Assembly (NCBI GenBank): GCA_015065445.1
Contig: SVQF01000001.1
Coordinates: 37,199 to 101,198, forward strand
Origin: Oscillospiraceae bacterium
GTDB lineage: Bacteria; Bacillota; Clostridia; Oscillospirales; Acutalibacteraceae
Length of the DNA stretch: 64,000 bases
Reading direction: 5' to 3'
Shown here: positions 1 through 64,000 of the stretch, in pieces
Numbering within the stretch: the stretch's first letter is position 1
How the letters are laid out: each line of letters starts with the position of its first letter
Translations under genes and position numbers: made by a program
The notes under the pieces: generated by a model
Told to the model about the DNA's origin: nothing
Database searches by the model: none
The model's input: the letters and a program-made list of their open reading frames with translations, nothing else

Positions 1-225
1 GCATTTGCTGCCGATGATCCGTTATCGGTAGTAAACAACCTTTCAACCTTTATTTTCGGACTTATCAGAGCAATCGGACTTATTATCCTCGGCTTTGGTA
101 TTGTTCAGGTAGGTTTATCTCTTAAATCACACGATCCTTCACAGAGGGCAAACGGCTTGCTTACCCTTGCAGGTGGCGTAGTAATTACCTTTGCGAAGGA
201 AATTCTTAACCTTATTACAGGCTAA
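1..225 (+). CDS. Maff2/VirB2-like small T4SS membrane protein, C-terminal part (5' end outside window)
   Basis: Frame 1 is open from base 1 to TAA at 223-225. The translation ...GFGIVQVGLSLKSHDPSQRANGLLTLAGGVVITF... has two hydrophobic segments flanking an HDPSQ loop, as in Maff2-family proteins of Firmicutes conjugative elements. Confidence 0.55.
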   Translation, partial: AFAADDPLSVVNNLSTFIFGLIRAIGLIILGFGIVQVGLSLKSHDPSQRANGLLTLAGGVVITFAKEILNLITG

Positions 226-236
226 AAAATGAATGA

Positions 237-261
237 GGCAGGCACCGATATGGTGTCTGCC
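237..261 (+). other. 10-bp stem-loop directly after the pilin-like gene (intercistronic hairpin, no T-run)
   Basis: ggcaggcacc / ggtgtctgcc pair with one G-U and a 5-nt loop. Confidence 0.3.
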
Positions 262-273
262 ACGATTTAGGAG

Positions 274-1116
274 GTGAACAAATTGGCAAATTGGGTTGTA
301 GATAACCTTGAAAACACACTTGATACTTGGAATACCAAGTTTGACGAAATGTGGAGTTTGCTGACAACTTCACCAAAAGACTTCAAAGGCGGAAGAATAT
401 GGGATGTTATCGTTGATATTAACGGTGCTTTGGAAGCAATAGGACTCGGATTACTTGTCCTGTTCTTCGTTATTGGCGTTGTTAAAACCTGCGGTTCGTT
501 TGCAGAAATTAAACGCCCTGAACACGCCTTCCGACTATTCATACGGTTTGCCGTTGCAAAGATAGTCGTCACTTACGGTATGGACTTAATGCTTTCTTTG
601 TTTAAGATTGCACAAGGTATCATATCTTCGATAATGACTACTTCGGGTGTTTCTCAAAGTGCAGGTGCAACGCTGCCGGATGAAATGAAAACGGCAATAG
701 AAGATTGCGGATTTTTTGAGAGCATACCACTATGGGCTGTCACGCTGATAGGAGGACTGTTTGTAACTGTTCTGGCTTTCATTATGATACTGACGGTTTA
801 CGGCAGATTTTTCAAAATCTATATGTACACTGCTATGGCTCCCATTCCGCTTTCAACCTTTGCAGGCGAGCCGACACAAAGCGTAGGCAAGTCGTTCTTA
901 AAGAGTTACTGTGCTGTCCTTCTTGAAGGTGGCGTTATTGTTCTTGCCTGCGTAATATTCTCCGTGTATGCTTCCTCCCCACCGGAGGTTGATACAAGTT
1001 TGGAAGCTGTATCAATGGTATGGAAATATATCGGAGAATTGGTATTCAATTTACTCGTTCTCGTCGGTGCAGTCAAAATGTCAGACAGAATTATCCACGA
1101 AATGATGGGATTATAA
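274..1116 (+). CDS. VirB6/TrbL-like polytopic conjugal transfer membrane protein
   Basis: 280 aa with several hydrophobic helices, positioned between the pilin-like gene and PrgI/VirB4. AGGAGG at 268-273 suggests the true start may be TTG at 283. Confidence 0.6.
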   Translation: MNKLANWVVDNLENTLDTWNTKFDEMWSLLTTSPKDFKGGRIWDVIVDINGALEAIGLGLLVLFFVIGVVKTCGSFAEIKRPEHAFRLFIRFAVAKIVVTYGMDLMLSLFKIAQGIISSIMTTSGVSQSAGATLPDEMKTAIEDCGFFESIPLWAVTLIGGLFVTVLAFIMILTVYGRFFKIYMYTAMAPIPLSTFAGEPTQSVGKSFLKSYCAVLLEGGVIVLACVIFSVYASSPPEVDTSLEAVSMVWKYIGELVFNLLVLVGAVKMSDRIIHEMMGL

Positions 1117-1136
1117 GTTAGGAGGAAAGATTAACT

Positions 1137-1517
1137 ATGCAAGTACAAGTTAATAAAGAGTTTCGTGATTACAGCGAATCTATATTCTTTGGGCTGAACT
1201 TGCGTCAGCTCATTTTTTCTGCCCTTGCAATCGGTGTAGCAGTAGGTTCATACTTTCTGCTTCGTGACAGATTAAGCACGGAAACGCTTTCGTGGCTCTG
1301 TATTATTATGGCAGCACCTTTTGCAATACTCGGCTTTGTTAAGTACAACGGAATGACGGCTGAAAAGTTCGTTTGGGCATATATCAAGTCAGAATTTCTT
1401 ATGCCAACCGAACTCAAGTTTAAGGGCGAAAACAAATACTACACAATGCTTGAGGAAAGCAATAACAACACAGGAAAGAGAGGTAAGAAGAATGTTCACT
1501 CTAAGAAAAATTCTTAA
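1137..1517 (+). CDS. PrgI-family (VirB3-like) small membrane protein
   Basis: 126 aa with two TM helices. It sits immediately upstream of, and overlaps, the VirB4-like gene. The N-terminus MQVQVNKEFRDY..FFGLNLRQL is typical of the PrgI family. Confidence 0.65.
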   Translation: MQVQVNKEFRDYSESIFFGLNLRQLIFSALAIGVAVGSYFLLRDRLSTETLSWLCIIMAAPFAILGFVKYNGMTAEKFVWAYIKSEFLMPTELKFKGENKYYTMLEESNNNTGKRGKKNVHSKKNS

Positions 1518-3816
1518 AAGGGACAAGACAAAGTTTGTTGTTCCTAAAAGTGTTCAGGATACTATTCCCGTAAAGGAAATATACAAGGATGGAATATTCC
1601 TCGTAGGCGAAAACAGATATTCAAAAACCTTTGCTTTTACAGATGTCAACTACTCTGTTGCAAGCAGAGAGGATCAGGAATCAATCTTTCTCGGCTACTC
1701 CGAACTCTTGAACACTTATGATGACGATGCTACAACAAAGCTCACGATATATAACCGCAGAATTAACAAGGTTGATTTTGAGCAGACAATGATGATTCCG
1801 TATAATCAGGACAATCTTGACGGTTACAGAAAAGAATACAACCAGATGCTTATGGATAAGGCTTCCGGCGCAAACTCAATCGTTCAGGAAAAGTATTTGA
1901 CCGTAACGGTAGTTAAGAACACGCTTGAGGAAGCAAAAAAGTATTTCAGCGATATTGAAACCGAGTATTCTGCAAGGCTCAAAAAGATAGGTAGCAAGCT
2001 TCGTGATTTGGACGCAGAGGAAAAACTCCATATCATTCACGACTTTTACAGAGCAGACAGCGAGGAAAACTTTTCTTTTAACTTTGATGAATACAGAAAG
2101 AAAGGTCATTCCTTTAAGGATGCAATCTGTCCCGACTCATTAGAGTTCAAAAGAGACCATATCCGTATCGGCGATAAATGTGCAAGAGTGCTTTTTCTTC
2201 GTGAATATGCCTCTGCTATTCCCGACAGTTTTGTCTCTGATTTAACCGAGCTTGACAATGATTTAATGTTGTCCATTGACATTGTTCCTATTCCTACACA
2301 CGAGGGAATTAAGCAGGTTGAGAATACCTTACTCGGTATCAATACAGAGATTACAAATTGGAAGCGTAAGCAGAGTTCAAACGGCAACTACGGTGCAGAT
2401 GTTCCTTATGATATGCAGCAGAGAAAAAAGGAACAGGAAGAACTCCTGCACGACCTTCAGGAGCGTGACCAGAGAATGTTTTTCTGTGTTCTCACAATGG
2501 TTATTACTGCTGATACTATTGAGCAGTTAAACATTGAAACGGATACGGTTATAAGAACGGCACAGGCAAAACGCTGCCAGATGGGTAAACTCACATTTCA
2601 GCAGTATGACGGTTTAAGAACGGTTCTGCCTTTTGGTGTAAGAGAGATTGAAACGCTCAGAACACTTACTACAGAATCACTCGGAGTATTTATGCCGTTT
2701 AAGGTTCAGGATATTCAGCACAACAAAGGTGTATATTACGGCTTAAACCCGATTTCTAAAAACCTTATTCTTATCAACAGAATGGAGCTTCTTAACGGCA
2801 ACTCATTTATTCTCGGTGTTCCGGGCGGTGGTAAGTCATTCGCTGCAAAGGGAGAAATTGTTAATCAAATTCTTGCCTCGGATGCTGATGTTATCATCAT
2901 TGACCCAGAAAGAGAATACTCCCCGCTTACAAAGGCTCTCGGTGGAGAAGTTATTAAGATTTCGGCGACATCTAAAAACCATATCAACGCACTTGATATG
3001 AACGAGGACTATGCTGACGGCGCTGATCCTATCGTGCTTAAATCAGAGTTCATTATGTCACTTTGTGAACTGCTTATGGGTGGTTCAGGTGTAGCAGCAA
3101 ATCAAAAGTCAATTATTGACCGTTGTGCCAAGAATGTTTACAGAGATTATGTTGCAAGAGGATATACAGGCAAAACACCTACGCTCAAGGATTTCCGTGA
3201 AGAACTCTTAAGACAGCCCGAAATTGAGGCTCACGATATGGCTCTTGCTCTTGAACTTTTCACAAACGGTTCACTTAACACATTTGCTCAAGATACCAAT
3301 GTTGATACAAACAGTCGTCTTATCTGTTATGACATTCTTGACCTTGGTAAGCAGCTTATGTCAATCGGAATGCTTGTTGTACTTGACAGCATTTTTAACC
3401 GTATTGTTGCAAACAGAGCAAGAGGAAGAAAGACTTATGTTTTCATTGATGAGATTTATCTTCTCTTTGCAAATGAGTATTCTGCAAACTTCCTTTTCAC
3501 TCTTTGGAAGCGTGTTCGTAAGTACGGAGCCTTTGCAACTGGCATTACGCAGAATGTTGAGGACTTGCTCCAGAGCCATACAGCGAGAACGATGCTTTCT
3601 AACTCGGAATTTATTGTTATGCTTAATCAGGCAGCAACGGACAGAATTGAACTCGGCAAACTCCTTAATATTTCAGAGGAGGAGTCAAAGTATATTACCA
3701 ATGTTGATGCAGGTCACGGACTTCTCAAGATTGGTTCATCTCTTGTTCCGTTTGAAAACAAATTCCCGAAGAACTCACTATACAGACTAATGACAACAAA
3801 GCCGGGCGAGGGTTAA
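1492..3816 (+). CDS. virB4: VirB4-like conjugal transfer ATPase (Firmicutes CD1110 type)
   Basis: Walker A is GVPGGGKS and Walker B is YVFIDEIY. The protein is about 775 aa from ATG 1492, which is preceded by a GAGAGGTAAG ribosome-binding site. The ORF track starts at 1450. Confidence 0.9.
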   Translation: MFTLRKILKRDKTKFVVPKSVQDTIPVKEIYKDGIFLVGENRYSKTFAFTDVNYSVASREDQESIFLGYSELLNTYDDDATTKLTIYNRRINKVDFEQTMMIPYNQDNLDGYRKEYNQMLMDKASGANSIVQEKYLTVTVVKNTLEEAKKYFSDIETEYSARLKKIGSKLRDLDAEEKLHIIHDFYRADSEENFSFNFDEYRKKGHSFKDAICPDSLEFKRDHIRIGDKCARVLFLREYASAIPDSFVSDLTELDNDLMLSIDIVPIPTHEGIKQVENTLLGINTEITNWKRKQSSNGNYGADVPYDMQQRKKEQEELLHDLQERDQRMFFCVLTMVITADTIEQLNIETDTVIRTAQAKRCQMGKLTFQQYDGLRTVLPFGVREIETLRTLTTESLGVFMPFKVQDIQHNKGVYYGLNPISKNLILINRMELLNGNSFILGVPGGGKSFAAKGEIVNQILASDADVIIIDPEREYSPLTKALGGEVIKISATSKNHINALDMNEDYADGADPIVLKSEFIMSLCELLMGGSGVAANQKSIIDRCAKNVYRDYVARGYTGKTPTLKDFREELLRQPEIEAHDMALALELFTNGSLNTFAQDTNVDTNSRLICYDILDLGKQLMSIGMLVVLDSIFNRIVANRARGRKTYVFIDEIYLLFANEYSANFLFTLWKRVRKYGAFATGITQNVEDLLQSHTARTMLSNSEFIVMLNQAATDRIELGKLLNISEEESKYITNVDAGHGLLKIGSSLVPFENKFPKNSLYRLMTTKPGEG

Positions 3817-3848
3817 TCCCTTGCCTTTGCTTTATTAAGGAGCGACCA

Positions 3849-4559
3849 ATGAAAAAGACATTAAAGATTATAGTGTTGTTTGTCCTTCTCGGACTGTTTG
3901 CCTTCTGTATGGCAAAGATAGCAACACCGCATATTGAAAGTGAAATACAGGAACAGAAATTTGAGGTTCTTACAGAAAAAACAAAAGACACCGAAAATCC
4001 ACTTGATATGTACCTGGAATTACAGGCACAAAACGAAGACTTTTTCGGTTGGATTAAGATTGATGGAACTCACATTGATTATCCCGTTATGCGAAATTGT
4101 AATGATTTCTATTTACGCCACAATTTTCAAAAAGAGTATTCCAAAAGCGGAACTCCGTATATTTCCGAAGGTAGCGAATACAACCGAGATAATATCATTA
4201 TCTACGGTCATAATATGAAAACCGACACAATGTTTCACGATTTAACAAAGTATGCAGATAAGGACTTTTGTGAAAAGCACAAGATTGTGCATTTTAATAC
4301 GCCTTTTGAGATTGTTGATTATGAGGTGGTGTACGCTTTCAAAACAGTTGCGTATTCAGAATATGGCTTTGATTACTATTCCTATGACGGCTTCTTAACG
4401 GAAGAACAGTTTAACAAATTCAATATTAACTGTGCTTCTTGTGCCCTGTATGATACGGGCAAATCTCTTGAATACGGCGACGAGCTTATTACCCTTTCAA
4501 CCTGTGAATATTCAAGGTACAATGGTCGTTTCGTAATTGTCGCAAGAAAAATGAGGTGA
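3849..4559 (+). CDS. srtB: Class B sortase
   Basis: N-terminal TM anchor, a YGHNMKTDTMFHDL His motif and a TLSTCEY catalytic Cys motif. Confidence 0.85.
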   Translation: MKKTLKIIVLFVLLGLFAFCMAKIATPHIESEIQEQKFEVLTEKTKDTENPLDMYLELQAQNEDFFGWIKIDGTHIDYPVMRNCNDFYLRHNFQKEYSKSGTPYISEGSEYNRDNIIIYGHNMKTDTMFHDLTKYADKDFCEKHKIVHFNTPFEIVDYEVVYAFKTVAYSEYGFDYYSYDGFLTEEQFNKFNINCASCALYDTGKSLEYGDELITLSTCEYSRYNGRFVIVARKMR

Positions 4560-4563
4560 TGTT

Positions 4564-4923
4564 GTGGAAAGATGGTTTACCCTTGAGCAAAGACGAAGGG
4601 TAAAGAAACTAATAACTCAAAAATGTGCGAACTATCAAGATAACAACTGTATTGCTCTTGATTACTATGACGGCTGTCCCTGCATACAGATGATTAACAA
4701 TAAACTGTACTGTAACTATTTCAGAAACGCTGTACTGCCTAATGACAGTTACCTTGAAAAAGAACTTACAGGAAGCATTAGTAGAGACAGATGTGTAATA
4801 TGCGGCAAAGTATTTAACAGGACAAATAACCGTCAGCGATATTGCTCGGATTGTGCTAAAAAAAGCAAAAGAGTTGTCAAGGCAAAAAGTGAGCGAAAAC
4901 GAAGACAAAAACGTGGGCTTTAA
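4564..4923 (+). CDS. Cysteine-rich VLP-type small protein
   Basis: 119 aa with many Cys pairs (CxxxxxxxC, CVICG, CSDC) and a basic tail. Proteins of this kind are common in Clostridial ICE transfer operons. GTG start. Confidence 0.55.
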   Translation: MERWFTLEQRRRVKKLITQKCANYQDNNCIALDYYDGCPCIQMINNKLYCNYFRNAVLPNDSYLEKELTGSISRDRCVICGKVFNRTNNRQRYCSDCAKKSKRVVKAKSERKRRQKRGL

Positions 4924-4927
4924 GAAA

Positions 4928-4970
4928 CCCCGAAACCCTTTATTTGTGCGGGTTTCGGGACTTTGATTTT
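4928..4970 (+). terminator. Intrinsic terminator-like hairpin
   Basis: ccccgaaaccc / gggtttcggg stem followed by a T-rich tract. Confidence 0.5.
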
Positions 4971-5040
4971 GAGGGGTATGTATAGTTTGTTGTCTTACCC
5001 TAAAAAACGGGTTCTAAAGGTCCACGCACGGAGGTGAAAA

Positions 5041-6798
5041 ATGGCAAAAGATATTAAGACTGTTGATGTTGTAAAGGATGGTATTAAAACCGTTGACAAG
5101 GCTTCCATTGGCGTTGAAAGGATTAAAGATACTACCATCAAGATTAAGAATGAGGGCAAGGATGCTGTGAAGTCCGAAGGACAGGAAAACATCAGTTCTT
5201 ATGCTTCATCAAAGGTGGAAACTGTCAGCGAGGGTGTAGCAATAGAAGCAGCTCATCAAACTAAGGAAGCAATCAAGAAAGCACCTGAACGCATCAAACG
5301 ATATAACAGCAGGCGTCAAATCGCCCATGAAAAGTACGAGCTTCAAAAAGAAGTATTTGAAACAGAAAAAAAGGCTTTCAAGGAGGCAAGAGAAAATGTC
5401 AAGCAAGCCATTAAGACCGCTGATAGAACCGGTAATGATATCAAGAAAGCTACCAAGACGGCAAAGAAAGGCACAGAGAAAGTTGTCAAAGAAACCACTA
5501 TCAAAACGGCGCAGGCGGAAATTAAATCAGCAGAAGTCGGTACAAAAGCAACGATAAAAACTGCTGAAACTACTGCAAAAGGCACAGCAAAAGCAACAAA
5601 GGTTACTGTGGAAAGTGCAAAGAAGGCGGAGGTTGCTGCTCGTGAAACAATCAAGGCTTCTGCTGCGGCTCTCAAGGCTGCTATGAAAGCAGCTGTTGCC
5701 GCAGGAAAAGTAGCAGCAAAAGCAATAGAAGAATTGATTGCAGCCATTGCTGAAGGAGGTTGGGTAGTTTTACTTGTAATCGCCGTTGTTGCCTTAATTG
5801 CAGGTATTGTTGCTTCAACATACGGTATTTTCTTTTCTTCTGAGGACTCAGGAACAGGTATTACAATGTCAAGCGTTGTTCAGGAACTCAATATGGAGTT
5901 TCTTGATACTGTTGATGCGGAGAAAAACAAAGGCACCTATGACGAAGTATATATAACGGGTAGTCAAGCAAATTGGAAAGACATTATTGCTATTTATGCA
6001 ATTAAGACCAACACGGATGCTGACAACCCGCAAGAGATAGCAACGATTGATGAAAACAAAAAAGGTATCATATCCGACATCTTTTGGGATATGAATACCA
6101 TAACTACTCAAACTGAAACAAAAACAGAAGAAAAGGTTGAAACAACCACTGATGAAGAAGGTAATGAGGTTGAAACCGTAACAACGATAACTAAAACTTA
6201 TCTTACAATAACCATATCATCAAAATCTGCTGAAGATATGATACAGGAATACGGTTTTACTGATGAACAAAAAGCGTTTTTCTACGATTTAACCGATTCT
6301 AAAAACGACAAGCTATGGAACGGACTTATCTTTGGTATGAACTCGCTCCAGACAGTTGATATATCTGCAATTACCTTTACAAATGAGGAAGCAGGAGAAG
6401 TTCAAAAGAAGGTCGTGTCTATTGCAATCAATTCTTCACAGTACGGCGTTCCGGCTAACAAAGGCTATTGTCAGGCTTGGGTTGCCGATGTGCTTCAAAT
6501 TGCAGTCGGTACAAGAGGACACGCTGCCTCTGCAGTTGATGCAGGAAGAAAGTGGAGCGTATCAAAAGACTGGTCGCAAATTCAAGTTGGTGCAGCAGTT
6601 TACGGATATTCCTCATCACAATGGGGACACGTTGGAATCTATATAGGCGACGGTATGGTGGCTCACAATATCGGTGGAGTCAAAATCGAATCGCTTTCCG
6701 ATTGGGTTAGCACATACAAAGGTGTATGTTGGGGTTGGGAGCAAGGTATAAACCTTTCGGGCAACCCGGAATACGACTCTATTGGTGGCTTAATGTAA
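5041..6798 (+). CDS. T4SS-associated cell-wall hydrolase with a C-terminal CHAP/NlpC-P60-like domain
   Basis: The N-terminal region is Lys/Ala/Thr-rich and coiled-coil-like, followed by one TM helix. The C-terminus has GYCQAWV (Cys) and GHVGIYIGDGMVAHN (His) motifs. Confidence 0.75.
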   Translation: MAKDIKTVDVVKDGIKTVDKASIGVERIKDTTIKIKNEGKDAVKSEGQENISSYASSKVETVSEGVAIEAAHQTKEAIKKAPERIKRYNSRRQIAHEKYELQKEVFETEKKAFKEARENVKQAIKTADRTGNDIKKATKTAKKGTEKVVKETTIKTAQAEIKSAEVGTKATIKTAETTAKGTAKATKVTVESAKKAEVAARETIKASAAALKAAMKAAVAAGKVAAKAIEELIAAIAEGGWVVLLVIAVVALIAGIVASTYGIFFSSEDSGTGITMSSVVQELNMEFLDTVDAEKNKGTYDEVYITGSQANWKDIIAIYAIKTNTDADNPQEIATIDENKKGIISDIFWDMNTITTQTETKTEEKVETTTDEEGNEVETVTTITKTYLTITISSKSAEDMIQEYGFTDEQKAFFYDLTDSKNDKLWNGLIFGMNSLQTVDISAITFTNEEAGEVQKKVVSIAINSSQYGVPANKGYCQAWVADVLQIAVGTRGHAASAVDAGRKWSVSKDWSQIQVGAAVYGYSSSQWGHVGIYIGDGMVAHNIGGVKIESLSDWVSTYKGVCWGWEQGINLSGNPEYDSIGGLM

Positions 6799-6802
6799 TA
6801 AT

Positions 6803-6829
6803 TACGGAGAGAATATCCTTCTCTCCGTA
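6803..6829 (+). terminator. Hairpin after the hydrolase gene
   Basis: tacggagagaa / ttctctccgta form an 11-bp stem. Confidence 0.45.
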
Positions 6830-7138
6830 AAATATAACAAAGAAACTGTATTAGACAAATATAAACAACGGACTTATTTATGGTAAACATCTTGAAAGTT
6901 ATTGTTAATTTTGTTATTATTAATATAATAGCGCAACAAGATGTCGAATATTTTTGATGATAACTTTTTTGTGGTTTGATATTGATAAGCTGAGAATAAC
7001 CAAAGTAAAATAATTATGACAAGACAATCACTACTGTTTGCATTTTCATATACAGTATCCGTTATAGAGATTTTTTCAGCCTTTCGTATATATAAAAGCG
7101 AAGACCAGTGCATATTGCTATACACCGGTCAAGCTAAA

Positions 7139-8038
7139 TTATTTAGTAGTACTCTTTTGAGTAAGCTTGAGTTTGCTTTTTGCGCGAGAACGGAGTTCTG
7201 AGATTTGATGTCCTACTTTTTTGGGATCATTACTGTCTACCTTGAAGAGCTTGTCTGAAATAGAAGCAGTATTAACATATTCGTTAATATTCTTTATTTC
7301 AAACTCTCGTGAAATGTTGTTTAATATCTCATCACAAGCAGCGACAGCTCCCTTATCTAAAAGCAGTGAACAAACATCTCTGTTTTTCATGTTGAGATGA
7401 ACAGTTAAATTCGCAAAAACCTCAGCTGGCTTCAGTGAAAGCACTTCAATTTCCTGAAGAATAGTGTTGCGCTTCAGTTCAGCATCATTTCTCTGCTTTT
7501 CCTTAAGCATTCCAGTAAGTTCTTTTATGGTTTCGTTATCTATAAATGTTTTTTCAGGATTATATGTGTTGTCGGGCGTCATTTCTCCGATTGTGGATGG
7601 TTTATCATCGGAATTCGTATGTACCTCGACTGTTTTGTCAAGCCATACCATCCCGAGATCGATCTCGCGAAGATAGTCGTTAACAACATTAGAGCAGATG
7701 TTGAAAATATACCATGCTTGACCGTTAAGCGGTTTTGCAAATGCCTTTTCAATATTTTCCATTACTTTAGCAAGGCACTCCATTTCAATGTCTTCTCTTT
7801 CATATGAAGAGTTTTCAGTAATAAAACGGACTTTTTCGAGATTTCCGTTCACAACAACACCGTTTTTCTTTTTATGAGTTTTACTCATGAGTACATAATA
7901 CTTTATGTATCTTTCCGTCGCATAAAACATGTTGGTATATAACAACGGGTCTGCCAAGAGTTCTTCCCTAGTAGTAATGCCTTTTTTGGCGATGGTGTTG
8001 AGAGTATTAACAAAGTTGGTGCAATTTTCATTTTTCAT
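7139..8038 (-). CDS. Hypothetical protein (weak sigma-70 region-4-like C-terminus); first gene of the cargo region, opposite strand to the T4SS operon
   Basis: 299-aa ORF. The C-terminal HQISELRSRAKSKLK resembles the sigma region 4 recognition-helix context. No other motif was recognised. Confidence 0.45.
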   Translation of the reverse strand: MKNENCTNFVNTLNTIAKKGITTREELLADPLLYTNMFYATERYIKYYVLMSKTHKKKNGVVVNGNLEKVRFITENSSYEREDIEMECLAKVMENIEKAFAKPLNGQAWYIFNICSNVVNDYLREIDLGMVWLDKTVEVHTNSDDKPSTIGEMTPDNTYNPEKTFIDNETIKELTGMLKEKQRNDAELKRNTILQEIEVLSLKPAEVFANLTVHLNMKNRDVCSLLLDKGAVAACDEILNNISREFEIKNINEYVNTASISDKLFKVDSNDPKKVGHQISELRSRAKSKLKLTQKSTTK

Positions 8039-8062
8039 GATGGTGTCCCCCTTAAGAATTAT

Positions 8063-8090
8063 TGAAAGTGCTTGTTCACTTTCTATACAC
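8063..8090 (+). promoter_or_regulatory. Candidate sigma-A promoter for the 8188 operon
   Basis: TTGAAA (8063-8068), a 16-nt spacer, then TATACA (8085-8090). Confidence 0.35.
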
Positions 8091-8187
8091 CAACATGAAG
8101 TAGGTTTTAGTTTTCGTAAATAGTTGTTATTGTTTGATTAGTTTTTTTAGTTTTTTTAGTTTTTTTTTTGGAAAGGAGGGGTGAAAA

Positions 8188-9531
8188 ATGGAAAACAAAG
8201 ATAATTACCCGTACCTTTGTATAGGTATCTTTTTTAATCTGCTTAATACAATTATTGCCCCTTCACCCTCCCAAAGATTAAAATTACAGGGAGTTAAAAG
8301 TCGTGTCCCCGAAAAGGAATTAATGAAAGAATTGTGTTGGGCGTTAACAGGATGGGATTATATTCGTTCTTTAAACATCCAAGGAAGCGAAGTAACAGCA
8401 ATAAAGCAATGCACGAAGAATAAAACGGCAAATTTTAATTTTGATAGTAGTCAAAAAAGTGGAACAATATGTTCTAGTTTTCGTGAACAATATAAAGACG
8501 AAAATGATTATATGAATCTTATAGAACGTATTACCATACTATTTAACGAAGATATTAAACAAGATAAAAGCGATATTGGATACTTTTTCAAAAATCTTAT
8601 TTGGATTATAAAAAATGATGTCACGATAAATGATGATGTAAAATTTAGGACCACATTCAAGAATGAAGAAGAGATATCAAAGAAAAACATTGGAAACATT
8701 ACTAGTTTAGAAATACAGCCATTTGTTGCTTCAGTATTAAAATATATTCTCACAAAGACCGACAACACAAACGGAGAAAATACTTTTATATCATGGTCAA
8801 GACAAATTGGCTATAAAGGTTCCAAATATGATTTTCGTCTACCGGAAGAAGCTTATGACTTCATTCAAATTGATGTGGATTTTTGTGACTTATCAGAAGA
8901 GTCTTGGCAGCAAGGAAAAAATGTCCAACCTGAACCAAGAGTCAAAAAGCCTGTTGGCTCTAGTCCCACAGTTAAGATCGTGGTCCCTTCGGCTGTCAAG
9001 GGAACACGCGTTTGGGAAAACCTCGGAGAATCATTCGAACAATTATCTGCGGCGAATGATACTGACGAGGTCGGATATGCTAAATGGCAGATTGTACAAG
9101 ATATAAACAACATTTTCTCGGATGTAGCATTGAATTTTTTTACAAATAGCCAAGACTCAGACGATTCCAATTGGCAAAATGAATTTAATAAACATAGTCA
9201 GAGAATACGAAGTGTAGTAAATAAATATATTGCATTTGTTGATTCACTTAATGAAGACCCTAATTTAATAGATATAAAGAAAGAAGTGCTCTTTTTCAGC
9301 TCAGATATTTATCCTATATTTGCAATGTTAAGCGCCCTTTATGCCTACGAAAAAGACGCACTCGAAAAGTCTGGCGAATCAATAGGAAAAGAAGTTCGTC
9401 AATCAAGAATAGAACGAATCCAACGGGAACTTAAGTATGCTGAAAAAAGAGTAAAGAAGCAGGAAACGTCAATAAATGGCATGGTAGCCGCTTATGAACA
9501 CGGTGACGTAAAAAACAGACCATCAATTTAA
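8188..9531 (+). CDS. Hypothetical protein, first gene of VirD4-like module A
   Basis: 447-aa ORF with a strong ribosome-binding site (GGAAAGGAGGGG). No motif was recognised. Confidence 0.6.
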   Translation: MENKDNYPYLCIGIFFNLLNTIIAPSPSQRLKLQGVKSRVPEKELMKELCWALTGWDYIRSLNIQGSEVTAIKQCTKNKTANFNFDSSQKSGTICSSFREQYKDENDYMNLIERITILFNEDIKQDKSDIGYFFKNLIWIIKNDVTINDDVKFRTTFKNEEEISKKNIGNITSLEIQPFVASVLKYILTKTDNTNGENTFISWSRQIGYKGSKYDFRLPEEAYDFIQIDVDFCDLSEESWQQGKNVQPEPRVKKPVGSSPTVKIVVPSAVKGTRVWENLGESFEQLSAANDTDEVGYAKWQIVQDINNIFSDVALNFFTNSQDSDDSNWQNEFNKHSQRIRSVVNKYIAFVDSLNEDPNLIDIKKEVLFFSSDIYPIFAMLSALYAYEKDALEKSGESIGKEVRQSRIERIQRELKYAEKRVKKQETSINGMVAAYEHGDVKNRPSI

Positions 9532-9543
9532 TGGAGGCATAAT

Positions 9544-11232
9544 ATGGCACATATAACAGGTTTTGAAAGTCTTGAAAAGATAAAGAAAATATATCCGTGC
9601 TTTGATTTGACAACAAGAAAGTTTTCCAATATCAAAGGGACAAAATTTCACGGTGGAATACCGCTTTTATATGATTCGGAAACAAAACGTTTATACATTG
9701 ATGCAAGCGATACGCACAGTTTGGTTTACGGCTCTACAGGTTCTTTGAAAACAAGAGCGATAGTATCTCCAGGTATAAAAGTACTGGGCTATGCCGGAGA
9801 GTCAATGATCATAAATGATCCTAAAGGAGAACTTTTTGCTCGACATGCCGGAGATTTGAAAAAGCAAGGATATAACATAGTTGAGATCAATTTTCGTGAC
9901 CCAAGTGTAGGAAATTCGTGGAATCCTCTTTACATTCCTTATCAGTTTTATATAAACGGCGATATTGATAAATCAGCGGAATTCATTAACGATATTTCAA
10001 ATAATTTAATGGTCAGCGACCGCTCCACTGACGATCCTTTTTGGGATTTTTCAGCGTCTGACCTTCTTTACGGCTTAATTCAACTCTTGTTTAGATATTG
10101 TAAAGATCATGATGCGCCTATCAACGCAGTAAATATTGGAAACCTCATAGCGTTACGAAGAGCGCTTTTCTCAGGTAAACAGCAAGCACAGAACACAGTT
10201 CTATGGAAATATGCCTCAGAAGATGAGCTCGTGGCAGCAAGCCTGTCTGGAAGTGTCTATGCACCGAGAGATACAATGAACAGTATTTTAAGCGTTTTTG
10301 ATCAAAAAATGCGCTCATTTACTATTCAACCGACACTGTTAGACATGCTTGCAAATAACGATTTTGATATTGCAGGCATTGGCAAGACAAAAACCGCCGT
10401 CTTTCTAATTACACCGGATGAAAAGACAAGCTATCATCGACTTGTTTCGATGTTTGTAAAAGAGAGTTATGAATATTTAATATATTTGGCAACACAGACG
10501 GAGGACAATAAGGTTGAAAACCGAATCAACTACATTTTAGATGAGTTTTCTTCTCTTCCGCAGATTGCAGATATGCCTTCAATGATAAGCGCTGCAAGAA
10601 GTCGTGATATTAGGTTTTTACTTGTTGTACAAAGCCAGTCCTCGCTCAAACAACGCTATTCTGAGGAAGCGGAGACAATAATTTCCAACTGTACTAATTG
10701 GATTTTCTTTACAAGCCGTGAATTAAGCCTGCTCAAGGAAATCTCCGAATTATGTGGAACACAAAAAAATCAAATGCCAAATATCAGCGTATATGATTTA
10801 CAGCATTTAAACAAAGAAAGACGTGAAGCGTTGATTCTGTCCGGGCGGCTTAAACCTGCCAAAGTTAATATGCTTGACATTGACAAATTCGGCGATCGAA
10901 CATATACACTTCTTTCTCACGAGCATCGCGAACGGCTAAACAGAGAAAAATTGACATTCGAGTTGAGGGAAGATATTAAAAGCAAGTATATTTCACAAAT
11001 GCCAACCAATCCGTTTCTAGATGGCAATCCCTTTAGTAGTATGTCAACGGATGATTTACATGAAAATACTTCTAAGCCAAAAAACAGTGATGTAGAAGTA
11101 GATGATATACTTAAACGAATTGATCAACGCATTGCAGAACTCGAAAAAGAGGAAGCCGAAGAACAGGAAGGTAAGGATTCACCAGATACTACTGACAGTC
11201 CTGAATCAAATAACGATAAGAAAGGAGAATAG
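9544..11232 (+). CDS. Soluble VirD4/TraG-family NTPase (no N-terminal TM anchor), paralogue 1
   Basis: P-loop-like GSTGSLKTR, then WNPL, Walker B YILDEFSSLPQI and AARSRDIRFLLVVQSQSSLKQRY. The first 60 aa contain no hydrophobic helix. The C-terminal tail is acidic. Confidence 0.85.
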   Translation: MAHITGFESLEKIKKIYPCFDLTTRKFSNIKGTKFHGGIPLLYDSETKRLYIDASDTHSLVYGSTGSLKTRAIVSPGIKVLGYAGESMIINDPKGELFARHAGDLKKQGYNIVEINFRDPSVGNSWNPLYIPYQFYINGDIDKSAEFINDISNNLMVSDRSTDDPFWDFSASDLLYGLIQLLFRYCKDHDAPINAVNIGNLIALRRALFSGKQQAQNTVLWKYASEDELVAASLSGSVYAPRDTMNSILSVFDQKMRSFTIQPTLLDMLANNDFDIAGIGKTKTAVFLITPDEKTSYHRLVSMFVKESYEYLIYLATQTEDNKVENRINYILDEFSSLPQIADMPSMISAARSRDIRFLLVVQSQSSLKQRYSEEAETIISNCTNWIFFTSRELSLLKEISELCGTQKNQMPNISVYDLQHLNKERREALILSGRLKPAKVNMLDIDKFGDRTYTLLSHEHRERLNREKLTFELREDIKSKYISQMPTNPFLDGNPFSSMSTDDLHENTSKPKNSDVEVDDILKRIDQRIAELEKEEAEEQEGKDSPDTTDSPESNNDKKGE

Positions 11233-11235
11233 ACA

Positions 11236-12276
11236 ATGAGTGCAGAACGTGAAATAATTATTGAAAACCACGAAGACAATTCCAGCGTAGATGATAATGT
11301 TCAGTTTCAGGAATATAAAGTTAATATTCCTGTCAGCAATGCGAGTGTAAAAGCTCAAACTTATTTAGAATATATTTATAAATTGGAGGACGATGATGCA
11401 CGACAGGATCTATATGATTTGATAAACAAATTTTTGAGTCAAGATCAGCAGTCGGGAGATGCAGATGATTTTCATAATTTCGCTGTAGACCTCGCTCGTC
11501 GCGATGAGTATGCACTTGCCTGCCAGATCATTGAATGCGGTTTAAAATTGTTTCCCAAAAATGTGGATTTGCTTTCGGATTATCTTCAATATGGTGTTAG
11601 TTGCAACAAGCTAGAGGAATGTAAAAAGATGTACAAGACGCTTGTTAAAATTCCCCGCAGAAGATGGACTTGGCGCGGATTTGCATTTCTTATTGATTAT
11701 CTTCAATTTTTGGTAGACCGCAGTGATTCCGAAAAAGAGATAGATGCAAAAGAAGAAGAGATGTTATCGGTTGTAAGCGACTTTAAAAAGCAATTCCCCT
11801 ATAGCGAAGATTCTTACAGAACAGAAGCAAACGTGTATCGTAGTCTAAACATGCCTGACAAAGAGACTGAAGCTTTGAAACAAGCATTGGAGCATCTGCG
11901 AATAGCTCCAAAATGTGCACTCAGATATGCTGATATAATGTTTGAACGCGGATTGTATGAGGAAGCTTCAGTAGCTATACGCCGTGCGATAAGTGATGCT
12001 ACTCAAACACAAACAAGCGTAAACGAAGGTTATCTTTATTATTTGTCTGCTCTATGTAAAATTGCGACTTCACAAAAAACAAATATGGATTTGGATTTGG
12101 ACGAGGATGCTGTAGAAGCAATTTATTCGGATTTCAATATTGCTCTTTCAAAATTCCAAGATACCAAAAACAGTTATATAGATGTAATACGCACAAAAAC
12201 CAACACTATAATTAATAAAACAGGCATAGAGGTTGATCCAAAATACGATCTCCTTTGTGAATATCTTGACAATTGA
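11236..12276 (+). CDS. TPR-like alpha-helical repeat protein
   Basis: 346 aa with repeated about-34-aa helical-hairpin patterns (..YALACQIIECGLKLFPKNVDLLSDYLQYG.., ..ALRYADIMFERGLYEEASVAIRRAI..). Confidence 0.55.
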   Translation: MSAEREIIIENHEDNSSVDDNVQFQEYKVNIPVSNASVKAQTYLEYIYKLEDDDARQDLYDLINKFLSQDQQSGDADDFHNFAVDLARRDEYALACQIIECGLKLFPKNVDLLSDYLQYGVSCNKLEECKKMYKTLVKIPRRRWTWRGFAFLIDYLQFLVDRSDSEKEIDAKEEEMLSVVSDFKKQFPYSEDSYRTEANVYRSLNMPDKETEALKQALEHLRIAPKCALRYADIMFERGLYEEASVAIRRAISDATQTQTSVNEGYLYYLSALCKIATSQKTNMDLDLDEDAVEAIYSDFNIALSKFQDTKNSYIDVIRTKTNTIINKTGIEVDPKYDLLCEYLDN

Positions 12277-12306
12277 TATTTTGGTGAAAGAAATTTTGAG
12301 GAAGAT

Positions 12307-13029
12307 ATGAGCATTGAAAACAATAAATCTCTCCAACAAGCTTGGTTAAGCGATAGGAAAAAAGAGTGGGAGAATATATCTGAGAGTAAAGACTTTGAGG
12401 ATGTTTCGTCTTTTTTTCACAACATAATCGACCATGCATCCAAAATTGATGAATCATCCTTGGTCTTGGAGTTCTTACTTTTTCTTGAATCGTGTTATAA
12501 AGAAATAAATGGATTTCCAAATATTTTATTTGGACTATATGGTCTTACCTCTTTGGGCCTAAGTGCATATAAAAATCACGAATACCAAAATGCTGAAGTT
12601 GCGTTTAGAATTCTTTCAGATAGTGGCGATTCTAACGGCCTAAACAATTATGCCTACATGATGCGCAGAGGTGAAATATCTGACCCAGAAAATAATTCAC
12701 CGTTAAAGGCTCTCAAAATTCTAAGAGAGGAATTTTGCAACACTGAACCATTTATGTGTATTAATATATCCTTAACCCTTGCTCTTTGTTATGGAACGGA
12801 TAACGATTGGCATCTTGCGGATGATATAATAAAACTAATACCCAACAATAATGTTTCAGGTGTAATAAACTGGTGGTCAGATATTGAAAATGTCGGAACA
12901 ACTGAATGTTTAGTAGTTCATTTGTTATTGTTACGAAACAAACTCATTGAAGAAAGTACATTTGGAACAAAAGAGGAAATAATAAAAAAACTAAAGAAAG
13001 AAAAATTTAATATACCTAAATGGATTTAG
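12307..13029 (+). CDS. Sel1-like/TPR repeat protein
   Basis: GDSNGLNNYAYMMRRGE resembles a Sel1 repeat core. Confidence 0.5.
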   Translation: MSIENNKSLQQAWLSDRKKEWENISESKDFEDVSSFFHNIIDHASKIDESSLVLEFLLFLESCYKEINGFPNILFGLYGLTSLGLSAYKNHEYQNAEVAFRILSDSGDSNGLNNYAYMMRRGEISDPENNSPLKALKILREEFCNTEPFMCINISLTLALCYGTDNDWHLADDIIKLIPNNNVSGVINWWSDIENVGTTECLVVHLLLLRNKLIEESTFGTKEEIIKKLKKEKFNIPKWI

Positions 13030-13035
13030 ATAATT

Positions 13036-13080
13036 AAAAACAGAACGCTCTTTGCAAAAGCAGAGAGCGTTCTGTTTTTG
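13036..13080. terminator. Bidirectional intrinsic terminator closing module A
   Basis: A-run, then an 11-bp stem cagaacgctct / agagcgttctg, then a T-run. Confidence 0.7.
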
Positions 13081-13189
13081 TATATTAGACGAAATAAATT
13101 AGACATTCAGATAAATTGAATTTGTAAAAATTGGAGAAATTAACCACACATACGTATTAAAAAACGAAACTGCAAAAGGAGGTTTTCTG

Positions 13190-13735
13190 ATGTCTACTAT
13201 TACTAAAAAATGGGATGAAAAGAAAATTCGCGACATTATCCGTGCACTTGATGAAAAAACCGGACTTAATGGTGCTGCGTATCCCATTAGACTTACTGAG
13301 TACCAATCAGATGTTTTGAGTTGTTTAGGTTGCTTCATGGCCGTTGGTAAAAATAAAGGATTTAAGTTTGCCATTGATTATTTTAACGATCCTTTTACCA
13401 AAGAAGCTGAAGTGATAGATATAATCCGTCATGAGTATGCACATTATTATACTGATACTGTACAACTTTATAGATATATTAATTATTCACATAGCGAACG
13501 TTCACACGGAGATGCATGGAAATGGGCATGCATAATGGTCGGAGCAGAACCCAAGCGTTACCATGATGTGGAATCGTTCAAGGATAAAAACTGGTCCATT
13601 GATGAAGCAAAAGCTGCGTATAGAGCCGATGACGTGCCTGAATTTAATATACGCAGGGCTATTAGATTCGGAGGGTCGTTAACAACTAATGCAAAGAAAT
13701 TATCTTGGATTTTATTAAATGATAAAATGGGTTGA
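13190..13735 (+). CDS. SprT-like zinc metalloprotease, ending at an in-frame TGA
   Basis: HEYAH (HExxH) followed by SHGDAWKWAC, which matches the SprT pattern HExxH...HGxxWK. TGA at 13733-13735 is followed in the same frame by 67 sense codons (see findings). Confidence 0.75.
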   Translation: MSTITKKWDEKKIRDIIRALDEKTGLNGAAYPIRLTEYQSDVLSCLGCFMAVGKNKGFKFAIDYFNDPFTKEAEVIDIIRHEYAHYYTDTVQLYRYINYSHSERSHGDAWKWACIMVGAEPKRYHDVESFKDKNWSIDEAKAAYRADDVPEFNIRRAIRFGGSLTTNAKKLSWILLNDKMG

Positions 13736-14045
13736 GCGAATGCTTATTATGAACCCGGTGACGAAGTTCTCCATCCCAAAAGGGGCTTTGGAGTTGTCGA
13801 TGATGCAATTCCCTGTGGATACTATGGACAAAAGGTGTATGTTGTTTTTGATGATCATACCGATGGCGTATTTAAAACAGAAGAATTATGCAAAGTTATT
13901 GATGGGGTTGTTATTCCATACAGTACGAAAAAACGATAATAGAAACTCTATTGTGACTTCAATGTCGCAAAAAATGGAGATTTTGGAAGTAGTTTCGTAT
14001 GTAAGAATGGGAACGACCCAATATTCAAATTTCAAATGAGAAAGG

Positions 14046-14651
14046 ATGAAAAGAATGAACAAATATGAATTTAAAGCGACCAATCTTATTGCAGAGGTTT
14101 TTGAAGAGCATGGAGTAAAGTTTGATGTGAAAAATGCACATGGGTTTGAAACTATTGTAGCCGGATTTCCCATTGATGGTGGACCTCTTATTACCGAAGA
14201 ATTCATTAGTAATAGTAATGATAATGATGTAGCAGTAAGAGTTTTTCGCATTGTAACAAACACTCCTGAAGCCAGGAGAACCCGTGCAATGGAGGCGTGT
14301 AATATCTTAAACAAAGAGGTGCGTTGTTTAGAATTTACCATTGATGATGATGGTGACGTTAATGCTTCATATGACTTTTTGAACAGCACTCCCGATGAAG
14401 CAGTGGGAGAAATGGCTCTTGAAATATTTGTACGAACAATGAAAATTCTTGATGACCGATTTTGTGTATTGATGAAGGCAATTTACACAAACGAAGAACT
14501 CAATCAAGAAGAGAAGAAACGCAAACTGGAACTTCTTCGCAGATTTCAGGCTGCTCTTAAGGAGGCAGAGGACAGGAATGACGATGGAGAAGCTAACGAC
14601 GAAGAGCTTGACAATTTCGCCTCGTGGTTAGCTGACGAAGTTGCTAGTTAA
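14046..14651 (+). CDS. YbjN-like (secretion-chaperone-fold) protein with an acidic C-terminus
   Basis: 201 aa. The alternating strand/helix pattern (..FDVKNAHGFETIVAGFPIDGG.., ..FTIDDDGDVNASYDF..) resembles YbjN-family proteins. Confidence 0.5.
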   Translation: MKRMNKYEFKATNLIAEVFEEHGVKFDVKNAHGFETIVAGFPIDGGPLITEEFISNSNDNDVAVRVFRIVTNTPEARRTRAMEACNILNKEVRCLEFTIDDDGDVNASYDFLNSTPDEAVGEMALEIFVRTMKILDDRFCVLMKAIYTNEELNQEEKKRKLELLRRFQAALKEAEDRNDDGEANDEELDNFASWLADEVAS

Positions 14652-14662
14652 ACAGCATAAAA

Positions 14663-14734
14663 TTCCCGCCCGATGAGGTTAGTTGGCGTCTAACCGAAAC
14701 TATGGCAGTATTATTGCTGTCATGGTCGCGGGGA
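14663..14734 (+). ncRNA. Type I hammerhead ribozyme (core CCGAUGA ... GAAA ... GUC)
   Basis: Stem I is 14663-14669 paired with 14728-14734. The core is 14670-14676. Stem II is 14677-14682 paired with 14690-14695. GAA is at 14696-14698. Stem III is 14699-14708 paired with 14717-14726. C17 is at 14727. The only deviation from consensus is C instead of U at core position 4. Confidence 0.7.
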
Positions 14735-14775
14735 GCCATCCGCTTAATAAATAATGTAAATAGGAGGTATTGACA

Positions 14776-15495
14776 ATGTCAAACTACAACTATGGCGATT
14801 ACGAAGAAGTCGCTCCCGAAAACATCAATGAATCTCATATGCCTGTTTTAATCGCAGGTGATATTTCAGGAAGCATGGCGGGTTTACCTATTCAAAATGT
14901 TAACAAGTCAATCAACCGCTTCTCCAGTGATGTTTGTAAGGATTCAAAAGCAGCAGCAAGGGTCGATGTTGCAGTGATTGGATTTAACGATGCTCCTCAT
15001 ATCGAGCAAAATTGGCGACCAATTACTGAAATGAACCCCGTAGAATTCACTGCTGGAGGTGGCACTAACATTTCTGCAGCTCTTGAGAAAGGTGTAAATA
15101 TGCTTCGCGATAGAGGTCACCTTTATGAAGATGTTGGCATCGATGTAAAAATGCCTTATCTAATTCTTATTACTGATGGTTATGGCGGTGATGTTACCGA
15201 GATAGCTGAAGTTATCAAGCAGCGCACGGCTGACCGTAAAATGAAGCTGTGGGTTCTTGCAGTTAAGGGCTATGATAAAGCAACTGTCGCTCAGTTAACA
15301 GATGGTAAACGAGTATTTGAATTAGTTAATGAAGACGGATATGATTTTACTGAATTCTTTGACTTTATGGCAGTTAGTGTAAAAGCCGTTTCAACTAGCG
15401 CACCCGGTCAGGACACTGTTAACGTAAAATCAAACATTGGTCGAGATGGTTCTAATTGTCGTGTTCCCGACCTTGATGCATGGCTTAATGATTGA
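14776..15495 (+). CDS. vWA-domain protein (TerY-like), TerY-P triad component
   Basis: MIDAS motif DISGSM near the N-terminus and ILITDG later on. ATG 14776 follows AGGAGG. Confidence 0.85.
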   Translation: MSNYNYGDYEEVAPENINESHMPVLIAGDISGSMAGLPIQNVNKSINRFSSDVCKDSKAAARVDVAVIGFNDAPHIEQNWRPITEMNPVEFTAGGGTNISAALEKGVNMLRDRGHLYEDVGIDVKMPYLILITDGYGGDVTEIAEVIKQRTADRKMKLWVLAVKGYDKATVAQLTDGKRVFELVNEDGYDFTEFFDFMAVSVKAVSTSAPGQDTVNVKSNIGRDGSNCRVPDLDAWLND

Positions 15496-15503
15496 TATGA
15501 TGC

Positions 15504-15544
15504 TGTGATTCTGACTGAACCAAACTTGTTCAGCCAGAATCACA
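15504..15544 (+). other. Long intercistronic stem-loop between the vWA and PP2C genes
   Basis: tgtgattctgactgaac / gttcagccagaatcaca give 16 of 17 paired positions with a 7-nt loop and no T-run. Confidence 0.5.
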
Positions 15545-15560
15545 TAAACGGAGGTTCACT

Positions 15561-16667
15561 ATGATTATTTATAAAAGTAACATGGCCGGTCCATACCATA
15601 TTGAAAATGGGCTGCCTTGTCAGGACTCATATGCGGTCCTTCAAAGTGAGAACTTTTGCGTTTTAGCTGTAACTGATGGTTTAGGAAGTGAATTATATTC
15701 TGATATTGGTGCTTCCGAGGCCGCTAGTTCCGCTGTCAATTATTGCTCAGAGAATTTATCCGTTAATATGGCTTTTGAGGACATTAAAAAAGTTATGAAC
15801 AATGCCCTTGTATGTGCATATAAAGCTGTACTTGAAAGAGCTGCGTGTGATAATAATGACCCAGATGAATACGATACAACCATGTGTTTGGCTGTTTATG
15901 ACGGTGAACACCTGTACTATGCGCAATCGGGTGACAGCGGGCTTATAGCATTACTGCAAAACGGAGAATACTACCGAGTTACATCTCAACAGCGAGATGA
16001 TGAAGGAAGGGTGTATCCACTGTGTTGGGGTCCGGATAAATGGGAATTTGGATGTGTTAAGTCACCCGTTTCTGCTTTTATGCTGATGACTGACGGAGTC
16101 TTTGAACAGATGTGTCCCCCGATTATGCGAAATCGCGATATTGATATCAATGTTCCTCTTGCCAGAAAGTTTATGGATCACTTTAATGCAACTGAAAATG
16201 ATATATTTGATATTGAAAAGTGGGCACATGAATACCTTGAACACTATCCGAGATATCTTCTTGATGACGATAAAACTATACTTGTGCTAATTAACACCGA
16301 GCGAAAGCCTAAAGAAATGGATGAAGCTTATTATGCAATTCCCGATTGGGAATCCATGAAAACTGAGGCTTTAGAAAAACTATATAACAATTCCGAGGAA
16401 CCTGATAATCAGGATGGTGAAAGAATTGATTCAAATAGTACATCGATAGAGTCAGAAATGTATATTAGCAAAGACGATGAAACATTAACCGACAAGAAAC
16501 CCATTTCAAAAAACAGAATAGAAGCACAAAACAGTGTTGCGAATAATAGCATTGGTGAAAAAATATCAGACGCACAAAATCAATATGATTCTCAGAAAAC
16601 GGGTGATACTGAAACAGCACATTCTTCAGCTATAAATGACGTAAAAAAAAACGACTGTTCAACATAA
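15561..16667 (+). CDS. PP2C-family protein phosphatase, TerY-P triad component
   Basis: CQDSY..AVTDGLGS..GDSG..LMTDGV motifs, with a low-complexity C-terminal extension. Confidence 0.8.
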   Translation: MIIYKSNMAGPYHIENGLPCQDSYAVLQSENFCVLAVTDGLGSELYSDIGASEAASSAVNYCSENLSVNMAFEDIKKVMNNALVCAYKAVLERAACDNNDPDEYDTTMCLAVYDGEHLYYAQSGDSGLIALLQNGEYYRVTSQQRDDEGRVYPLCWGPDKWEFGCVKSPVSAFMLMTDGVFEQMCPPIMRNRDIDINVPLARKFMDHFNATENDIFDIEKWAHEYLEHYPRYLLDDDKTILVLINTERKPKEMDEAYYAIPDWESMKTEALEKLYNNSEEPDNQDGERIDSNSTSIESEMYISKDDETLTDKKPISKNRIEAQNSVANNSIGEKISDAQNQYDSQKTGDTETAHSSAINDVKKNDCST

Positions 16668-16723
16668 CTATAAGCCGAAAATTTAATACATTTGTAATTA
16701 TCGGCCTTTTTCTGTTCGGACTT

Positions 16724-17185
16724 GTGTCATGGCTCTTAAAGTCAGTCATTCAAAAGCATGTGGCAGTTAGTGCTATAGGCATAATGTTAGTGTGTTTCTT
16801 TGCAAATGCATCTGTCCTGCTGCCATCTTCAAGCATTTTCATTGTGGTTGAATACTCTATGATAATTAATCCACTTCTTGTAGCGCTTTGCGGAGCAATC
16901 GGCTCATCACTTGGAGAACTAACAGGATTCTATTTAGGAAGATGTGGAACATCTGTCATTCCAAAAAAAATCACAATATGGATACAAGAAAAGATGTCAT
17001 GTCATAAATACTTAGTTGTGTTTTTATTCTCTGTGTTGCCTTTGCCAATTTTTGATATAGTCGGAATTCTTTCAGGGGCGACAAAAATGAATGCTTTGAA
17101 GTTTTTAGGAATATGTTTCGTCGGAAAACTGATCAAGATGTTATGTTATGTTTGGTTGATGCACGAAATGGTGCTATTTGTTTAA
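16724..17185 (+). CDS. Small DedA/VTT-like polytopic membrane protein
   Basis: 153 aa with four hydrophobic helices. GSSLGELTGFYLGR resembles the VTT/YqaA motif. GTG start. Confidence 0.5.
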   Translation: MSWLLKSVIQKHVAVSAIGIMLVCFFANASVLLPSSSIFIVVEYSMIINPLLVALCGAIGSSLGELTGFYLGRCGTSVIPKKITIWIQEKMSCHKYLVVFLFSVLPLPIFDIVGILSGATKMNALKFLGICFVGKLIKMLCYVWLMHEMVLFV

Positions 17186-17198
17186 AAAGGAGGAATCA

Positions 17199-18785
17199 AT
17201 GATGAATACGGTTGATTATGCCTATACAAAAGGAAAAACAAAACTTAAGCTTTCCTTTTTAGGCTCGGGAGGAGAAGGTTCAGTTTATGAAATTGTTGGA
17301 TACCCTAACCGAGTTGCAAAGATCTATCATGACGAATCGAACTTTCAAAAAAAAGAACGGGAAGCCAAAATAAATGCCATGGTGGCAATCAGCCAAAACT
17401 TTAATTTTAAAAGTGCAAGCCTTTCTAACGATATAGCTTGGCCATTGGCTCCTCTCTATGATGTCAATGGAAATTTTATTGGTTTTGGAATGGATCGAAT
17501 TCCAGCTACAACCGAACTTGATGACTTATATGTTTATCCTACAAAAAACAATGCAACTGTAACAATTAAGGATCGAGTTACATGTTTAATTAGTCTTTGT
17601 GATGTTATTGAAAGACTGCATAAGATTGATCAGGTATTTGGAGACTTTAATCCAAATAATATCAAAATCAAATCCGATTGGACAGTGAGTTTTGTTGATG
17701 CTGACTCATACCATGTAAATAATAAAGGGAATGTGTACCGATGTGTTGTTTGTGCACCCGGATATGTAGCTCCAGAGGTGATACGTGCTTGTAAAGGCAC
17801 AACTTATGCACAGTGCAAGTATACAACGTTTACAAAAGAAACCGACCGTTTTGCACTTGCTATTCACATCTTTAGAATGCTGATGAACGGATGTCACCCG
17901 TTTACCTGCGAAAGACATGTAACGCGAGTCGGTTCAGCACCTGCACCTAAGTCAACTGACAAGAGGGTAGAAACTGGAGAAACTCCATTTTTCAAATCTG
18001 TTCCAAACTGTGTTGCACCTCAATATGCACCTGACATTAACTCACTTCCATTATATCTTAGAGATTTATTTAGAAAGGCGTTTATTGAGGGACATACTGA
18101 ACCATCTAAAAGACCTTCTGCTTCTGAATGGAAAAGAGCGTTAATTAAATACAATTCTGAATTAATTGAATGTAAGAGCAATCATTTGCACTTTTATTGG
18201 AAGGGAGACCATTCTTGTCCATATTGCGAAGCTGATCGCAGATACAATCAAAAAATCGGTCTCGTCCCTGCAAAGAGTATATCAAAAAAGACGATTATTA
18301 ATACAAACAACTGTACACAATCTTCAAAAAACAAAACCAATACTAATAGCACTTACAAATCAAAGAAGGTTGCATCAACTGCCACGGCTGTTTCATCTCG
18401 AACAAATCGCTTGAACTCGGGGCTTTTTTGGAGCATTACACTCACAATCACTATAATCATGCAGGTGTTATTAGGGCTGTATGCACTACCAGAAATCTAT
18501 AGTGAAGTATTTGATAATGAGACGATAGCAATAATTGGGGTTATAGGCAGTTTGGTGTCAGGCATAGTTGGTTCAATACTATTCAATTGTCTATGGGCCC
18601 CGGGTAAGTATAAAGGCTCGTATTCATGGTGGGAATATCTCTTATCAGTTTTAACTGCATTTGGGTTCACCGTTGGATTTGGTGTTGTTATGGGGTTAGT
18701 AATTCTTATCGCAATTGCCTTGTTTTATTTGTTGGTTGGTGCTGCAATCATTGCAATAATTATAGGCATACTTTCAGGAGGTTAA
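17199..18785 (+). CDS. Ser/Thr protein kinase with zinc ribbon and C-terminal multi-TM domain, TerY-P triad component
   Basis: Gly-loop GSGGEGSVYE, Lys in VAKIYH, catalytic GDFNPNNIKI, VDADS, and YVAPEV. CPYC follows, then an S/T/N-rich linker and about four TM helices. Confidence 0.8.
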   Translation: MMNTVDYAYTKGKTKLKLSFLGSGGEGSVYEIVGYPNRVAKIYHDESNFQKKEREAKINAMVAISQNFNFKSASLSNDIAWPLAPLYDVNGNFIGFGMDRIPATTELDDLYVYPTKNNATVTIKDRVTCLISLCDVIERLHKIDQVFGDFNPNNIKIKSDWTVSFVDADSYHVNNKGNVYRCVVCAPGYVAPEVIRACKGTTYAQCKYTTFTKETDRFALAIHIFRMLMNGCHPFTCERHVTRVGSAPAPKSTDKRVETGETPFFKSVPNCVAPQYAPDINSLPLYLRDLFRKAFIEGHTEPSKRPSASEWKRALIKYNSELIECKSNHLHFYWKGDHSCPYCEADRRYNQKIGLVPAKSISKKTIINTNNCTQSSKNKTNTNSTYKSKKVASTATAVSSRTNRLNSGLFWSITLTITIIMQVLLGLYALPEIYSEVFDNETIAIIGVIGSLVSGIVGSILFNCLWAPGKYKGSYSWWEYLLSVLTAFGFTVGFGVVMGLVILIAIALFYLLVGAAIIAIIIGILSGG

Positions 18786-18787
18786 AT

Positions 18788-19072
18788 ATGAAAGATAAGA
18801 TTATTAGAAAACTAATTAAAGATTTGGGATACTCTAATTCCGTTGCTAATAAAACTGCAGACGATTTGTGCAAATTAAAGTATCCCGATTTAAACGACGG
18901 ACTTAAGAATTGGCTTAATACGAATGCGCACACAATGATAATCGACGGAAAATATTCGACTCATATTCTCACAGAAAAATACAATATGACCTATCCTGCC
19001 GCTTTAATCTTTTTGGATTGGTACAGAACCGACCCAAAAACCGCCGCATCAGTGCTGAAAATGCGTATGTAA
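18788..19072 (+). CDS. Small hypothetical protein
   Basis: ATG lies 3 nt after the kinase stop and uses the AGGAGG inside the kinase 3' end. 94 aa. Confidence 0.45.
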   Translation: MKDKIIRKLIKDLGYSNSVANKTADDLCKLKYPDLNDGLKNWLNTNAHTMIIDGKYSTHILTEKYNMTYPAALIFLDWYRTDPKTAASVLKMRM

Positions 19073-19085
19073 AGGCGGTGATGAA

Positions 19086-19754
19086 GTGACCTATAAAGAA
19101 AGCCTTATGCTTATTGGAGATGAATGGGCAACATTAAGTGATGATAAAAAAATAGAAGTATTACAATCAATAGAAAATCACATGGCATTCGAATCGAACC
19201 GTATGTCTGTACCTGTGGAAGGCAAATTTCTTTATACTGGGACCGACGGAATAGTGTTAGGAGAATATGATCCTGGCAAAGGATGTATTTACGTTAACAC
19301 TTCTCAATTCGATTCAGAGTCTATGTATGGAAAGGATTCTTCGACCTTAGTTACAACGTGCCTGCACGAGGGTCGACACGCATATCAACACCAAGTTGCA
19401 AATGGAACAGTTGCACATGACAATCTAGAAGAAGCAGAAGTATGGCGGGAAAACTTAAATGGTGAAAATTATATATCGTTTGAAGACAATCCTAGAGGAT
19501 ACTTTGAACAGCCGGTGGAAGTAGACGCAAGAGACTTTGCAAGCAATCGTTATAATGAGCTGTTATCGGAGCGACAAGTAGAAATCGAACATCAAACGGA
19601 CTACCATTGTGCAAAAAATGTATTTGAAGAACAAATCAGCAATGCAGAAAACGGCGAATCAAATCTAGCAGCAGATTACCACCAGGTTGATGACCTTAAC
19701 AAGTCACAAGAATTATCTTCAGTTGCGAATACAGAGGAAACAATCCATCAGTAA
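19086..19754 (+). CDS. Putative zincin-like metallopeptidase (HExxH)
   Basis: CLHEGRHAYQH motif. GTG start. Confidence 0.45.
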   Translation: MTYKESLMLIGDEWATLSDDKKIEVLQSIENHMAFESNRMSVPVEGKFLYTGTDGIVLGEYDPGKGCIYVNTSQFDSESMYGKDSSTLVTTCLHEGRHAYQHQVANGTVAHDNLEEAEVWRENLNGENYISFEDNPRGYFEQPVEVDARDFASNRYNELLSERQVEIEHQTDYHCAKNVFEEQISNAENGESNLAADYHQVDDLNKSQELSSVANTEETIHQ

Positions 19755-19824
19755 GAATATGGAGATTCGATTCGCTATCCCGTATATAAACTTTAGATAA
19801 TTCCGATGAAAGGATTGAACCAAA

Positions 19825-21144
19825 ATGATTATTCGTAAAACAATGCTATATGGTAATTCCGTGAACGATAACGCTTTAACTGCACTTTGCTCTAAACCAC
19901 TAATTATTATCCCGGGTGTTACAAATGGGAAACAAACCTTTGTTGGATTCACTGAAGACACGCTCCATATGCATACTCTATTTATGGGCGGAACAGGTTC
20001 CGGAAAAACGAATACATTCTGTCATCTTATACCGCAGTTGCAAAGAAAAATGACAAACAATGATGTCATGTTGGTATTTGATTCTAAACAAGATTTTGAG
20101 CAATTTCACAGAGAAGATGATTATGTAATCAGCTATCGAGCTCAGAGTAAAGGTGAAAAAGAAACCTGGAACCTGTTTCGTGATGTTATAGCAGACGGAT
20201 GGGAAAAAGAAAGTATCATTATGAATGCAGATGAAATAGCGGACGTTATTTTTTCAAAGGCAATAAACGAGAGTTCCCAACCGTTCTTTCCAAGAGCCGC
20301 AAAAGATATCTTTGCCGCAATCATTAAGGGAATGTGTTTCATTGGAATCACCGACAAAGATTACAGAATTAATTATATGAATAACAAAGCTCTAATTAAG
20401 TATCTTACAGCTTTAAATGCAGAAAAACTGCATGCATTTTTAACAAATATACCAGAACTTGCAGGTGTGCTTAAGTATATAGGTAATGGAAAATCAGAGC
20501 AAGCCCTTGGAGTATTTGCGGAACTCCAATCTGTAGTTGGACACATCTTTACAAGAAATTTTGCTGAAGATGGTCGTTTTTCAATAAGGAAAACGGTTCA
20601 ACAAAAAAATGGTCGTACGCTATTTATAGAATATGATCCTTCAAGAGGAGTGTCTTTGCGCCCAATATATCAGTTGCTTGTTGACCTGTTTTTAAAAGAA
20701 GCCTTAACTCCAAAAGACGGTACAAAAGGTAATGTATTCGTTATTTGTGATGAACTGAAAATGCTTCCCTTTCTTAATCATCTTGAAGATGCACTAAATT
20801 TTGGTAGATCGCTTGGGGTTTCAGTTATTGCCGGCATTCAGAGTATGGAACAATTATATGAAGTATATGGAGAATACGGTGGCAAAAACATTGCTTCCGC
20901 GTTTCAGACGGTATTTTGTTTTCATACAAATGACGTTGCTTCTCGGCAGTACATAAAAGGAATGTTTGGAGAAAACAAATCGGTTATTCAATATATGACG
21001 CCTTCTGGAAAAACCATTGAAGAACAACACAGTGGATATAGTGTTGAAGATTGGGATATAACGAACCTAAATAAAGGAGAGGCCATAGTCGGCATGCCAT
21101 ATCAATTGCCATTTAAGATTAAAATAAAAAAATATGGAGGATAG
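19825..21144 (+). CDS. Soluble TraD/VirD4-like P-loop NTPase, paralogue 2
   Basis: Walker A GGTGSGKT, Walker B VFVICDELKML, and SVIAGIQSMEQL. No TM helix. Confidence 0.75.
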   Translation: MIIRKTMLYGNSVNDNALTALCSKPLIIIPGVTNGKQTFVGFTEDTLHMHTLFMGGTGSGKTNTFCHLIPQLQRKMTNNDVMLVFDSKQDFEQFHREDDYVISYRAQSKGEKETWNLFRDVIADGWEKESIIMNADEIADVIFSKAINESSQPFFPRAAKDIFAAIIKGMCFIGITDKDYRINYMNNKALIKYLTALNAEKLHAFLTNIPELAGVLKYIGNGKSEQALGVFAELQSVVGHIFTRNFAEDGRFSIRKTVQQKNGRTLFIEYDPSRGVSLRPIYQLLVDLFLKEALTPKDGTKGNVFVICDELKMLPFLNHLEDALNFGRSLGVSVIAGIQSMEQLYEVYGEYGGKNIASAFQTVFCFHTNDVASRQYIKGMFGENKSVIQYMTPSGKTIEEQHSGYSVEDWDITNLNKGEAIVGMPYQLPFKIKIKKYGG

Positions 21145-21149
21145 GAAAA

Positions 21150-22427
21150 ATGGGTGGAAAAGTCAACACTGTTTTGTCATTGGTCGCTGCACTAATAGAC
21201 CGTTCCAATCGTAAAAAAGCGAGAAAAAGAATAAACTTGCTAAACGAACAAAACCGAAACATTCAAATGCTTGGAAGCTCAACTACAGAACATATTATCC
21301 CTAGTAATTACCAAATGGGTAATATAAGCATTTCCGGAGGTACTACAGATATTCGAAATGCATTAATAATTCAAAATTGCAAGCAAAGCGTATCATTGGG
21401 GGTTCCAACAATAATAATACATGAAGGCAACTATCTTTTAGAACAACTATTGCAATCTACATTTTCAAATCATCGATATTTGAGAATAATTAACCCTAAT
21501 AACCCATATTATGAGCCGCTCTTTAGATTAAGCGACATGGAGATTGGTCATTTCATATCTGATTCTTCCTTAAAAGAACACAAAATCGGATCAAATGGTG
21601 CATTATATGTAAGTGCACTCTCGACTATTCTTCGCAAAAAGGGTATAACACCATACACCAGAATGTTTGCAAACTGTCCCCATGGTTCTATTAACAATTT
21701 AATTGTAAATATGGAAAACTCTGGTATCATATCCGCAAATGAAGCTGATAAATTAAGAAACGAAGTATTGTTGGGAATAAAAGAGCAAGCTGAAGTTGAG
21801 TATTTTTTTCAACAAACAGAACTTGAATCTCCTATTTTAGCATGGAAAAGCAATCTTTCAAAATGCACTTCCGTTTCTGAATGCATTTTGAGGAACGGAA
21901 TCATGTCTTTAGATATTTCCAGTTGTGGAAACCAGAATCAATTATCGTTAATATCTACTGAAATTAATAATTGTAAAAGAACAGGAACACAATTTAGAAT
22001 AATTGTTGATGCGGTATCATTTTATGGAAATGACAAATTAATTCAAGTTCTAAAAAACACGTCGGGTTCAGCCTCATGGACTATTTCATCTCCAGACATT
22101 GACTGTATGCTTGGAAATACTCCGGGAGAACTTGCCACTTGGTTGGCTTTGTCACACAGAGCAATACTGTTTTCACATGGAATTAAAACATGTGAATTAT
22201 TATCTGCTGAATTAGGAGAATATGAACATATAGATGTAGTTGAGTCGCATGCAGGAAACAATAATATCGGAAGGATTGGCTATCATTATGGTGCTAATTC
22301 TAGTTTTAGCACATCTGAAAAAAGGAAACGAGTTATTAAACCTGAAGAAATCGAATCTCTTGAAAGCAACGAATTCATTATGCTAGATAATTATACAGCG
22401 ACAATTAGCAAAGGGACATTGGTTTAA
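21150..22427 (+). CDS. Hypothetical protein, possibly a P-loop-degenerate paralogue of the preceding NTPase
   Basis: By eye, SGGTTDIRNALIIQN..PTIIIHEGNYLLEQL aligns with GSGKTNTFCHLIPQL..VMLVFDSKQDFEQF of the 19825 protein, and FRIIVDAVSF occupies the Walker B position. Confidence 0.5.
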   Translation: MGGKVNTVLSLVAALIDRSNRKKARKRINLLNEQNRNIQMLGSSTTEHIIPSNYQMGNISISGGTTDIRNALIIQNCKQSVSLGVPTIIIHEGNYLLEQLLQSTFSNHRYLRIINPNNPYYEPLFRLSDMEIGHFISDSSLKEHKIGSNGALYVSALSTILRKKGITPYTRMFANCPHGSINNLIVNMENSGIISANEADKLRNEVLLGIKEQAEVEYFFQQTELESPILAWKSNLSKCTSVSECILRNGIMSLDISSCGNQNQLSLISTEINNCKRTGTQFRIIVDAVSFYGNDKLIQVLKNTSGSASWTISSPDIDCMLGNTPGELATWLALSHRAILFSHGIKTCELLSAELGEYEHIDVVESHAGNNNIGRIGYHYGANSSFSTSEKRKRVIKPEEIESLESNEFIMLDNYTATISKGTLV

Positions 22428-22428
22428 A

Positions 22429-23463
22429 ATGGAGACAATGAAAGACTTTAATAATAGTTTGGCTGGCTACATTGCAAAAAACCAATACAGATACTACTAC
22501 ACCACTCTCTCAGTCAAAATGCAAAATGCTTATAGTATTTTGCTTGATGGATATTTGAAGCACAAAAGAGATATCAAGGTTAATGTAGGTAATATCGAAG
22601 ACGCTTGGTTAGTTCATAGAGCGCTTTGTTATGATGTTCCAGAATTGTTTTTTATCAAATCAATCAAGGCAGCTTTTAATCCAGTAAACACAACGGTTAC
22701 TGTCTACCCGGAATACCGTTTCGATTATGAGACTTGTATTAGCATTATTAAGAACATGGAACAACAAACAAAGCCTTTAATAAAAAAAATATCAATGTTT
22801 TCAGAACAAGAGAAGGTTAAGGCAATACACGATTACATAGTAGAAACAGTTACATATAAAGATTTAGACGCTCCATATAGTCATGAAGCTCCAGGAGCTA
22901 TTCTATATGGCATTGCAGTATGCGAAGGGATTTCGAAAGCATTCAAGTTTTTAGCAGATAGAGCAAATATCAACTCCATAGTCCTTATCGGAGAAGCAGT
23001 AGACGGAGGAACTTATCGTACGGCAAACGAATCTGGTCATGCTTGGAATATTGCAGTTATAAATTCCGTATCTTATCACATTGATGTAACCTTTGATTAC
23101 TCACTTTCAAAAGGAAAAACTATCCGTTACGATTATTATCTTTTATCCGATAATCAAATACAAAATGATCATAAATTTAAACCTACTTTTAATTGTCGTT
23201 GCGATTACGAACACTATATATCAAACGGACACTACGCAGATAGCAGAAAAAAACTTCAACATCTTGTAAAAAATGAACTAAAAGTAGGAGGAAAACCACT
23301 TGTAATCAAAGTTCCAAATGTTTTTGAAAGCGAAAAACAAGCATCCGAATTATTATTGCAAATCGTCGTATCTGCAATTCCCATGTCATATAAACTAAAG
23401 TCTACAGTTTCTTTATCGTACAACTGGATGCGAATGATTTATCAAATCGAATTAAGCTGCTAA
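22429..23463 (+). CDS. Transglutaminase-like cysteine protease-fold protein
   Basis: Cys in GIAVCEGISKAF, His in GHAWNIAV and Asp in HIDVTFD, which together make the Cys-His-Asp triad arrangement. Confidence 0.8.
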   Translation: METMKDFNNSLAGYIAKNQYRYYYTTLSVKMQNAYSILLDGYLKHKRDIKVNVGNIEDAWLVHRALCYDVPELFFIKSIKAAFNPVNTTVTVYPEYRFDYETCISIIKNMEQQTKPLIKKISMFSEQEKVKAIHDYIVETVTYKDLDAPYSHEAPGAILYGIAVCEGISKAFKFLADRANINSIVLIGEAVDGGTYRTANESGHAWNIAVINSVSYHIDVTFDYSLSKGKTIRYDYYLLSDNQIQNDHKFKPTFNCRCDYEHYISNGHYADSRKKLQHLVKNELKVGGKPLVIKVPNVFESEKQASELLLQIVVSAIPMSYKLKSTVSLSYNWMRMIYQIELSC

Positions 23464-23530
23464 AAACATCTCTAATTAATGAAACAATAAATAGCGTTAA
23501 ACAATTTAAAGGTTAATTGCTGTGCTAATT

Positions 23531-23583
23531 AAAATCCCGATTCATGATTTATCGATGATGCGATAACAGAATCGGGATTTTTG
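23531..23583 (+). terminator. Intrinsic terminator closing the 13.2-23.5 kb gene array
   Basis: aaatcccgattc / gaatcgggattt form a 12-bp stem followed by TTTTT. Confidence 0.65.
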
Positions 23584-23685
23584 ATGTCCTAAAAGCCCTG
23601 AAACGGGTGCAACAATAAAAACCTCTTGGAGAAAAATAGTGTTACTGCGTATTTATAAATAACAACTCAGAAAAGGGTGATAAAA

Positions 23686-23871
23686 ATGAAAACTATTCAA
23701 GATTACGATTTTTCCTGCGTAGCAAATCACAGAGCTGAAAACATCGAACAAATGCCTCACTCACTACTAATTGCTTCTGAAAAGAAAATCTATGTTCCCG
23801 AAAATAGAATTATTCTGTTGGACCAAATGAGTGAACAAGAATCTCAAATTATAAACAGAATAGTATTTTAA
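23686..23871 (+). CDS. Small hypothetical protein (61 aa)
   Basis: ORF with a weak ribosome-binding site, isolated in a 550-bp spacer. Confidence 0.3.
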   Translation: MKTIQDYDFSCVANHRAENIEQMPHSLLIASEKKIYVPENRIILLDQMSEQESQIINRIVF

Positions 23872-24020
23872 TTGACTAATAATGCTGAAATTAATATGCA
23901 CATTTTGACAAAATGGAGATTTTCTTGATGCTCCGTATATATAGATGAAGAGAATAATAGTTTTTCAAATCAAGGTTCAACTAAATTGCTCAATATTAAA
24001 ATACAAAAGGAGAAAACCAA

Positions 24021-24593
24021 ATGATTAGAGATCCAAACATTGTTGTTACACATAATGGAGAGGCACAAATGGTAACGCCGAGAGACAACCTCTATATTAA
24101 GAACCGAATGGTTTTTTTGACAGGAGAAATTGATCAAGATTTATCCTTATCAATTATTTCACAGTTATTATATTTAGATAATGAGTCAAATGAAGATATT
24201 GTGCTCGTTATCAATTCGGGCGGAGGCAGTATTAGTGATGGCTTTGCAATTCTTGATGTCATGAACAGTCTAGATTCTGATGTGGAAACAGTGTGTTCTG
24301 GAATGTGTGCAAGCATGGCAGCAATTTTACTTGCCGGTGGTACTAAAGGGAAGCGAAAGGCGTATAAAAACGCAGAGGTAATGATACATCAGCCACTTGG
24401 AGGTATTAAGGGTCAAGCAAGCGACATCGAGTTGACTGCAAAACATATCTTAAGCAGAAAAGATGCGCTTAACACCTTGCTTGCTGAAAGCTGTTGTAAA
24501 GAAAAAAACATTATTGCCACAGATACTGACAGAGATAACTGGATGACAGCAGCAGAAGCATTAGAGTATGGGCTAATTGATGAGATTATTTAA
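24021..24593 (+). CDS. clpP: ClpP-family serine protease, full catalytic triad
   Basis: GMCASMAA (Ser), MIHQPLGG (His) and TDRDNWM (Asp). 190 aa. Confidence 0.9.
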   Translation: MIRDPNIVVTHNGEAQMVTPRDNLYIKNRMVFLTGEIDQDLSLSIISQLLYLDNESNEDIVLVINSGGGSISDGFAILDVMNSLDSDVETVCSGMCASMAAILLAGGTKGKRKAYKNAEVMIHQPLGGIKGQASDIELTAKHILSRKDALNTLLAESCCKEKNIIATDTDRDNWMTAAEALEYGLIDEII

Positions 24594-24604
24594 GGAGGTA
24601 AACC

Positions 24605-25378
24605 ATGATTCGTGATATTAAGGAACCTGCAGGACTTGACTCTGTTAAATGCACCGTTAAAAACATCTGTAGCGAAGCCGCAAAATATAGATTCCGCCAT
24701 CCTGCAAGCATGATTATTTATCTTAATGAAAAGCAAGGGCGCAGCACCGTTGCTGAATATATCACAGATATGTTCTTTGTTCACAAGGTAATGGATTTTT
24801 CAATGTCCAGAAGTGAGTTTATTGAGCTTGATTTCAATGGAGAGTATAAACAATTCAATGACTGCATGAAACAAGTTAACGATGCAGCCGATTATACAAA
24901 CGATGACAAATATTCAAATGTTCTCGTTGAAACAGGCATCAACAACCTTTCTAAGCATCTCGGCGAACAGCACGTTGATGATTATTTAAATCATGTTGAA
25001 ACAATGTCTAAAACTGCTGTACTTGTGATTTTTGTTAGCGAAAACCCTAATTCAAAAGAAAGTCAGCTCATAGATAGAATTAAAGAAGTACTTCCTTTTG
25101 CCAATATAATCAAGCCACATGAATATAGTGTGGAAGATTATTGCAAAGTCATAAAGGAAAAACTTTGCGATTATGGCGTTATTGTTCCTAAAAACACACC
25201 GTTAAATGAGATCGTAAAGAAATCAATGAATAAAGATAAGTCTTTCAATATGAAAGATGCATGCTTAATTGCCGAGGAACTATTTCTTGGTTCAAAACTA
25301 GTAAATGGGAAACTGAAGGTTGATGTTTCAGCAATTAATTCGCCCAAAACAGACAGGGTAATAGGAGGAAAATCATGA
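24605..25378 (+). CDS. Hypothetical protein, module C
   Basis: 257-aa ORF with an AAGGAGG ribosome-binding site. Its stop overlaps the next start (ATGA). Confidence 0.6.
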   Translation: MIRDIKEPAGLDSVKCTVKNICSEAAKYRFRHPASMIIYLNEKQGRSTVAEYITDMFFVHKVMDFSMSRSEFIELDFNGEYKQFNDCMKQVNDAADYTNDDKYSNVLVETGINNLSKHLGEQHVDDYLNHVETMSKTAVLVIFVSENPNSKESQLIDRIKEVLPFANIIKPHEYSVEDYCKVIKEKLCDYGVIVPKNTPLNEIVKKSMNKDKSFNMKDACLIAEELFLGSKLVNGKLKVDVSAINSPKTDRVIGGKS

Positions 25379-26979
25379 GCAGATATGAAAGGTTCTCTGA
25401 AGAGAAAGAGCTAAATAAAAACTTTCCATTAGCGGGTAAAGGGGTAAGCGGATTACCCGTTTACTATGATAAGAAACGACAGCTACACTGTGATCCGGGA
25501 CCAGCGCATGCACTTATTACAGCTACAACTGGCTATGGTAAAACATATGGTGTATCATTATCAGCTATCATGAGATGTATTGAGGCAACTGAAAGCTTTG
25601 TTGTTATTGATTCAAAGAAAGATGCACTTAGGCACACATTTAATGCCGTTCCGGAAAATTATCAAAAATTTGTTTTCGATTTTAGCAAGCCTGCCGAATC
25701 TCCTGACAAGTGGAATCCGCTTGAATTAATTCGTGTTCAATTAACCTCATCCGATATTACAGAACAGGACCTTGGATACGAAAATCTTAATGCGTTCACA
25801 GTTGGCTTGCCCGATAAAGATAAGGATTCATTTTGGCCAAATAGTTCCACAGAATTATTAACTGGAACTGCAGAAGCGTTAATTGAATCATCAAACGATC
25901 CTCGCGAGGTTCACATGGGGAGTATTTGCAGAATTCTTAGGGACGGCAACGAAAGATTTGGCGGAAATATTCTTCTTAAAAGTTTTTATGACTCGTTGTC
26001 CGATGATTCACTTGCGAAGCAACATCTTGGTACTTTTGTGAATGCTCCAAATGATACTAGAAACTCTATCTATGCTGTAACTTCAACAGCTTTATCGGTG
26101 TTCACAAGAAGCAGAGGCTTATTGCAAATGATTTCTCAAGATACAATTGACATTGCTCACCTTGATAATAGCGAGTCTCCAGTTGCCATTTATATATGTT
26201 TACCTGATGAAAACAATGTACATGCGAAATTGGCGGGGTGTTTAATTCAACAATTATCGCAGCAATTTATTAAATTAGCTCGTTCTCAGCCTGATGGAAA
26301 GCTGAAAAATCGAATTAGCTTTATTTTAGAGGAATTAGGTTCTATTGGAGGTTCAATTCCAAATTTAGCAAACCTCATGACAGCCGGTCGCTCTCGAGGA
26401 ATAAGAATGGTCCTTATATTGCAGAGTTTATCTCAACTTGATGCTATCTATGGTGAATCTGCAGAAGCAATTAAAAACTGTATCGGTATTACATATAGTT
26501 TTTCAAACAACAACTTAGATACGCTTAAAGAATTCAGCGAAAAATGCGGTTATTGTAATGACAAAGATTTGTTAATAACTCCTACACAGCTTTCAGCAAT
26601 GCCTCCTCTACAGTGCCTTGTTATTCTTTACAACAGATATAAATTCATCAGTAAATTTGAATTCTTTACTGATGTCTATAAAGTGGAAGAATATACTCCG
26701 TCAGGTCAAGAAAGAGAAAAAATTGAAAAAGCAGTTAATTCAATTAAGTATTTCAATATTAAGGAGTATGTAAAAAAAGCAAGGGAGAGAGCGCAAGTGG
26801 AAGCAATAAGAAAGAATAACGAGTTAAATCCATTTGCACAGCCGCACAGTCTTCCCTCTTCTTGTCCTAGCGATCCAATAATGCCTGATGATATAGACAT
26901 AGAGGAGTTAGTGAAAAAAATAGATGAGGAAATCGCCAAAAGAGAAAGAGAAATTGAAAGTGAGAGAAATGATGAATAG
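25375..26979 (+). CDS. Soluble VirD4/TraG-family NTPase, paralogue 3
   Basis: Walker A ATTGYGKT, then WNPL, FILEELGSIG and TAGRSRGIRMVLILQSLSQLDAIYG. No TM anchor. The acidic C-terminal tail resembles that of the 9544 protein. Confidence 0.85.
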   Translation: MSRYERFSEEKELNKNFPLAGKGVSGLPVYYDKKRQLHCDPGPAHALITATTGYGKTYGVSLSAIMRCIEATESFVVIDSKKDALRHTFNAVPENYQKFVFDFSKPAESPDKWNPLELIRVQLTSSDITEQDLGYENLNAFTVGLPDKDKDSFWPNSSTELLTGTAEALIESSNDPREVHMGSICRILRDGNERFGGNILLKSFYDSLSDDSLAKQHLGTFVNAPNDTRNSIYAVTSTALSVFTRSRGLLQMISQDTIDIAHLDNSESPVAIYICLPDENNVHAKLAGCLIQQLSQQFIKLARSQPDGKLKNRISFILEELGSIGGSIPNLANLMTAGRSRGIRMVLILQSLSQLDAIYGESAEAIKNCIGITYSFSNNNLDTLKEFSEKCGYCNDKDLLITPTQLSAMPPLQCLVILYNRYKFISKFEFFTDVYKVEEYTPSGQEREKIEKAVNSIKYFNIKEYVKKARERAQVEAIRKNNELNPFAQPHSLPSSCPSDPIMPDDIDIEELVKKIDEEIAKREREIESERNDE

Positions 26980-27871
26980 CGAAATGTTAAACGGGTTAAT
27001 TGAAGAACAAGACGGCAGGAACATTAAAGTCCCCATAAAGGACATTTTGGATGAATGTATAGCATTTAATGAATGCAGCTATCCTATCGAAACAACTTTT
27101 CTCATTCGTCGGTTTTCTATAAGCGGTTTGAATTTAGGCTATTATACACCGGAAGACCTTCCGGTAATAGTTAACCGATTTTGTTCAAAAATCCGCTGCA
27201 TAAAATATGACTATAATATTGGAACCGACAATAGTGTTAAACACTATTCAATTAAGAACGGCACATTGTATTTGTCTGAAGAATTGGAGTCCATTAATCC
27301 TTACTTGTTTGAAATTTCAGCATTTGCAGCATTTTTTGAAGTCATATCTGATGCGGATGTATATCATGAACATGAAATCTTTAAAACTGTTCTTTCATAT
27401 ATGGCCGGTGAAAAATTCTTAAATATGGACAAGAATGATTCGCGAATAATAATGCCTAAAACTGAAGAAATTGTTTGTGGGCAATATAAGTATGAACTTA
27501 GAGCGGGATACACATTTTTCAACCTTCCAATTGTTTTAGTGAAGCAGTTGTTTATTGCACTACATAAAAACGAAAACATTCTTATTAGAAACTCACTGTT
27601 AGGAAACTTTACAAAAGACACGGTAGATGAATTGGTCAATGACAACAAACAAGTATCAATGTTGATATCTGTTGTTGATGTGATTACTCGCTCATACATT
27701 AATCAAGAATATGAAGAAGCAAACAAGTTGTTGTTTAAATATCAAAAAATAATCAACTTACTTTTCAAAAAGGTAGATCAAGATTATTTAGCCTTTTGTG
27801 CTCTTATTCTGACAGATGAGTGGAGAAGTTCCCTTATGAAAGCCATGGAAGAAAGACTAAACTCGCAATAA
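26969..27871 (+). CDS. Hypothetical protein, module C
   Basis: About 300 aa, overlapping the NTPase gene end. No motif was recognised. Confidence 0.5.
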   Translation: MMNSEMLNGLIEEQDGRNIKVPIKDILDECIAFNECSYPIETTFLIRRFSISGLNLGYYTPEDLPVIVNRFCSKIRCIKYDYNIGTDNSVKHYSIKNGTLYLSEELESINPYLFEISAFAAFFEVISDADVYHEHEIFKTVLSYMAGEKFLNMDKNDSRIIMPKTEEIVCGQYKYELRAGYTFFNLPIVLVKQLFIALHKNENILIRNSLLGNFTKDTVDELVNDNKQVSMLISVVDVITRSYINQEYEEANKLLFKYQKIINLLFKKVDQDYLAFCALILTDEWRSSLMKAMEERLNSQ

Positions 27872-27926
27872 AGGCGTTGATCGTTTAGATATAAATGTTT
27901 ACCCATAATTGTCTTATCTTAATATT

Positions 27927-27974
27927 ATCCGTTTCATAGGTCTCTTTGATATAGACAAATGAAACGGATTTTTG
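27927..27974 (+). terminator. Intrinsic terminator closing module C
   Basis: atccgtttcat / atgaaacggat form an 11-bp stem followed by TTTT. Confidence 0.65.
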
Positions 27975-28154
27975 CCAACAACTATAATTAAATAAAAACT
28001 GGAGAAAGTCAATTGCGATACGTATACAAGAACAAGGAAACTTGAATTGAACATAAAATGCAGCTCGTTAATTAACTGTATTATGAAGGTGTTTTGCTAT
28101 ATAAGCAATTATTATTATAAAATTCACATAAAGAGGAAAGGACAAGAAATATCT

Positions 28155-31052
28155 ATGGGACTAAACGAGATAATAAAAGTTACTGATGAAATTGTTATAA
28201 CACTTGCGAGTCCGTTAGCCGTTCCTTATTTAGACGAATTCATTGTTAATCTATTAGGACGAGATTACATGTTCAAATATCGTTACCGTTGCGCTCCAAG
28301 AAAAATAGAATTTGATGAATACTCGGGGAAAAAGCACATCCCCGATAAGGATCGTTATGGAGGCATGCATCTTCGCAATACAAAAACCTATGGCACAAGC
28401 CGTATGTCCGCGCTTGCAATTTTGGAACATTTAATAAATAACCGTCCTATAATAGTTTATGACAATAAATGGAACGGCGAGCGTAGCGTTAATGAAAAAG
28501 AAACGCACTTAGCTAATGAAAAGGCTAAGGCAATTGTTGATGAATTTGAACGCTGGATTTTTGAGAGTTTAAAGCGCAGAAATGAGATTAGAGAGGTTTT
28601 TTATAAAAAGTACAATATAACTGATAGATGCAGTTTTGATGGTTCTGCACTTGTTTTTCCCGAAATAGCAGAAGATTTTGAGTTAAGACCTTACCAAAAA
28701 GATGCAGTCGCAGCAATTCTTGAAAATGGCGAATCAATCGATTCAAGAAACAAGATTCTTTGTCATACTGTTGGAGCAGGAAAAACAGCAATTGTTATTG
28801 CAGCTTGCATGGAATTGAAACAGGCGCATATATCCGAAAAAAACCTTATCATTGTACCAAAAGACATACTGAATCAGTGGAGTACGATGTTTAAGAGCAT
28901 CTATCCTAACGCAAATGTGCTCGTAATTGCACCGAGTGATTTTACTCCGTCAAAGCGAAACAAAGTGCTTCAACAAATTCGAGATACAGATTCAGATGCA
29001 GTTATTATGTCAAAGAGCAGTTTTGATATGATCGCTCTTTCAAAACAGTTTCTCATTAATGAAACAGAACAAAAGATCAGAGATTTAAATAATAAGCAGG
29101 CAAAGATTATTGCAAGTGGCAAAAGGCCTTCGTCAAAACTGATGAAAGATCGAAGGAAGTTGTCAGATGTGCTTGTTAAAATCAGTGCGAAAGAGCAAAG
29201 CAATGCTATTTGTTTCGATGAACTTGGTATAACTAAGCTCTTTGTCGATGAGAGCCAAAGTTACAAAAACCTTCCTCTTGCCTCGTCACTTAAGGTAAAA
29301 GGTTTTTCAGGAGCCGGCAGTAAAAAGTGTGCTGATATGCTTAGAAAAGCAAGATGCGTACAAACAAACGGTGGAGGAGTTGTCTTTGCAACCGGAACTC
29401 CATTAAATAATTCATTAGCAGAATTGTTCGTATTACAGACATACCTTCAGCCTGAACTTCTTATTAAGACAGGCAACGAAGATTTTGATACCTGGGTTTC
29501 AAATTTCGCTGAAATAACAGAAGATCTTGAAATTGATGTGACTACAAGTAAATTTGTACCCACACGAAGATTGAGCAAGTTTAACAATTTAAAGCTTCTT
29601 ACAGAACAATTCTCGCAAGTTGCGATCTTCCATGACTATCAACTCGACAACTCTGAGCTGCCTGAATTTGATGGTTATGAGGACATAATAATTAAAAAAA
29701 CAAAAGCTCTTGCAAGATATCTTGAATATATTAGCGAGCGTGCAACCAAAGTAAAGGCAGGTGAGGTGCCAAGAAGCACGGATAATATGCTTAAAATCAC
29801 CACGGATGGACGAAAGGCTGCACTTGATATTCGTCTAGCGAGTCCATTTGGCACATTTCATATTGAATCTAAGGCATATTACTGCGCAAGTAAGGTAGCT
29901 GAAATCTATTATGAAACAAAGAAAGACAAACTTACACAAGTTGTTTTCTGTGATCTTGGAACACCTAAAACAACATTCAATATGTATGATGAACTCAAAC
30001 GGTTGCTTGCCAATGAGGGTGTCATTGAAGAAGAAATAGCATTCATCCATGATTACACTACGGATGCCAAGAAAAAGAAACTCTTTGAGGATATCAACTC
30101 TGGCAAAATCCGTATAGTAATCGGTAGCTCTTCTAAACTCGGCACTGGAGTTAACATTCAAAGCCGGTTGGTAGCCGCACATCACCTCGATGTTCCGTGG
30201 CGTCCGTCAGACCTTATTCAACGTGAAGGTAGGATTATAAGACAGGGAAACATAAATAAGAAGGTTAGAATCTTTAGGTACATAACAGAGGGCAGCTTCG
30301 ATGCTTATTCTTGGCAAATCATTGAGGCAAAAGCAAGATTTATAGCCGAATTCACGTCAGGTCAAAATGATATTAACACCGCTAGTGATATTGACGAAAC
30401 TGTATTGAGCTATGCAGAGGTCAAAGCTCTTGCTATAGGAAATCCTTTGATTAAGACAAGAGTTGAAAAGCAGAACGAACTCAATCGTCTTCTTATGTTG
30501 CGTGCTAAAGAAAGAGAAGAAATAGCCGTACTCAAGGACAATCTTCGTCAAATGGAGGAATCATACAAACAGATATCAGAAAAAAAGTCTCGCTTAACTA
30601 GTGACTATAGCATCGTAAAAGAAAACCCTCGTCCAAAAAAGGCTTCGCCTGAAAGAAACGAGTTGAAGAACACTCTGTTTGAAGCTGTAGGAACATATAT
30701 TGCTCAACCGGAAGCAAGAGTCGCTACTTCGTACAGAGGATTTGATTTAGTCCTTCCTTCCAACAGACAAGAAGGCGAAACGCCTTATATTATAGTCTCT
30801 GGAAAAGAGCAATATAATGTTGAAATCGGTGAAAGCCATAAAGGCGTTCTGGTAAGAATTGACAATGCTATTGATGGTATAGGTGACACACTTAACAAAC
30901 TTCAGAATCGAAAGAATTCTCTAACTAACGAGATAAGAGAAGCAAGATTATCTATAAATGCCTATGAAGAAGATAAGTTCAATATTGAAATAGACAAGCT
31001 CAGACTTATTATTAGCGAGATAGATGAGCAAATAAAGAATAATTCAAATTAA
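28155..31052 (+). CDS. SNF2/DEAD-like superfamily 2 helicase of the ICE methylase-helicase family, without a methyltransferase domain
   Basis: RPYQKDAV, motif I HTVGAGKT, motif II DESQSYKN and motif VI QREGRIIRQGN. The C-terminus is coiled-coil. ATG 28155 follows AGAGGAAAGG. Confidence 0.85.
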   Translation: MGLNEIIKVTDEIVITLASPLAVPYLDEFIVNLLGRDYMFKYRYRCAPRKIEFDEYSGKKHIPDKDRYGGMHLRNTKTYGTSRMSALAILEHLINNRPIIVYDNKWNGERSVNEKETHLANEKAKAIVDEFERWIFESLKRRNEIREVFYKKYNITDRCSFDGSALVFPEIAEDFELRPYQKDAVAAILENGESIDSRNKILCHTVGAGKTAIVIAACMELKQAHISEKNLIIVPKDILNQWSTMFKSIYPNANVLVIAPSDFTPSKRNKVLQQIRDTDSDAVIMSKSSFDMIALSKQFLINETEQKIRDLNNKQAKIIASGKRPSSKLMKDRRKLSDVLVKISAKEQSNAICFDELGITKLFVDESQSYKNLPLASSLKVKGFSGAGSKKCADMLRKARCVQTNGGGVVFATGTPLNNSLAELFVLQTYLQPELLIKTGNEDFDTWVSNFAEITEDLEIDVTTSKFVPTRRLSKFNNLKLLTEQFSQVAIFHDYQLDNSELPEFDGYEDIIIKKTKALARYLEYISERATKVKAGEVPRSTDNMLKITTDGRKAALDIRLASPFGTFHIESKAYYCASKVAEIYYETKKDKLTQVVFCDLGTPKTTFNMYDELKRLLANEGVIEEEIAFIHDYTTDAKKKKLFEDINSGKIRIVIGSSSKLGTGVNIQSRLVAAHHLDVPWRPSDLIQREGRIIRQGNINKKVRIFRYITEGSFDAYSWQIIEAKARFIAEFTSGQNDINTASDIDETVLSYAEVKALAIGNPLIKTRVEKQNELNRLLMLRAKEREEIAVLKDNLRQMEESYKQISEKKSRLTSDYSIVKENPRPKKASPERNELKNTLFEAVGTYIAQPEARVATSYRGFDLVLPSNRQEGETPYIIVSGKEQYNVEIGESHKGVLVRIDNAIDGIGDTLNKLQNRKNSLTNEIREARLSINAYEEDKFNIEIDKLRLIISEIDEQIKNNSN

Positions 31053-31177
31053 CAAAAGGCTGTTAGAGAATTATACTCGCTAACAGCCAATAAGACGGTC
31101 AAATTAAAAATGACTTTACACAGTTTTCTATGAATCATTTATATTACTGAATATAGTTTCTACTGATAGGAGTAATT

Positions 31178-32146
31178 ATGAAGTACCCAAGACTTGTCAA
31201 TGGTTTATCATATAAGAAGAACTATGACGGAACAGTTATAGTTAAAGATAATCGGATTGACGAATCATATCTTTTTGAAGAAGAGTCTGTTCGTATATTA
31301 CAGCATCTTGACGGTAAGACAGATCCATATAATGGAATTGAAACATACTATACTCCTAGCGAGATCGGTTTATTGATTGAATTCTTAATTGAAGAAGAGT
31401 TGATTGAGTACAGCAGGATTACTGCTTCCAATGGAAATATTTTGATTCGTTTGTTTAATATTAAAGTCAGTATGAAAAAAAGGATAATTTCGTTTGTCTT
31501 AAATGTCATTTTGATGAACTCATTCTTGCCAATTTTTATTTACGGGTTATGTATGTTCCTGCCTCGCTATAACGAATTAGAGTTTAGATTTCCATTGTTT
31601 TTTGTTGGTGCTATTATTGGGGTGTTACTTGGAGCACCATGTCATGAATTTGGACACTTAGTAGCAGCATTGGGGTTAGGTGGGAAGGCTTTTTCAATGG
31701 GAATACTGCTTGGAATAACACCCGGAATGTATGTTGAAATTAACGAAAAATGCATTAAAAGTACTTTGAGAAAGGTGCAAGTCCTTCTGGCAGGGATAGA
31801 AGTGAATTTGTTGCTTGCAGGTTTGTTTTTTATCATTTCTACATTGTTTTCTTCTTCTCTATTTTATGGTATTGCATTTAACAATCTATTGCTTGCAGTT
31901 GTAAATTTACTTTTTATTGATGGTTTGGATGGATACCAAGCGATGCAAATTCTACTTGGTGCTAACGAGCTAAATGAAAAAGCCAAAAGGCTACGAAATG
32001 AAACAGCTAAGAATGAACTATTATCTGAAGGTATACTAGGTTACATCAAATTCATTCTTTTTAGGATTATTAGATATAACCAACTTGCTTACCCGGTTTT
32101 GATTTTGATAAATATAGGTGGTGGATTATTTTGGATAATAAACTAA
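31178..32146 (+). CDS. Polytopic membrane metalloprotease (M50/site-2-protease-like, HExxH in a TM helix)
   Basis: HEFGH lies within a hydrophobic segment, and there are about six TM helices. Confidence 0.55.
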   Translation: MKYPRLVNGLSYKKNYDGTVIVKDNRIDESYLFEEESVRILQHLDGKTDPYNGIETYYTPSEIGLLIEFLIEEELIEYSRITASNGNILIRLFNIKVSMKKRIISFVLNVILMNSFLPIFIYGLCMFLPRYNELEFRFPLFFVGAIIGVLLGAPCHEFGHLVAALGLGGKAFSMGILLGITPGMYVEINEKCIKSTLRKVQVLLAGIEVNLLLAGLFFIISTLFSSSLFYGIAFNNLLLAVVNLLFIDGLDGYQAMQILLGANELNEKAKRLRNETAKNELLSEGILGYIKFILFRIIRYNQLAYPVLILINIGGGLFWIIN

Positions 32147-32490
32147 TTCAACTGAGCTTATTCTGTATTCCACTGGTCATTTCAATAATATCAGCTAAAG
32201 CATGCTTTTATTACCTTGTTCCAGTGATTATTATTCTGATTTTTGTTTTGGTGTCTGTTCTACCAATTTGTTTTCTTCACGAAAATATGTTTATTTTTGT
32301 TGTGTCAACAATTATTTTACAACCAGTAAATCTGTCTGTAATAAAAAACATTCTCGCTATATGTGGTGACGAATATGAGATTATTGGATTAATCTATTCT
32401 TTAATGCTATTATTTTGTATTTCTTGTGCTGAAAATATAGTTTTAGGAATTTGCGCAAGATTGATTTGGAAAGAACAGAACGAATTATAA
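32131..32490 (+). CDS. Small polytopic membrane protein
   Basis: Hydrophobic 119-aa ORF. TTG start after GGTGGTGGA. Confidence 0.4.
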   Translation: MDNKLIQLSLFCIPLVISIISAKACFYYLVPVIIILIFVLVSVLPICFLHENMFIFVVSTIILQPVNLSVIKNILAICGDEYEIIGLIYSLMLLFCISCAENIVLGICARLIWKEQNEL

Positions 32491-32506
32491 ATTGTTGAGG
32501 GAGAAA

Positions 32507-33082
32507 ATGAAAGATATACAAATAAAACAAAAAGATATTGCGTTTCTGATTGGGGCAATTACACTGGTGCTATTTATCATAACAACTATATTTAAAATAA
32601 ATCTTTCGTCTTATTATAGAGAGTTAAGCAATGAATACTTTAGGTCAAATCTTCTAGTCGTCAGTATAATATTTTTAGTATTATCATTTCAAGAAACTAA
32701 AGCTAATCATAAACTCTATAAAATGCTGTGTTTGACGCTACCCACAATTTTGTATACAAATCAATTTATGATTCTGTTGACTGATAATAACTGGAAAACA
32801 AATATGGATTTGTTTTGCGTGGCAAATATGTTCAGCATCATTGGAGCGTCATTTATGCTAGCGAGCATTATAAACAAAAGATTTTATGGTATTTATAAAA
32901 GTATTAATTGCGATGCTTTTTCAATTATTCTATTCTTAATTTCAGTCTCGATTGGCATTTGCTATGATTTCCACAGAATGATTCATTTGATAATACTTAA
33001 CATGATATATGTGTTTCTAAGTTGCTTAAACATCCTATCATCTAAAGACAAACAGACAAAACAGGAGAGAAAAAATGAATAG
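32507..33082 (+). CDS. Polytopic membrane protein
   Basis: About 190 aa with about five TM helices. ATG follows GAGGGAG. Confidence 0.5.
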   Translation: MKDIQIKQKDIAFLIGAITLVLFIITTIFKINLSSYYRELSNEYFRSNLLVVSIIFLVLSFQETKANHKLYKMLCLTLPTILYTNQFMILLTDNNWKTNMDLFCVANMFSIIGASFMLASIINKRFYGIYKSINCDAFSIILFLISVSIGICYDFHRMIHLIILNMIYVFLSCLNILSSKDKQTKQERKNE

Positions 33083-33641
33083 TAGAATTATAAGAGTTTT
33101 GTCCCTAATATCGTCTATCATATCAATGTCTTTAGTCGTTTATTTTATTATAAAGTATGCGCCGGATTTGATTTATTTAACTAGACCATGTGCTTTTCTT
33201 GTAATACTGGAGATAGTTCACATGATTTGTATATGTGCTTTATTTATTACACTTGCATTAAAACCCAAAACCAATAAAACATCCAATGCTTTATTGATGG
33301 TTATTATGCTTTTGACAATTTGTTGTCTATGTGCTCAAGGTATGCAGCTTGATTACCTTTTTAACTCATGGTTTTGGGATGCTTACAGCATATCTATCAT
33401 TGATTTAGCAGCATATTTTATTGTTTTATTTTACAATGTATATTTTGAAAAAAAGCATTATGAATTCCAAACAATTTTATGTATAGTATTTGTTACGGTA
33501 ACTGTTATATATCAGGATATAGGGTTGCATCGTTTTGGAATATACATTAATTCAATGATCGTTATTCTTCCTCTGATAACTCTCTTAGTTGATTTTGGCT
33601 TGTTTTCTAATACACCTCAAAAATGCAGAAAAACTGTTTAA
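33075..33641 (+). CDS. Polytopic membrane protein
   Basis: 188 aa with about five TM helices. It overlaps the previous gene. Confidence 0.5.
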   Translation: MNSRIIRVLSLISSIISMSLVVYFIIKYAPDLIYLTRPCAFLVILEIVHMICICALFITLALKPKTNKTSNALLMVIMLLTICCLCAQGMQLDYLFNSWFWDAYSISIIDLAAYFIVLFYNVYFEKKHYEFQTILCIVFVTVTVIYQDIGLHRFGIYINSMIVILPLITLLVDFGLFSNTPQKCRKTV

Positions 33642-33754
33642 AATAGAAAAAACAATATGTTTGTTTGGGATTTTTGCAATTCTTTTTCTGAAAGATAAGG
33701 GCAAAATACTATGATTATCAATAGCAAACAATTAGAAGAATAAGGAGAATAACT

Positions 33755-34459
33755 ATGGTACATATAACAGGAGATATACACGGAGAGCTATGGCGCTTCT
33801 GCGAAGAATGTATGCCCGGTGAATCATCTTGGACCGAAAACGATATTTTAATCATCTGTGGAGATTTTGGGTTTATTTGGTATGAGAAATCAGATAATGT
33901 AGGCTACCGTTCTAATGAAAGAGCACTAAACACACTTGCTGAAAAGCCATATACAATCCTTTGGGTTGATGGTAATCATGAGAACTTTAACCGAATATAT
34001 TCATATCCGGAAAACACTAAATACGGCAACAAGGTTCACAGAATAAGAGATAATATTTATCACCTTGAAAGAGGACGCATTTATACCATAGAAGGAAAAA
34101 GATATTTTACCTTTGGCGGTGCTTATAGCATTGACCGTTATATGCGTCAAAAAGATATAAGCTATTGGGAACAGGAGATTCCTTGTAACAGGGAGTACAA
34201 TCAAGCGAGTAAGGAATTAAAACAAGTAAATTATAAAGTGGATTATGTTATTACTCATACCTGTCCCTCGGAAATAATCAAACTTATGGGTTATTATCCC
34301 GATGTTCACGATGCTGAATTATGTGGATTCTTTGATTTCGTTATGTATGAAGTCAGCTTTACAAAATGGTTTTTCGGTCATTGGCACACAGAAGAAAAAA
34401 TCGTCTTGCCAAACGGAAAAGAACTTCGTGCAATTTTTAATGAAATTGAAACTATATAA
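33755..34459 (+). CDS. Calcineurin-like metallophosphoesterase
   Basis: GDIHG, GDFG, GNHEN, and HTCP..GHWH motifs, in that order. Confidence 0.8.
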   Translation: MVHITGDIHGELWRFCEECMPGESSWTENDILIICGDFGFIWYEKSDNVGYRSNERALNTLAEKPYTILWVDGNHENFNRIYSYPENTKYGNKVHRIRDNIYHLERGRIYTIEGKRYFTFGGAYSIDRYMRQKDISYWEQEIPCNREYNQASKELKQVNYKVDYVITHTCPSEIIKLMGYYPDVHDAELCGFFDFVMYEVSFTKWFFGHWHTEEKIVLPNGKELRAIFNEIETI

Positions 34460-34473
34460 AGGAGAAACATAAA

Positions 34474-34941
34474 ATGAGTGACAAAAGGGAAAACAAAAGA
34501 AATAATGATAAACGCACATATTATTCTTTTTATATTTTTGCGATAATATCTATACTAATTAATCTCTTATACTTTATTTTTTATGCGGAGCTAAGTATAA
34601 AATACATACCGAGTATTATTCTTTGCGTTGCTGATATTTTTCTTCTTTACAATGTTGTTATAGCTTGTAGTGATTTTAGCCTATTAAGATTGATATTATT
34701 TAGTGTTTTCTTTTCTTACCCACCAATTGCCTTATATAGCATTATTTGCCAGCCTTTTCCATATGCTTTGATGTGTTTTATTGCTCTACTACTTTTATCT
34801 TTATCTGCCTTTATCGAGCAATATAAGTACGAATTGAGAAGAAATGGCTTTATTATTAAAGAGTTTATAATCATAGAAACAGTTGGTGTAACAGCTTCAG
34901 CTTTAACAATAATCGGTATGATAATAAATCTGTTAGATTAG
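34474..34941 (+). CDS. Polytopic membrane protein
   Basis: 155 aa with four hydrophobic helices. Confidence 0.5.
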   Translation: MSDKRENKRNNDKRTYYSFYIFAIISILINLLYFIFYAELSIKYIPSIILCVADIFLLYNVVIACSDFSLLRLILFSVFFSYPPIALYSIICQPFPYALMCFIALLLLSLSAFIEQYKYELRRNGFIIKEFIIIETVGVTASALTIIGMIINLLD

Positions 34942-34969
34942 GTATTATTAGCGACAAGGAGACTACTCT

Positions 34970-36661
34970 ATGGAAAAACAATTTATTATTGCTAACGGAT
35001 ATACTTGTGAAGAGGACGTTAGAATCACTGACATTGTTTCCGGACAAGCAATATTAACTTCTGACAAAATAAAAAAGTTTAAGTCGGTAACTCATTGTGG
35101 AAATAGTATATCATTTACAAAGAAAGTTGTAGTATGTCCTTATTGTGGATACAAATCGGCAATAAAGAATTTAAACAATAAGAACAAATCGTTCTTTAAT
35201 GACTGGTGCTCTCCTCAAACCTCATTGTTTATAAAGGACAAGGAGACAATAGAGTTTAATACAGTAAAAGTTCCTTTTGAATATGAATGTAAACATTGTC
35301 ATAAAGTGTCAAAAGTCGCCACGAAAGAGTATATTGTTTTAATTAATAGTAATGATAATATAATTACTGTTTCCATTGAAATAAAGGATATCGCAGATTT
35401 AATTAATGCAATGTGGGCAGATCTTGACAATGTAGATATCTTGGAATTATTAGAGAATGCACCATTATTCCAGAAAATTGCGTTTGATTTTAACAACGGA
35501 GAATCTACGATTTTTATTGAGGACAGTAAAAAAAGAAAAGTTTCCGTGATTGATGTTAACAAAGAAATCTTTAAGTTGTACAACAAATGTGTACTCTTTT
35601 CTATGGTTGAAAACAACACCAAAACAAGAAGAGCTGTAAAAAAAGAGGTAGAAAAAATATGGGGCACCTCCTTGCCTTTCTCTGAAAATGAACTAAGTGT
35701 AGAAAGAATTGTTCAAATGTCCCAGTTCATCGGTTATTCAAGAAGTTTTTATTCAAACCTTCCATATTATGTCGGCACCATGAAAATTATGGATGTGTAC
35801 AAGCCTATTGCATATGAGTTACATAATTGTGATAACGCTGTTAAGCTATATGAAAAATCAAGGTTGCCAAATATAAAAAGTTTGAAGAAGTTCATTTTTG
35901 AACAATCGTCATCGGGCATATTCTTCTTTTTTAACGAAATAAAAATGCTGTTAAATATATTTGAAAATGATACCAACATTCTGCTTTCAATACTTAATGA
36001 CGACAATAGTGACATAATTCTTCCAAGACTGAAAGCGTTTCCAAAAGCAATGAAATTCTTTAAAGATTATACTAAATGTGTTACAAAGAGAAGCGTTGCA
36101 AAAGAGCTTTCTCAAGACCCAATTAAAGTATTCCAATACGCACTCCATTATATAGCTATGGCAAAGGAATTCCAAGTTCAACAGCAAAACTACTGGAAAG
36201 TACCTAAGAAGGAAAACCGGCGAGATTTTTTCTTTTCAATTACTGACTATAAGCCATATTACATTGAAGGACGCAACTACGATAGTATCGGTGAAAGAAT
36301 GGTTCAGTTTAGCATTGCACCTCAAGTTCCCAAGCCTCTTAACTCTGTTAAGTACCATGTGGAAATTGAAGGATATTTATTTAAAGCGTTAGAGAATAAA
36401 AACGACTATTTGCGTGCGTCAAACGAACTTAACAACTGCCTTTCTGACTACAATGCTTCATGCAGTCCAGTATATGTCTGCATAAGAATATCTGATGGAA
36501 AATATATGGCAGCGATTGAAATTGATGAAAATTCATTAGTTGTAAAACAAGCACTGGGATATGGTAATTGCAGCATAAAAAGAGATAGCAAGTCATATAA
36601 AGCTTTTCTGAAATTTGTGGAAAAGTATGATCTTAGTTTATTCGATTCGGCGACATACTAA
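34970..36661 (+). CDS. PcfJ-like protein with N-terminal zinc ribbons
   Basis: CPYCG / CKHCH pairs at the N-terminus. The C-terminal SNELNNCLSDY...ALGYGNC resembles the PcfJ domain of conjugative plasmids. Confidence 0.5.
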   Translation: MEKQFIIANGYTCEEDVRITDIVSGQAILTSDKIKKFKSVTHCGNSISFTKKVVVCPYCGYKSAIKNLNNKNKSFFNDWCSPQTSLFIKDKETIEFNTVKVPFEYECKHCHKVSKVATKEYIVLINSNDNIITVSIEIKDIADLINAMWADLDNVDILELLENAPLFQKIAFDFNNGESTIFIEDSKKRKVSVIDVNKEIFKLYNKCVLFSMVENNTKTRRAVKKEVEKIWGTSLPFSENELSVERIVQMSQFIGYSRSFYSNLPYYVGTMKIMDVYKPIAYELHNCDNAVKLYEKSRLPNIKSLKKFIFEQSSSGIFFFFNEIKMLLNIFENDTNILLSILNDDNSDIILPRLKAFPKAMKFFKDYTKCVTKRSVAKELSQDPIKVFQYALHYIAMAKEFQVQQQNYWKVPKKENRRDFFFSITDYKPYYIEGRNYDSIGERMVQFSIAPQVPKPLNSVKYHVEIEGYLFKALENKNDYLRASNELNNCLSDYNASCSPVYVCIRISDGKYMAAIEIDENSLVVKQALGYGNCSIKRDSKSYKAFLKFVEKYDLSLFDSATY

Positions 36662-36730
36662 TGTTGAGAATAATAAACTGTAGTTTCATACTCAACGAAA
36701 AGTCTTAACTTAAGAAGGAAGGAGCAAAAA

Positions 36731-37612
36731 ATGCAAAGTAATGATTTTTATAAAGCTTTAAAGGACAGACTCAAAGAAAAAATTAGTCCTACTGCATATA
36801 TGATTTGGGTTCAGCCAATATCATTGTATCTTTCAAATGGTATATTGGAGATTTCCTGTAATTCAAAACTAAGATGTGATGTTGTGAAAAATGAATACGG
36901 AGAGTTTATTAAGGCTTTTTCAAAAGATTTGCTAGGATTTGATGTAATATTGACTTTTCATGTTACAGATGATAAGGAGCAAGAATATTTTGAAGAGGAT
37001 GATATAGATAATACACCTGTCTGTGAATTCAAGAAATCCGACGACGAAATATCAAGAGATATTAAATTAGAAATAAGCAAACACATTTCGCTAAAAGCAT
37101 ATAACGAATGGATAAAAGATGCCGACTTAAAAGCATTTGAAGACTTTGATGGTAGAATAGTAAAAATACACTTTTGCTTTTCAAACGAATTTAAGGCGAA
37201 TATTGCCTCGCATTTTTATAAAAAAATAAGGGCTTCGGTAAATGCGGTGATTCAACCAGTCAACGAGATTAAAATAGTATATGGTTATTATAGCGAAAAT
37301 GGTGCTATTATTGATATTGACTTTCATCTCGAAGAAATCGAAAAAGAAGGCGTTATACTTCACTATGCATTGAATTACATAAAAGAGGTTTACAAATATT
37401 CCATTGACCCCTTTGTATACGATTTGCTCTTCAAGGAAATAAAAATACACAAGATAGATAATGATATCATTTATCTTAATTTAGAACACAAATTTCTCTG
37501 CGAAACCTTACAAAACAATTACAGCAAAGAGCTAATTGAGGCTTTCAGTGAAGCGATGAACGCAGATGTTACGATACGATATACAGTGGATGGTGATGAC
37601 TATACGCATTAA
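36731..37612 (+). CDS. Protein with three DnaA N-terminal-domain-like repeats
   Basis: Three segments match the pattern ..Y..W[IV]....L......I.[IL]......F....[IL]...Y...I (residues about 1-78, 110-185 and 215-285). Confidence 0.45.
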   Translation: MQSNDFYKALKDRLKEKISPTAYMIWVQPISLYLSNGILEISCNSKLRCDVVKNEYGEFIKAFSKDLLGFDVILTFHVTDDKEQEYFEEDDIDNTPVCEFKKSDDEISRDIKLEISKHISLKAYNEWIKDADLKAFEDFDGRIVKIHFCFSNEFKANIASHFYKKIRASVNAVIQPVNEIKIVYGYYSENGAIIDIDFHLEEIEKEGVILHYALNYIKEVYKYSIDPFVYDLLFKEIKIHKIDNDIIYLNLEHKFLCETLQNNYSKELIEAFSEAMNADVTIRYTVDGDDYTH

Positions 37613-37710
37613 ATAAAACAGGTTTAATGTTGATTTTTGTGAATCAACTATTTATAATGAAAATGAAACACTGATTTATGAACACTATCACCATTAAAGG
37701 AGGAATCATT

Positions 37711-37977
37711 TTGAGCGAAGAAAACACTTTTACAATTTTAGGCGAGGACGGAGAAGAGATTAAGTGCGAAGTCTTGTTTACATACGAAGACGAAGACACT
37801 GGAAAAAACTTCATTGCTTATACGGATAATACTTTAGATGACGAAGGCAACACTAAAGTATTTGCAAGCTCGTTCGATCCAGAAGAAGAAAATCCAATTC
37901 TTTTTCCTATTGAGGATGACGACGAATGGGCTAAAATTGAGGCGATTCTGGACTCACTGACAAACGATAATGAATAG
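37711..37977 (+). CDS. DUF1292-family protein
   Basis: FTILGEDGEEIKCEVLFTYEDEDTGKNFIAYTD...DDDEW is classic DUF1292. TTG start lies 7 nt after AAAGGAGG. Confidence 0.7.
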   Translation: MSEENTFTILGEDGEEIKCEVLFTYEDEDTGKNFIAYTDNTLDDEGNTKVFASSFDPEEENPILFPIEDDDEWAKIEAILDSLTNDNE

Positions 37978-38025
37978 TATTGTCGCTGAACTCTAAATAC
38001 ATTCATAACAGAATACATATATAAG

Positions 38026-38060
38026 CCTCTTACTTTAACTTAGTGAGAGGTTTATTTTAT
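38026..38060 (+). terminator. Intrinsic terminator
   Basis: cctcttact / agtgagagg stem followed by a T-rich tract. Confidence 0.55.
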
Positions 38061-38165
38061 GAGCAAAAAGTACAACAAATTGGGCTGTAAATATAAAAGC
38101 ATTGTATTAAATATTTAATTTTGTTATAATATAAGACATAAATTATCATACAAAGAGGTTTTGAT

Positions 38166-39740
38166 ATGCCTACATTAAATTGGATTGGAAAAGATAAGGT
38201 TATTAATCATCATCACGATGTGCCGTATCATGTGCTTGAAAGACAATATAGTTTTGATGAGAACGGACAACACGAAGAAGATAACGGGAGCGAAAATATG
38301 ATTATTCACGGTGACAACCTTGTCGCCTTAAAATCGTTGCTTCCTAAATATGAAGGCAAAATTAAGTGCATTTACATAGATCCCCCTTATAACACCGGTA
38401 ATGAGGGATGGGTTTACAATGACAATGTTAATGATCCAAAAATCAAAAAATGGCTTGGCGAGGTTGTAGGTAGTGAAGGCGAAGATTTGTCAAGGCACGA
38501 TAAATGGCTTTGTATGATGTATCCTCGTCTTAAATTATTACACAAATTGCTTGCAGATGACGGAGCTATTTTCATTAGTATTGATGACAATGAGCAAGCA
38601 AATTTAAAGTTGATTTGCGATGAAATATTTGGAACTACAAATTTTATAGCAAATATTGTATGGAAGAAAAAAACTAATGGAAATAATATGGGATATATTC
38701 CTGCCGTACATGATTTTGTTGTTTGTTACTGTAAAAATATTAATAAATTATCGTTCAAAGGCTTACCGCTTTCTGAGGAATACTTAAAAAATAAATATTC
38801 AAATCCCGATAATGACCCGAGAGGTGCGTGGACTACAACAGATTTATCTGCCAATCATAAGGGTCCTTACTTCAAAATAATAAATCCCAATAATGGGCAA
38901 GAATACTATCCCCCAGAGGGAAGATATTGGGTGTTTAATGAGGACGAAGTTCTCAAAAGAATAGACGATGGAAGAATTATTTTTGGTAAAAGTGGAAACA
39001 CACGACCGGTTCAAAAGGTATTTGCATCAAATAGGGACCTAACCCAAAAGCCAGAGACTTGGTTTGATAAACAAGGTTATAATAGCGATGGCATGTTAAC
39101 AATGGCTGCATTGTTAGGAAAAAAAGTTTTTGATTACCCAAAACCAATTCAACTAATTGAATATATCTTACGATTTGCAACAGAAAACAATTCAATAGTT
39201 CTTGATTCGTTTGGAGGCTCGGGAACCACAGCACATTCTGTTATTGATTTGAATAAAAGAGATGGTGGTAACAGAAAGTTTATTTGTGTAGAGTTAATGG
39301 ATTATGCGGATACAATAACAGCAGAAAGAGTTAAGAGAGTTATCAAAGGCTACGGCGAAGGCAAAAACGCTGTTGAAGGCACAAGTGGCAGTTTCAGTTT
39401 TTATGAACTTGGAGAACCATTGTTAATTGGCGAAAATCTCAATGAAAACATAGGAACTGATAAGATTAAAGAATACATCTGGTACACCGAAACAAAAGCC
39501 GATTACCAAGAAAATGATAATGGAAACGAGTTTTATCTTGGAAGAAATAATGACACAGATTATTATTTCTTCTATAACAAAAACTGTGTAACAACGCTTG
39601 ACCACACATTCCTTGCAACAATAAAGCAAAAGGCAGAGGGATATGTGATTTATGCTGATTTGTGTTCTCTTTCGGATGATGAACTATCAAAGTTTAACAT
39701 CATCTTTAAGAAGATACCGAGAGATATTACAAGGTTTTAA
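38166..39740 (+). CDS. mod: Type III restriction-modification methyltransferase (Mod)
   Basis: IIHGDNL, motif IV DPPYNTG and motif I DSFGGSGTTAH. The size and gene order with Res fit a Type III system. Confidence 0.9.
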   Translation: MPTLNWIGKDKVINHHHDVPYHVLERQYSFDENGQHEEDNGSENMIIHGDNLVALKSLLPKYEGKIKCIYIDPPYNTGNEGWVYNDNVNDPKIKKWLGEVVGSEGEDLSRHDKWLCMMYPRLKLLHKLLADDGAIFISIDDNEQANLKLICDEIFGTTNFIANIVWKKKTNGNNMGYIPAVHDFVVCYCKNINKLSFKGLPLSEEYLKNKYSNPDNDPRGAWTTTDLSANHKGPYFKIINPNNGQEYYPPEGRYWVFNEDEVLKRIDDGRIIFGKSGNTRPVQKVFASNRDLTQKPETWFDKQGYNSDGMLTMAALLGKKVFDYPKPIQLIEYILRFATENNSIVLDSFGGSGTTAHSVIDLNKRDGGNRKFICVELMDYADTITAERVKRVIKGYGEGKNAVEGTSGSFSFYELGEPLLIGENLNENIGTDKIKEYIWYTETKADYQENDNGNEFYLGRNNDTDYYFFYNKNCVTTLDHTFLATIKQKAEGYVIYADLCSLSDDELSKFNIIFKKIPRDITRF

Positions 39741-39752
39741 GGAGGACTGAAT

Positions 39753-42377
39753 ATGGAACTGAAAAATTATCAGAAAAATGTTATCAAAGATTTAGTCCGC
39801 TATCTTGAACTCTTGTCAACAGAAAAAGATATATCTAAGGCATATAAGAAGCTTTGGAATGATAAAGGCGTTAATGTTGGCTTCGGTGGTATGCAAAACT
39901 ATAAGTGCAAATTGCCGGGTGTTCCAGAAGTTTGCTTTAAGGTACCGACAGGTGGTGGAAAAACTTTTCTTGCTGCCAATTCGGTTAAACCAATTTTTGA
40001 TGCTATTCCGTCACTTAGGTCTAACGCAGTAGTATGGCTTGTGCCTTCCGATGCTATTTTGACCCAAACATACAATGCTCTATCTAATCCGCAACATCCA
40101 TACAGACAAAAGTTAGATGTTGATTTTGGTTCAAGAGTTGAAGTGTATTCAAAAAATCAGCTTTTAAGCGGACAAAACTTTAACCCAACTACTGTTACAG
40201 AACAATTATCTGTTTTTGTACTGAGTTATGATTCTTTCAGAACAAGCAAAAAAGACGGAAGAAAAGCATATCAGGAAAACGGAAATCTTGAACCTTTTGC
40301 ACGACAAATTGAGGATAGAAGCGTACTGCTTGAAGACACGGATGATACAGCACTTATTCAGGTAATCAGAACGCTTAATCCACTTGTAATTGTGGATGAG
40401 AGTCATCATGCAACATCACAGTTAAGCAAGGAAATGCTTGAAAACTTTAATCCTTGTTTTGTACTTGATTTAACTGCTACACCGCATAAGGATAGTAATA
40501 TAATTTCTTTTGTTGACGCTGCACAGCTCAAAAAAGAAAACATGGTTAAATTGCCTGTTATCGTATATAACCGTAAATCACAAAATGATGTTTTTGTTGA
40601 TGCTCTTACAATTCGTCAAAAACTTGAAATGCAGGCAAAGGTGCTTGAGGAAAAAGGTGGGAATTACATAAGACCTATCGTACTGTTTCAGGCTCAACCA
40701 AAAAACAATAAAGACAGTACAACTTATGAAAAAATCAAGCAAACACTTGTTGATTGCGGTGTCCCTGAAAACGAAATTGCAATCAAGACTGCTGATAAAG
40801 ATGAACTTAAAAATGTTGACCTTATGTCCCGTGATTGTAAAATCAGGTACATAATAACCGTTAACGCTCTTAAAGAAGGTTGGGACTGCCCGTTTGCTTA
40901 TATTCTTGCTACTGTTGCAAACAGGACTTCGTCAGTTGATGTTGAACAAATACTCGGCAGAGTGCTTCGTTTACCTTATACAAAAAGGAATGAAAGCAAT
41001 GTGCTTAATCTATCTTATGTTCTAACTTCCTCGTCAGATTTTGGAAACACTCTTGAAAATGTCGTTAAAGGTTTGAACAATGCCGGATTTTCTGATAAAG
41101 ACTGCAGAGCAGAGGAACCAGAAGAAACAGTTGTTGACATTCCCGAACAGACAGTTATTGAACCCCACACCGAACCAGACGAGAAAACACCTGAAGAAGA
41201 TGTTCCAAAGGTTGATACAACATTTATCAGAAACAAATTCCGTTCAGCTGTAGAGTCTGATGGAGATGTTCCCAATATTAAAGACGATGAATTGTTATCA
41301 TCTGCAGAAGAGCAAGGAAATGCTTATGATGAAGCTCTTAACAACTATGAGGAAACCGATTATACAGATGCACCTACGGAGGTTAGAGATAAGATGAATG
41401 TCTTTAGAATGAATGAAAAGTATAAAGATGAAGCATCCGAACTCCGTTTGCCTCAATTTATGCTTAAAATTAGTGCTTCGCTGTTTTCTGATGCCCAGTA
41501 TGTTCCATTAACAAAAGAACATTTATCAGAAGGCTTTACTCTTAAAGATAAAGATTGCAGCATTGATTTCAATTCAATGGAAACAGAAATGGCAAGAGTT
41601 GATGTTCAAGATGATGAATCAATGAAGCCTAAAATAATGAAGCTTGACAGCGACAATACTGCTTATTTCAAGGAATGGTTTAATGCTCAACCTGATGAAA
41701 GAAGATTATCCATCTGTAAGGGAATGATAAAGAAGCAGTTATCTAAGTTGAATGAAGTAAACGATAACGAGCTCAGCGAGTATATTGACAGAGTTATCGC
41801 TACTCTTGACGAAGATAGGCTCAGTGATTTAGAGCAATCACCATATCCATATATCAGCAAGATAAAAGAAAAAGTGAATGCTCTGCTTGACGAACATAGA
41901 TCAAAGAAGTTTGATTTATGGGTTGAACAAGGAAAAATCTCTTGTCAACCGAATTATCAATTGCTTTCAAGTATTTCGCCGACCACTGCTACTGACAGTT
42001 ATGCTCATTCGCTTTATACAAGTGAAGAAGGCAATATGAACGAGTATGAAAAGAAAATGGTGCTTGAATTATCTTCTAATTCAAATATCAAGTGGTGGCA
42101 CAGGAATATTTCAAGAAAGGGTTTTAAGATAAACGGTCCGATTTATGCTTATCCGGACATTATTGCAATGACTAACAGCGGAAAAGTTTTGATGGTTGAA
42201 ACTAAAGGTGATCAGCTTGAAAATTCCGAATCAAAAAATAAAGCTCTGATAGGTCACAAATGGGATATGCTTTCAGGGACAGAGTGGAAGTATTATATGG
42301 TATTTGAACACAAAAATCCTGATTATGAAGGAGCTTGTTCGTTTGAAAGATTTATTGAAATAATCAAAGATATATAA
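39753..42377 (+). CDS. res: Type III restriction endonuclease (Res), helicase-nuclease
   Basis: Motif I VPTGGGKT and motif II VDESHH. A C-terminal PD-(D/E)xK-like segment is present (YPDIIAMT..VETKG). It lies 12 nt downstream of mod. Confidence 0.88.
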   Translation: MELKNYQKNVIKDLVRYLELLSTEKDISKAYKKLWNDKGVNVGFGGMQNYKCKLPGVPEVCFKVPTGGGKTFLAANSVKPIFDAIPSLRSNAVVWLVPSDAILTQTYNALSNPQHPYRQKLDVDFGSRVEVYSKNQLLSGQNFNPTTVTEQLSVFVLSYDSFRTSKKDGRKAYQENGNLEPFARQIEDRSVLLEDTDDTALIQVIRTLNPLVIVDESHHATSQLSKEMLENFNPCFVLDLTATPHKDSNIISFVDAAQLKKENMVKLPVIVYNRKSQNDVFVDALTIRQKLEMQAKVLEEKGGNYIRPIVLFQAQPKNNKDSTTYEKIKQTLVDCGVPENEIAIKTADKDELKNVDLMSRDCKIRYIITVNALKEGWDCPFAYILATVANRTSSVDVEQILGRVLRLPYTKRNESNVLNLSYVLTSSSDFGNTLENVVKGLNNAGFSDKDCRAEEPEETVVDIPEQTVIEPHTEPDEKTPEEDVPKVDTTFIRNKFRSAVESDGDVPNIKDDELLSSAEEQGNAYDEALNNYEETDYTDAPTEVRDKMNVFRMNEKYKDEASELRLPQFMLKISASLFSDAQYVPLTKEHLSEGFTLKDKDCSIDFNSMETEMARVDVQDDESMKPKIMKLDSDNTAYFKEWFNAQPDERRLSICKGMIKKQLSKLNEVNDNELSEYIDRVIATLDEDRLSDLEQSPYPYISKIKEKVNALLDEHRSKKFDLWVEQGKISCQPNYQLLSSISPTTATDSYAHSLYTSEEGNMNEYEKKMVLELSSNSNIKWWHRNISRKGFKINGPIYAYPDIIAMTNSGKVLMVETKGDQLENSESKNKALIGHKWDMLSGTEWKYYMVFEHKNPDYEGACSFERFIEIIKDI

Positions 42378-42387
42378 GTGTTGCAAT

Positions 42388-42428
42388 AAGCAAGGCACAG
42401 GTTGTTATCTGTGCCTTGCTTTATTTCA
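42388..42428 (+). terminator. Intrinsic terminator after res
   Basis: aagcaaggcacag / ctgtgccttgctt form a 13-bp stem followed by a T-rich tail. Confidence 0.75.
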
Positions 42429-42550
42429 ATTATCATCATATTATTAAGAATAAAATCTTTTATTATACCACAATTTATGCTATAAGTCATTACATTAAAC
42501 AGGCATAGTCCCATATTTAGTACACATAAACACGATTTTGAAAATCTATG

Positions 42551-42579
42551 TTGACTTTGCAATTTTGAAGTGATATAGT
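42551..42579 (+). promoter_or_regulatory. Candidate sigma-A promoter of the LexA-like/ImmA module
   Basis: TTGACT (42551-42556), a 17-nt spacer, then TATAGT (42574-42579). Confidence 0.55.
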
Positions 42580-42633
42580 TTGCTTACACCGATAAAAGAA
42601 ACGCACCGTTTCCGATAGAATTGAGGTTGGTTT

Positions 42634-43236
42634 ATGAGAAGCAAAGATCCGGTTTTGATGGAAGAGATTAAACTTTTTGCAGAGCAATATATGATTGCTA
42701 ACGGCAAGAGCCCGTCAACCTCCAAAATTGGAGAAGAGTTTGGTATTGCAAAAGGAACTGCGTACAAATATCTGGTTGAAATGAGAAAGCTCAATATGAT
42801 TAGATATGAAAACGGAGTTATTTCCACTCCTATTACTGAAAAATGCAACACCAAGCACTCAACAGCGGCGTTAGTAGGCGAAATACTATGTGGAACACCG
42901 CAGGAGGAAACTGAAGAAGTAGAAGAATTCATAAATCTACCCAATTCATTATTCGGTGAGGGACCATTTTACTTGTTGAGAGCCAAAGGCGATTCTATGA
43001 TAGAAGTCGGAATTAACAGCGGTGATTTGCTTGTTATTAAACAGCAGAATTTTGCTAAAGACGGCGACATAGTGGTTGCACTGACTCCTGAGAATGAAAA
43101 CACGCTAAAAAGGTTCTATCAAGACAAGAAAAACCACAAAATCATACTGCATCCTGAAAACTCTTTTCTTGATGATATGACATTTGATAGTGTTAAAATC
43201 CAAGGGGTGCTGAAGAATGTTATTAAATTCTATTGA
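42634..43236 (+). CDS. LexA-like repressor (HTH plus S24 autopeptidase)
   Basis: N-terminal HTH (IGEEFGIAKGTAYKYL) and a C-terminal AKGDSM Ser motif with a downstream Lys (TLKRF). Confidence 0.8.
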   Translation: MRSKDPVLMEEIKLFAEQYMIANGKSPSTSKIGEEFGIAKGTAYKYLVEMRKLNMIRYENGVISTPITEKCNTKHSTAALVGEILCGTPQEETEEVEEFINLPNSLFGEGPFYLLRAKGDSMIEVGINSGDLLVIKQQNFAKDGDIVVALTPENENTLKRFYQDKKNHKIILHPENSFLDDMTFDSVKIQGVLKNVIKFY

Positions 43237-43244
43237 GGGTTGAA

Positions 43245-43445
43245 ATGACAAGATTAAGAAAGCCAAATTTATGCTGCCCAAACTGTAACACCATTCTGCT
43301 AAAACTCAGAACGCCAGAATTAAAGAAAGTATATAAGCTAAAAGAGTACAATGAGCAGGACAGCGATTATGACACAATCGTGTACTGTAGGGGTTGCAAA
43401 AAGCACTATTCCGTACATACAACGAACGATAACAAAACTGCATAA
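43245..43445 (+). CDS. Com/Cys-rich-KTR-like zinc-ribbon protein
   Basis: CCPNC ... CRGCKK. Confidence 0.45.
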   Translation: MTRLRKPNLCCPNCNTILLKLRTPELKKVYKLKEYNEQDSDYDTIVYCRGCKKHYSVHTTNDNKTA

Positions 43446-43552
43446 GGCGTAGAGAAATACATCCACGCATCCGTGAATATGCGAATAATGGGTTGGTATT
43501 CAATGTCAGACAATACTGATATTATTTACCAACCCTTTTATTTTTTAGTGAG

Positions 43553-44290
43553 GTGATTGAATTGTCAAAAGTATTAATGTCAAACGAAGAAATCGAAGAA
43601 CTTGCCGAAACTATGATTACAGATTACATAGGCAGTGACAGCGAATGGATTCTTGTATATTTTGATATTGAGCTCTTTATCAGTGAATATTTGGGACTCA
43701 ATATAGTAGAAGCTGAATTTGCCGAGAATGACTTTAATAAAGTGGGGTTCTTTTCTGATGGGATAAGACCACTGAAGGTTTATCAAAACGGTAAAATTGT
43801 TTCCGTACGCTACCCAAAGAATACAGTTGTTATTGATCCAAGAGTTAAGGAAACAACGGGTACGGGAAGCTATCGATTCACTCTTGCACACGAAGCAGCA
43901 CATTATATTTTGGATAAGGTATCCGGACAAAAGCTAAACGCAAGCTTCAAAACAGAATATGATAATGAAAAGACCTATAAGATTGAAGAACTTAAAGACT
44001 TCTTGACGGCAAAGGAATGGCTTGCTGACAAACTTGCTGCAGCCATTCTAATGCCAAGATATGCACTCGAGGAACTGGTTTTTGATACATTCAAATCAAA
44101 GCGAGTTAAAATATACGGAAACTCTTTGTTTGAAAACTCTGACAGTGAAAAAATCAATGTTCTTGCAAAAAAGCTCGGCGTTTCACGCCAAGCTTTGTTA
44201 ATCAGATTAAGAACTCTTAAGCTCTATGAAAATCATCCTGCTAATGAATATCTGAAAATACTGAATATCGGAGGCACAAGCAATGCGTAG
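43553..44290 (+). CDS. ImmA/IrrE-family metallopeptidase
   Basis: FTLAHEAAHYIL (HExxH) in a DUF955-like context. Confidence 0.8.
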   Translation: MIELSKVLMSNEEIEELAETMITDYIGSDSEWILVYFDIELFISEYLGLNIVEAEFAENDFNKVGFFSDGIRPLKVYQNGKIVSVRYPKNTVVIDPRVKETTGTGSYRFTLAHEAAHYILDKVSGQKLNASFKTEYDNEKTYKIEELKDFLTAKEWLADKLAAAILMPRYALEELVFDTFKSKRVKIYGNSLFENSDSEKINVLAKKLGVSRQALLIRLRTLKLYENHPANEYLKILNIGGTSNA

Positions 44291-44522
44291 CTTTATGACT
44301 CCTGAAAAAGAAAGATTACTTCTTCTTTCATTTGAAGAAGTTCAAGACCTTAAAAAGCGACCTTTGAAATGTCCCGAATGTCAATTTACTATTCAGTACA
44401 TATATGAGGACGCAAGAGGTCATGTTTCCGTCAAGTGTAAAAAATGCGGCGGAACATATATCGTAGATATGGAAAAATTTAGAACCTTAAAGATACCCAA
44501 AAGGTACTATATTAGCAAATAA
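44283..44522 (+). CDS. Com/Cys-rich-KTR-like zinc-ribbon protein
   Basis: CPECQF...CKKCG. The start overlaps the ImmA stop by 8 nt, with GGAGG upstream. Confidence 0.5.
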   Translation: MRSFMTPEKERLLLLSFEEVQDLKKRPLKCPECQFTIQYIYEDARGHVSVKCKKCGGTYIVDMEKFRTLKIPKRYYISK

Positions 44523-44531
44523 AGATTGAAT

Positions 44532-44936
44532 TTATTGAAGTCTTATCTTGTTAAAGACTTCGTTAAAATCGTGTTTTGCACCGCCAAAGTCTGGCCATGT
44601 ATTAACCCCGTCTCCGTTTTTTCGGGGAATAAGATGCTAATGAAAATGTGGCACTGATTGTCCGGCGCTTTCGTCACTGGCGTTCAAAATATTCACGCCA
44701 TCATAACCACAATCGTTTTTTAGGTGAGTACATATCATTTTTGTTGTTTCCATAATGCTGTTCATCGTATCTGTATCACAATCAAAGATGTTTTTATAAT
44801 GCTTTTTTGGAATAACCAAAATATGTCCGTCAACATCGTTGGCGTTAGACATAAATACATATGTATCATTGTTTTCAAATACTTTGAAACTCGGTTCTTC
44901 CCCAGCGATAATTTTACAAAAAATACAGTCAGACAT
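44532..44936 (-). pseudogene. HIT-family hydrolase interrupted by an amber codon inside the histidine triad
   Basis: The minus-strand translation reads ...SVPHFH-TAG-HLIPRKNGDG... The TAG is at 44637-44639, where the HxHxHxx motif needs a hydrophobic residue. The frame continues to TAA at 44532-44534. Confidence 0.75.
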
Positions 44937-44950
44937 TTTAATTTCCTTTC

Positions 44951-45436
44951 TTAAATCGAAACATATTTTTCAAGGCGAATTAAATACTGATTATCAGGCT
45001 CAGCAACACCGTTTTTATAAGTATATCCCATTTTTAAGTAAAAGGGCGTTGCTGTAATTGAGGCGGGTATTTCCACTCTTTTGGCTCTCAAGAAGTATTC
45101 ATCCTTTTCAAGAGTTTCAATTATTTTTCGTCCTACTCCCTGTCCCTGATAATCAGGCGATACAAATATCGTGAACAAACTACTTTCATCTTCTTTATCC
45201 CAATACGGACCGATTGCCCCACATCCAACAATCGTTTCATTCTCTTCTACCACATAGAAGTGAGTCCAGCTTGCTCGCTCCATTACATGTTCAGGAGTTT
45301 GCTGTTCAATGAGTTGTTTGATTACTTCTGAGGGATAATCTTTGGAATTGGAAATTTTCATAGTAGTTTTGATTAAGTTAGAAACATTTTCTGCATCAGA
45401 TTTTCTGAATCGTCTAATCATTATAGAGTTCTCCAC
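44951..45436 (-). CDS. GNAT-family N-acetyltransferase
   Basis: YQGQGVGRKIIE acetyl-CoA-binding motif. 161 aa. Confidence 0.85.
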   Translation of the reverse strand: MENSIMIRRFRKSDAENVSNLIKTTMKISNSKDYPSEVIKQLIEQQTPEHVMERASWTHFYVVEENETIVGCGAIGPYWDKEDESSLFTIFVSPDYQGQGVGRKIIETLEKDEYFLRAKRVEIPASITATPFYLKMGYTYKNGVAEPDNQYLIRLEKYVSI

Positions 45437-45522
45437 CGTTTTTGTTATATTGTCATTATAACATAATAACAGACCTAAAACAATATTATCAAAATCACAC
45501 TAAAAAAACTAAATAACTCGTA

Positions 45523-45680
45523 ATTGAGCAAGTGAAGGCAGCGTAACGCTGGATTTATCAAGTGCCGTGCGAAGTAAGATTAACCAATTTAAGGTTAATC
45601 TCTTTGACGGCACTTTTTTATTTGCTCAATACTTTGCACGACTGAGGTTCTTTCCCTTGCTTAAGGGAAGGAACCTTTTA
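45523..45680 (+). promoter_or_regulatory. Two consecutive terminator-like structures in the leader of the sigma gene (candidate attenuator)
   Basis: A nested inverted repeat spans 45523-45630 (attgagcaa/ttgctcaat, agtgccgt/acggcact, agattaacc/ggttaatct) and is followed by TTTTTT. A 14-bp hairpin at 45645-45676 is followed by TTTT. Confidence 0.45.
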
Positions 45681-45778
45681 TGCTATATAACCAATGGCAA
45701 TGCCAAATTGCTGAATATCCGTAATCTCCGAATTTTGAAGAGAAACCGAAATTCAAAATTCAAAGGAGATTACAACAA

Positions 45779-46195
45779 ATGAAATATGTATATCAGACTG
45801 TAACAGGACCCGAAACCATAGATGTCGATGAAAAGTGGGTAAAAATCCTCAAAGACCTTGATGCCGAAGAAGAAAGAAATAACCGAAAGGAAACTCGCAG
45901 GCATGTTTCACTTGAAAACCTTACATATGAAGGTGATTGGTTTGTTTTAGACGATGGCTTTGAGAAGAAAATGATTTCTGCAATTGATTTAAACAACGCT
46001 ATTTCAAGATTAACTGAGCGTCAGCAGTATCTAATCAAAAAAGTGTATTTTGAGGGTAAAACTTACTCTGAAATAGCCAGATTAGAAAACAAACACAAAT
46101 CATCAATAGCAGAATCGGTACAGTCAGCATTAAAAAAATTAAAAATTTTCTTAGTTGAACCCCGACAAACGCCTTCTCCCGTGGCTATATATTGA
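45779..46195 (+). CDS. Small sigma-70 region-4-type regulator (conjugative-transposon Orf7-like)
   Basis: LTERQQYLIKKVYFEGKTYSEIARLENKHKSSIAESVQSALKKLK is a sigma region 4 HTH. Confidence 0.7.
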   Translation: MKYVYQTVTGPETIDVDEKWVKILKDLDAEEERNNRKETRRHVSLENLTYEGDWFVLDDGFEKKMISAIDLNNAISRLTERQQYLIKKVYFEGKTYSEIARLENKHKSSIAESVQSALKKLKIFLVEPRQTPSPVAIY

Positions 46196-46284
46196 GAGGA
46201 CTTTTTAAGAACTCTCAATTGATGCTTGAAAATTGAATATACAGTTCATCGGTTACGTTATGTTCGATGCACTCTAAAATAGTG

Positions 46285-46500
46285 CGAGCCACTTTAGGGG
46301 TACGCCAAGACCTTCCGTAAGGAAGCGAGCGAGAAAACCTGCTATAACCACAGGATTGCCTCCTGTGTTGGCGATGACAGTCGAACTGATAATGATACTT
46401 CTGCTATGACAGTAGCTTCGGGCGACGGAGAGGTGAAATTCCTATGATGCGTAAAAGCAGTACGCAGGCTGATGAACTCCTTTCACACGGGGTGCGTGGC
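46285..46500. ncRNA. GC-rich non-coding segment with multiple hairpins (unclassified candidate structured RNA or small insertion)
   Basis: No ORF is present. Local hairpins include cttcc-GTAA-ggaag, cacagg/cctgtg and tgcgta/tacgca. The segment is flanked by AAATAGTG at 46277-46284 and 46501-46508. Strand is undetermined. Confidence 0.35.
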
Positions 46501-46549
46501 AAATAGTGTGATTACATATAAATGAAACACTTTGAAAGGATTAATGATT

Positions 46550-47455
46550 ATGAGTATAAAATACAAAAACTATTATATTACTTCATTTCCTGCAAAAGAC
46601 GAATACAAATGCAGGCAGAGAAAAAACAAAAAGCTTGAACCGTTTTTCTTTTTAACAAGAAAAGGTTTTAAGAAACTCAAAGACGAACACGACGATATTC
46701 AAGTTATCGGCGATGTTAAACTTCTGCAGCAGAAGTACAAAGAGATTGATTCGGACAGCGTTGAAAATGAAAAGCTGAAACGAAAAATCAAAGGCACGGT
46801 AATGATGAAACTATCGCACATTGACGATTATCAAAAATATGATTTGTATGAACAAAACAGATTTCGTCATTGCGTAGGTTATGCAATGGTAGGCGAAACA
46901 AAGTATGTACGGCTCGTTAAGTTCTCGCCGTTATATATCATTTTAATTCTGTTTCTCGCACTACTGCTTATAGGAACGCTTACCAACTGCCCAAAAATTG
47001 ATCCGATACCTATTATTATGGGCGATGACATTATTGAGCAGCAAGAGGAAATGACTGACTCACCGATTTGTTATTATGTTCCGTTTGAAGAAATAACCGT
47101 CTTGGATAAAGAACATCCAAACTTTGTTTTGTCAAATGTCGAATCAAATAAGGATACATATTATATATCCTATCAAATATTGATTAACGATGTTCCAATG
47201 ACTAATAAAGACGGTTCCACATATTCAACAGGTGCTATACCGCCGGGAAAACAAGTAAGTCTTAACTTATGGAAGCAACTTGATAAAGGCGTTTATGAAA
47301 TTAAGGTTATTGCAACCGATTATGATTATAAACTGCTCAAGGAACTGTCCGAAAATGAAAAGTCATATTCAAGTTCGGAGTATGCTTCTTTATTAGGCAA
47401 AGCAATGAAGCCGGTATCACACACGCTGACAACAACCTTGAAAATCGTTAAATAA
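46550..47455 (+). CDS. Hypothetical membrane-anchored protein
   Basis: About 300 aa with one central TM helix (LYIILILFLALLLIGTL). ATG 46550 follows GAAAGGA. Confidence 0.5.
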   Translation: MSIKYKNYYITSFPAKDEYKCRQRKNKKLEPFFFLTRKGFKKLKDEHDDIQVIGDVKLLQQKYKEIDSDSVENEKLKRKIKGTVMMKLSHIDDYQKYDLYEQNRFRHCVGYAMVGETKYVRLVKFSPLYIILILFLALLLIGTLTNCPKIDPIPIIMGDDIIEQQEEMTDSPICYYVPFEEITVLDKEHPNFVLSNVESNKDTYYISYQILINDVPMTNKDGSTYSTGAIPPGKQVSLNLWKQLDKGVYEIKVIATDYDYKLLKELSENEKSYSSSEYASLLGKAMKPVSHTLTTTLKIVK

Positions 47456-47510
47456 ACAATTTACATGAGGTTATTTAATGTAAAACTAATATGAAAAGGA
47501 GACAAGATTT

Positions 47511-49295
47511 ATGAAATCAATAAACAAATTTATTTCTTTTGTGTTGACCTTAGCAACCCTGCTTTCAATGTCTGTTCCTGTAATGGCTGCCGATTCGGTT
47601 AATTCTACAGGTTCAAATACCACTGATATTGCTGTTATTGATGACAGTTCATATTCAGTACACGGTATAGACAGAAATCAGAGCCAAAAATCCGAGTTTG
47701 AAACCTACACATATACGGGCGATACAATTGTAAGCTCAGTGAATGTTTACGGTACCATTGCCGAAGGCTCGAATGTTTATGACCCCGACAATTCGGACGC
47801 TGACGAAAACGGCTATGTTGACGGAAAAATTGAGGTAGGTGTGCCTACAACAATCATTTTCAGTGGCACAGCTGATTCAGAAGGCTACTATGTCGGCGAA
47901 AGTTCTGGACGAGTTAAAGGCAATATCTCAGGCTCAACAGTAATTGCAGTAGTTCCCGATGACAGCTTTACTCTTTCATCTAAAGGTAAGGATGACATTA
48001 CTGCAACTGTAGAGCAGGACTATACGCAGTTTGTTGTTGAGACTTCTGAACTCACTGGTGAAAAGGTCAACAAAAATGTAACCCCGAGTTACAATGACAG
48101 AGCCGTCTTTAATGTTAGTGTAAAGACAAACGAAGCAACTGCAGGTTCTTGGAAAGGTTCGTTTAATTACAACATTTCACTTTTGAATACTGCTACTGCT
48201 TCTCTCGGCAGGAGAATTACCTCTTGGGACGTATCAGCAACCGAAAACGATGATGTTTGGATGTCTTACTATCAGACAACAGATAATCTCACATCTGGTA
48301 GGTCGGCTGCTTTTGCATCACCGAAAAGAACTACTAACGGAACAACCGTTGAAACCTATGAAGACGGAACGGTAGTTATTTCAGGTATCGGCAATATGGA
48401 GGATGCCGTAAACAAGTATTTCTACGATGTTGATGCAATGAGTGATTCCCTCACAACAAAGATATGGAAACATCTCAAGGATAATCTGTCGGCAGACGAA
48501 TATGCTTCTATCATTGATGAAATTGACGAAAACACACAGACTTACTATTATGAATCATCAAGTGCGTTTGGTCAAAAGAACCTGAAAGGTCTTACTGCAC
48601 AGACAAAGCAACTCATTAAGGATGCTTTTGAGGCTGTGCGCTTTGAAGTTAAGGCAAGTGATTATATTAAGTATACTCCCAAAAATGTAATTATCCTTGA
48701 TGGAGTAACAAATGTATCAAAAGGTGCTTTCAGCACTTGTAAGAGTATAGAAACCGTAACACTTCCCGACACGCTTAAGCGTATTGAAAACAATGCATTC
48801 TTGAACTGTTCTGAATTAACAGGTATTGATATTCCAGAAGGATGTGAATATATCGGTTCAGCCGCATTTCTTGCTTGTGGCAAAATTGGAACGATCAGGG
48901 TTCCTGCAAGTGTTAGGGAGATTCAGGTACTGACATTCATTAGCAACTCTGTTGAAATCAGCGAAAACAACAGAAGCTATACGCTTATTGATGGGGTTAT
49001 TTATAACAAGAATGTTACAGAACTTCATAGTATAACAAAAGACACCCCAAACAGTTTTGTTATACCGAACACAGTAACCAAAATCAAAGATAGTGCTTTG
49101 CAAAAGGATAATATAACTGTAACTATCCCCGCATCGGTAACTGACCTTTCGGTTCACGCATTTGCATCACATTCTAATGGCACAAAAGTCATCTGCAAAT
49201 CTCAGGCAGTATATGACCTTATGATTAATCTCATTGAGGCAAATGCAGGTACAGATGACGAATTCAAAGGCACAGTCGAATTATCAATAGACTAA
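47511..49295 (+). CDS. Secreted BspA-type leucine-rich-repeat surface protein
   Basis: Signal peptide ...SVPVMAADS. C-terminal repeats have the form VTLPDTLKRIENNAFLNCSELTGIDIPEGCEYIGSAAFLACGKI. Confidence 0.8.
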   Translation: MKSINKFISFVLTLATLLSMSVPVMAADSVNSTGSNTTDIAVIDDSSYSVHGIDRNQSQKSEFETYTYTGDTIVSSVNVYGTIAEGSNVYDPDNSDADENGYVDGKIEVGVPTTIIFSGTADSEGYYVGESSGRVKGNISGSTVIAVVPDDSFTLSSKGKDDITATVEQDYTQFVVETSELTGEKVNKNVTPSYNDRAVFNVSVKTNEATAGSWKGSFNYNISLLNTATASLGRRITSWDVSATENDDVWMSYYQTTDNLTSGRSAAFASPKRTTNGTTVETYEDGTVVISGIGNMEDAVNKYFYDVDAMSDSLTTKIWKHLKDNLSADEYASIIDEIDENTQTYYYESSSAFGQKNLKGLTAQTKQLIKDAFEAVRFEVKASDYIKYTPKNVIILDGVTNVSKGAFSTCKSIETVTLPDTLKRIENNAFLNCSELTGIDIPEGCEYIGSAAFLACGKIGTIRVPASVREIQVLTFISNSVEISENNRSYTLIDGVIYNKNVTELHSITKDTPNSFVIPNTVTKIKDSALQKDNITVTIPASVTDLSVHAFASHSNGTKVICKSQAVYDLMINLIEANAGTDDEFKGTVELSID

Positions 49296-49320
49296 AAACC
49301 AACCACATTAAATAACCTCA

Positions 49321-49347
49321 GAAGGCAGTTTAGGCTGCCTTCTTTTT
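49321..49347 (+). terminator. Intrinsic terminator after the LRR gene
   Basis: gaaggcag / ctgccttc stem followed by TTTTT. Confidence 0.65.
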
Positions 49348-49371
49348 ACATCAAAAGGAGGAGTAAATACT

Positions 49372-49518
49372 ATGTTGAAGTTTATACTTGGAGTCTTTAT
49401 AGGCTCTTTGTTCGGCGTAACAACAATGATTTTGGCAACGGCAGCAAAGCAGGCAGATAAAGAACTTGAGAACATACAGACAGGAGAGAAAAAAGACGAT
49501 GATAAAACAAGTGTATAG
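49372..49518 (+). CDS. DUF3789-like small membrane protein (48 aa)
   Basis: MLKFILGVFIGSLFGVTTMILATAA... follows AAAGGAGGAG. It is below the ORF-track length cut-off. Confidence 0.45.
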   Translation: MLKFILGVFIGSLFGVTTMILATAAKQADKELENIQTGEKKDDDKTSV

Positions 49519-50245
49519 AGGCGATATTTTTTACGCTTCACTTGATCCGGTTATAGGTTCGGAACAAGGTGGAAAACGCCCTGTAGTCGTGGTGCGTGGC
49601 AATAGCAAAAACCCTAATAACTCCGTTATTACCATAGCACCCGTTACCACAGAATTAAAAAAGGAGTTTCTCGGAACTCATTTTGTAATAGATGAGGATT
49701 GTAATTTGCCTGAAAAATCAATGCTTTTAGGTGAACAAATACGCTCAATAGATGTTGAGCGTTTAGGAGAATATGTCGGTTCCGTTAGCTATAACACAAT
49801 GATACGAATTGAGGAACACCTCAAATACGGAATCGGCATTAATCCCGATGAAGACCCATACAAGTTTGAAACGGAGTTGTGTGCCTCTTGTGCCGAAAGA
49901 TTCTATAACGGAAAACGATATATCATTCTCCGAAGGGACAAGTTTGATAGAGCAAAAGGCACTTGCTCTTGCTGCGGTAAGCACAAGGCTCACAGATATA
50001 TATTCATACGAAAAAACAAAATGCGTAGGTACTTAAATGATATTCAGGCTATCAAGGACAAGCAGAACAGACGACCTCAAGGAGTTGACCTTTGCTTATG
50101 TCCTTCGTGCTTATCTCATTATTATAACGATGAGAATTATATCGTAAGAAGAATTGACAAATATCAAGAAATCAAGGATACCTGCATGTTGTGTCAGGTA
50201 AAGACGGGTTTTGATTACCATATTACACGAAAAAACACATCTTAA
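49499..50245 (+). CDS. MazF/PemK-like toxin domain fused to two Cys4 zinc-ribbon repeats
   Basis: The N-terminus YRGDIFYASLDPVIGSEQGGKRPVVVV...ITIAPVT is the MazF/PemK signature. Two C-terminal repeats read CxxC..YN....YI..R.DK.....C..C. Confidence 0.75.
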   Translation: MIKQVYRGDIFYASLDPVIGSEQGGKRPVVVVRGNSKNPNNSVITIAPVTTELKKEFLGTHFVIDEDCNLPEKSMLLGEQIRSIDVERLGEYVGSVSYNTMIRIEEHLKYGIGINPDEDPYKFETELCASCAERFYNGKRYIILRRDKFDRAKGTCSCCGKHKAHRYIFIRKNKMRRYLNDIQAIKDKQNRRPQGVDLCLCPSCLSHYYNDENYIVRRIDKYQEIKDTCMLCQVKTGFDYHITRKNTS

Positions 50246-50325
50246 AAGTCAAGTGTGCGATTTGTAAAATCGCATAATTAACAAAAAACCGTTTTTGGTT
50301 TATTGTTCCCACGAAGGAGGTAAAA

Positions 50326-50562
50326 ATGAAAATTGGCGCTGATACAAGTAGTCAAATTTATGTATCAAGTGAAGTTCGCTTCTACACAATGGAAGACTTA
50401 AAGAATATGCTTGGTTGGAGTAAAGATACAATTGTCAAGCTATTTAATGATCCTAAATTTCCTTCGTCAGATTTTGGCAGAGAAAAAGTCGTTGAAGCGC
50501 ACGCTCTCATTGACTACTTTTCATCCAAACACACAAAACGAAATGATAGACATTGGAATTAA
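50326..50562 (+). CDS. xis: Excisionase-like small HTH protein
   Basis: 78 aa, immediately upstream of and overlapping the integrase ORF. GAAGGAGG ribosome-binding site. Confidence 0.55.
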   Translation: MKIGADTSSQIYVSSEVRFYTMEDLKNMLGWSKDTIVKLFNDPKFPSSDFGREKVVEAHALIDYFSSKHTKRNDRHWN

Positions 50563-50576
50563 ATAGGAGAATTATT

Positions 50577-51752
50577 ATGGCAAAAGCAAAGAAACCAACA
50601 AGAAATGACAAGGGTGATGGTACTTTTCGTATTCGACCTAATGGAACTTGTGAGTATCGCATAATCTATATTGATGAGTATGGAGAAACAAAGAGAAAAT
50701 CGTTTTACGGTCAAAGCGATGTTGTTTGTTTGAAAAAGGCAGAACAGTTCCTTGACGAACTTGAAATGTTAAAGCTTGGCATAGATGTTAGAGCAACAAT
50801 TCCTGAGATTGTAAGGGAAAAGTGTAAAAGCGATTATGAAAAAAACTTTATGCATGAACAAGGGTATTCCCGCAATCTCTACACCATATCATTAATCGAA
50901 AAAAGTAACATTGGTAAAACCCCGATTGTGGATTTAACAGAACAACAAATTGATTTGTATTTGCGCTCATTAACCGATTATTCAAATAGTATTATCACCA
51001 AAGTGTATCGACATATAAAATTGGCTTACAAAGAAGCATACAACAAGGGAATAATTGAGAAAAACCTGATGGAGTTAAGTCATATTAGGTGCCCCAAATC
51101 AAACAAAAAAGATAAGAAGGTTACAGGTTTAACTCGTGAGGAACAGAATCGGTTGGTTGAGTTTCTAAAAGAATACAAGCCTCCGAAAAACAGAAATGTA
51201 TATAAAGCTCAGATCCTTATTTCGCTTTATAGTGGTATGCGAATGGGTGAAGTAAACGCTCTCAAACCCGAAAACATTGATTTCAAAAACGGGGTAATTC
51301 ATGTTCGTTCAACAGTATCAAGGGGATTAAATTATGAGAACTTTATCAAGGATGGTACGAAAACCTACGCCGGTATTCGTGATATTCCAATAATGGAAGG
51401 ACTTAAGCCCATTTTAGAAGATGCAATTAATAGTGCAGGTAGGAACAAACAAGGACTATTGTTCTACGATTATGAACACGATAAAATCATCTCCACTTCA
51501 CAAGTTAATCTGTTTTTTAAGCGTGCTTGCGAAAAGTGCGATATTGAGGAACGAGGACAACACGCTTTACGACACACTTTTGCAACAAGATGCATTGAAG
51601 CCAACATTCCTGCTGTTGTATTAAAGAACTGGTTAGGACATACAGATATTCATGTAACTTTGGATACATATGCCGATGTGTTCAGTAGTATGCATAATGA
51701 ATCTATTTTGAAACTCGATACTTATATCAACAATTTATCATCTGCAAGTTAA
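50577..51752 (+). CDS. int: Tyrosine site-specific integrase
   Basis: Catalytic residues lie in YSGMRMGEV (Arg), HALRHTFAT (His-x-x-Arg) and LGHTDIHVTLDTYADV (His...Tyr). Confidence 0.9.
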   Translation: MAKAKKPTRNDKGDGTFRIRPNGTCEYRIIYIDEYGETKRKSFYGQSDVVCLKKAEQFLDELEMLKLGIDVRATIPEIVREKCKSDYEKNFMHEQGYSRNLYTISLIEKSNIGKTPIVDLTEQQIDLYLRSLTDYSNSIITKVYRHIKLAYKEAYNKGIIEKNLMELSHIRCPKSNKKDKKVTGLTREEQNRLVEFLKEYKPPKNRNVYKAQILISLYSGMRMGEVNALKPENIDFKNGVIHVRSTVSRGLNYENFIKDGTKTYAGIRDIPIMEGLKPILEDAINSAGRNKQGLLFYDYEHDKIISTSQVNLFFKRACEKCDIEERGQHALRHTFATRCIEANIPAVVLKNWLGHTDIHVTLDTYADVFSSMHNESILKLDTYINNLSSAS

Positions 51753-51881
51753 TAATTTGCATAAGGGGTAGAATAAGGGGTAGATTTGAAAAATCGGCAA
51801 ATCACTTAACCCTGAAAACCCGCATGAATAGGACGTTTCAAGCGTTTTATTATAATTTCGGTTCCTGTCCGGGTCACCAAG

Positions 51882-51909
51882 AAAAAAGCATCCCATGGGA
51901 TGCTTTTTT
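51882..51909. terminator. Bidirectional terminator at the ICE right junction
   Basis: A-run, then a gcatcc-catg-ggatgc hairpin, then a T-run. Confidence 0.6.
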
Positions 51910-52054
51910 CAATGAAGCCGCTTCGCTAATTAAAGAATGAAGCCACTTTGTTAATGAAGAAATTGAATGTGAGAAATTATTAAATGAAGAATGCGGCTTC
52001 GCTTCATTTCTTCATTCCTTCTTTTCTTCATTAAAGATGTTTTGGAGATTAAAT

Positions 52055-52408
52055 ATGAGAAATGATGAATTATCCGTTCAGTCAATGGATTTTGCTGTTT
52101 CAATAATAAAACTTGTTAAAGAGTTAAAGGCAAAACACGAAACTATTATTTCAAATCAAATTGGAAGAAGCGGAACAAGTATAGGTGCCAACATCAGAGA
52201 AGCTCAATATGCCCATGGAACGGCAGATTTCATATCAAAGCTCCAAATTGCATTAAAAGAGGCAAACGAAACAGGATACTGGCTCGAATTACTATATAAT
52301 ACCGAATACATTTCGTTAACTGAATACAAAAATCTTGAGGATGTCTGCAGAAGCCTGCGGGTAATGCTGATTTCTTCGATAAATACTGTAAAAAAGAATA
52401 GCAAGTAA
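52055..52408 (+). CDS. Four-helix-bundle protein (23S rRNA intervening-sequence protein family)
   Basis: ...QIGRSGTSIGANIREAQYA....DFISKLQIALKEANETGYWLELL is the family signature. Confidence 0.8.
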   Translation: MRNDELSVQSMDFAVSIIKLVKELKAKHETIISNQIGRSGTSIGANIREAQYAHGTADFISKLQIALKEANETGYWLELLYNTEYISLTEYKNLEDVCRSLRVMLISSINTVKKNSK

Positions 52409-52538
52409 ACAGCATAAGGGACTAATCACAATTTTATTTGTGAAAGTCCCTTTGTCTTTTAAAGAAACCCCTGTCCAAGTCAATAAAAAGACGAAAAATT
52501 CTTATGGTCTCCCAATGGTCACTTTATTGATAATGCTT

Positions 52539-53522
52539 TTAGAGGTTTTCCAAACACATTACGATATTTCCAGCTAAATCTTGATTTGAAATATTTATTG
52601 TTCTTCCGTATGTATTTAATTTTGAGAAGAATAACTGTAATTGTTTAAACAAATCGTTGTTACTGATTTTTGTTTTTTCTTGACACTGTTTCATTTTCTT
52701 AATAACAGCGGGAGCAAACAAATCAGCGATACTATCATACCCTGAAAAACTTTGAAAGTAGGTCACATCATAGTAACAAACTTCTGAATACATCCGCAAG
52801 GCATCAGCATATCTTTCCTCTTCGAAAAGAAACTCTGCCATATTAAAGCAGATGTTTCTATATCTACCCACATCTTGAGGCAGATGTAATCCATATTTCT
52901 GTTTATTAAACTGTCCCCAAATTACATCACGATATCTTAAATGTCGTTGATAAATGATTTGATTCAGTTCCCAAACTGATATGCCAAAGTTTTTATGAGA
53001 ATGAATGTACCCTACATATTCATTCTCATTTAATTCCTGCTGCCCAAGTTCTGTTAACGTGTATTTGTTATCTTGAAAATAACCGTTTAATATTGAAGTG
53101 TTAGGACATTCCTTTATTCTGCTAATTAATTCGTCTTTTTTGCCAGAAGCAGGAAGATTTAATTTTGATAATATCTCTTTTAATTGTGCAACCTTTAAAG
53201 TTTCAATTCTTTCGACAGGAGTCGCAAACCGAATAAATCCCCTTTGTGCCAAGGAAGATAATACTGCACCTACATTGTCAAAGCCATAATCAAACCACCA
53301 AAAGTTTTGGTAGCCACCTTTTGGATTTGGATAGTCTCCGCGTTTACAGTAATCTAAAAGGAGTATTTCACCAACTGTGAGACCGTTTTTGCTTCTAAAA
53401 CAGTTTTCATTTAATCGTTTGCTTTCTAATGCGATATTTTGACTATTATCTATTACTTCAAAACTCATATTAACATTGTTTGCACTGTTATTGTTTTTTT
53501 TAAAGATATCAAAAAGTCCCAT
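52539..53522 (-). CDS. SAP-domain-containing hypothetical protein
   Basis: LKVAQLKEILSKLNLPASGKKDELISRI matches the SAP motif. ATG 53522 follows GAGG. Confidence 0.55.
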   Translation of the reverse strand: MGLFDIFKKNNNSANNVNMSFEVIDNSQNIALESKRLNENCFRSKNGLTVGEILLLDYCKRGDYPNPKGGYQNFWWFDYGFDNVGAVLSSLAQRGFIRFATPVERIETLKVAQLKEILSKLNLPASGKKDELISRIKECPNTSILNGYFQDNKYTLTELGQQELNENEYVGYIHSHKNFGISVWELNQIIYQRHLRYRDVIWGQFNKQKYGLHLPQDVGRYRNICFNMAEFLFEEERYADALRMYSEVCYYDVTYFQSFSGYDSIADLFAPAVIKKMKQCQEKTKISNNDLFKQLQLFFSKLNTYGRTINISNQDLAGNIVMCLENL

Positions 53523-53620
53523 ACTATACCTCACTGTATACTTGTTTTAACTAATTATAACATAGCAAAAGAAAAAAGTATAGCTTTAATCTTTTCATGT
53601 TCACGCGGTCACCAAAAATA

Positions 53621-53650
53621 AACAGCACCTTATGGTGCTGTTTTATTTTT
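53621..53650. terminator. Bidirectional terminator at the low-GC/high-GC boundary
   Basis: aacagcacc-ttat-ggtgctgtt hairpin flanked by A- and T-runs. Confidence 0.65.
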
Positions 53651-53760
53651 GTCGGCGGGAATTGGTTCGAGGTCCCCGAAAAGTCGCAAGACTTTTTGGG
53701 GAGAGGAGAAACATTCGCAGTGATTGTCAGTATTTTACACTGCTTTTTTGTGTGTTTCTC

Positions 53761-54963
53761 CTATTCAAACACGCCTGTTATTGATGTGTCTGCGAGGAAG
53801 GTGTTGGCATTGTACAGCCACAGAACGTCAGTTACTTCCTCTTTGCCGATAATCTGCTCGATGTCGTCGGTGTAGTACCTTGGGTCAACTACAACAATGC
53901 TTTTAAAATACGGATACAGCATTGGCAGAAGACAGTTAGCATAAGAGTCCTTGATTACAAGCAGGACCCTGTCGGTATTGCGTGTTGTGGTTATGTTTAT
54001 CTGTGCAAAGTTGCCGCCGAAAAACAGTTCGTACTTGTTTTTCTGCGAAAGTTTTGAACTGTCAAAAAACGACGCACTGTTTTTGTTTTCGTTAACATAT
54101 GTCACGGCGTACTCAACCTTGCTTTGCGGAACCGTTACCTCTATGCTGTCGCTTGTGCTGAACAGCCCTGCCATTGACGAGAGAGTACCTTGAAAATCAT
54201 CTGTTACAAAGTACGTGCTGTACTTTGTGTCTGACGCATCAATCTTCATCTGCTTTGCTATTTCGTCAAACGCAATCCGGGCAGCAGCCGTTGTCCAGTG
54301 GTGGTCTGTTTTGTAGTAGAGCTTTGTTCTGTCAGCCGCCTTGCCAAGCGGCGTGCAGAGGTCGATTGTCTTTATATCTTTGTCAAGGTCTGAATAAACC
54401 TTTTTAATCTGTTCGCTCTGGTTTTCAGCAGGTGCGGTTTTGGGCATATAGTCCGAAAGTATTTCGCACGCATTAGGGGCAATCGCAGCATATGAACGAA
54501 CGTCGCCGTGCTTTTCCGTAAAGTTGTTAATAGCCGCAATTGTTTTGCCGACTGCGACATCGTCATACGACACGGGCTTTTCAAAAAGAAAATGCTTTTT
54601 GCCGATGTAAACTCCGCCGACCTCTTTTTTGCCGACAAAAATATCTATTGCCGTTCGGGTTTTTACAAAATTACTTCTGAACACAAACTGGTCGGAGAGA
54701 TATTTTTCGGCGTCGTCGGTGAACTTGCCGCTTGCGAGTGACGAAAGGCTGAACTTAGGCTTTTGAGCAAGGTTGCGGTTTTCGTCCTCGCTGAACGCCC
54801 TGTCTTTTGCGGCAAGATTAATAATCCCCGTACCCGCAATAATCACGGCAAGGATAATCGCCGTAATTACGGTGCAGAGATTGTCAAACGTGCGGCGGTC
54901 GGTTTCGGTAACCTCGGCGTCGACGTCACGCTCTATTTTGTTTTCAAATCTTTCTTTAAGCAT
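53761..54963 (-). CDS. DHHW-family protein (partner of MBOAT O-acyltransferases)
   Basis: YKTDHHWT motif and an N-terminal TM anchor. It lies 2 nt downstream of the MBOAT gene. Confidence 0.85.
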   Translation of the reverse strand: MLKERFENKIERDVDAEVTETDRRTFDNLCTVITAIILAVIIAGTGIINLAAKDRAFSEDENRNLAQKPKFSLSSLASGKFTDDAEKYLSDQFVFRSNFVKTRTAIDIFVGKKEVGGVYIGKKHFLFEKPVSYDDVAVGKTIAAINNFTEKHGDVRSYAAIAPNACEILSDYMPKTAPAENQSEQIKKVYSDLDKDIKTIDLCTPLGKAADRTKLYYKTDHHWTTAAARIAFDEIAKQMKIDASDTKYSTYFVTDDFQGTLSSMAGLFSTSDSIEVTVPQSKVEYAVTYVNENKNSASFFDSSKLSQKNKYELFFGGNFAQINITTTRNTDRVLLVIKDSYANCLLPMLYPYFKSIVVVDPRYYTDDIEQIIGKEEVTDVLWLYNANTFLADTSITGVFE

Positions 54964-54965
54964 AA

Positions 54966-56384
54966 TCAGAACCTGAAGTATAAGAAGGGATTATATGTTT
55001 CGCTTATCATAAGCACGTAGCACAGTAGAAGGAGCATTGGCAGTGCGATAATTTTGAGGGTGCTTACCGCTTTGTACGGCATACGCTCTGCAACGCTTTT
55101 GTAAATCGGCGTTGCACAGAAAGCCGCTGCAAGAATAAGCAGGATGTTTGATGTGAAAAGGTACACCGACTCGCCGTCCGCAATACCGTGTCCGCCGAAG
55201 AACATTGCCGAAATATAGTGCATAGCCTCGGTAAGATTGGGGGCAGAAAAGAATACCCATCCGAGCATTACAATTATAAGGGTTAACACGTGGTTTGCCC
55301 AGGTCGGCATTTTGTCAATCAGTTTTTTGAACACGTATTTTTCCGCAATCAGCAGAACGCCGTAGTACACGCCCCACATAACAAAGTTCCACGCAGCCCC
55401 GTGCCAGAAACCTGTGAGCATCCAGACTACGAAAATGTTAAATATTACCCGTGGCGTTTTTCTGCGGTTGCCGCCGAGCGGAATATAAACATAATCTCTG
55501 AACCAGGTTGAAAGCGATATGTGCCACCTACGCCAGAAGTCGGTAATGCTTTTTGCGATATAGGGATAGTTGAAGTTTTCGTTAAACTTAAATCCGAACA
55601 TTCTGCCGAGTCCGATTGCCATATCTGAGTAGCCCGAAAAATCAAAATATATCTGCAGCGTATAGCAGATAATACCTATCCACGCAGTAAGGGCACTGAT
55701 ACTGAGTGCCTCTTTGGTCTGAATCTGCGTATACACCGCTCCGAGGGTGTTTGCAAAAATAAGTTTTTTTGCAAGACCTACGGTGAATCTTGAAAGTCCT
55801 GCAGAAAACTTGGGAAGCGATTCCCTGCGGTGCAAAAGCTGATGCTCGATTTCTTTATACTTTACAATGGGACCTGCGATTAACTGCGGGAACAGCGAGA
55901 TGTAAAGTGCAAACGATACAAACTTTTTTTGCACGTCAACTTTGCCACGGTACAGGTCGATAATGTACGACATAATCTGGAAGGTATAAAACGAAATACC
56001 TATGGGCAACGCAAGTTCCGGAACTCTGAGGTTTGCACCGAACAGCGAGTTGATGTTCTGCACGAAAAAGCCAAAGTACTTGAAAAAGCCGAGTACCGCA
56101 ATATTGAACACTATGGCAATAACAAACTTTGCCTTAGCCTCTGCAGTTCTGTCGTCCTGCTTTGCGGCGTCAATATCCAGACCGATAACATAGTTAAAAA
56201 CTATGCTTATCAGCATCAGCAGGATATAAACAGGCTCGCCCCATGCGTAAAACAGGAGGCTTGCCGCAAGGAGTATTAAGTTTTTAACCTTGATGTTTTT
56301 TGTGATGAGTCCGCCGACAAGGTAGTAAACAACTACCGTAATCGGCATAAACAGCAGCAAAAAAGTTGATGAGCTGAATACCAT
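54966..56384 (-). CDS. MBOAT-family membrane O-acyltransferase (AlgI/DltB-like)
   Basis: 472 aa and polytopic, with the conserved FWRRWHISL and GFWHG His motifs. Confidence 0.9.
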   Translation of the reverse strand: MVFSSSTFLLLFMPITVVVYYLVGGLITKNIKVKNLILLAASLLFYAWGEPVYILLMLISIVFNYVIGLDIDAAKQDDRTAEAKAKFVIAIVFNIAVLGFFKYFGFFVQNINSLFGANLRVPELALPIGISFYTFQIMSYIIDLYRGKVDVQKKFVSFALYISLFPQLIAGPIVKYKEIEHQLLHRRESLPKFSAGLSRFTVGLAKKLIFANTLGAVYTQIQTKEALSISALTAWIGIICYTLQIYFDFSGYSDMAIGLGRMFGFKFNENFNYPYIAKSITDFWRRWHISLSTWFRDYVYIPLGGNRRKTPRVIFNIFVVWMLTGFWHGAAWNFVMWGVYYGVLLIAEKYVFKKLIDKMPTWANHVLTLIIVMLGWVFFSAPNLTEAMHYISAMFFGGHGIADGESVYLFTSNILLILAAAFCATPIYKSVAERMPYKAVSTLKIIALPMLLLLCYVLMISETYNPFLYFRF

Positions 56385-56407
56385 TATTTGTCCTTAAATA
56401 TGTAAAA

Positions 56408-56896
56408 TCATAGTGCTTTTTTGAATGCGGCGTATGCGTCGTCTGCGTTTTTGCCCGTGCAGTAAAACACGGTGTTGCCGCTTGTTTTAATAACGCTTTC
56501 GCCGAGCAGGTCGTACTGGTCGGGAGCGTAGTTTTTAAACAGATTTTTTTGCGACTCAACCTGCTTTTCTATCTGCCGGGCGACTTCTTTTGCATCCTGC
56601 CTGTCCTTAACTTTTACAATCAGGAGTTCGGACACATCCATAATGTTTTCGTTGGTGTAGTACACAACGCCGTCCGTTTTTGCAAGGTCGAACGAAAATG
56701 TTTTAGCCGCAAAAGCAGCGGGCTTTTTTGTCATCTTTGACACGTCTGCCGCCTTTATAACAGGCTCTGCCACGTCCGTAACGGCTTTGTCTGTGCCGCC
56801 CGAATTTACAGCGAGCAAAATAATCACAAACACAACAAGCACCGCAACGCAGCCAAGTTCTATTGCTGAATATTTATTGTTTTTTATTTTGTTCAT
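56408..56896 (-). CDS. DUF4358-like membrane-anchored protein
   Basis: Starts at MNKIKNNKYSAIELGCVAVLVVF. One TM helix, then an extracytoplasmic domain. It lies in the same operon. Confidence 0.5.
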   Translation of the reverse strand: MNKIKNNKYSAIELGCVAVLVVFVIILLAVNSGGTDKAVTDVAEPVIKAADVSKMTKKPAAFAAKTFSFDLAKTDGVVYYTNENIMDVSELLIVKVKDRQDAKEVARQIEKQVESQKNLFKNYAPDQYDLLGESVIKTSGNTVFYCTGKNADDAYAAFKKAL

Positions 56897-57671
56897 TGCT
56901 GACCCTTTCCAGAATAAACGGCAGATACTGCACTGTGTAAAATTTCTTAAGCGGATGCACGCCGTCGGCGTCGTAATAATTTTCGTCAAACGACTTCCAC
57001 ATAGAGTTGTAGTTAATATAAGTTACGCCGAGCTCCTCTGCCATCTCTTTAATGCAGGTGTTGTAGTACGGAATGTTTTTAAGATACGGCTCTTTTTTAA
57101 ACGCCTTTTTCTGCACGGGAAAAATGCTGTCCACATAGATTTTGGTGTTAGGCAGTTTTTTCTGCAGCGTCTTAATGCAGGCTGCATAGGCGTTTTTAAA
57201 CTCGTGAGCGTGTTTTTTTGTGGTAACTTCGTTTTCGCCGTAGTGCAGAATAAGATACTTGGGCTTTGCCTTGACGATTTTTTTGATATTCTTTTTAAGA
57301 TATATGCTGCCTGCGTTGATTTCGGCAATAACCTGCGACTTGTCAAGAATACCGTACTCCCAGATTGCCTTTACAATACTGTCGCCCGAAATAACGATAT
57401 GCTTGAAGGCAGGTTTGTAGTTGCGTGTTTTGCGTGCCTTTGCATTGATTTCGTTTGCACGGGCAATATCGTACGCCTCCTGAGCGTCTTTTACAAGGCT
57501 TGCGGCAGCGTCGCCGTCCTTTTTTTCCTGTGCGGCGAGGTACGAAACGCCTTTTTCGGTGTTGTTTTTATCGGTTTTCTGCGGTGCGGCAACAACAAAA
57601 AGACGAATGGACATTGTGCCAATCGCAATTACAAGTATTAACGGTAAAATTCTCATTAATTTTTTTCTCAT
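56874..57671 (-). CDS. SGNH/GDSL hydrolase or acyl-esterase
   Basis: Block I VISGDSIV, and a DGVHP block near the C-terminus. N-terminal signal/anchor. Confidence 0.8.
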   Translation of the reverse strand: MRKKLMRILPLILVIAIGTMSIRLFVVAAPQKTDKNNTEKGVSYLAAQEKKDGDAAASLVKDAQEAYDIARANEINAKARKTRNYKPAFKHIVISGDSIVKAIWEYGILDKSQVIAEINAGSIYLKKNIKKIVKAKPKYLILHYGENEVTTKKHAHEFKNAYAACIKTLQKKLPNTKIYVDSIFPVQKKAFKKEPYLKNIPYYNTCIKEMAEELGVTYINYNSMWKSFDENYYDADGVHPLKKFYTVQYLPFILERVSNEQNKKQ

Positions 57672-57870
57672 TATGCCGCCTCAAAATGTGTTTTTTCTTT
57701 AAGTCAAGGCTATTCTATCACAAGCAAAATAGTAATGCAATCACAGTTTTAAGTATTTTTAATTTTTTTGTAAGATTTTTTATTTATTCACCTTTTTCTT
57801 TTCAAAATTTTTGAAATTCTGTAAAATTTGCACTAAAAAACCGCCTTTTGTTTTCGCAATACAGTGCCAC

Positions 57871-57899
57871 TTGAAAATATAGCATAAATGCTTTATACT
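57871..57899 (+). promoter_or_regulatory. Candidate sigma-A promoter
   Basis: TTGAAA, a 17-nt spacer, then TATACT. It ends 18 nt upstream of ATG 57917. Confidence 0.5.
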
Positions 57900-57916
57900 A
57901 AAGAGGGTGACAAAAT

Positions 57917-58846
57917 ATGAAAAACAAAGGTAAAAAAGGTAGAATATTAAAGAAAATACTCGTTACATTCGTGTGCGTGGTGCTTGTTCTTGTTCTGGGA
58001 TTCGGCACGGCTGATATGATTTACTATCCGCAGTATAAAAAAAGCACCGCAAGTTTTGACGTGTCGCAAAACAGTACGCAGGGCGAAATAACCGTTATGA
58101 GTGCCAACGTACGCACCTGGAGTCCGACGGACGTGGGTAAGAAAAGCTGGTTTTACCGTGCTGATTTGATAATTAACAACATAGCCTCCGTCAAGCCCGA
58201 CATCATCGGTTTTCAGGAGGTTACACGAATGCACTACTCGTACCTCACAAACGCACTGAAGGGGTACGACAACATTCTTCAGTACCGTGACAACAGCAAA
58301 CTGTCGGAGGGTTGCCCCGTATTTTACAACACGGCACGCTTTGACCTTAAGGACAAAGGCTCCTTCTGGCTGAGCGAAACACCCGACGTAATGAGCAAGG
58401 ACTGGGGCTCGGTATACTACCGCATATGCTCGTACGTCATACTCGTCGACAAAAGCACGGGCAAAGAGCTTGTTGTGTTTAACACACACCTTGACAACGT
58501 AAGCGATACGGCAAGGATAAACGGCATAAACGTCGTTCTTGACAAGATAAAGCAGTTTGGCGGGCTGCCGAGCATAATTATGGGCGACTTCAACGCTGAC
58601 GAGAGCAGTTCCACCTACAAGGCGGCAACAGAGTTGTTCCTCGACGCAAAGTATCAGACCGAAAACACCGACAGCGGAGCAACGTATCAGGGCTTTGGCA
58701 GGCAGCTTGAACGTGAAAACATCGACTATTTTATGATTTCAAAGCAGGGCATTAAGGTAAACGAATACAAAATTATTGACACCACATACGACGGCGTGTA
58801 CCCCAGCGACCACTTTTCAATCGCATTAAAAATAGAACTCACTTGA
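57917..58846 (+). CDS. Endonuclease/exonuclease/phosphatase (EEP) family protein, membrane-anchored
   Basis: MSANVR, GFQEV, NTHLD, GDFN and PSDH motifs. Confidence 0.85.
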   Translation: MKNKGKKGRILKKILVTFVCVVLVLVLGFGTADMIYYPQYKKSTASFDVSQNSTQGEITVMSANVRTWSPTDVGKKSWFYRADLIINNIASVKPDIIGFQEVTRMHYSYLTNALKGYDNILQYRDNSKLSEGCPVFYNTARFDLKDKGSFWLSETPDVMSKDWGSVYYRICSYVILVDKSTGKELVVFNTHLDNVSDTARINGINVVLDKIKQFGGLPSIIMGDFNADESSSTYKAATELFLDAKYQTENTDSGATYQGFGRQLERENIDYFMISKQGIKVNEYKIIDTTYDGVYPSDHFSIALKIELT

Positions 58847-58896
58847 CATTTTAACCGCAAACTTATAAAATAATAAAAAACTACGGAGCAGATATT

Positions 58897-59565
58897 ATGG
58901 CAGAATTTAAAGTTATTGAAATTAAAAAATCGGTTTTTGAAAACAACGACCGTGAAGCAGATAAGCTTCGTGACGAACTCAGGGGCAGTAAAACATTTTT
59001 GCTCAACCTTATGTCGTCCCCCGGCAGCGGCAAAACAACAACGCTCAGGCAGACAATCGCACGCCTTAAAGACGAGTACAAAATGGGCGTTATGGAGGCG
59101 GATATTGACAGCGATGTTGACGCCAGAACAATTGCCGAAACAGGCGTTCAGTCAATTCAGCTGCACACCGGCGGTATGTGCCACCTTGACGCAGGAATGA
59201 CTAAGCAGGGACTTGACAGTATTGATGCCGACGAGTTTGACTTTATAGTGCTTGAAAACGTGGGCAATCTTGTTTGTCCCGCAGAATTTGACACGGGTGC
59301 AAGCAAAAACGCTATGATTTTGTCCGTACCCGAGGGCGACGACAAGCCGCTCAAATACCCGCTTATGTTCTCTATTTGCGACGCCGTAATCATAAACAAA
59401 ATCGACACAAAGGTTGTGTTTGACTTTGATGACGACGCAGTTGTTGAGCGTATTAAAAAACTCAACCCGAAGGCTGAAATTTTCTTCATTTCGGCAAAGA
59501 CGGGCGAAGGCGTTGACGCCTGGTGCGACTGGCTCAGAGGTCAGATTGACGAGTGGAATAAATAA
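58897..59565 (+). CDS. hypB: HypB-type G3E GTPase (hydrogenase nickel incorporation)
   Basis: SSPGSGKTT P-loop, ENVGNLVCP and INKID. Confidence 0.85.
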   Translation: MAEFKVIEIKKSVFENNDREADKLRDELRGSKTFLLNLMSSPGSGKTTTLRQTIARLKDEYKMGVMEADIDSDVDARTIAETGVQSIQLHTGGMCHLDAGMTKQGLDSIDADEFDFIVLENVGNLVCPAEFDTGASKNAMILSVPEGDDKPLKYPLMFSICDAVIINKIDTKVVFDFDDDAVVERIKKLNPKAEIFFISAKTGEGVDAWCDWLRGQIDEWNK

Positions 59566-59577
59566 TCTGTTAAACAA

Positions 59578-59612
59578 AACAGGCTGTTTCAAAAGAAACA
59601 GCCTGTTTTTTT
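59578..59612. terminator. Bidirectional terminator
   Basis: aacaggctgtttc / gaaacagcctgtt stem followed by a T-run. Confidence 0.75.
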
Positions 59613-60285
59613 ATTCATAGTATTTTGCGAGTTTCGGAAAACGGTTGTAAAACTCAAAATGCTTTTCCATTAATTTGTCAAAATATGCAATCAGATTGCC
59701 GTTAAGTACAACAATAACAAACGTACCCCACGTTATACCGACAAATTTGCCAAAAAGCACAAGTGTCAGTATTACGCTTGCCGCAAGGTAAACGGCGTCG
59801 TTTATCAGCTTTGTTTTGCGAAGGTCGGTGTGCTTTTCCTTCACAAGCGTTCTTACAAAATAATCATAAGCACAGGGCGGGAGATACGTTTTGATAAACA
59901 GTTCCACGCCGATTGCAGTCAGCACGATGCCGAGTGCAAACAGTATCAGCCTTTGCCACAGCTGAGTTGCCTCGAACGGCGACAGCAGAAAAATGTAGCC
60001 GTCCAGCACCGTTCCGTAAATTATTGCGGACAAAAACGAGGTAAGATAAATCAGTCTGAATTTGCCGACTGCCGCTGCCATAAGCAGCAGAATAACCGTC
60101 TGGAGTATGTACTCCGCCTGCCCGTAAGTCAGAAAACTGACACGCTCGCTGATAATAAACGTGGGGGCGGCAATCATTGACAGTCCGAGGTTTGCCTTGG
60201 TCATAATCGCTACCGCAAACGGCAATACGAGCATTCCCCATACGTATGCCGCCTCACGTGATAAGCGAAAGCGTTTGTTACTCAT
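59611..60285 (-). CDS. YczE/YitT-like polytopic membrane protein
   Basis: Starts at MSNKRFRLS. About six TM helices. Confidence 0.55.
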   Translation of the reverse strand: MSNKRFRLSREAAYVWGMLVLPFAVAIMTKANLGLSMIAAPTFIISERVSFLTYGQAEYILQTVILLLMAAAVGKFRLIYLTSFLSAIIYGTVLDGYIFLLSPFEATQLWQRLILFALGIVLTAIGVELFIKTYLPPCAYDYFVRTLVKEKHTDLRKTKLINDAVYLAASVILTLVLFGKFVGITWGTFVIVVLNGNLIAYFDKLMEKHFEFYNRFPKLAKYYE

Positions 60286-60823
60286 AAATCTCTCTTTTAA
60301 GCGAGCCGATATACGGCAGGTTGCGGTACTTCTGGTCAAAGTCAAGACCGTAGCCGACTACAAATTCATCCGGAACGTCGCAGCCCACGTAGTCGGGCGT
60401 GAGGTCAACAACCCTGCGTGCAGGCTTGTCAAGAAGCGTGCATATAGAAATTGACCTTGCATTGCGTGCTTTGAGAAGATTGCTGACGTACTGCAGGGTT
60501 CTGCCCGAGTCGAGAATGTCCTCAATAAGAAGAACGTCGTAACCTTCGAGGTCTATGTCAATATCCTTTATAATCTTGACCGAACCCGATGACCGTGTGC
60601 CGCTGCCGTAACTTGACACTGCAAGAAAGTCTATTTTAAGCGGCAGGTCAATATGCCTTGTAAGGTCGGTCATAAAATAAACCGAGCCTTTGAGAATGCC
60701 TACAACAAGCAGGTTTTTATCTCTGAAGTCCTGCGTAATCTGAGCACCGAGACGGGCATTAATTTCCTTAAGGTCCGCCTCGGACACAAGTACTTCGTTA
60801 ATATCGTTATTAAGTGTTTTCAT
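60278..60823 (-). CDS. hpt: Hypoxanthine phosphoribosyltransferase
   Basis: The PRPP motif VLLIEDILDSGRT and DFLAVSSYG are both present. Starts at MKTLNNDI. Confidence 0.9.
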   Translation of the reverse strand: MKTLNNDINEVLVSEADLKEINARLGAQITQDFRDKNLLVVGILKGSVYFMTDLTRHIDLPLKIDFLAVSSYGSGTRSSGSVKIIKDIDIDLEGYDVLLIEDILDSGRTLQYVSNLLKARNARSISICTLLDKPARRVVDLTPDYVGCDVPDEFVVGYGLDFDQKYRNLPYIGSLKREIYE

Positions 60824-60836
60824 AATATCACCTGGG

Positions 60837-61817
60837 TTATCTGTCCTCACGGAAGTATGAAAGTCCGAGAGATGCGGGTGGCTGATGCTCCTTCTTCTTA
60901 CGTGCCGAAACAATTACAAGCACAAGGATTGTTACAACGTACGGAAGCATCTGGATAAGCGGAATGTACGTCATCGGAACGCTGAGATAGTTGAAAAGAA
61001 TGTACAAAGCGCCGAATACATACGAGCCGATTATTGCAAGGCTCGGCTTCCAGATTGCGAAAATAACGATTGCGATTGCAAGCCAGCCTCTGTCGCCAAA
61101 GCCGTTGTTTGACCATATGCCGTTGCTGTAGTCCATAACATAGTACAGTCCGCCGAGACCTGCTATTACGCCGCCTATTAACGTTGCACCGTACTTGTAA
61201 GCACTTACGTTAACGCCTGCAGCGTCGGCAGTTGCAGGGCTTTCACCTACTGCACGGAGTTTAAGTCCAAGCTTTGTTTTGTTAAGAATAACGCTTGCCA
61301 CAACTGCAATTATTACTGCAAGATACACCATAAAGCCGTAGGAGAAAATCATTTTTCCGAAAGCACCCATATTCTCTGCGAACGGAAGTGCTTTTTTGAA
61401 TGCGTTTGCGGTGTCGGTAAGAGCGAGATAAGGAACGTCGCTCTTTAAAACCTTGATGAGCGAACCGCCGAAGAAGTTACCAAAGCCTACGCCGAAAGTT
61501 GTGAGTGCAAGACCCGTTACGTTCTGGTTTGCTCTGAGTGTGATTGTGAGGAAGCAGTAAATCAGCGTTACGAGGAACGAACCGATAAGACTTGCAACAA
61601 GCGGGATAAGCACTGCAAGAAAATGGTTTACGTATTCTGTGTGCGACTGATAGAAAAATGCACCGATAACACCCGAAATGGCGCCAACATACATAATGCC
61701 CGGAATACCGAGGTTAAGGTTGCCCGATTTTTCGGTAATAATTTCGCCTGTTGCACCGTAAAGAAGGGGTGTGCCCTGCATAATTGAACGAGTGATAAAC
61801 TGAAAAATCAAATCCAT
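60837..61817 (-). CDS. ABC transporter permease (BMP/nucleoside type, NupQ/YufQ-like)
   Basis: 326-aa polytopic protein, third gene in an ATPase-permease-permease order. Confidence 0.85.
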   Translation of the reverse strand: MDLIFQFITRSIMQGTPLLYGATGEIITEKSGNLNLGIPGIMYVGAISGVIGAFFYQSHTEYVNHFLAVLIPLVASLIGSFLVTLIYCFLTITLRANQNVTGLALTTFGVGFGNFFGGSLIKVLKSDVPYLALTDTANAFKKALPFAENMGAFGKMIFSYGFMVYLAVIIAVVASVILNKTKLGLKLRAVGESPATADAAGVNVSAYKYGATLIGGVIAGLGGLYYVMDYSNGIWSNNGFGDRGWLAIAIVIFAIWKPSLAIIGSYVFGALYILFNYLSVPMTYIPLIQMLPYVVTILVLVIVSARKKKEHQPPASLGLSYFREDR

Positions 61818-61818
61818 A

Positions 61819-62925
61819 TTATTTATCCTCCTTCACTGCTTTTTTGCTGTTTCTGAAGTGAACTTTGTAGTTGATGAAAAATTCACAGCCAATAATGAAG
61901 AACAGGATTATACCTGTAAGTATCTCTGAAAAGTCTGTGCTAAGACTGATTTTGGGGTCTTTTACCAGTTCGGTTGCACCGATGTCAAGAGCAACAAGTA
62001 AAAGAGAAGTAAGCACCATATAAAGCGGATTGAACTTTGCAAGCCACGATACCATAATTGCGGTAAAGCCTCTGCCGCCTGCGATATTTGAGTCGATGGA
62101 GTGCGACGAGCCGCCTACTATCAAAAGACCTGCAACACCGCAGATAGCACCCGAGAGTGCCATAGTTCTGACAATTACCTTTTTAACGTTGATGCCGATG
62201 TAGCGTGCGGTGTTTTCACTTTCGCCGACTACAAGGAGCTCGTAACCGTGTTTGCTCTGCTTTAAGTAAACATACAAAACAATTGTGATTACTGCAACAA
62301 TGATGATGTTAAGAATATAGTCCGCACCGAAAACTTTGGGGAACCAGCCGTGCGAGAGCAGGTTGGGACCTACTGTGTTTGAACCGCTCTTGTCGGCGAT
62401 TTTGAGGAAGTACTCAATAAGCTGGATTGCAACGTAGTTCATCATAAGGGTGAACAGCGTTTCGTTAGTACCCCAGTGAGCCTTGAAAAATGCGGGGATA
62501 ACCGCCCATATGCAAGCCGCTGCGACTGCACATACGGTCATTATTACAATCAGAAGTGCGTCGGGAACTTTGCCGCCGAGGTAGAACATACACATCGCCG
62601 TTGACAGAGCACCCATAAGCACCTGACCTTCGGCGCCGATGTTCCAGAATCTCATTCTGAAAGCGGGCGTTACGGCAAGCGAAACGCAAAGAAGAATTGC
62701 AACTTCGTGAATTGTTACAAGCACCTGTCCTTTGCCGAACGCACCCGTAATAATCGTTTTGTAAACGGCGATTGGGTTGATGCCTGTAAAAAGTTTTGTG
62801 ATAATTCCGCACACAATGAGTGCCAGAATAATGGCAATTGCTCTGACGAGAATTCCCGTTTTAGTGGACACGTCGGTGCGTTTGGTGATATGGATTAAAG
62901 GCTCATTCTTCTTCATTTTCTGCAC
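61819..62925 (-). CDS. ABC transporter permease (NupP/YufP-like)
   Basis: 368-aa polytopic protein. Confidence 0.85.
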   Translation of the reverse strand: MQKMKKNEPLIHITKRTDVSTKTGILVRAIAIILALIVCGIITKLFTGINPIAVYKTIITGAFGKGQVLVTIHEVAILLCVSLAVTPAFRMRFWNIGAEGQVLMGALSTAMCMFYLGGKVPDALLIVIMTVCAVAAACIWAVIPAFFKAHWGTNETLFTLMMNYVAIQLIEYFLKIADKSGSNTVGPNLLSHGWFPKVFGADYILNIIIVAVITIVLYVYLKQSKHGYELLVVGESENTARYIGINVKKVIVRTMALSGAICGVAGLLIVGGSSHSIDSNIAGGRGFTAIMVSWLAKFNPLYMVLTSLLLVALDIGATELVKDPKISLSTDFSEILTGIILFFIIGCEFFINYKVHFRNSKKAVKEDK

Positions 62926-64000
62926 CTCCGTTTGTCTTGGTCATCAGCAAGCCGATTTCCTCTTTCTTGGCGGTTCGTCCGTCAACAACGCCCGTAACCT
63001 CGCCCGAGTTGATAACCATAATTCTGTCGCAAAGGGCAATAAGAACGTCGAGGTCCTCGCCGACAAATATAATCGAAACGCCCTTTTCTTTCTGCTCGTT
63101 AAGCAGATTGTAAATAGTGTAAGACGAGTTTATGTCGAGTCCTCTTACGGGATAAGCCACCATAAGAAGTCTTGGCTCGAGTGCGATTTCACGGCCTACA
63201 AGGATTTTCTGAACGTTACCGCCCGAAAGACGGCGAACAGGTGTGTTTGTGCCGGGTGTTACAACCTCGAGTTCGTCAATAATCTCTTCCGCAAGTTTTT
63301 TAGGCTGCTTTCTGTCAAGGAATTCGCCCTTGCCGTTTTTGTAAGAACGCAGCATCATATTGTCGGTAATGTCCATATTGCCTACAAGACCCATACCGAG
63401 TCTGTCTTCGGGAACAAACGACATAGCAACGCCGAGCTTTCTGATTTCTCTCGGGGTTTTGCCCACAAGCTGCTGCTCAACGTCGTCTGAGTCAGTGTAA
63501 AGAATGCTTGAGCCTTTTTCACAAAGCTGAAGTCCTGCGATTGACTCGAGCAGTTCTTTCTGTCCTGAGCCCGAAATGCCTGCGATACCGAAAATCTCGC
63601 CGCTGTTTACGGTAAATTTTACGTCGGTGAGTGCTTTTGAGCCGTCCCTCTTTTTAACGTTGAGGTTGCGGACAACGAGTCGGGTTTCGGGATTTACAGG
63701 GTCTTTTCTTTCGATGTTGAGGTCAACTTTTGCACCGACCATCGCCTCTGTAAGACTCTGCTCTGTTGCGTCTGCGGTGTTTACGGTGCCTACGTTCTCG
63801 CCTTTGCGGAGAATTGCGACTCTGTCGGATATTTCGAGTACCTCGTGGAGTTTGTGCGTAATGATGATAACGGTCTTGTTGTCGTGTTTCATATTACGCA
63901 GTACAGAAAAGAGTTTTTGCGTTTCCTGCGGGGTGAGTACCGCCGTAGGCTCGTCGAGGATGAGTATGTCTGCACCTCTGTAAAGCACCTTTATAATTTC
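62903..64000 (-). CDS. ABC transporter ATP-binding protein with duplicated NBD (NupO/YufO-like), N-terminus outside window
   Basis: ILILDEPT Walker B of the first NBD, GISGSGQ Walker A, LSGGN signature and a second Walker B. The frame is open to the window edge. Confidence 0.85.
   Translation of the reverse strand, partial: EIIKVLYRGADILILDEPTAVLTPQETQKLFSVLRNMKHDNKTVIIITHKLHEVLEISDRVAILRKGENVGTVNTADATEQSLTEAMVGAKVDLNIERKDPVNPETRLVVRNLNVKKRDGSKALTDVKFTVNSGEIFGIAGISGSGQKELLESIAGLQLCEKGSSILYTDSDDVEQQLVGKTPREIRKLGVAMSFVPEDRLGMGLVGNMDITDNMMLRSYKNGKGEFLDRKQPKKLAEEIIDELEVVTPGTNTPVRRLSGGNVQKILVGREIALEPRLLMVAYPVRGLDINSSYTIYNLLNEQKEKGVSIIFVGEDLDVLIALCDRIMVINSGEVTGVVDGRTAKKEEIGLLMTKTNGGAENEEE

Follow-up and report, generated by a model that had tools for sequence, protein, structure and literature searches.

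What could be the function of an ATPase related to conjugative coupling proteins when its gene is followed by those of an apparently dead paralogue and of a transglutaminase-fold (TGase) cysteine protease? Such a gene triplet is found in a 64,000-nucleotide stretch of Oscillospiraceae DNA (hereafter the window, to which all coordinates refer). An initial annotation, made from the letters alone, compared it to NTP-dependent conflict systems. The reading that we favour, with no better than even confidence, is that the region 14770-23463 encodes a TerY-P-gated conflict (defence-type) system, of which the effector arm would be a heteromeric coupling-protein-like ring together with peptidases. TerY-P genes combined with an FtsK/HerA-class ATPase are a known theme, and the present gene set varies it.

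A nine-gene operon in an integrative conjugative element

The operon (14770-23463) comprises nine genes, from vWA to TGase:

14770..15495 (+), TerY-like vWA protein, 241 aa (Pfam VWA and VWA_2; motif read from the translation)
15561..16667 (+), PP2C-type Ser/Thr phosphatase, 368 aa (Pfam PP2C_2, E-value = 2e-25)
16724..17185 (+), VTT/DedA-type polytopic membrane protein, 153 aa (Pfam VTT_dom, E-value = 2e-13; TM-like segments)
17178..18785 (+), Ser/Thr kinase, 535 aa (Pfam Pkinase, E-value = 1e-8)
18788..19072 (+), s94, a 94-aa protein, partner of the zincin
19086..19754 (+), small zincin-like metallopeptidase, 222 aa (HEGRH...E145xD147A)
19825..21144 (+), active TM-less TrwB/VirD4-class (FtsK-HerA superfamily) ATPase, 439 aa (Pfam TrwB_AAD_bind, E-value = 7e-38)
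21150..22427 (+), predicted pseudo-ATPase, degenerate TrwB/VirD4-fold paralogue, 425 aa (AF2 and Foldseek)
22429..23463 (+), TGase-fold (papain-like) cysteine peptidase, cytoplasmic, 344 aa (triad C165, H204, D219)
23528..23585 (+), terminator-like hairpin followed by a U-run, likely the 3' end of the operon

Successive genes are separated by 2-118 nt, and the ends of the VTT and kinase genes overlap (17178/17185). The ORF coordinates reproduce the gaps of 5 nt (19825/21150) and 1 nt (21150/22429) reported in the initial annotation; the zincin ORF lies 70 nt 5' of 19825, and a GGAGG is found 11 nt 5' of the 21150 ATG, within the 3' end of the ATPase gene. Ten terminator-like sites occur in 13000-25500, no excess over the 7.5±2.4 of shuffled sequence, and all ten lie inside ORFs; this chance level bears out the earlier statement that no terminator separates the triplet from the TerY-P genes. 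The hairpin at the 3' end is stable (-23.3 kcal/mol, z -4.95), with 0/200 shuffles folding as well. Judged by the short gaps, the overlap, the lack of an internal terminator excess and the 3' hairpin, genes 14770-23463 appear to form one operon-level unit.

The operon is part of the cargo of an integrative conjugative element (ICE), inside which it sits between transfer genes and the integrase. Type III R-M, SNF2, MazF and ImmA/LexA-like genes are encoded by the same ICE, along with a VirB4-like ATPase, a sortase and an NlpC/P60 hydrolase.

An active ATPase and its degenerate paralogue

The TrwB_AAD_bind match of the 19825 protein covers profile positions 9-380 of 387, and T4SS-DNA_transf and TraG-D_C match too. 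Its Walker A (GGTGSGKT) and Walker B (VICDE) motifs are both invariant in 76 of 76 relatives, the GRSxG and Q-S motifs are also kept, and a Kyte-Doolittle scan revealed no TM-like segment, as the initial annotation had read from the sequence. Its description of the protein as a second anchorless one was also right: two further TM-less VirD4-like genes lie at 9544-11232 and 25375-26979, making three in the window. Against the NCBIfam equivalog models for conjugative coupling proteins it scores far too low, with 83.6 bits for TraD (cut-off 521) and 62.7 bits for CD1115 (cut-off 250). The PADLOC mad8 profile matches with an E-value of 1.6e-16, and HerA profiles match weakly.

The 21150 protein exhibits no family match in Pfam, NCBIfam, PADLOC or PHROGs. 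The best PDB matches of its AlphaFold (AF2) model (pLDDT 89.9, pTM 0.84) in Foldseek, over the full length, are TrwB (1e9s, E-value = 2.3e-11, 414 columns) and Cagβ (8dol, TM 0.55-0.58); the HerA-effector complexes 9c1m and 8zir are also among the fold matches. A diverse profile of the 21150 family is colinear with that of the 19825 family in hhalign (E-value = 2e-4, 246 columns), which places FRIIVDAVSF of 21150 on VFVICDELKML of 19825, and SHGIKTCELLSAELGEY on AGIQSMEQLYEVYGEY. The shared architecture proposed earlier from a by-eye alignment is thus supported by both approaches, the predicted fold being that of TrwB/VirD4 and not an unrelated one.

The P-loop position of 21150 reads GGTTDIRN, in which G63, G64 and R69 are conserved (family pattern GGxxxxR), and GK[ST] is found at this position in none of 120 full-length representatives of the family, which counts 376 representatives at 50% identity. 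In Walker B, the Asp is followed by a variable residue and the Glu is missing. Both motifs had already been suspected to be destroyed in the single protein; the dead P-loop is family-wide. About a third of the 120 scored representatives exhibit TM-like segments (N-terminal in 27, C-terminal in 11); 21150 itself has none, and possesses an N-terminal amphipathic helix. From the model and the alignments, 21150 is predicted to be a catalytically degenerate TrwB/VirD4-fold paralogue of 19825. The pseudo-ATPase gene lies immediately 3' of the ATPase gene in 48 of 67 loci.

Both proteins share with the type IV coupling proteins (TrwB of R388, TraD, VirD4, Cagβ) a nucleotide-binding domain with an inserted all-α domain, and 19825 keeps the Walker A, Walker B, GRSxG and Q-S motifs of that family. 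They differ from coupling proteins in having no N-terminal TM domain, in that one of the two is catalytically dead, and in the company of their genes, which are linked to kinase, phosphatase, vWA and peptidase genes rather than to a relaxase; the scores, too, lie far under the equivalog thresholds.

Two peptidases and their small partners

The 22429 protein matches Pfam Transglut_core (27.1 bits, cut-off 23), the NCBIfam MAG6410 family of transglutaminase-related lipoproteins (E-value = 4.6e-20) and the PDB entry 9crn (E-value = 4e-9). The Cys-His-Asp triad, previously noted as intact, is conserved in relatives (Cys165 in 39/41, His204 in 40/41, Asp219 in 41/41). The protein exhibits no TM-like segment, and no signal peptide is apparent by eye in its N-terminal sequence.

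The HExxH gene reported directly upstream of the triplet is indeed there, and its HExxH...E signature is invariant, as are all of H94, E95, H98, Q101, E145 and D147 in the family. Pfam matches are weak (DUF3920, DUF6782, SprT-like). In the AF2 model (pLDDT 86), the HExxH...E core is followed by a long helix and then by a disordered acidic C-terminal tail (residues 197-222); the folds that match best are those of two minigluzincins (jannalysin, selecase) and of Spartan/SprT (probability 0.72-0.97, E-value 0.05-0.14). By motif, both peptidases are predicted to be catalytically intact.

The s94 gene adjoins the zincin gene in 18 of the 31 long loci defined below, and is also present in the distant locus L091 (HMM E-value = 2e-6). 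Its alignment exhibits a conserved motif, YPAALIFxDWYRxDP; Pfam (including a relaxed scan), NCBIfam, PADLOC, PHROGs and a PDB sequence search returned no match. The slot just 5' of the ATPase gene holds a pair made of a small protein and an enzyme, either s94 and the zincin or, in two deep clades (L095 and L004-6), SUKH and Tox-GHH, a classic immunity/toxin pair. The zincin and Tox-GHH proteins both end in disordered low-complexity C-terminal tails.

These tails suggest an alternative based on export, which taken as a whole we consider possible but unlikely. The TM-less ring of ATPase and pseudo-ATPase would recognise the tails of the zincin, the Tox-GHH nuclease and possibly the TGase, and hand these enzymes to the type IV secretion channel of the ICE or to a membrane partner (the kinase TM region, VTT) for delivery into recipient or competitor cells, with s94 or SUKH protecting the producer and TerY-P timing the export. 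Substrate recruitment is the known job of the coupling-protein family. The SUKH and Tox-GHH pair in the slot, the VirB4-like ATPase, sortase and NlpC/P60 hydrolase of the window ICE and the TM-like segments of some pseudo-ATPases agree with this scenario, and TerY-P has been linked to a minimal WXG/FtsK secretion set (PMC4978471; PMC11090510). However, another long T4CP-like gene occurs within 10 kb in only 8 of about 100 loci surveyed, and a VirB4-like gene within 10 kb in none of those 8; some loci are in R-M/Abi/TIR neighbourhoods without visible transfer genes. Moreover, no fusion to polymorphic-toxin trafficking domains occurs among the zincin homologues, nor was a WXG100-like gene recognised, and the immunity-like gene lies 5' of the toxin-like gene, the toxins being short stand-alone proteins.

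The TerY-P switch genes

Returning to the conflict-system reading, the vWA protein possesses a complete MIDAS motif (DISGS...T...D) and no TM-like segment; its gene is sometimes duplicated (L004-6). The kinase possesses a zinc-ribbon-like motif (CPYC) and a linker rich in Ser and Thr, and its C-terminal part contains three TM-like segments (residues 416-525). The phosphatase is often fused to the VTT domain in relatives, as in the PP2C+VTT proteins of 547-557 aa in L001 and L100. PADLOC yields weak PD-T4-6, mad6 and MkoA matches for the kinase (mad6 at 9e-5) and none for the vWA and PP2C proteins. TerY-P was originally surveyed by Anantharaman, Iyer and Aravind in 2012. A summary (PMC7699616) credits Gao et al. 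(2020) with the finding that the TerY-P triad by itself confers protection from T7-like phages.

Conservation and context of the gene set

The gene set, made up of ATPase, pseudo-ATPase, TGase and the TerY-P triad (vWA, PP2C, kinase; often VTT), is present in about 100 loci from metagenomes and genomes. It recurs among gut Firmicutes, and its gene order, which differs between clades, takes at least four forms. In the 31 long loci, where the ATPase gene has 7 kb or more of sequence on either side, the partners found within 3 kb of it are the pseudo-ATPase (26), TGase (28), vWA (29), PP2C (29) and kinase (29). The set is retained down to about 17-20% pseudo-ATPase identity. The triplet is thus conserved as a unit, as the initial annotation supposed, but not a stand-alone one, since TerY-P, VTT, the 94-aa protein and the zincin also belong to it. 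The ATPase is the slowest evolving component (mean identity 0.51), the pseudo-ATPase evolving faster (0.35).

The pairwise-identity matrices of five proteins from 30 loci are correlated (r 0.74-0.93), the TGase following the ATPase and the pseudo-ATPase with r 0.86-0.93. This co-evolution argues against an unlinked housekeeping role of the TGase, although correlated divergence of the components could reflect co-inheritance alone. That the genes are neighbouring cargo merely co-inherited on related ICEs, with no joint function, is already disfavoured and in our judgement highly improbable: many loci come from related elements of gut Clostridia, so that synteny could partly be shared ancestry, but the various gene orders, the low pseudo-ATPase identity and the differing, non-conserved flanks speak against it.

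Another alternative is a role in conjugation, the module regulating or helping with DNA processing, transfer or establishment; transfer could, for instance, be licensed by phosphorylation, and the extra coupling-protein paralogues would act on the DNA of the element. Location in an ICE and descent from coupling proteins would fit an element-transfer function equally well, and the three VirD4-like genes of the window and the synteny of the whole region in close relatives point the same way. We nevertheless regard this explanation as quite unlikely. The set travels without the flanking ICE genes (YbjN, SprT, ClpP and other VirD4-like genes are common to close ICE relatives only) and is found in unrelated neighbourhoods; the ATPase lacks a TM anchor and has the low equivalog scores given above; and transfer machinery would not be expected to include two peptidases and a toxin/immunity-like slot.

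In the deep clade L091, the ATPase, pseudo-ATPase, TGase, s94 and zincin are present, but TerY-P is absent within 10 kb; the core can therefore function in its absence, perhaps in another setting. The neighbours in this clade are genes for Flg_new surface-repeat proteins and an MBOAT acyltransferase. This linkage would agree with envelope remodelling, in which proteins of the envelope or surface would be cross-linked or trimmed by the TGase with help from the ATPase pair and the VTT/DedA-type protein; VTT/DedA proteins act in envelope lipid and carrier recycling, and the MAG6410 match is to a lipoprotein family. We find this very improbable: the context seen in L091 is that of one clade only, the MAG6410 score is 71.6 bits vs an equivalog cut-off of 450, and the TGase, zincin, vWA and both ATPases exhibit no TM-like segment and, by eye, no signal peptide.

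Other loci adjoin Type I R-M and AbiEii (L098/99), several TIR-domain genes (L001) or a STAND-like 1818-aa protein (L095). Together with the ICE cargo location, such neighbours support the likeness to conflict systems drawn in the initial annotation; the defence function itself we infer from this context. The combination, which that annotation could not name, matches no named PADLOC v2 system, the matches of its components being limited to mad8 (19825), weak HerA/DndH and the weak kinase matches, and no description of it was found in the searchable literature.

A possible mechanism

As a TerY-P-gated conflict system, the operon would have a switch arm modelled on the known triad, with a cytoplasmic MIDAS-competent vWA, a membrane-anchored kinase and a PP2C with a VTT membrane domain jointly setting a phosphorylation threshold at the membrane. 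Active 19825 and dead 21150 may assemble into a mixed ring, the non-catalytic, faster-evolving subunit serving as adaptor or tether. The activated ring would engage a nucleic acid or protein client, for which the best candidate is the enzyme encoded just 5' of the ATPase, because the zincin and Tox-GHH both have disordered tails. The TGase-fold peptidase and the zincin could then act as proteolytic effectors or activators, removing the small partner (s94 or SUKH) or cleaving invader or host targets, and the outcome would be invader restriction or abortive growth arrest.

Comparison with known systems

The full-MIDAS vWA, the PP2C and the kinase with a zinc-ribbon-like motif resemble the TerY-P triad and the Type III-A CoCoNuT extensions, where ATPases resembling FtsK/EssC and VirB4, which are TM-less and contain inactive domains, are encoded next to TerY vWA genes (Bell et al. 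2024, PMC11090510). A TM-less FtsK/HerA-superfamily ATPase with inactive modules and the occasional vWA duplication are also in common. Unlike in these systems, the ATPase here belongs to the TrwB/VirD4 clade, not to EssC, SpoVK or VirB4, the inactive module is a separate polypeptide, McrBC/CoCoNuT genes are absent and no WXG100 gene was recognised, the kinase and PP2C-VTT are membrane-anchored, and two peptidases, TGase and zincin, come in addition.

Catalytic and degenerate FtsK-like P-loop modules are also found together in EssC, a single motor of type VII secretion with small, toxin/immunity-linked substrates. However, the EssC modules reside in one membrane-anchored chain that needs WXG100 partners, whereas here they form two separate soluble chains of T4CP ancestry, with no WXG100 gene recognised.

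In the HerA-effector complexes (SIR2-HerA, DUF4297-HerA; 8zir, 9c1m), the gene of a ring-forming FtsK-HerA-superfamily ATPase likewise lies beside an enzymatic effector gene. The present ATPase is of another clade, and no HerA HAS-barrel was identified; the effectors are peptidases instead of an NADase or nuclease, and a dead paralogue and a phospho-switch are added.

Unlike the defence operon MADS (mad1-8, Pseudomonas aeruginosa), the unit has no methyltransferase, specificity subunit or mad7 model match. Both are multigene operons with a kinase and a small TrwB/DUF87-like ATPase, the 19825 protein matching the mad8 profile (314 positions long) and the kinase that of mad6; MADS requires both its kinase, MAD6, and its ATPase, mad8 (bioRxiv 10.1101/2023.03.30.534895).

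Operon structure and the TerY-P triad

The nine genes of the system are encoded on the same strand, as listed below.

Genes of the operon (14770-23463)
14770, plus strand: TerY-like vWA protein with intact MIDAS (Pfam VWA, motif reading)
15561, plus strand: PP2C phosphatase (Pfam PP2C_2)
16724, plus strand: VTT/DedA-type membrane protein
17178, plus strand: Ser/Thr kinase (Pfam Pkinase) containing a CPYC motif, with three transmembrane (TM)-like segments at its C-terminus
18788, plus strand: s94, a 94-aa protein
19086-19754, plus strand: zincin-like protein (ORF, 222 aa), 70 nt upstream of the active ATPase
19825-21144, plus strand: active ATPase (ORF, 439 aa)
21150-22427, plus strand: pseudo-ATPase (ORF, 425 aa)
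22429-23463, plus strand: transglutaminase (TGase)-fold peptidase (ORF, 344 aa)

The initial annotation had placed the last three genes 5 nt and 1 nt apart, and the ORF calls reproduce its positions exactly. A GGAGG sequence lies 11 nt 5' of the pseudo-ATPase start codon, within the 3' end of the active ATPase gene, and purine-rich boxes precede the ATPase and TGase starts, an arrangement that fits translational coupling across the three genes. The claim that no terminator separates this triplet from the TerY-P genes (vWA, PP2C and kinase) also holds: terminator-like sites in 13000-25500 are not above chance and are all located inside ORFs. A strong hairpin with a U-run (23528-23585, z = -4.95) follows the TGase stop codon. 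In the 557-nt spacer between this hairpin and clpP sits a 64-aa ORF (23677-23871) with a purine-rich box upstream; a related locus has a comparable gene call of 68 aa at the equivalent position (L100; related loci, metagenomic and genomic, are numbered L001 onward).

Adjacent VWA, PP2C_2 and Pkinase matches (Pfam), together with a MIDAS sequence DISGS..T..D, identify a TerY-P triad. In locus L092 a TerY_C domain protein adjoins the kinase. The PADLOC profiles of experimentally tested TerY-P are not matched: the vWA and PP2C proteins have no PADLOC match at all, and the kinase matches only the PD-T4-6, mad6 and MkoA models. The PP2C and VTT proteins are separate genes in different frames (15561-17185), likewise in L007, L012 and L020-28; they form a single fusion protein of 547-557 aa in L001, L014-19 and L100. 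The last 110 aa or so of the window's PP2C are of low complexity and lie at the position expected for the fusion linker.

An integrative conjugative element as genomic setting

The window represents an integrative conjugative element (ICE) from a Ruminococcaceae/Oscillospiraceae MAG. Past about 54 kb the GC content changes from about 35% to about 46% and the gene orientation flips; the ICE/chromosome junction is probably located there (1-53500 versus 53500-64000).

Other genes of the ICE
1450-3816: VirB4-like ATPase, left end
3849-4559: sortase, left end
5041-6798: NlpC/P60 hydrolase, left end
28047-31052: SNF2 helicase, cargo
31178: M50 peptidase
38166-39740 and 39753-42377: Type III restriction-modification (R-M) genes mod and res, cargo
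42634: S24 LexA-like protein, cargo
43553: ImmA/IrrE protein, cargo
49466: MazF-domain protein, 259 aa, cargo
50553-51752: tyrosine integrase

Elsewhere the system is found beside Type I R-M and AbiEii genes (L098/99), several adjoining TIR-domain genes (L001), a STAND-like giant protein (L095) or LRR proteins.

Two more TM-less VirD4-like genes (9544-11232 and 25375-26979) are paralogues of each other (28% identity, E-value = 9e-47). The former exhibits an unusual Walker A, GSTGSLKT, in which a leucine replaces the glycine of GK; a gene for a TPR protein (11236-12276) comes after it. The latter, with the Walker A ATTGYGKT, reaches 187 bits for the CD1115 conjugal family, where the cut-off is 250. 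It lies in a block (24021-27871) composed of a ClpP-family protease gene (E-value = 3e-62), a 257-aa protein, the VirD4-like gene and a 315-aa protein, which may be a second ATPase-plus-protease module. The ClpP to VirD4-like order is syntenic in the close ICE relatives L007, L012, L016-19, L045 and L100, where an M50 peptidase comes next. Directly 5' of the vWA gene (13190-14651) are a SprT-like HExxH protein (13190), a 106-aa ORF and a YbjN/TY-Chap1 chaperone-like protein (14046); as these are conserved only in the close relatives L019, L045 and L100, they were left out of the system.

An active ATPase and its inactive paralogue

The active ATPase matches Pfam TrwB_AAD_bind (E-value = 7e-38) over positions 9-380 of 387, including the all-α domain insertion, and also T4SS-DNA_transf and TraG-D_C. 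As described in the initial annotation, it possesses a canonical Walker A (GGTGSGKT) and Walker B (VICDE) and has no TM segment; a scan detected no TM-like segment, including an N-terminal anchor, in either this protein or the pseudo-ATPase. The Walker motifs are kept in 76 of 76 non-identical relatives drawn from the fetched loci, among which G-x-T-G-x-G-K-[TS], the Walker B D-E and a downstream G-x-Q-S do not vary. Its scores fall far below the NCBIfam equivalog cut-offs for TraD_Ftype (83.6 versus 521 bits) and conju_CD1115 (62.7 versus 250 bits), and the match to type VII secretion EccCb is marginal (NCBIfam, E-value = 8e-4). The top PADLOC match is mad8; those to HerA and DndH are weak, the HerA ones being N-terminal only (E-values from 4e-5 to 2e-3). 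The closest plasmid homologue, from Paenibacillus (35% identity), occurs without any of the partners, indicating that members of the ATPase family at large need not belong to the system.

Searches of Pfam, NCBIfam, PADLOC and PHROGs returned no match to the pseudo-ATPase. BLASTP between the two proteins yields nothing significant (best E-value = 1.5), and hhalign with shallow alignments of the two families is negative (Prob 0.6%). The AlphaFold2 model, built on 29 homologues (pLDDT 89.9, pTM 0.84), has TrwB as its best Foldseek match in the PDB (1e9s, E-value = 2.3e-11, 414 aligned columns), with Helicobacter pylori Cagβ (8dol) among the best matches (TM-score 0.55-0.58) and HerA, VirB4 and DotL lower. 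A helical insert at residues 129-247 corresponds to the TrwB-type all-α domain. With a diverse pseudo-ATPase profile (Neff 5.8), hhalign aligns the two families over 246 colinear columns (E-value = 2e-4), pairing FRIIVDAVSF with VFVICDELKML and SHGIKTCELLSAELGEY with AGIQSMEQLYEVYGEY; these are the same equivalences that had been proposed by eye. The relationship between the two proteins is thus visible only by structure and by the diverse profile.

At the P-loop site (GGTTDIRN) the model shows a strand (59-62), a loop and a helix (66-82). Among 52 relatives this site has the pattern G-G-x4-R, with arginine in 50, lysine in two and GK[ST] in none. The Walker B reads IIVDA, and the residue following the aspartate is A, D, G, V, E or S in relatives. 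A search of 1.84 billion representatives (E-value ≤ 1e-3) retrieved 376 members of the family (representatives at 50% identity). No canonical Walker A or GK[ST] occurs in the 120 full-length members among the best 150 of these 376; TM-like segments are N-terminal in 27 of the 120 and C-terminal in 11. The fold, the profile alignment and the family-wide loss of motifs together support the earlier proposal of an active/inactive NTPase pair. The pseudo-ATPase defines an unannotated family with a coupling-protein fold, for which Pfam, NCBIfam, PADLOC and PHROGs hold no model. It had no match when 72,556 plasmid and 50,697 phage records were searched by tblastn. A phage origin was considered and set aside, there being no meaningful PHROG signal.

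Peptidases and the upstream gene pair

The TGase-fold protein matches Pfam Transglut_core (27.1 bits, gathering score 23), NCBIfam MAG6410 (E-value = 4.6e-20; 71.6 bits, far under the equivalog cut-off of 450) and the PDB entry 9crn (E-value = 4e-9). Its Cys-His-Asp triad, previously described as intact, is conserved among 41 relatives (Cys165 in 39, His204 in 40, Asp219 in all). No TM-like segment was detected by the scan, and no signal peptide by eye.

The zincin-like protein exhibits six invariant residues (H94, E95, H98, Q101, E145 and D147) when aligned with its relatives, among them those of the HExxH motif and of a downstream glutamate, a candidate ligand. Its Pfam matches, to DUF6782 and DUF3920 (putative metallopeptidases) and SprT-like, are weak (E-values from 1e-4 to 3e-5, below the gathering cut-offs). 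In the AlphaFold2 model, a confident one (pLDDT 86), a small zincin-like domain leads into a long helix, and the acidic C-terminal tail is disordered; the best Foldseek matches, also weak, are minigluzincins and Spartan/SprT (E-values 0.05-0.14, probability 0.72-0.97). The s94 protein has no match in Pfam, NCBIfam, PADLOC or PHROGs, and when the alignments of s94 and the zincin were searched as profiles against PDB sequences, they retrieved chance matches only.

In some relatives, a SUKH gene and a Tox-GHH gene occupy the place of s94 and the zincin. The possibility that s94 is a SUKH-type immunity protein was rejected, its alignment being devoid of SUKH motifs, so that the equivalence of the two gene pairs is one of position. 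Nor is the idea of the zincin as a polymorphic-toxin tip supported: its homologues comprise just two kinds, stand-alone proteins (211-222 aa) and forms of 373 aa, the latter resembling the TM-anchored variants of L007, L064 and L073. In these variants (L007 16988-18127, L064 4278-5744, L073 428-2005) and in homologues P0310-P0316, the zincin domain is fused to an N-terminal multi-TM region; the fusions are 373-526 aa long, and related ICEs often carry them a few kb 3' of the system.

Distribution, gene order and co-evolution

About 100 related loci were fetched and their ORFs classified with HMMs built for the purpose. Thirty-one of the loci extend 7 kb or more on either side of the ATPase; of these, 26 have a pseudo-ATPase gene within 3 kb of the ATPase, 28 have the TGase, 29 each have vWA, PP2C and kinase, and 18 have the s94-zincin pair. 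Pairwise-identity matrices of ATPase, pseudo-ATPase, TGase, kinase and vWA correlate with each other across 30 non-redundant loci (r = 0.74-0.93). A linkage of these genes by chance is barely credible. Over the 30 loci the ATPase evolves most slowly (mean identity 0.51), and the pseudo-ATPase (0.35) and TGase (0.31) fastest. The triplet singled out in the initial annotation does recur across the set of about 100 loci; the real unit is larger, with the zincin and five more genes upstream. The flanking YbjN-like, SprT-like, ClpP and other VirD4-like genes are common only to close ICE relatives. The order of the genes varies from clade to clade, as the four examples below show.

Gene order in representative loci
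Window type: vWA-PP2C-VTT-kinase-s94-zincin-ATPase-pseudo-TGase
L004-6: SUKH-ToxGHH-ATPase-pseudo-vWA-vWA-PP2C-TGase-kinase-VTT
L048-52: TGase-pseudo-kinase-vWA-PP2C-…-ATPase
L098/99: ATPase-pseudo-vWA-PP2C-…-TGase

The deepest branches are the most informative. L091 carries TGase, an s94-like protein, a 481-aa HExxH protein, a 107-aa protein, ATPase and a TM-bearing pseudo-ATPase, with no TerY-P genes within 10 kb; L095/96 carry a 346-aa protein, SUKH, Tox-GHH, ATPase, pseudo-ATPase, vWA, PP2C and kinase. Accordingly the ancient core consists of the ATPase pair, which is usually joined by the TGase and, immediately 5' of the ATPase gene, by a pair of "small protein plus enzyme". Most clades add TerY-P to this core. 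The pseudo-ATPase family and the active TM-less coupling-protein-like ATPase thus constitute the conserved core of a system of seven to nine genes. The system was recovered from metagenomes, including human-gut samples. A pattern scan of GTDB genomes yielded three loci only, which probably reflects the narrow scan pattern rather than true rarity.

Comparison with known systems and possible function

Both ATPase-like proteins share the full-length TrwB fold with type IV coupling proteins (T4CPs); the GK[ST] P-loop and Walker B DE are present in the active ATPase but not in its paralogue. In contrast to T4CPs, both lack the N-terminal TM anchor, and only some distant pseudo-ATPases have terminal TM-like segments. 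In the fetched loci, the pair is linked with genes for TerY-P and peptidases rather than for a relaxase. A housekeeping role of the operon on the ICE appears improbable. Type VII-like secretion involves a membrane-anchored EssC and WXG100 proteins, whereas here the ATPases have no TM segment and neither s94 nor the 107-aa protein of L091 exhibits a WXG100 match; export of effectors, for which the coupling-protein fold of the pair may be invoked, is rather unlikely.

Defence or abortive infection is a role to which we would give about even credence. The TerY-P triad alone is reported to be protective against T7-like phages (PMC7699616). CoCoNuT operons contain TM-less ATPases of FtsK/EssC-like and VirB4-like type, with both active and inactive P-loop modules, flanked by TerY-like vWA genes (PMC11090510), and linkage of the triad to WXG/FtsK genes is described for H. 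pylori and its relatives (PMC4978471). The kinase and the mad8 ATPase are both required in MADS (bioRxiv 10.1101/2023.03.30.534895), with which the present system shares a mad8 match (ATPase, E-value = 1.6e-16) and a mad6 match (kinase, E-value = 9e-5); unlike MADS, it exhibits no mad7 match and no methylase within 14770-23463. It differs also from HerA-effector systems: the best folds for the pseudo-ATPase are TrwB and Cagβ, not HerA, and a SIR2 or DUF4297 gene is absent here. TerY-P triads are regarded as phosphorylation switches joined to varied conflict effectors. The theme of TerY-P with an anchorless FtsK/HerA-class ATPase containing dead modules is already published, and we therefore count the system as a variation on it. 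PADLOC v2 has no model for it, and none of the papers in the literature searched brings these components together. To the published theme the system apparently adds a new pseudo-enzyme family, a split active/inactive T4CP-like pair and a proposed peptidase effector arm.

By analogy with TerY-P, CoCoNuT and MADS, and from the observed anatomy, we infer ring assembly, clients and phenotype as follows. The membrane-anchored kinase, PP2C-VTT and vWA protein would act as the trigger, the ATPase and its dead paralogue would form a mixed ring, and the output would come from the peptidases and, where present, a toxin-like enzyme with its small partner. Since both the zincin and the GHH proteins are disordered in their C-terminal tails, they are plausible clients of a coupling-protein-like ring. 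If defence or toxin deployment is the function, the system provides a new TerY-P effector arm, in which a heteromeric T4CP-like ring is combined with cysteine and zinc peptidases, a tractable active/inactive NTPase pair in separate genes, and a case of conjugation machinery exapted for conflict on conjugating elements themselves.

A more ambitious reading supposes that the pair is a self-contained hetero-oligomeric ring derived from conjugative coupling proteins and previously unrecognised, that the dead subunit gives membrane tethering and client specificity, and that the ring unfolds or translocates the adjacent toxin-like enzymes, possibly also invading DNA, under eukaryote-like control by kinase, phosphatase and vWA protein. 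Taken jointly, these propositions seem decidedly doubtful; if true, they would describe a new class of ATP-driven toxin deployment or minimal secretion in Gram-positives, and more than a TerY-P accessory. The system has clear sites for point mutation (K61/E310, C165, H94/E95, the MIDAS residues and the kinase aspartate), through which the targets of TerY-P switches become directly testable.

Divergent settings of the core

In L091, the clade that lacks TerY-P, the core has on one side a 1010-aa Flg_new-repeat protein, with a C-terminal part that by eye resembles Hint, and on the other an MBOAT acyltransferase together with large proteins that look secreted (2532-5564, 11945-17076). This hints that the core has a different, possibly surface-related, setting there; for the system as a whole, envelope remodelling is very unlikely. 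In L004-L006, a RiPP-like set (18856-21281; DUF5685, a PqqD-family protein, a radical SAM protein and a 40-aa ORF) lies directly 3' of the rearranged system. Upstream of the system are a Fic/PhD pair, a MobL relaxase and a group II intron reverse transcriptase inserted in a T4CP gene, as seen by comparing L004 with L005.

Follow-up and report, generated by a model that had tools for sequence, protein, structure and literature searches.

A ClpP paralogue encoded with a degenerate AAA+ protein, a soluble coupling-protein-like NTPase and a gene-4 domain on a conjugative element of gut Clostridia

Introduction

The ClpXP, ClpCP and ClpAP proteases are among the closest described systems to the locus analysed here. 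As in these, ring-type ATPases, one of them with an AAA+ fold, are encoded together with an S14 ClpP, a subunit that carries the Ser-His-Asp triad and shares about 55% identity with Firmicute ClpP. The cassette departs from them in that the LGF/IGF pocket and axial-gate residues of its ClpP are substituted; its AAA+ protein is a single module of 257 amino acids with an arginine in Walker A and without pore loops or an IGF loop; its only competent ATPase is a member of the FtsK-HerA/VirD4 lineage; and a fourth protein, for which fold searches found no relative, is obligatory. The conju_CD1115 coupling proteins of Clostridioides difficile CTn4-type elements share their domain set, P-loop motifs, lack of a membrane anchor and C-terminal acidic helix with the cassette NTPase. 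The latter, however, scores below the family cut-off (187 versus 250), is encoded away from the T4SS genes and always lies between gene 2 and gene 4, downstream of ClpP.

In the logic of effector-associated domains, recruitment of the effector relies on a domain that the STAND sensor shares with a protein on the effector side (Kaur et al., 2020; PMC7159879); neither ClpP nor TraG is mentioned in that paper. The cassette resembles STAND (NACHT/Avs-like) systems, in which protease effectors are common, in that a NACHT-WD40 protein encoded next to one cassette (locus L038) ends in the gene-4 domain, which the cassette itself encodes as a stand-alone protein, although at about 280 amino acids this domain is far larger than the described adaptor domains and the cassette analysed here has no NACHT partner. 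IetAS is a two-gene defence system composed of an ATPase and a protease. The cassette likewise combines an NTPase and a serine protease, on DNA that is mobile or part of a defence island, but its protein families are unrelated, its protease is compartmental and its components number four or five. TerY-P (vWA-PP2C-kinase) is instead a recurrent upstream neighbour, present in five of ten cassette lineages (that analysed here, L034, L014-18, L036-37 and L038), and is encoded by separate genes which, at the present locus, are divided from the cassette by a terminator. TerY-P is missing upstream of the near-identical L001-L004 cassettes and is therefore not an obligatory part.

Results

Organisation of the cassette

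The window, a 64 kb stretch of a gut Clostridia genome, contains a conjugative element that carries a set of four genes encoding ClpP, a degenerate AAA+ protein, a soluble T4CP-like NTPase and a gene-4 domain (Table 1). The tight same-strand packing reported in the initial annotation is evident from the coordinates and sequence, with an 11-nt gap, a 4-nt ATGA overlap and, for the 26969 start of gene 4, an 11-nt overlap; homologues and gene callers at related loci favour a start at 26969/26972. Terminators had also been proposed on either side, and both hairpins are indeed strong (z -5.9 and -5.4; none of 200 shuffles equal), having been overlooked by a simple terminator scan because of their long loops. 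The upstream hairpin terminates the preceding transglutaminase-like gene. All four cassette proteins are predicted to be soluble.

Table 1. Features of the cassette and associated elements (window coordinates).
Feature	Position	Strand	Length	Evidence
Hairpin and U-run, terminator-like (upstream)	23528-23586	+		dG -23.1 kcal/mol, z -5.87, 0/200 shuffles equal
Small ORF, optional weakly conserved leader gene	23686-23871	+	61 aa	
ClpP paralogue	24021-24593	+	190 aa	Pfam CLP_protease 3.2e-62
Gene 2, minimal AAA+ fold, clamp-loader/delta type	24605-25378	+	257 aa	AF2 and Foldseek
Soluble T4CP-derived P-loop NTPase	25375-26979	+	534 aa	Pfam and NCBIfam
Gene 4, alpha/beta protein	26969-27871 (alternative start 26924)	+	300 aa (315 aa)	
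Hairpin and U-run, terminator-like (downstream)	27924-27978	+		dG -18.1 kcal/mol, z -5.41, 0/200 shuffles equal
DUF1292 protein, possible displaced fifth component	37678-37977	+	99 aa	

ORFs of 57-62 amino acids occupy the leader position in L001, L011, L014 and L038 as well, and the window ORF shares 37% identity with that of L038, along with the pattern '..EKxLIVP....D.MS'; none is found at that position in L034-L036. The 98%-identity block common to the window and L001-L008 begins at 23761, inside this ORF, and the region upstream of the cassette is variable.

A ClpP with a substituted docking pocket

The ClpP is full length as described, with Ser98, His123 and Asp172 invariant across lineages and around 55% identity to Firmicute ClpP structures over residues 25-189, but falls under the NCBIfam ClpP cut-offs (204 versus 308.6 and 211.5 versus 249). 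The pocket that receives the LGF/IGF loops of ClpX, ClpA and ClpC, its canonical residues corroborated against Firmicute ClpP structures, is substituted in every lineage. F82 is replaced by S/A and M/I92 by S/T in all of them, L114 by Y/C/T/Q and, in most lineages, L48 by R; in the window protein both Y60 and Y62 are V. The N-terminal gate is also remodelled, with E8, R12 and R15 gone. As judged from sequence, the cassette ClpP has thus lost the canonical ClpX/ClpA/ClpC docking pocket while its active site is intact. A ClpP-docking element was looked for in gene 2, the NTPase and gene 4 and none was identified.

Gene 2 is a degenerate AAA+ protein

The 257-amino-acid protein had been listed as unknown; its fold proves to be AAA+, of the clamp-loader type. 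The AF2 model (pLDDT 75) matched RFC (2chg, 3.7e-6), CbbX, clamp loaders and ClpA/ClpX in the PDB by Foldseek, all with probability 1.0, and 12 of 17 family members weakly match Pfam DNA_pol3_delta. The Walker A (G45-R46) has a Lys to Arg substitution that is invariant in the family, and both a DE Walker B and an aromatic pore loop are absent. The proposal that the operon lacks a Clp/Hsp100 AAA+ unfoldase consequently fails with respect to fold, although gene 2 is degenerate, unlikely to be an unfoldase and probably not a motor.

The NTPase and the coupling protein of the element

Assignment of the third protein to the VirD4/TraG family is borne out by Pfam T4SS-DNA_transf (1.6e-37), TraG-D_C and TrwB_AAD_bind, and TrwB was its sole PDB sequence match. 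All P-loop motifs are kept, including Walker A (T52-G-Y-G-K56-T57), Walker B (I317-L-E-E320; E319/E320), RSR and LQSxSQL, and the NTPase is predicted to be catalytically intact. It has no transmembrane helices, the highest 19-aa Kyte-Doolittle mean being 1.37, too low for a membrane segment. This anchorless state had been taken as special to the cassette, which it is not, since the CD1115-family coupling protein of the element also lacks transmembrane segments.

That coupling protein (9544-11232), a paralogue of the cassette NTPase, passes the NCBIfam conju_CD1115 cut-off (257.9 versus 250), is encoded downstream of a CD1110-type VirB4 gene, as are its relatives elsewhere, and is 29% identical to the cassette NTPase, with a C-terminal acidic amphipathic helix common to both. 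The cassette NTPase is hence not the sole coupling protein of the element and, on these sequence comparisons, not the one that serves transfer, for which 9544-11232 is the better candidate. Every NTPase relative found without ClpP in GTDB genomes belongs to the 9544 type; none is of the cassette type.

Gene 4 and its association with NACHT-WD40 and DUF1292 proteins

Gene 4 was modelled by AF2 (pLDDT 89, pTM 0.87), and Foldseek searches of the PDB and BFVD returned nothing better than E 0.25. The family is small, with 70 representative clusters among 1.84 billion proteins. Apart from its stand-alone form in the cassette, the domain is found at the C-terminus of NACHT-WD40 STAND proteins (P0042, P0047 and P0051), in fusions with DUF1292 and as a chromosomal gene on its own. 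The gene for P0047 follows the complete L038 cassette at a distance of 0.7 kb, and that cassette has its own stand-alone gene 4 with 42% identity to the copy in P0047. NACHT proteins beside the L036 cassette align with the N-terminal parts of the NACHT-WD40-gene-4 fusions at 62-69% identity; no NACHT partner of the window cassette was found within the 64 kb. Solitary orthologues lie stably between mutS and nusB on several chromosomes with neither ClpP nor the NTPase nearby, indicating that gene 4 can function without the other three and is probably not a toxin.

The window DUF1292 protein has 66% identity with the C-terminal end of the L036 NACHT protein and 64% with L013 4915-5193, a homologue encoded directly 3' of gene 4; relative to L013, 27.9-37.6 kb of the window is an insertion. 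Elsewhere DUF1292 is fused to gene 4 (P0058) or to the cassette-adjacent NACHT protein; P0106 combines NACHT, a partial gene 4 and DUF1292.

Conservation, distribution and neighbourhood

In at least 10 diverged lineages (window/L001-8, L013, L011, L033, L038, L014-18, L036-37, L028-30, L034 and L035), homologues of the second and fourth genes are found with ClpP and the NTPase, and gene order is constant. The flanks differ between these lineages and their ClpPs are 43-83% identical, which makes the cassette a real module. Pairwise identities are tightly correlated for ClpP/gene 2 (r=0.89), ClpP/NTPase (0.93) and gene 2/NTPase (0.97). The idea of a four-gene unit therefore stands for these three genes as co-evolving partners but not for gene 4, which has a decoupled phylogeny and is exchanged independently, although it is present in every cassette.

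The family is rare: scans of phages, plasmids and GTDB representatives did not detect it, and there were no relatives in IMG/VR. All lineages come from elements of gut or rumen Clostridia and may thus be less independent than they look. The claim that no system of this composition has been described agrees with our searches, in which no PADLOC, Pfam, NCBIfam or PHROG model matched the composition and no paper was found; in PADLOC only the NTPase gave a hit, a weak one to mad8.

The cassette lies at least 13 kb from the T4SS genes, among accessory genes and bounded by terminators. Its flanks are as first annotated, with VWA/PP2C/VTT/kinase genes at 14770-18785 and a methylase and ResIII at 38166-42377. 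Neighbours across lineages are of conflict type, comprising PP2C/kinase/VWA sets, JAB/ThiF, Amidoligase_2/GGACT, Tpt1, TatD, SNF2 and Type III RM.

Discussion

The cassette is probably a new regulated-proteolysis conflict system. We give roughly even chances to the specific reading that it is a self-contained regulated protease, carried on a mobile element and used in genetic conflict, given its conserved order, co-evolution, remodelled ClpP pocket, degenerate gene 2, intact non-transfer NTPase, gene-4-NACHT fusions, conflict-type neighbours and the solubility of all four proteins. Counted against this reading were the lack of a docking element in the partners, the lack of a NACHT partner in the window, solitary gene 4 and rarity.

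ClpP, gene 2 and the NTPase may assemble into a dedicated ATP-dependent protease in which the coupling-protein-like hexamer would be the only competent motor and the substrate receptor, gene 2 a non-hydrolysing adaptor or ring loader, and gene 4 an adaptor or the determinant of specificity. If a NACHT partner bears the gene-4 domain, gene 4 could link the protease to that sensor through homotypic, like-with-like contact. The module would then act in genetic conflict by degrading proteins of the invader or, in an abortive response, those of the host, and would not serve conjugative transfer itself. A defence role is suggested by genomic association only, and conjugative elements carry anti-defence genes no less often.

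As a sub-case of this model, it is possible, though rather unlikely, that the cassette is an anti-conjugation or exclusion device that blocks the establishment of competing elements. The NTPase would recognise the translocation signals of incoming relaxase-ssDNA and thread the relaxase into ClpP, with gene 2 loading the ring. Coupling proteins naturally handle protein covalently bound to DNA; the NTPase derives from the element's own CD1115-family coupling protein and keeps the all-alpha domain and acidic helix with which coupling proteins contact their substrates, and gene 2 resembles clamp-loader and ring-loader AAA+ proteins. Such a device, however, leaves the link to NACHT-WD40 sensors and the independent swapping of gene 4 unexplained.

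A similarly small chance falls to an anti-defence or establishment module, the protease being expressed after transfer and destroying restriction or immune proteins of the new host. The cassette is seen only on conjugative-element-like DNA, has a variable upstream region and adjoins SNF2/methylase-type and polyvalent-protein-type genes, which are thought to aid establishment (concept: PMC5512222). The adjoining genes are nevertheless mostly of defence type (TerY-P-like, Type III RM and NACHT-WD40 sensors), and it is immune systems, not counter-defence, that typically pair with a STAND sensor.

The NTPase is homologous to coupling proteins, anchorless examples of which exist in Gram-positive systems and include the element's own, and it might be a second coupling protein for certain T4SS protein substrates that ClpP processes or quality-controls. 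We regard this as very unlikely considering the better candidate located with the T4SS genes, the distance and terminators that set the cassette apart and the finding that every relative found without ClpP in GTDB genomes is of 9544 type. A clpP gene is sometimes present on phages and other elements, and an ordinary extra ClpP serving host ClpX/ClpC beside unrelated cargo would fit the intact triad and the identity to Firmicute ClpPs; it is, though, a slim prospect against the pocket substitutions in every lineage, the unreached NCBIfam cut-offs, and the strict synteny and co-evolution with gene 2 and the NTPase across the range of ClpP divergence.

A phage head-morphogenesis remnant with a ClpP-like prohead protease, suggested by matches to PHROG head-maturation protease families (phrog_94, 3e-40), is effectively refuted by context, there being no portal, capsid or terminase genes and no IMG/VR relatives, and by scores, with 210 bits for cellular ClpP versus 89-92 bits for prohead-protease models.

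Organisation and conservation of the ClpP cassette

The initial annotation had described four same-strand open reading frames encoding ClpP, a second protein (gene 2), a VirD4/TraG-type NTPase and a fourth protein (gene 4), and these were recovered at exactly the coordinates claimed (see table), from which the 11-nt gap, the ATGA overlap and the 11-nt overlap between successive genes can all be derived. For gene 4, alignment of homologues and the gene calls at related loci favour 26969/26972 as the probable start. The terminators proposed on both sides were also supported, each being a hairpin followed by a U-run and strong by comparison with shuffled sequences: the first has a dG of -23.1 (z -5.9) and the second a dG of -18.1 (z -5.4), with 0/200 shuffles folding as well in either case. 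A simple terminator scan is blind to both hairpins because of their long loops. The neighbouring TerY-P-like set and methylase and ResIII pair were present as claimed. The cassette proteins are predicted to be soluble; being compact (3.9 kb) and terminator-bounded as well, the module is directly cloneable and testable.

Coordinates of the cassette genes, of other features of the window and of solitary gene 4 homologues at related loci
Location	Feature	Coordinates	Strand	Length or score
Window	CD1110-type VirB4	1450-3816		1009 bits
Window	CD1115-family coupling protein	9544-11232		
Window	TerY-P-like set (vWA-PP2C-VTT-kinase)	14770-18785		
Window	Small upstream ORF	23686-23871	+	61 aa
Window	ClpP	24021-24593	+	190 aa
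Window	Gene 2	24605-25378	+	257 aa
Window	NTPase	25375-26979	+	534 aa
Window	Gene 4	26924 or 26969-27871	+	315 or 300 aa
Window	DUF1292 gene	37678-37977		
Window	Methylase + ResIII pair	38166-42377		
Window	Tyrosine integrase	50553-51752		
L009	Solitary gene 4	8001-8858		
L025	Solitary gene 4	2736-3587		
L026	Solitary gene 4	603-1472		
L032	Solitary gene 4	7995-8864		

The co-occurrence of gene 2 and gene 4 homologues with ClpP and the NTPase was borne out in nine further diverged lineages of related loci (L013, L011/12, L033, L038, L014-18, L036/37, L028-30, L034 and L035), all with the same four genes in unchanged order between unrelated flanks, although these lineages are not fully independent because several belong to related elements. 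The cassette genes are strictly syntenic and their neighbours are of conflict type. Identities among lineages ranged over 43-83% for ClpP, 20-74% for gene 2, 36-80% for the NTPase and 31-97% for gene 4. Pairwise identities were tightly correlated among ClpP, gene 2 and the NTPase (r 0.89, 0.93 and 0.97), whereas gene 4 was decoupled from this trio (r 0.3-0.4); the three genes therefore make up a co-evolving core, joined in all cases by a gene 4 that is exchanged by recombination. In L033 and L014, for example, gene 4 is 97% identical compared with 58% for ClpP, 33% for gene 2 and 51% for the NTPase, and these two loci have a downstream 1142-aa NACHT/WD40-type gene in common.

Near-identical copies (98% nucleotide identity) were found on eight metagenome contigs (L001-L008), in a block that begins at window position 23761, within the small upstream ORF, and extends beyond 35375. 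Gene content 5' of this breakpoint is wholly different, comprising Prok-JAB, ThiF (E1-like), DUF2625 and transglutaminase genes in L001-L004 (1-9156) and the TerY-P and TraD-like genes in the window, which marks the position immediately 5' of the cassette as a hotspot for cargo exchange. The small upstream ORF was rejected as a core component, being weakly conserved, absent in several lineages and split by the breakpoint.

The cassette family is rare and has been seen so far only in metagenomic Clostridia-type elements. No relatives of gene 2 were found by profile in GTDB representative genomes or by tblastn against plasmids, scans of IMG/VR with genes 2 and 4 gave no relatives, and a scan of JGI metagenomes with gene 4 gave three loci only.

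The cassette ClpP lacks the canonical docking pocket

As a protease, ClpP serves both as a model for the compartmental type and as a drug target; to our knowledge, all known ClpP activators dock via the same hydrophobic pocket. The cassette ClpP has the S14 peptidase fold (Pfam PF00574, 3.2e-62), is ~55% identical to Firmicute ClpP structures across residues 25-189, and has the intact catalytic triad previously ascribed to it, with S98, H123 and D172 invariant in eight aligned lineages. It differs from canonical ClpP both in falling under the curated cut-offs (TIGR00493, 204.3 versus 308.6; NF001368, 211.5 versus 249) and in its docking pocket.

For the pocket comparison, eight cassette ClpPs were aligned to what we take to be the reference sequences of E. 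coli and B. subtilis ClpP, the canonical key residues of which are also visible in alignments to PDB entries. At the IGF/LGF pocket positions tested (L48, F49, Y60, Y62, F82, I90, M92, F112 and L114 in E. coli numbering), the cassette ClpPs do not retain the conserved hydrophobic pocket of the ClpX/ClpA/ClpC type. F82 is replaced by S or A and M/I92 by S or T in every lineage; L114 is replaced by Y, C, T or Q; and L48 is R in most lineages. The window ClpP has Y60V, Y62V and F112K. At the N-terminal gate, the cassette ClpPs no longer have E8, R12 and R15. Because the pocket is replaced, we infer from established ClpP biology that the cassette ClpP would not dock canonical Clp ATPases and would have its own dedicated partner.

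In most lineages (L011, L014, L028, L033-L036 and L038) the cassette ClpP ends in an additional conserved tail, K[IV]G[CD]PF[EC]E, which is absent from the ClpP type of the window and L013. This tail may bind a partner and so distinguish two subtypes of the cassette.

Gene 2 is predicted to have a degenerate AAA+ fold

The cassette had been described as having no Clp/Hsp100 AAA+ unfoldase; at the level of fold this was wrong, as the predicted structure of gene 2 has an AAA+ fold by Foldseek. Gene 2 gave no profile match by sequence and no Pfam AAA family, and a profile search of PDB sequences returned nothing, so that the fold was recognised only through the predicted structure. Gene 2 first showed one sequence relative; a profile built from three cassette copies extended this to 21 clusters. 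The AlphaFold model, built from 17 sequences, has a moderate pLDDT of 75 and gave 116 PDB matches at E<=1e-3, the best 50 of these 116 all being AAA+ proteins. The top matches, at a probability of 1.0, were RFC domains 1-2 (3.7e-6), CbbX, bacterial and eukaryotic clamp loaders, ClpA, ClpX, Vps4, p97 and RuvB. DNA_pol3_delta, a non-catalytic clamp-loader subunit, was weakly matched in Pfam by 12/17 members.

The model appears to contain an AAA+ alpha/beta core and helical lid, with a P-loop in the expected position between a strand (36-40) and a helix (46-59). This loop reads PGNGRT or KQGRST, and in every member Arg replaces the Walker A Lys (G45, R46). Gene 2 differs from catalytic AAA+ ATPases in these motifs: neither Walker A (GxxGxGK[ST]) nor Walker B (hhhhDE) is present, the Walker B strand ending in a single D or E. 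The beta2-alpha2 loop (77-80) is short and without a conserved aromatic residue, hence there is no aromatic pore loop, and no conserved [ILV]G[FL] ClpP-docking loop was found. On the predicted structure, gene 2 resembles an adaptor or loader, either nucleotide-binding or inactive, and not an unfoldase.

The cassette NTPase and the coupling protein of the element

Within the cassette, a complete set of catalytic motifs is confined to one ATPase, the VirD4-type NTPase. It has VirD4-type nucleotide-binding and all-alpha domains (PF02534, 1.6e-37; PF10412; PF12696), invariant Walker A (K56) and Walker B (E319/E320) residues, and intact RSR and LQSxSQL motifs. Its assignment to the VirD4/TraG type without a membrane-spanning segment stands; its being anchorless is a trait of the family and is not particular to this gene, as the 9544-11232 protein is anchorless too and the window encodes three anchorless VirD4-like proteins. 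Maximum 19-aa hydropathy was 1.37 for the cassette NTPase and 1.19 for the 9544-11232 protein, and since the element's own family member also scores this low, a missing membrane anchor does not discriminate.

The 9544-11232 protein is the coupling protein of the element because it passes the conju_CD1115 cut-off, lies downstream of VirB4 and has relatives in a VirB4 neighbourhood. In GTDB genomes (L020-22), the genes for these relatives (35-40% identity) are separated from a VirB4 homologue by 4.5-6 kb and have no ClpP gene in their vicinity; a scan of GTDB representative genomes with the cassette NTPase profile recovered only coupling proteins of this type, all without ClpP. The cassette NTPase does not pass the conju_CD1115 cut-off, in agreement with the proposal that it is not the element's sole coupling protein; against NF045973 it scored 187.3 versus a cut-off of 250, compared with 257.9 for its paralogue. 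The coupling protein gene is flanked by those for a 447-aa protein with no family match (8188-9531) and a 346-aa TPR protein (11236-12276).

Gene 4 carries a domain found in NACHT proteins

Gene 4 gave no profile match and an empty PDB-sequence profile search. Its AlphaFold model is of high confidence (pLDDT 89, pTM 0.87), and Foldseek found no fold significantly similar to it in either PDB or BFVD; a metallopeptidase was considered and rejected, the zincin/SprT-like similarity being faint (TM about 0.3, E>0.25) with no conserved metal-binding motif. Against 1.84 billion representative proteins, the gene 4 HMM found only 70 clusters. The most conserved motif, LN[LM]G[YF], was considered as a candidate ClpP-docking tripeptide and set aside as non-specific, because it is equally conserved in solitary chromosomal gene 4 homologues.

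Three proteins of ~1250 aa (P0042, P0047 and P0051) combine a NACHT domain at the N-terminus with WD40 repeats and, at the C-terminus, the whole gene 4 domain. P0106 combines NACHT with the first 100 residues of gene 4 and DUF1292, and P0058 is a fusion of gene 4 and DUF1292. Over their N-terminal halves, P0047 and P0051 match the two NACHT-type proteins flanking the L036 cassette at 62-69% identity. In L038 the P0047 gene itself follows a complete cassette at a distance of 0.7 kb, in the order PP2C, a 664-aa protein, kinase, small ORF, ClpP, gene 2, NTPase, gene 4, Tpt1, NACHT/WD40/gene 4, DUF1292 and TatD. The stand-alone gene 4 (8478-9338) and the gene 4 domain of the NACHT protein (10001-13813) at this locus are 42% identical and have all family motifs in common; the same domain thus occurs on a sensor and on an effector-side protein at L038, a pair that the window does not have.

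A NACHT (STAND) NTPase is encoded in L014-18, L033 and L036-38, and further away in L034. None is present in the window, where the NACHT fusion proteins match only gene 4 and the DUF1292 gene, and the NACHT proteins beside the L014, L033 and L036 cassettes gave no match to the N-terminal subdomain of gene 4 at E<=1e-3. The window DUF1292 gene matches the C-terminal end of the NACHT protein in L036 at 66% identity and the gene directly after gene 4 in L013 at 64%.

Solitary gene 4 homologues, 57-71% identical to one another, form a clade of their own. In several Firmicute-like chromosomes they occupy a conserved position, flanked by mutS and nusB, and neither a ClpP nor an NTPase gene is close by. 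They look to be stand-alone versions of the domain, whether domesticated or ancestral.

Proposed function of the cassette

We propose that ClpP, gene 2 and the NTPase would form a dedicated ATP-dependent protease and that gene 4 would be its specificity or adaptor module, able to couple the protease to a NACHT sensor by like-with-like contacts, with a role in immunity or other genetic conflict; for this reading as a whole we judge the chances to be evenly balanced. The like-with-like logic is that of effector-associated domains (PMC7159879), a paper which makes no mention of ClpP or TraG. The cassette would then act in the manner of a Clp protease, perhaps also in that of a STAND-effector pair, and the known kinds nearest to it are NTPase-regulated protease conflict modules and Clp-type compartmental proteases. 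That no such system had been described was upheld, as a full-text literature search found no description of the gene set and PADLOC-DB 2.0 gave no system match; the cassette differs from every PADLOC system, with no match for ClpP, gene 2 or gene 4 and only a weak mad8 match for the NTPase (3.5e-7).

If correct, a pocket-rewritten ClpP lineage co-evolving with a coupling-protein-type ATPase would point to new gating and feeding of ClpP, and to the recycling of conjugation machinery for conflict systems; the domain common to the cassette and to NACHT-WD40 proteins would connect STAND sensing with regulated proteolysis in bacteria in a way that can be tested. A bolder and more doubtful proposal, which we make tentatively, is that a hexameric ATPase of the FtsK-HerA/VirD4 lineage, derived from a coupling protein, replaces the Clp/Hsp100 AAA+ unfoldase as both motor and substrate receptor of ClpP, with the pseudo-AAA+ protein as adaptor or loader and the new domain linking the protease to NACHT immune sensors. 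No earlier ClpP would then have been driven by a motor other than an AAA+ protein, nor would ClpP have served before as the basis of a bacterial immune effector.

The cassette NTPase is 29% identical to the 9544-11232 protein and the two have a C-terminal acidic amphipathic helix (L.KKID..IA.LE.EE) in common, indicating that it is a diverged paralogue of the transfer coupling protein. In a more specific version of the main proposal it could serve an exclusion device, as a decoy coupling protein that catches incoming relaxase-DNA and feeds the relaxase to ClpP, the clamp-loader-like protein loading the ring; the idea is attractive in that coupling proteins naturally handle DNA-attached protein, but we consider it unlikely. 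The window is a conjugative element, also encoding a LexA-like/ImmA-like regulator pair, and that the cassette is an anti-defence or establishment module is unlikely to the same degree. An accessory role in conjugation is improbable; the NTPase departs from the CD1115 coupling-protein family in its cut-off and also in its T4SS context, as it is encoded not with VirB4 and the CD1115-type protein but behind accessory genes. It is hardly to be expected that this is an ordinary ClpP using host ATPases, as the pocket for such ATPases is replaced. No Clp/Hsp100 unfoldase gene is present in the cassette, and the host ClpX/ClpC genes lie outside the window. A phage remnant is a negligible prospect, the match to the ClpP-like phage prohead protease being under cut-off (NF045542, 89.4 versus 120) with no structural genes nearby and empty IMG/VR scans.

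Other accessory genes of the element

Immediately upstream of the cassette, 19825-23463 encodes the third anchorless NTPase, a TraD/TrwB-like protein of 439 aa (PADLOC mad8, 1.6e-16; weak HerA matches). Next come genes for a 425-aa protein, which matches TraG-D_C faintly, and for a transglutaminase-like protein; this set may be another NTPase-based accessory module. Further upstream, the TerY-P-like set has a VTT/DedA-type membrane protein between the PP2C phosphatase and the kinase, and in L034 (3879-8071) the identical five-gene order VWA, PP2C, VTT, kinase and transglutaminase abuts the ClpP cassette directly. On the other side, a block at 28047-37612 (27.9-37.6 kb) is inserted relative to the arrangement in L013, parting gene 4 from the DUF1292 gene; its products are a helicase of the DUF8437-SNF2 type (965-1001 aa), M50-like and DnaA_N-domain proteins, a metallophosphatase and a protein of 563 aa without a match. 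Just upstream of the integrase is a 259-aa ORF (49466-50245, TTG start) with a PemK/MazF-like toxin domain confined to its first ~120 residues.
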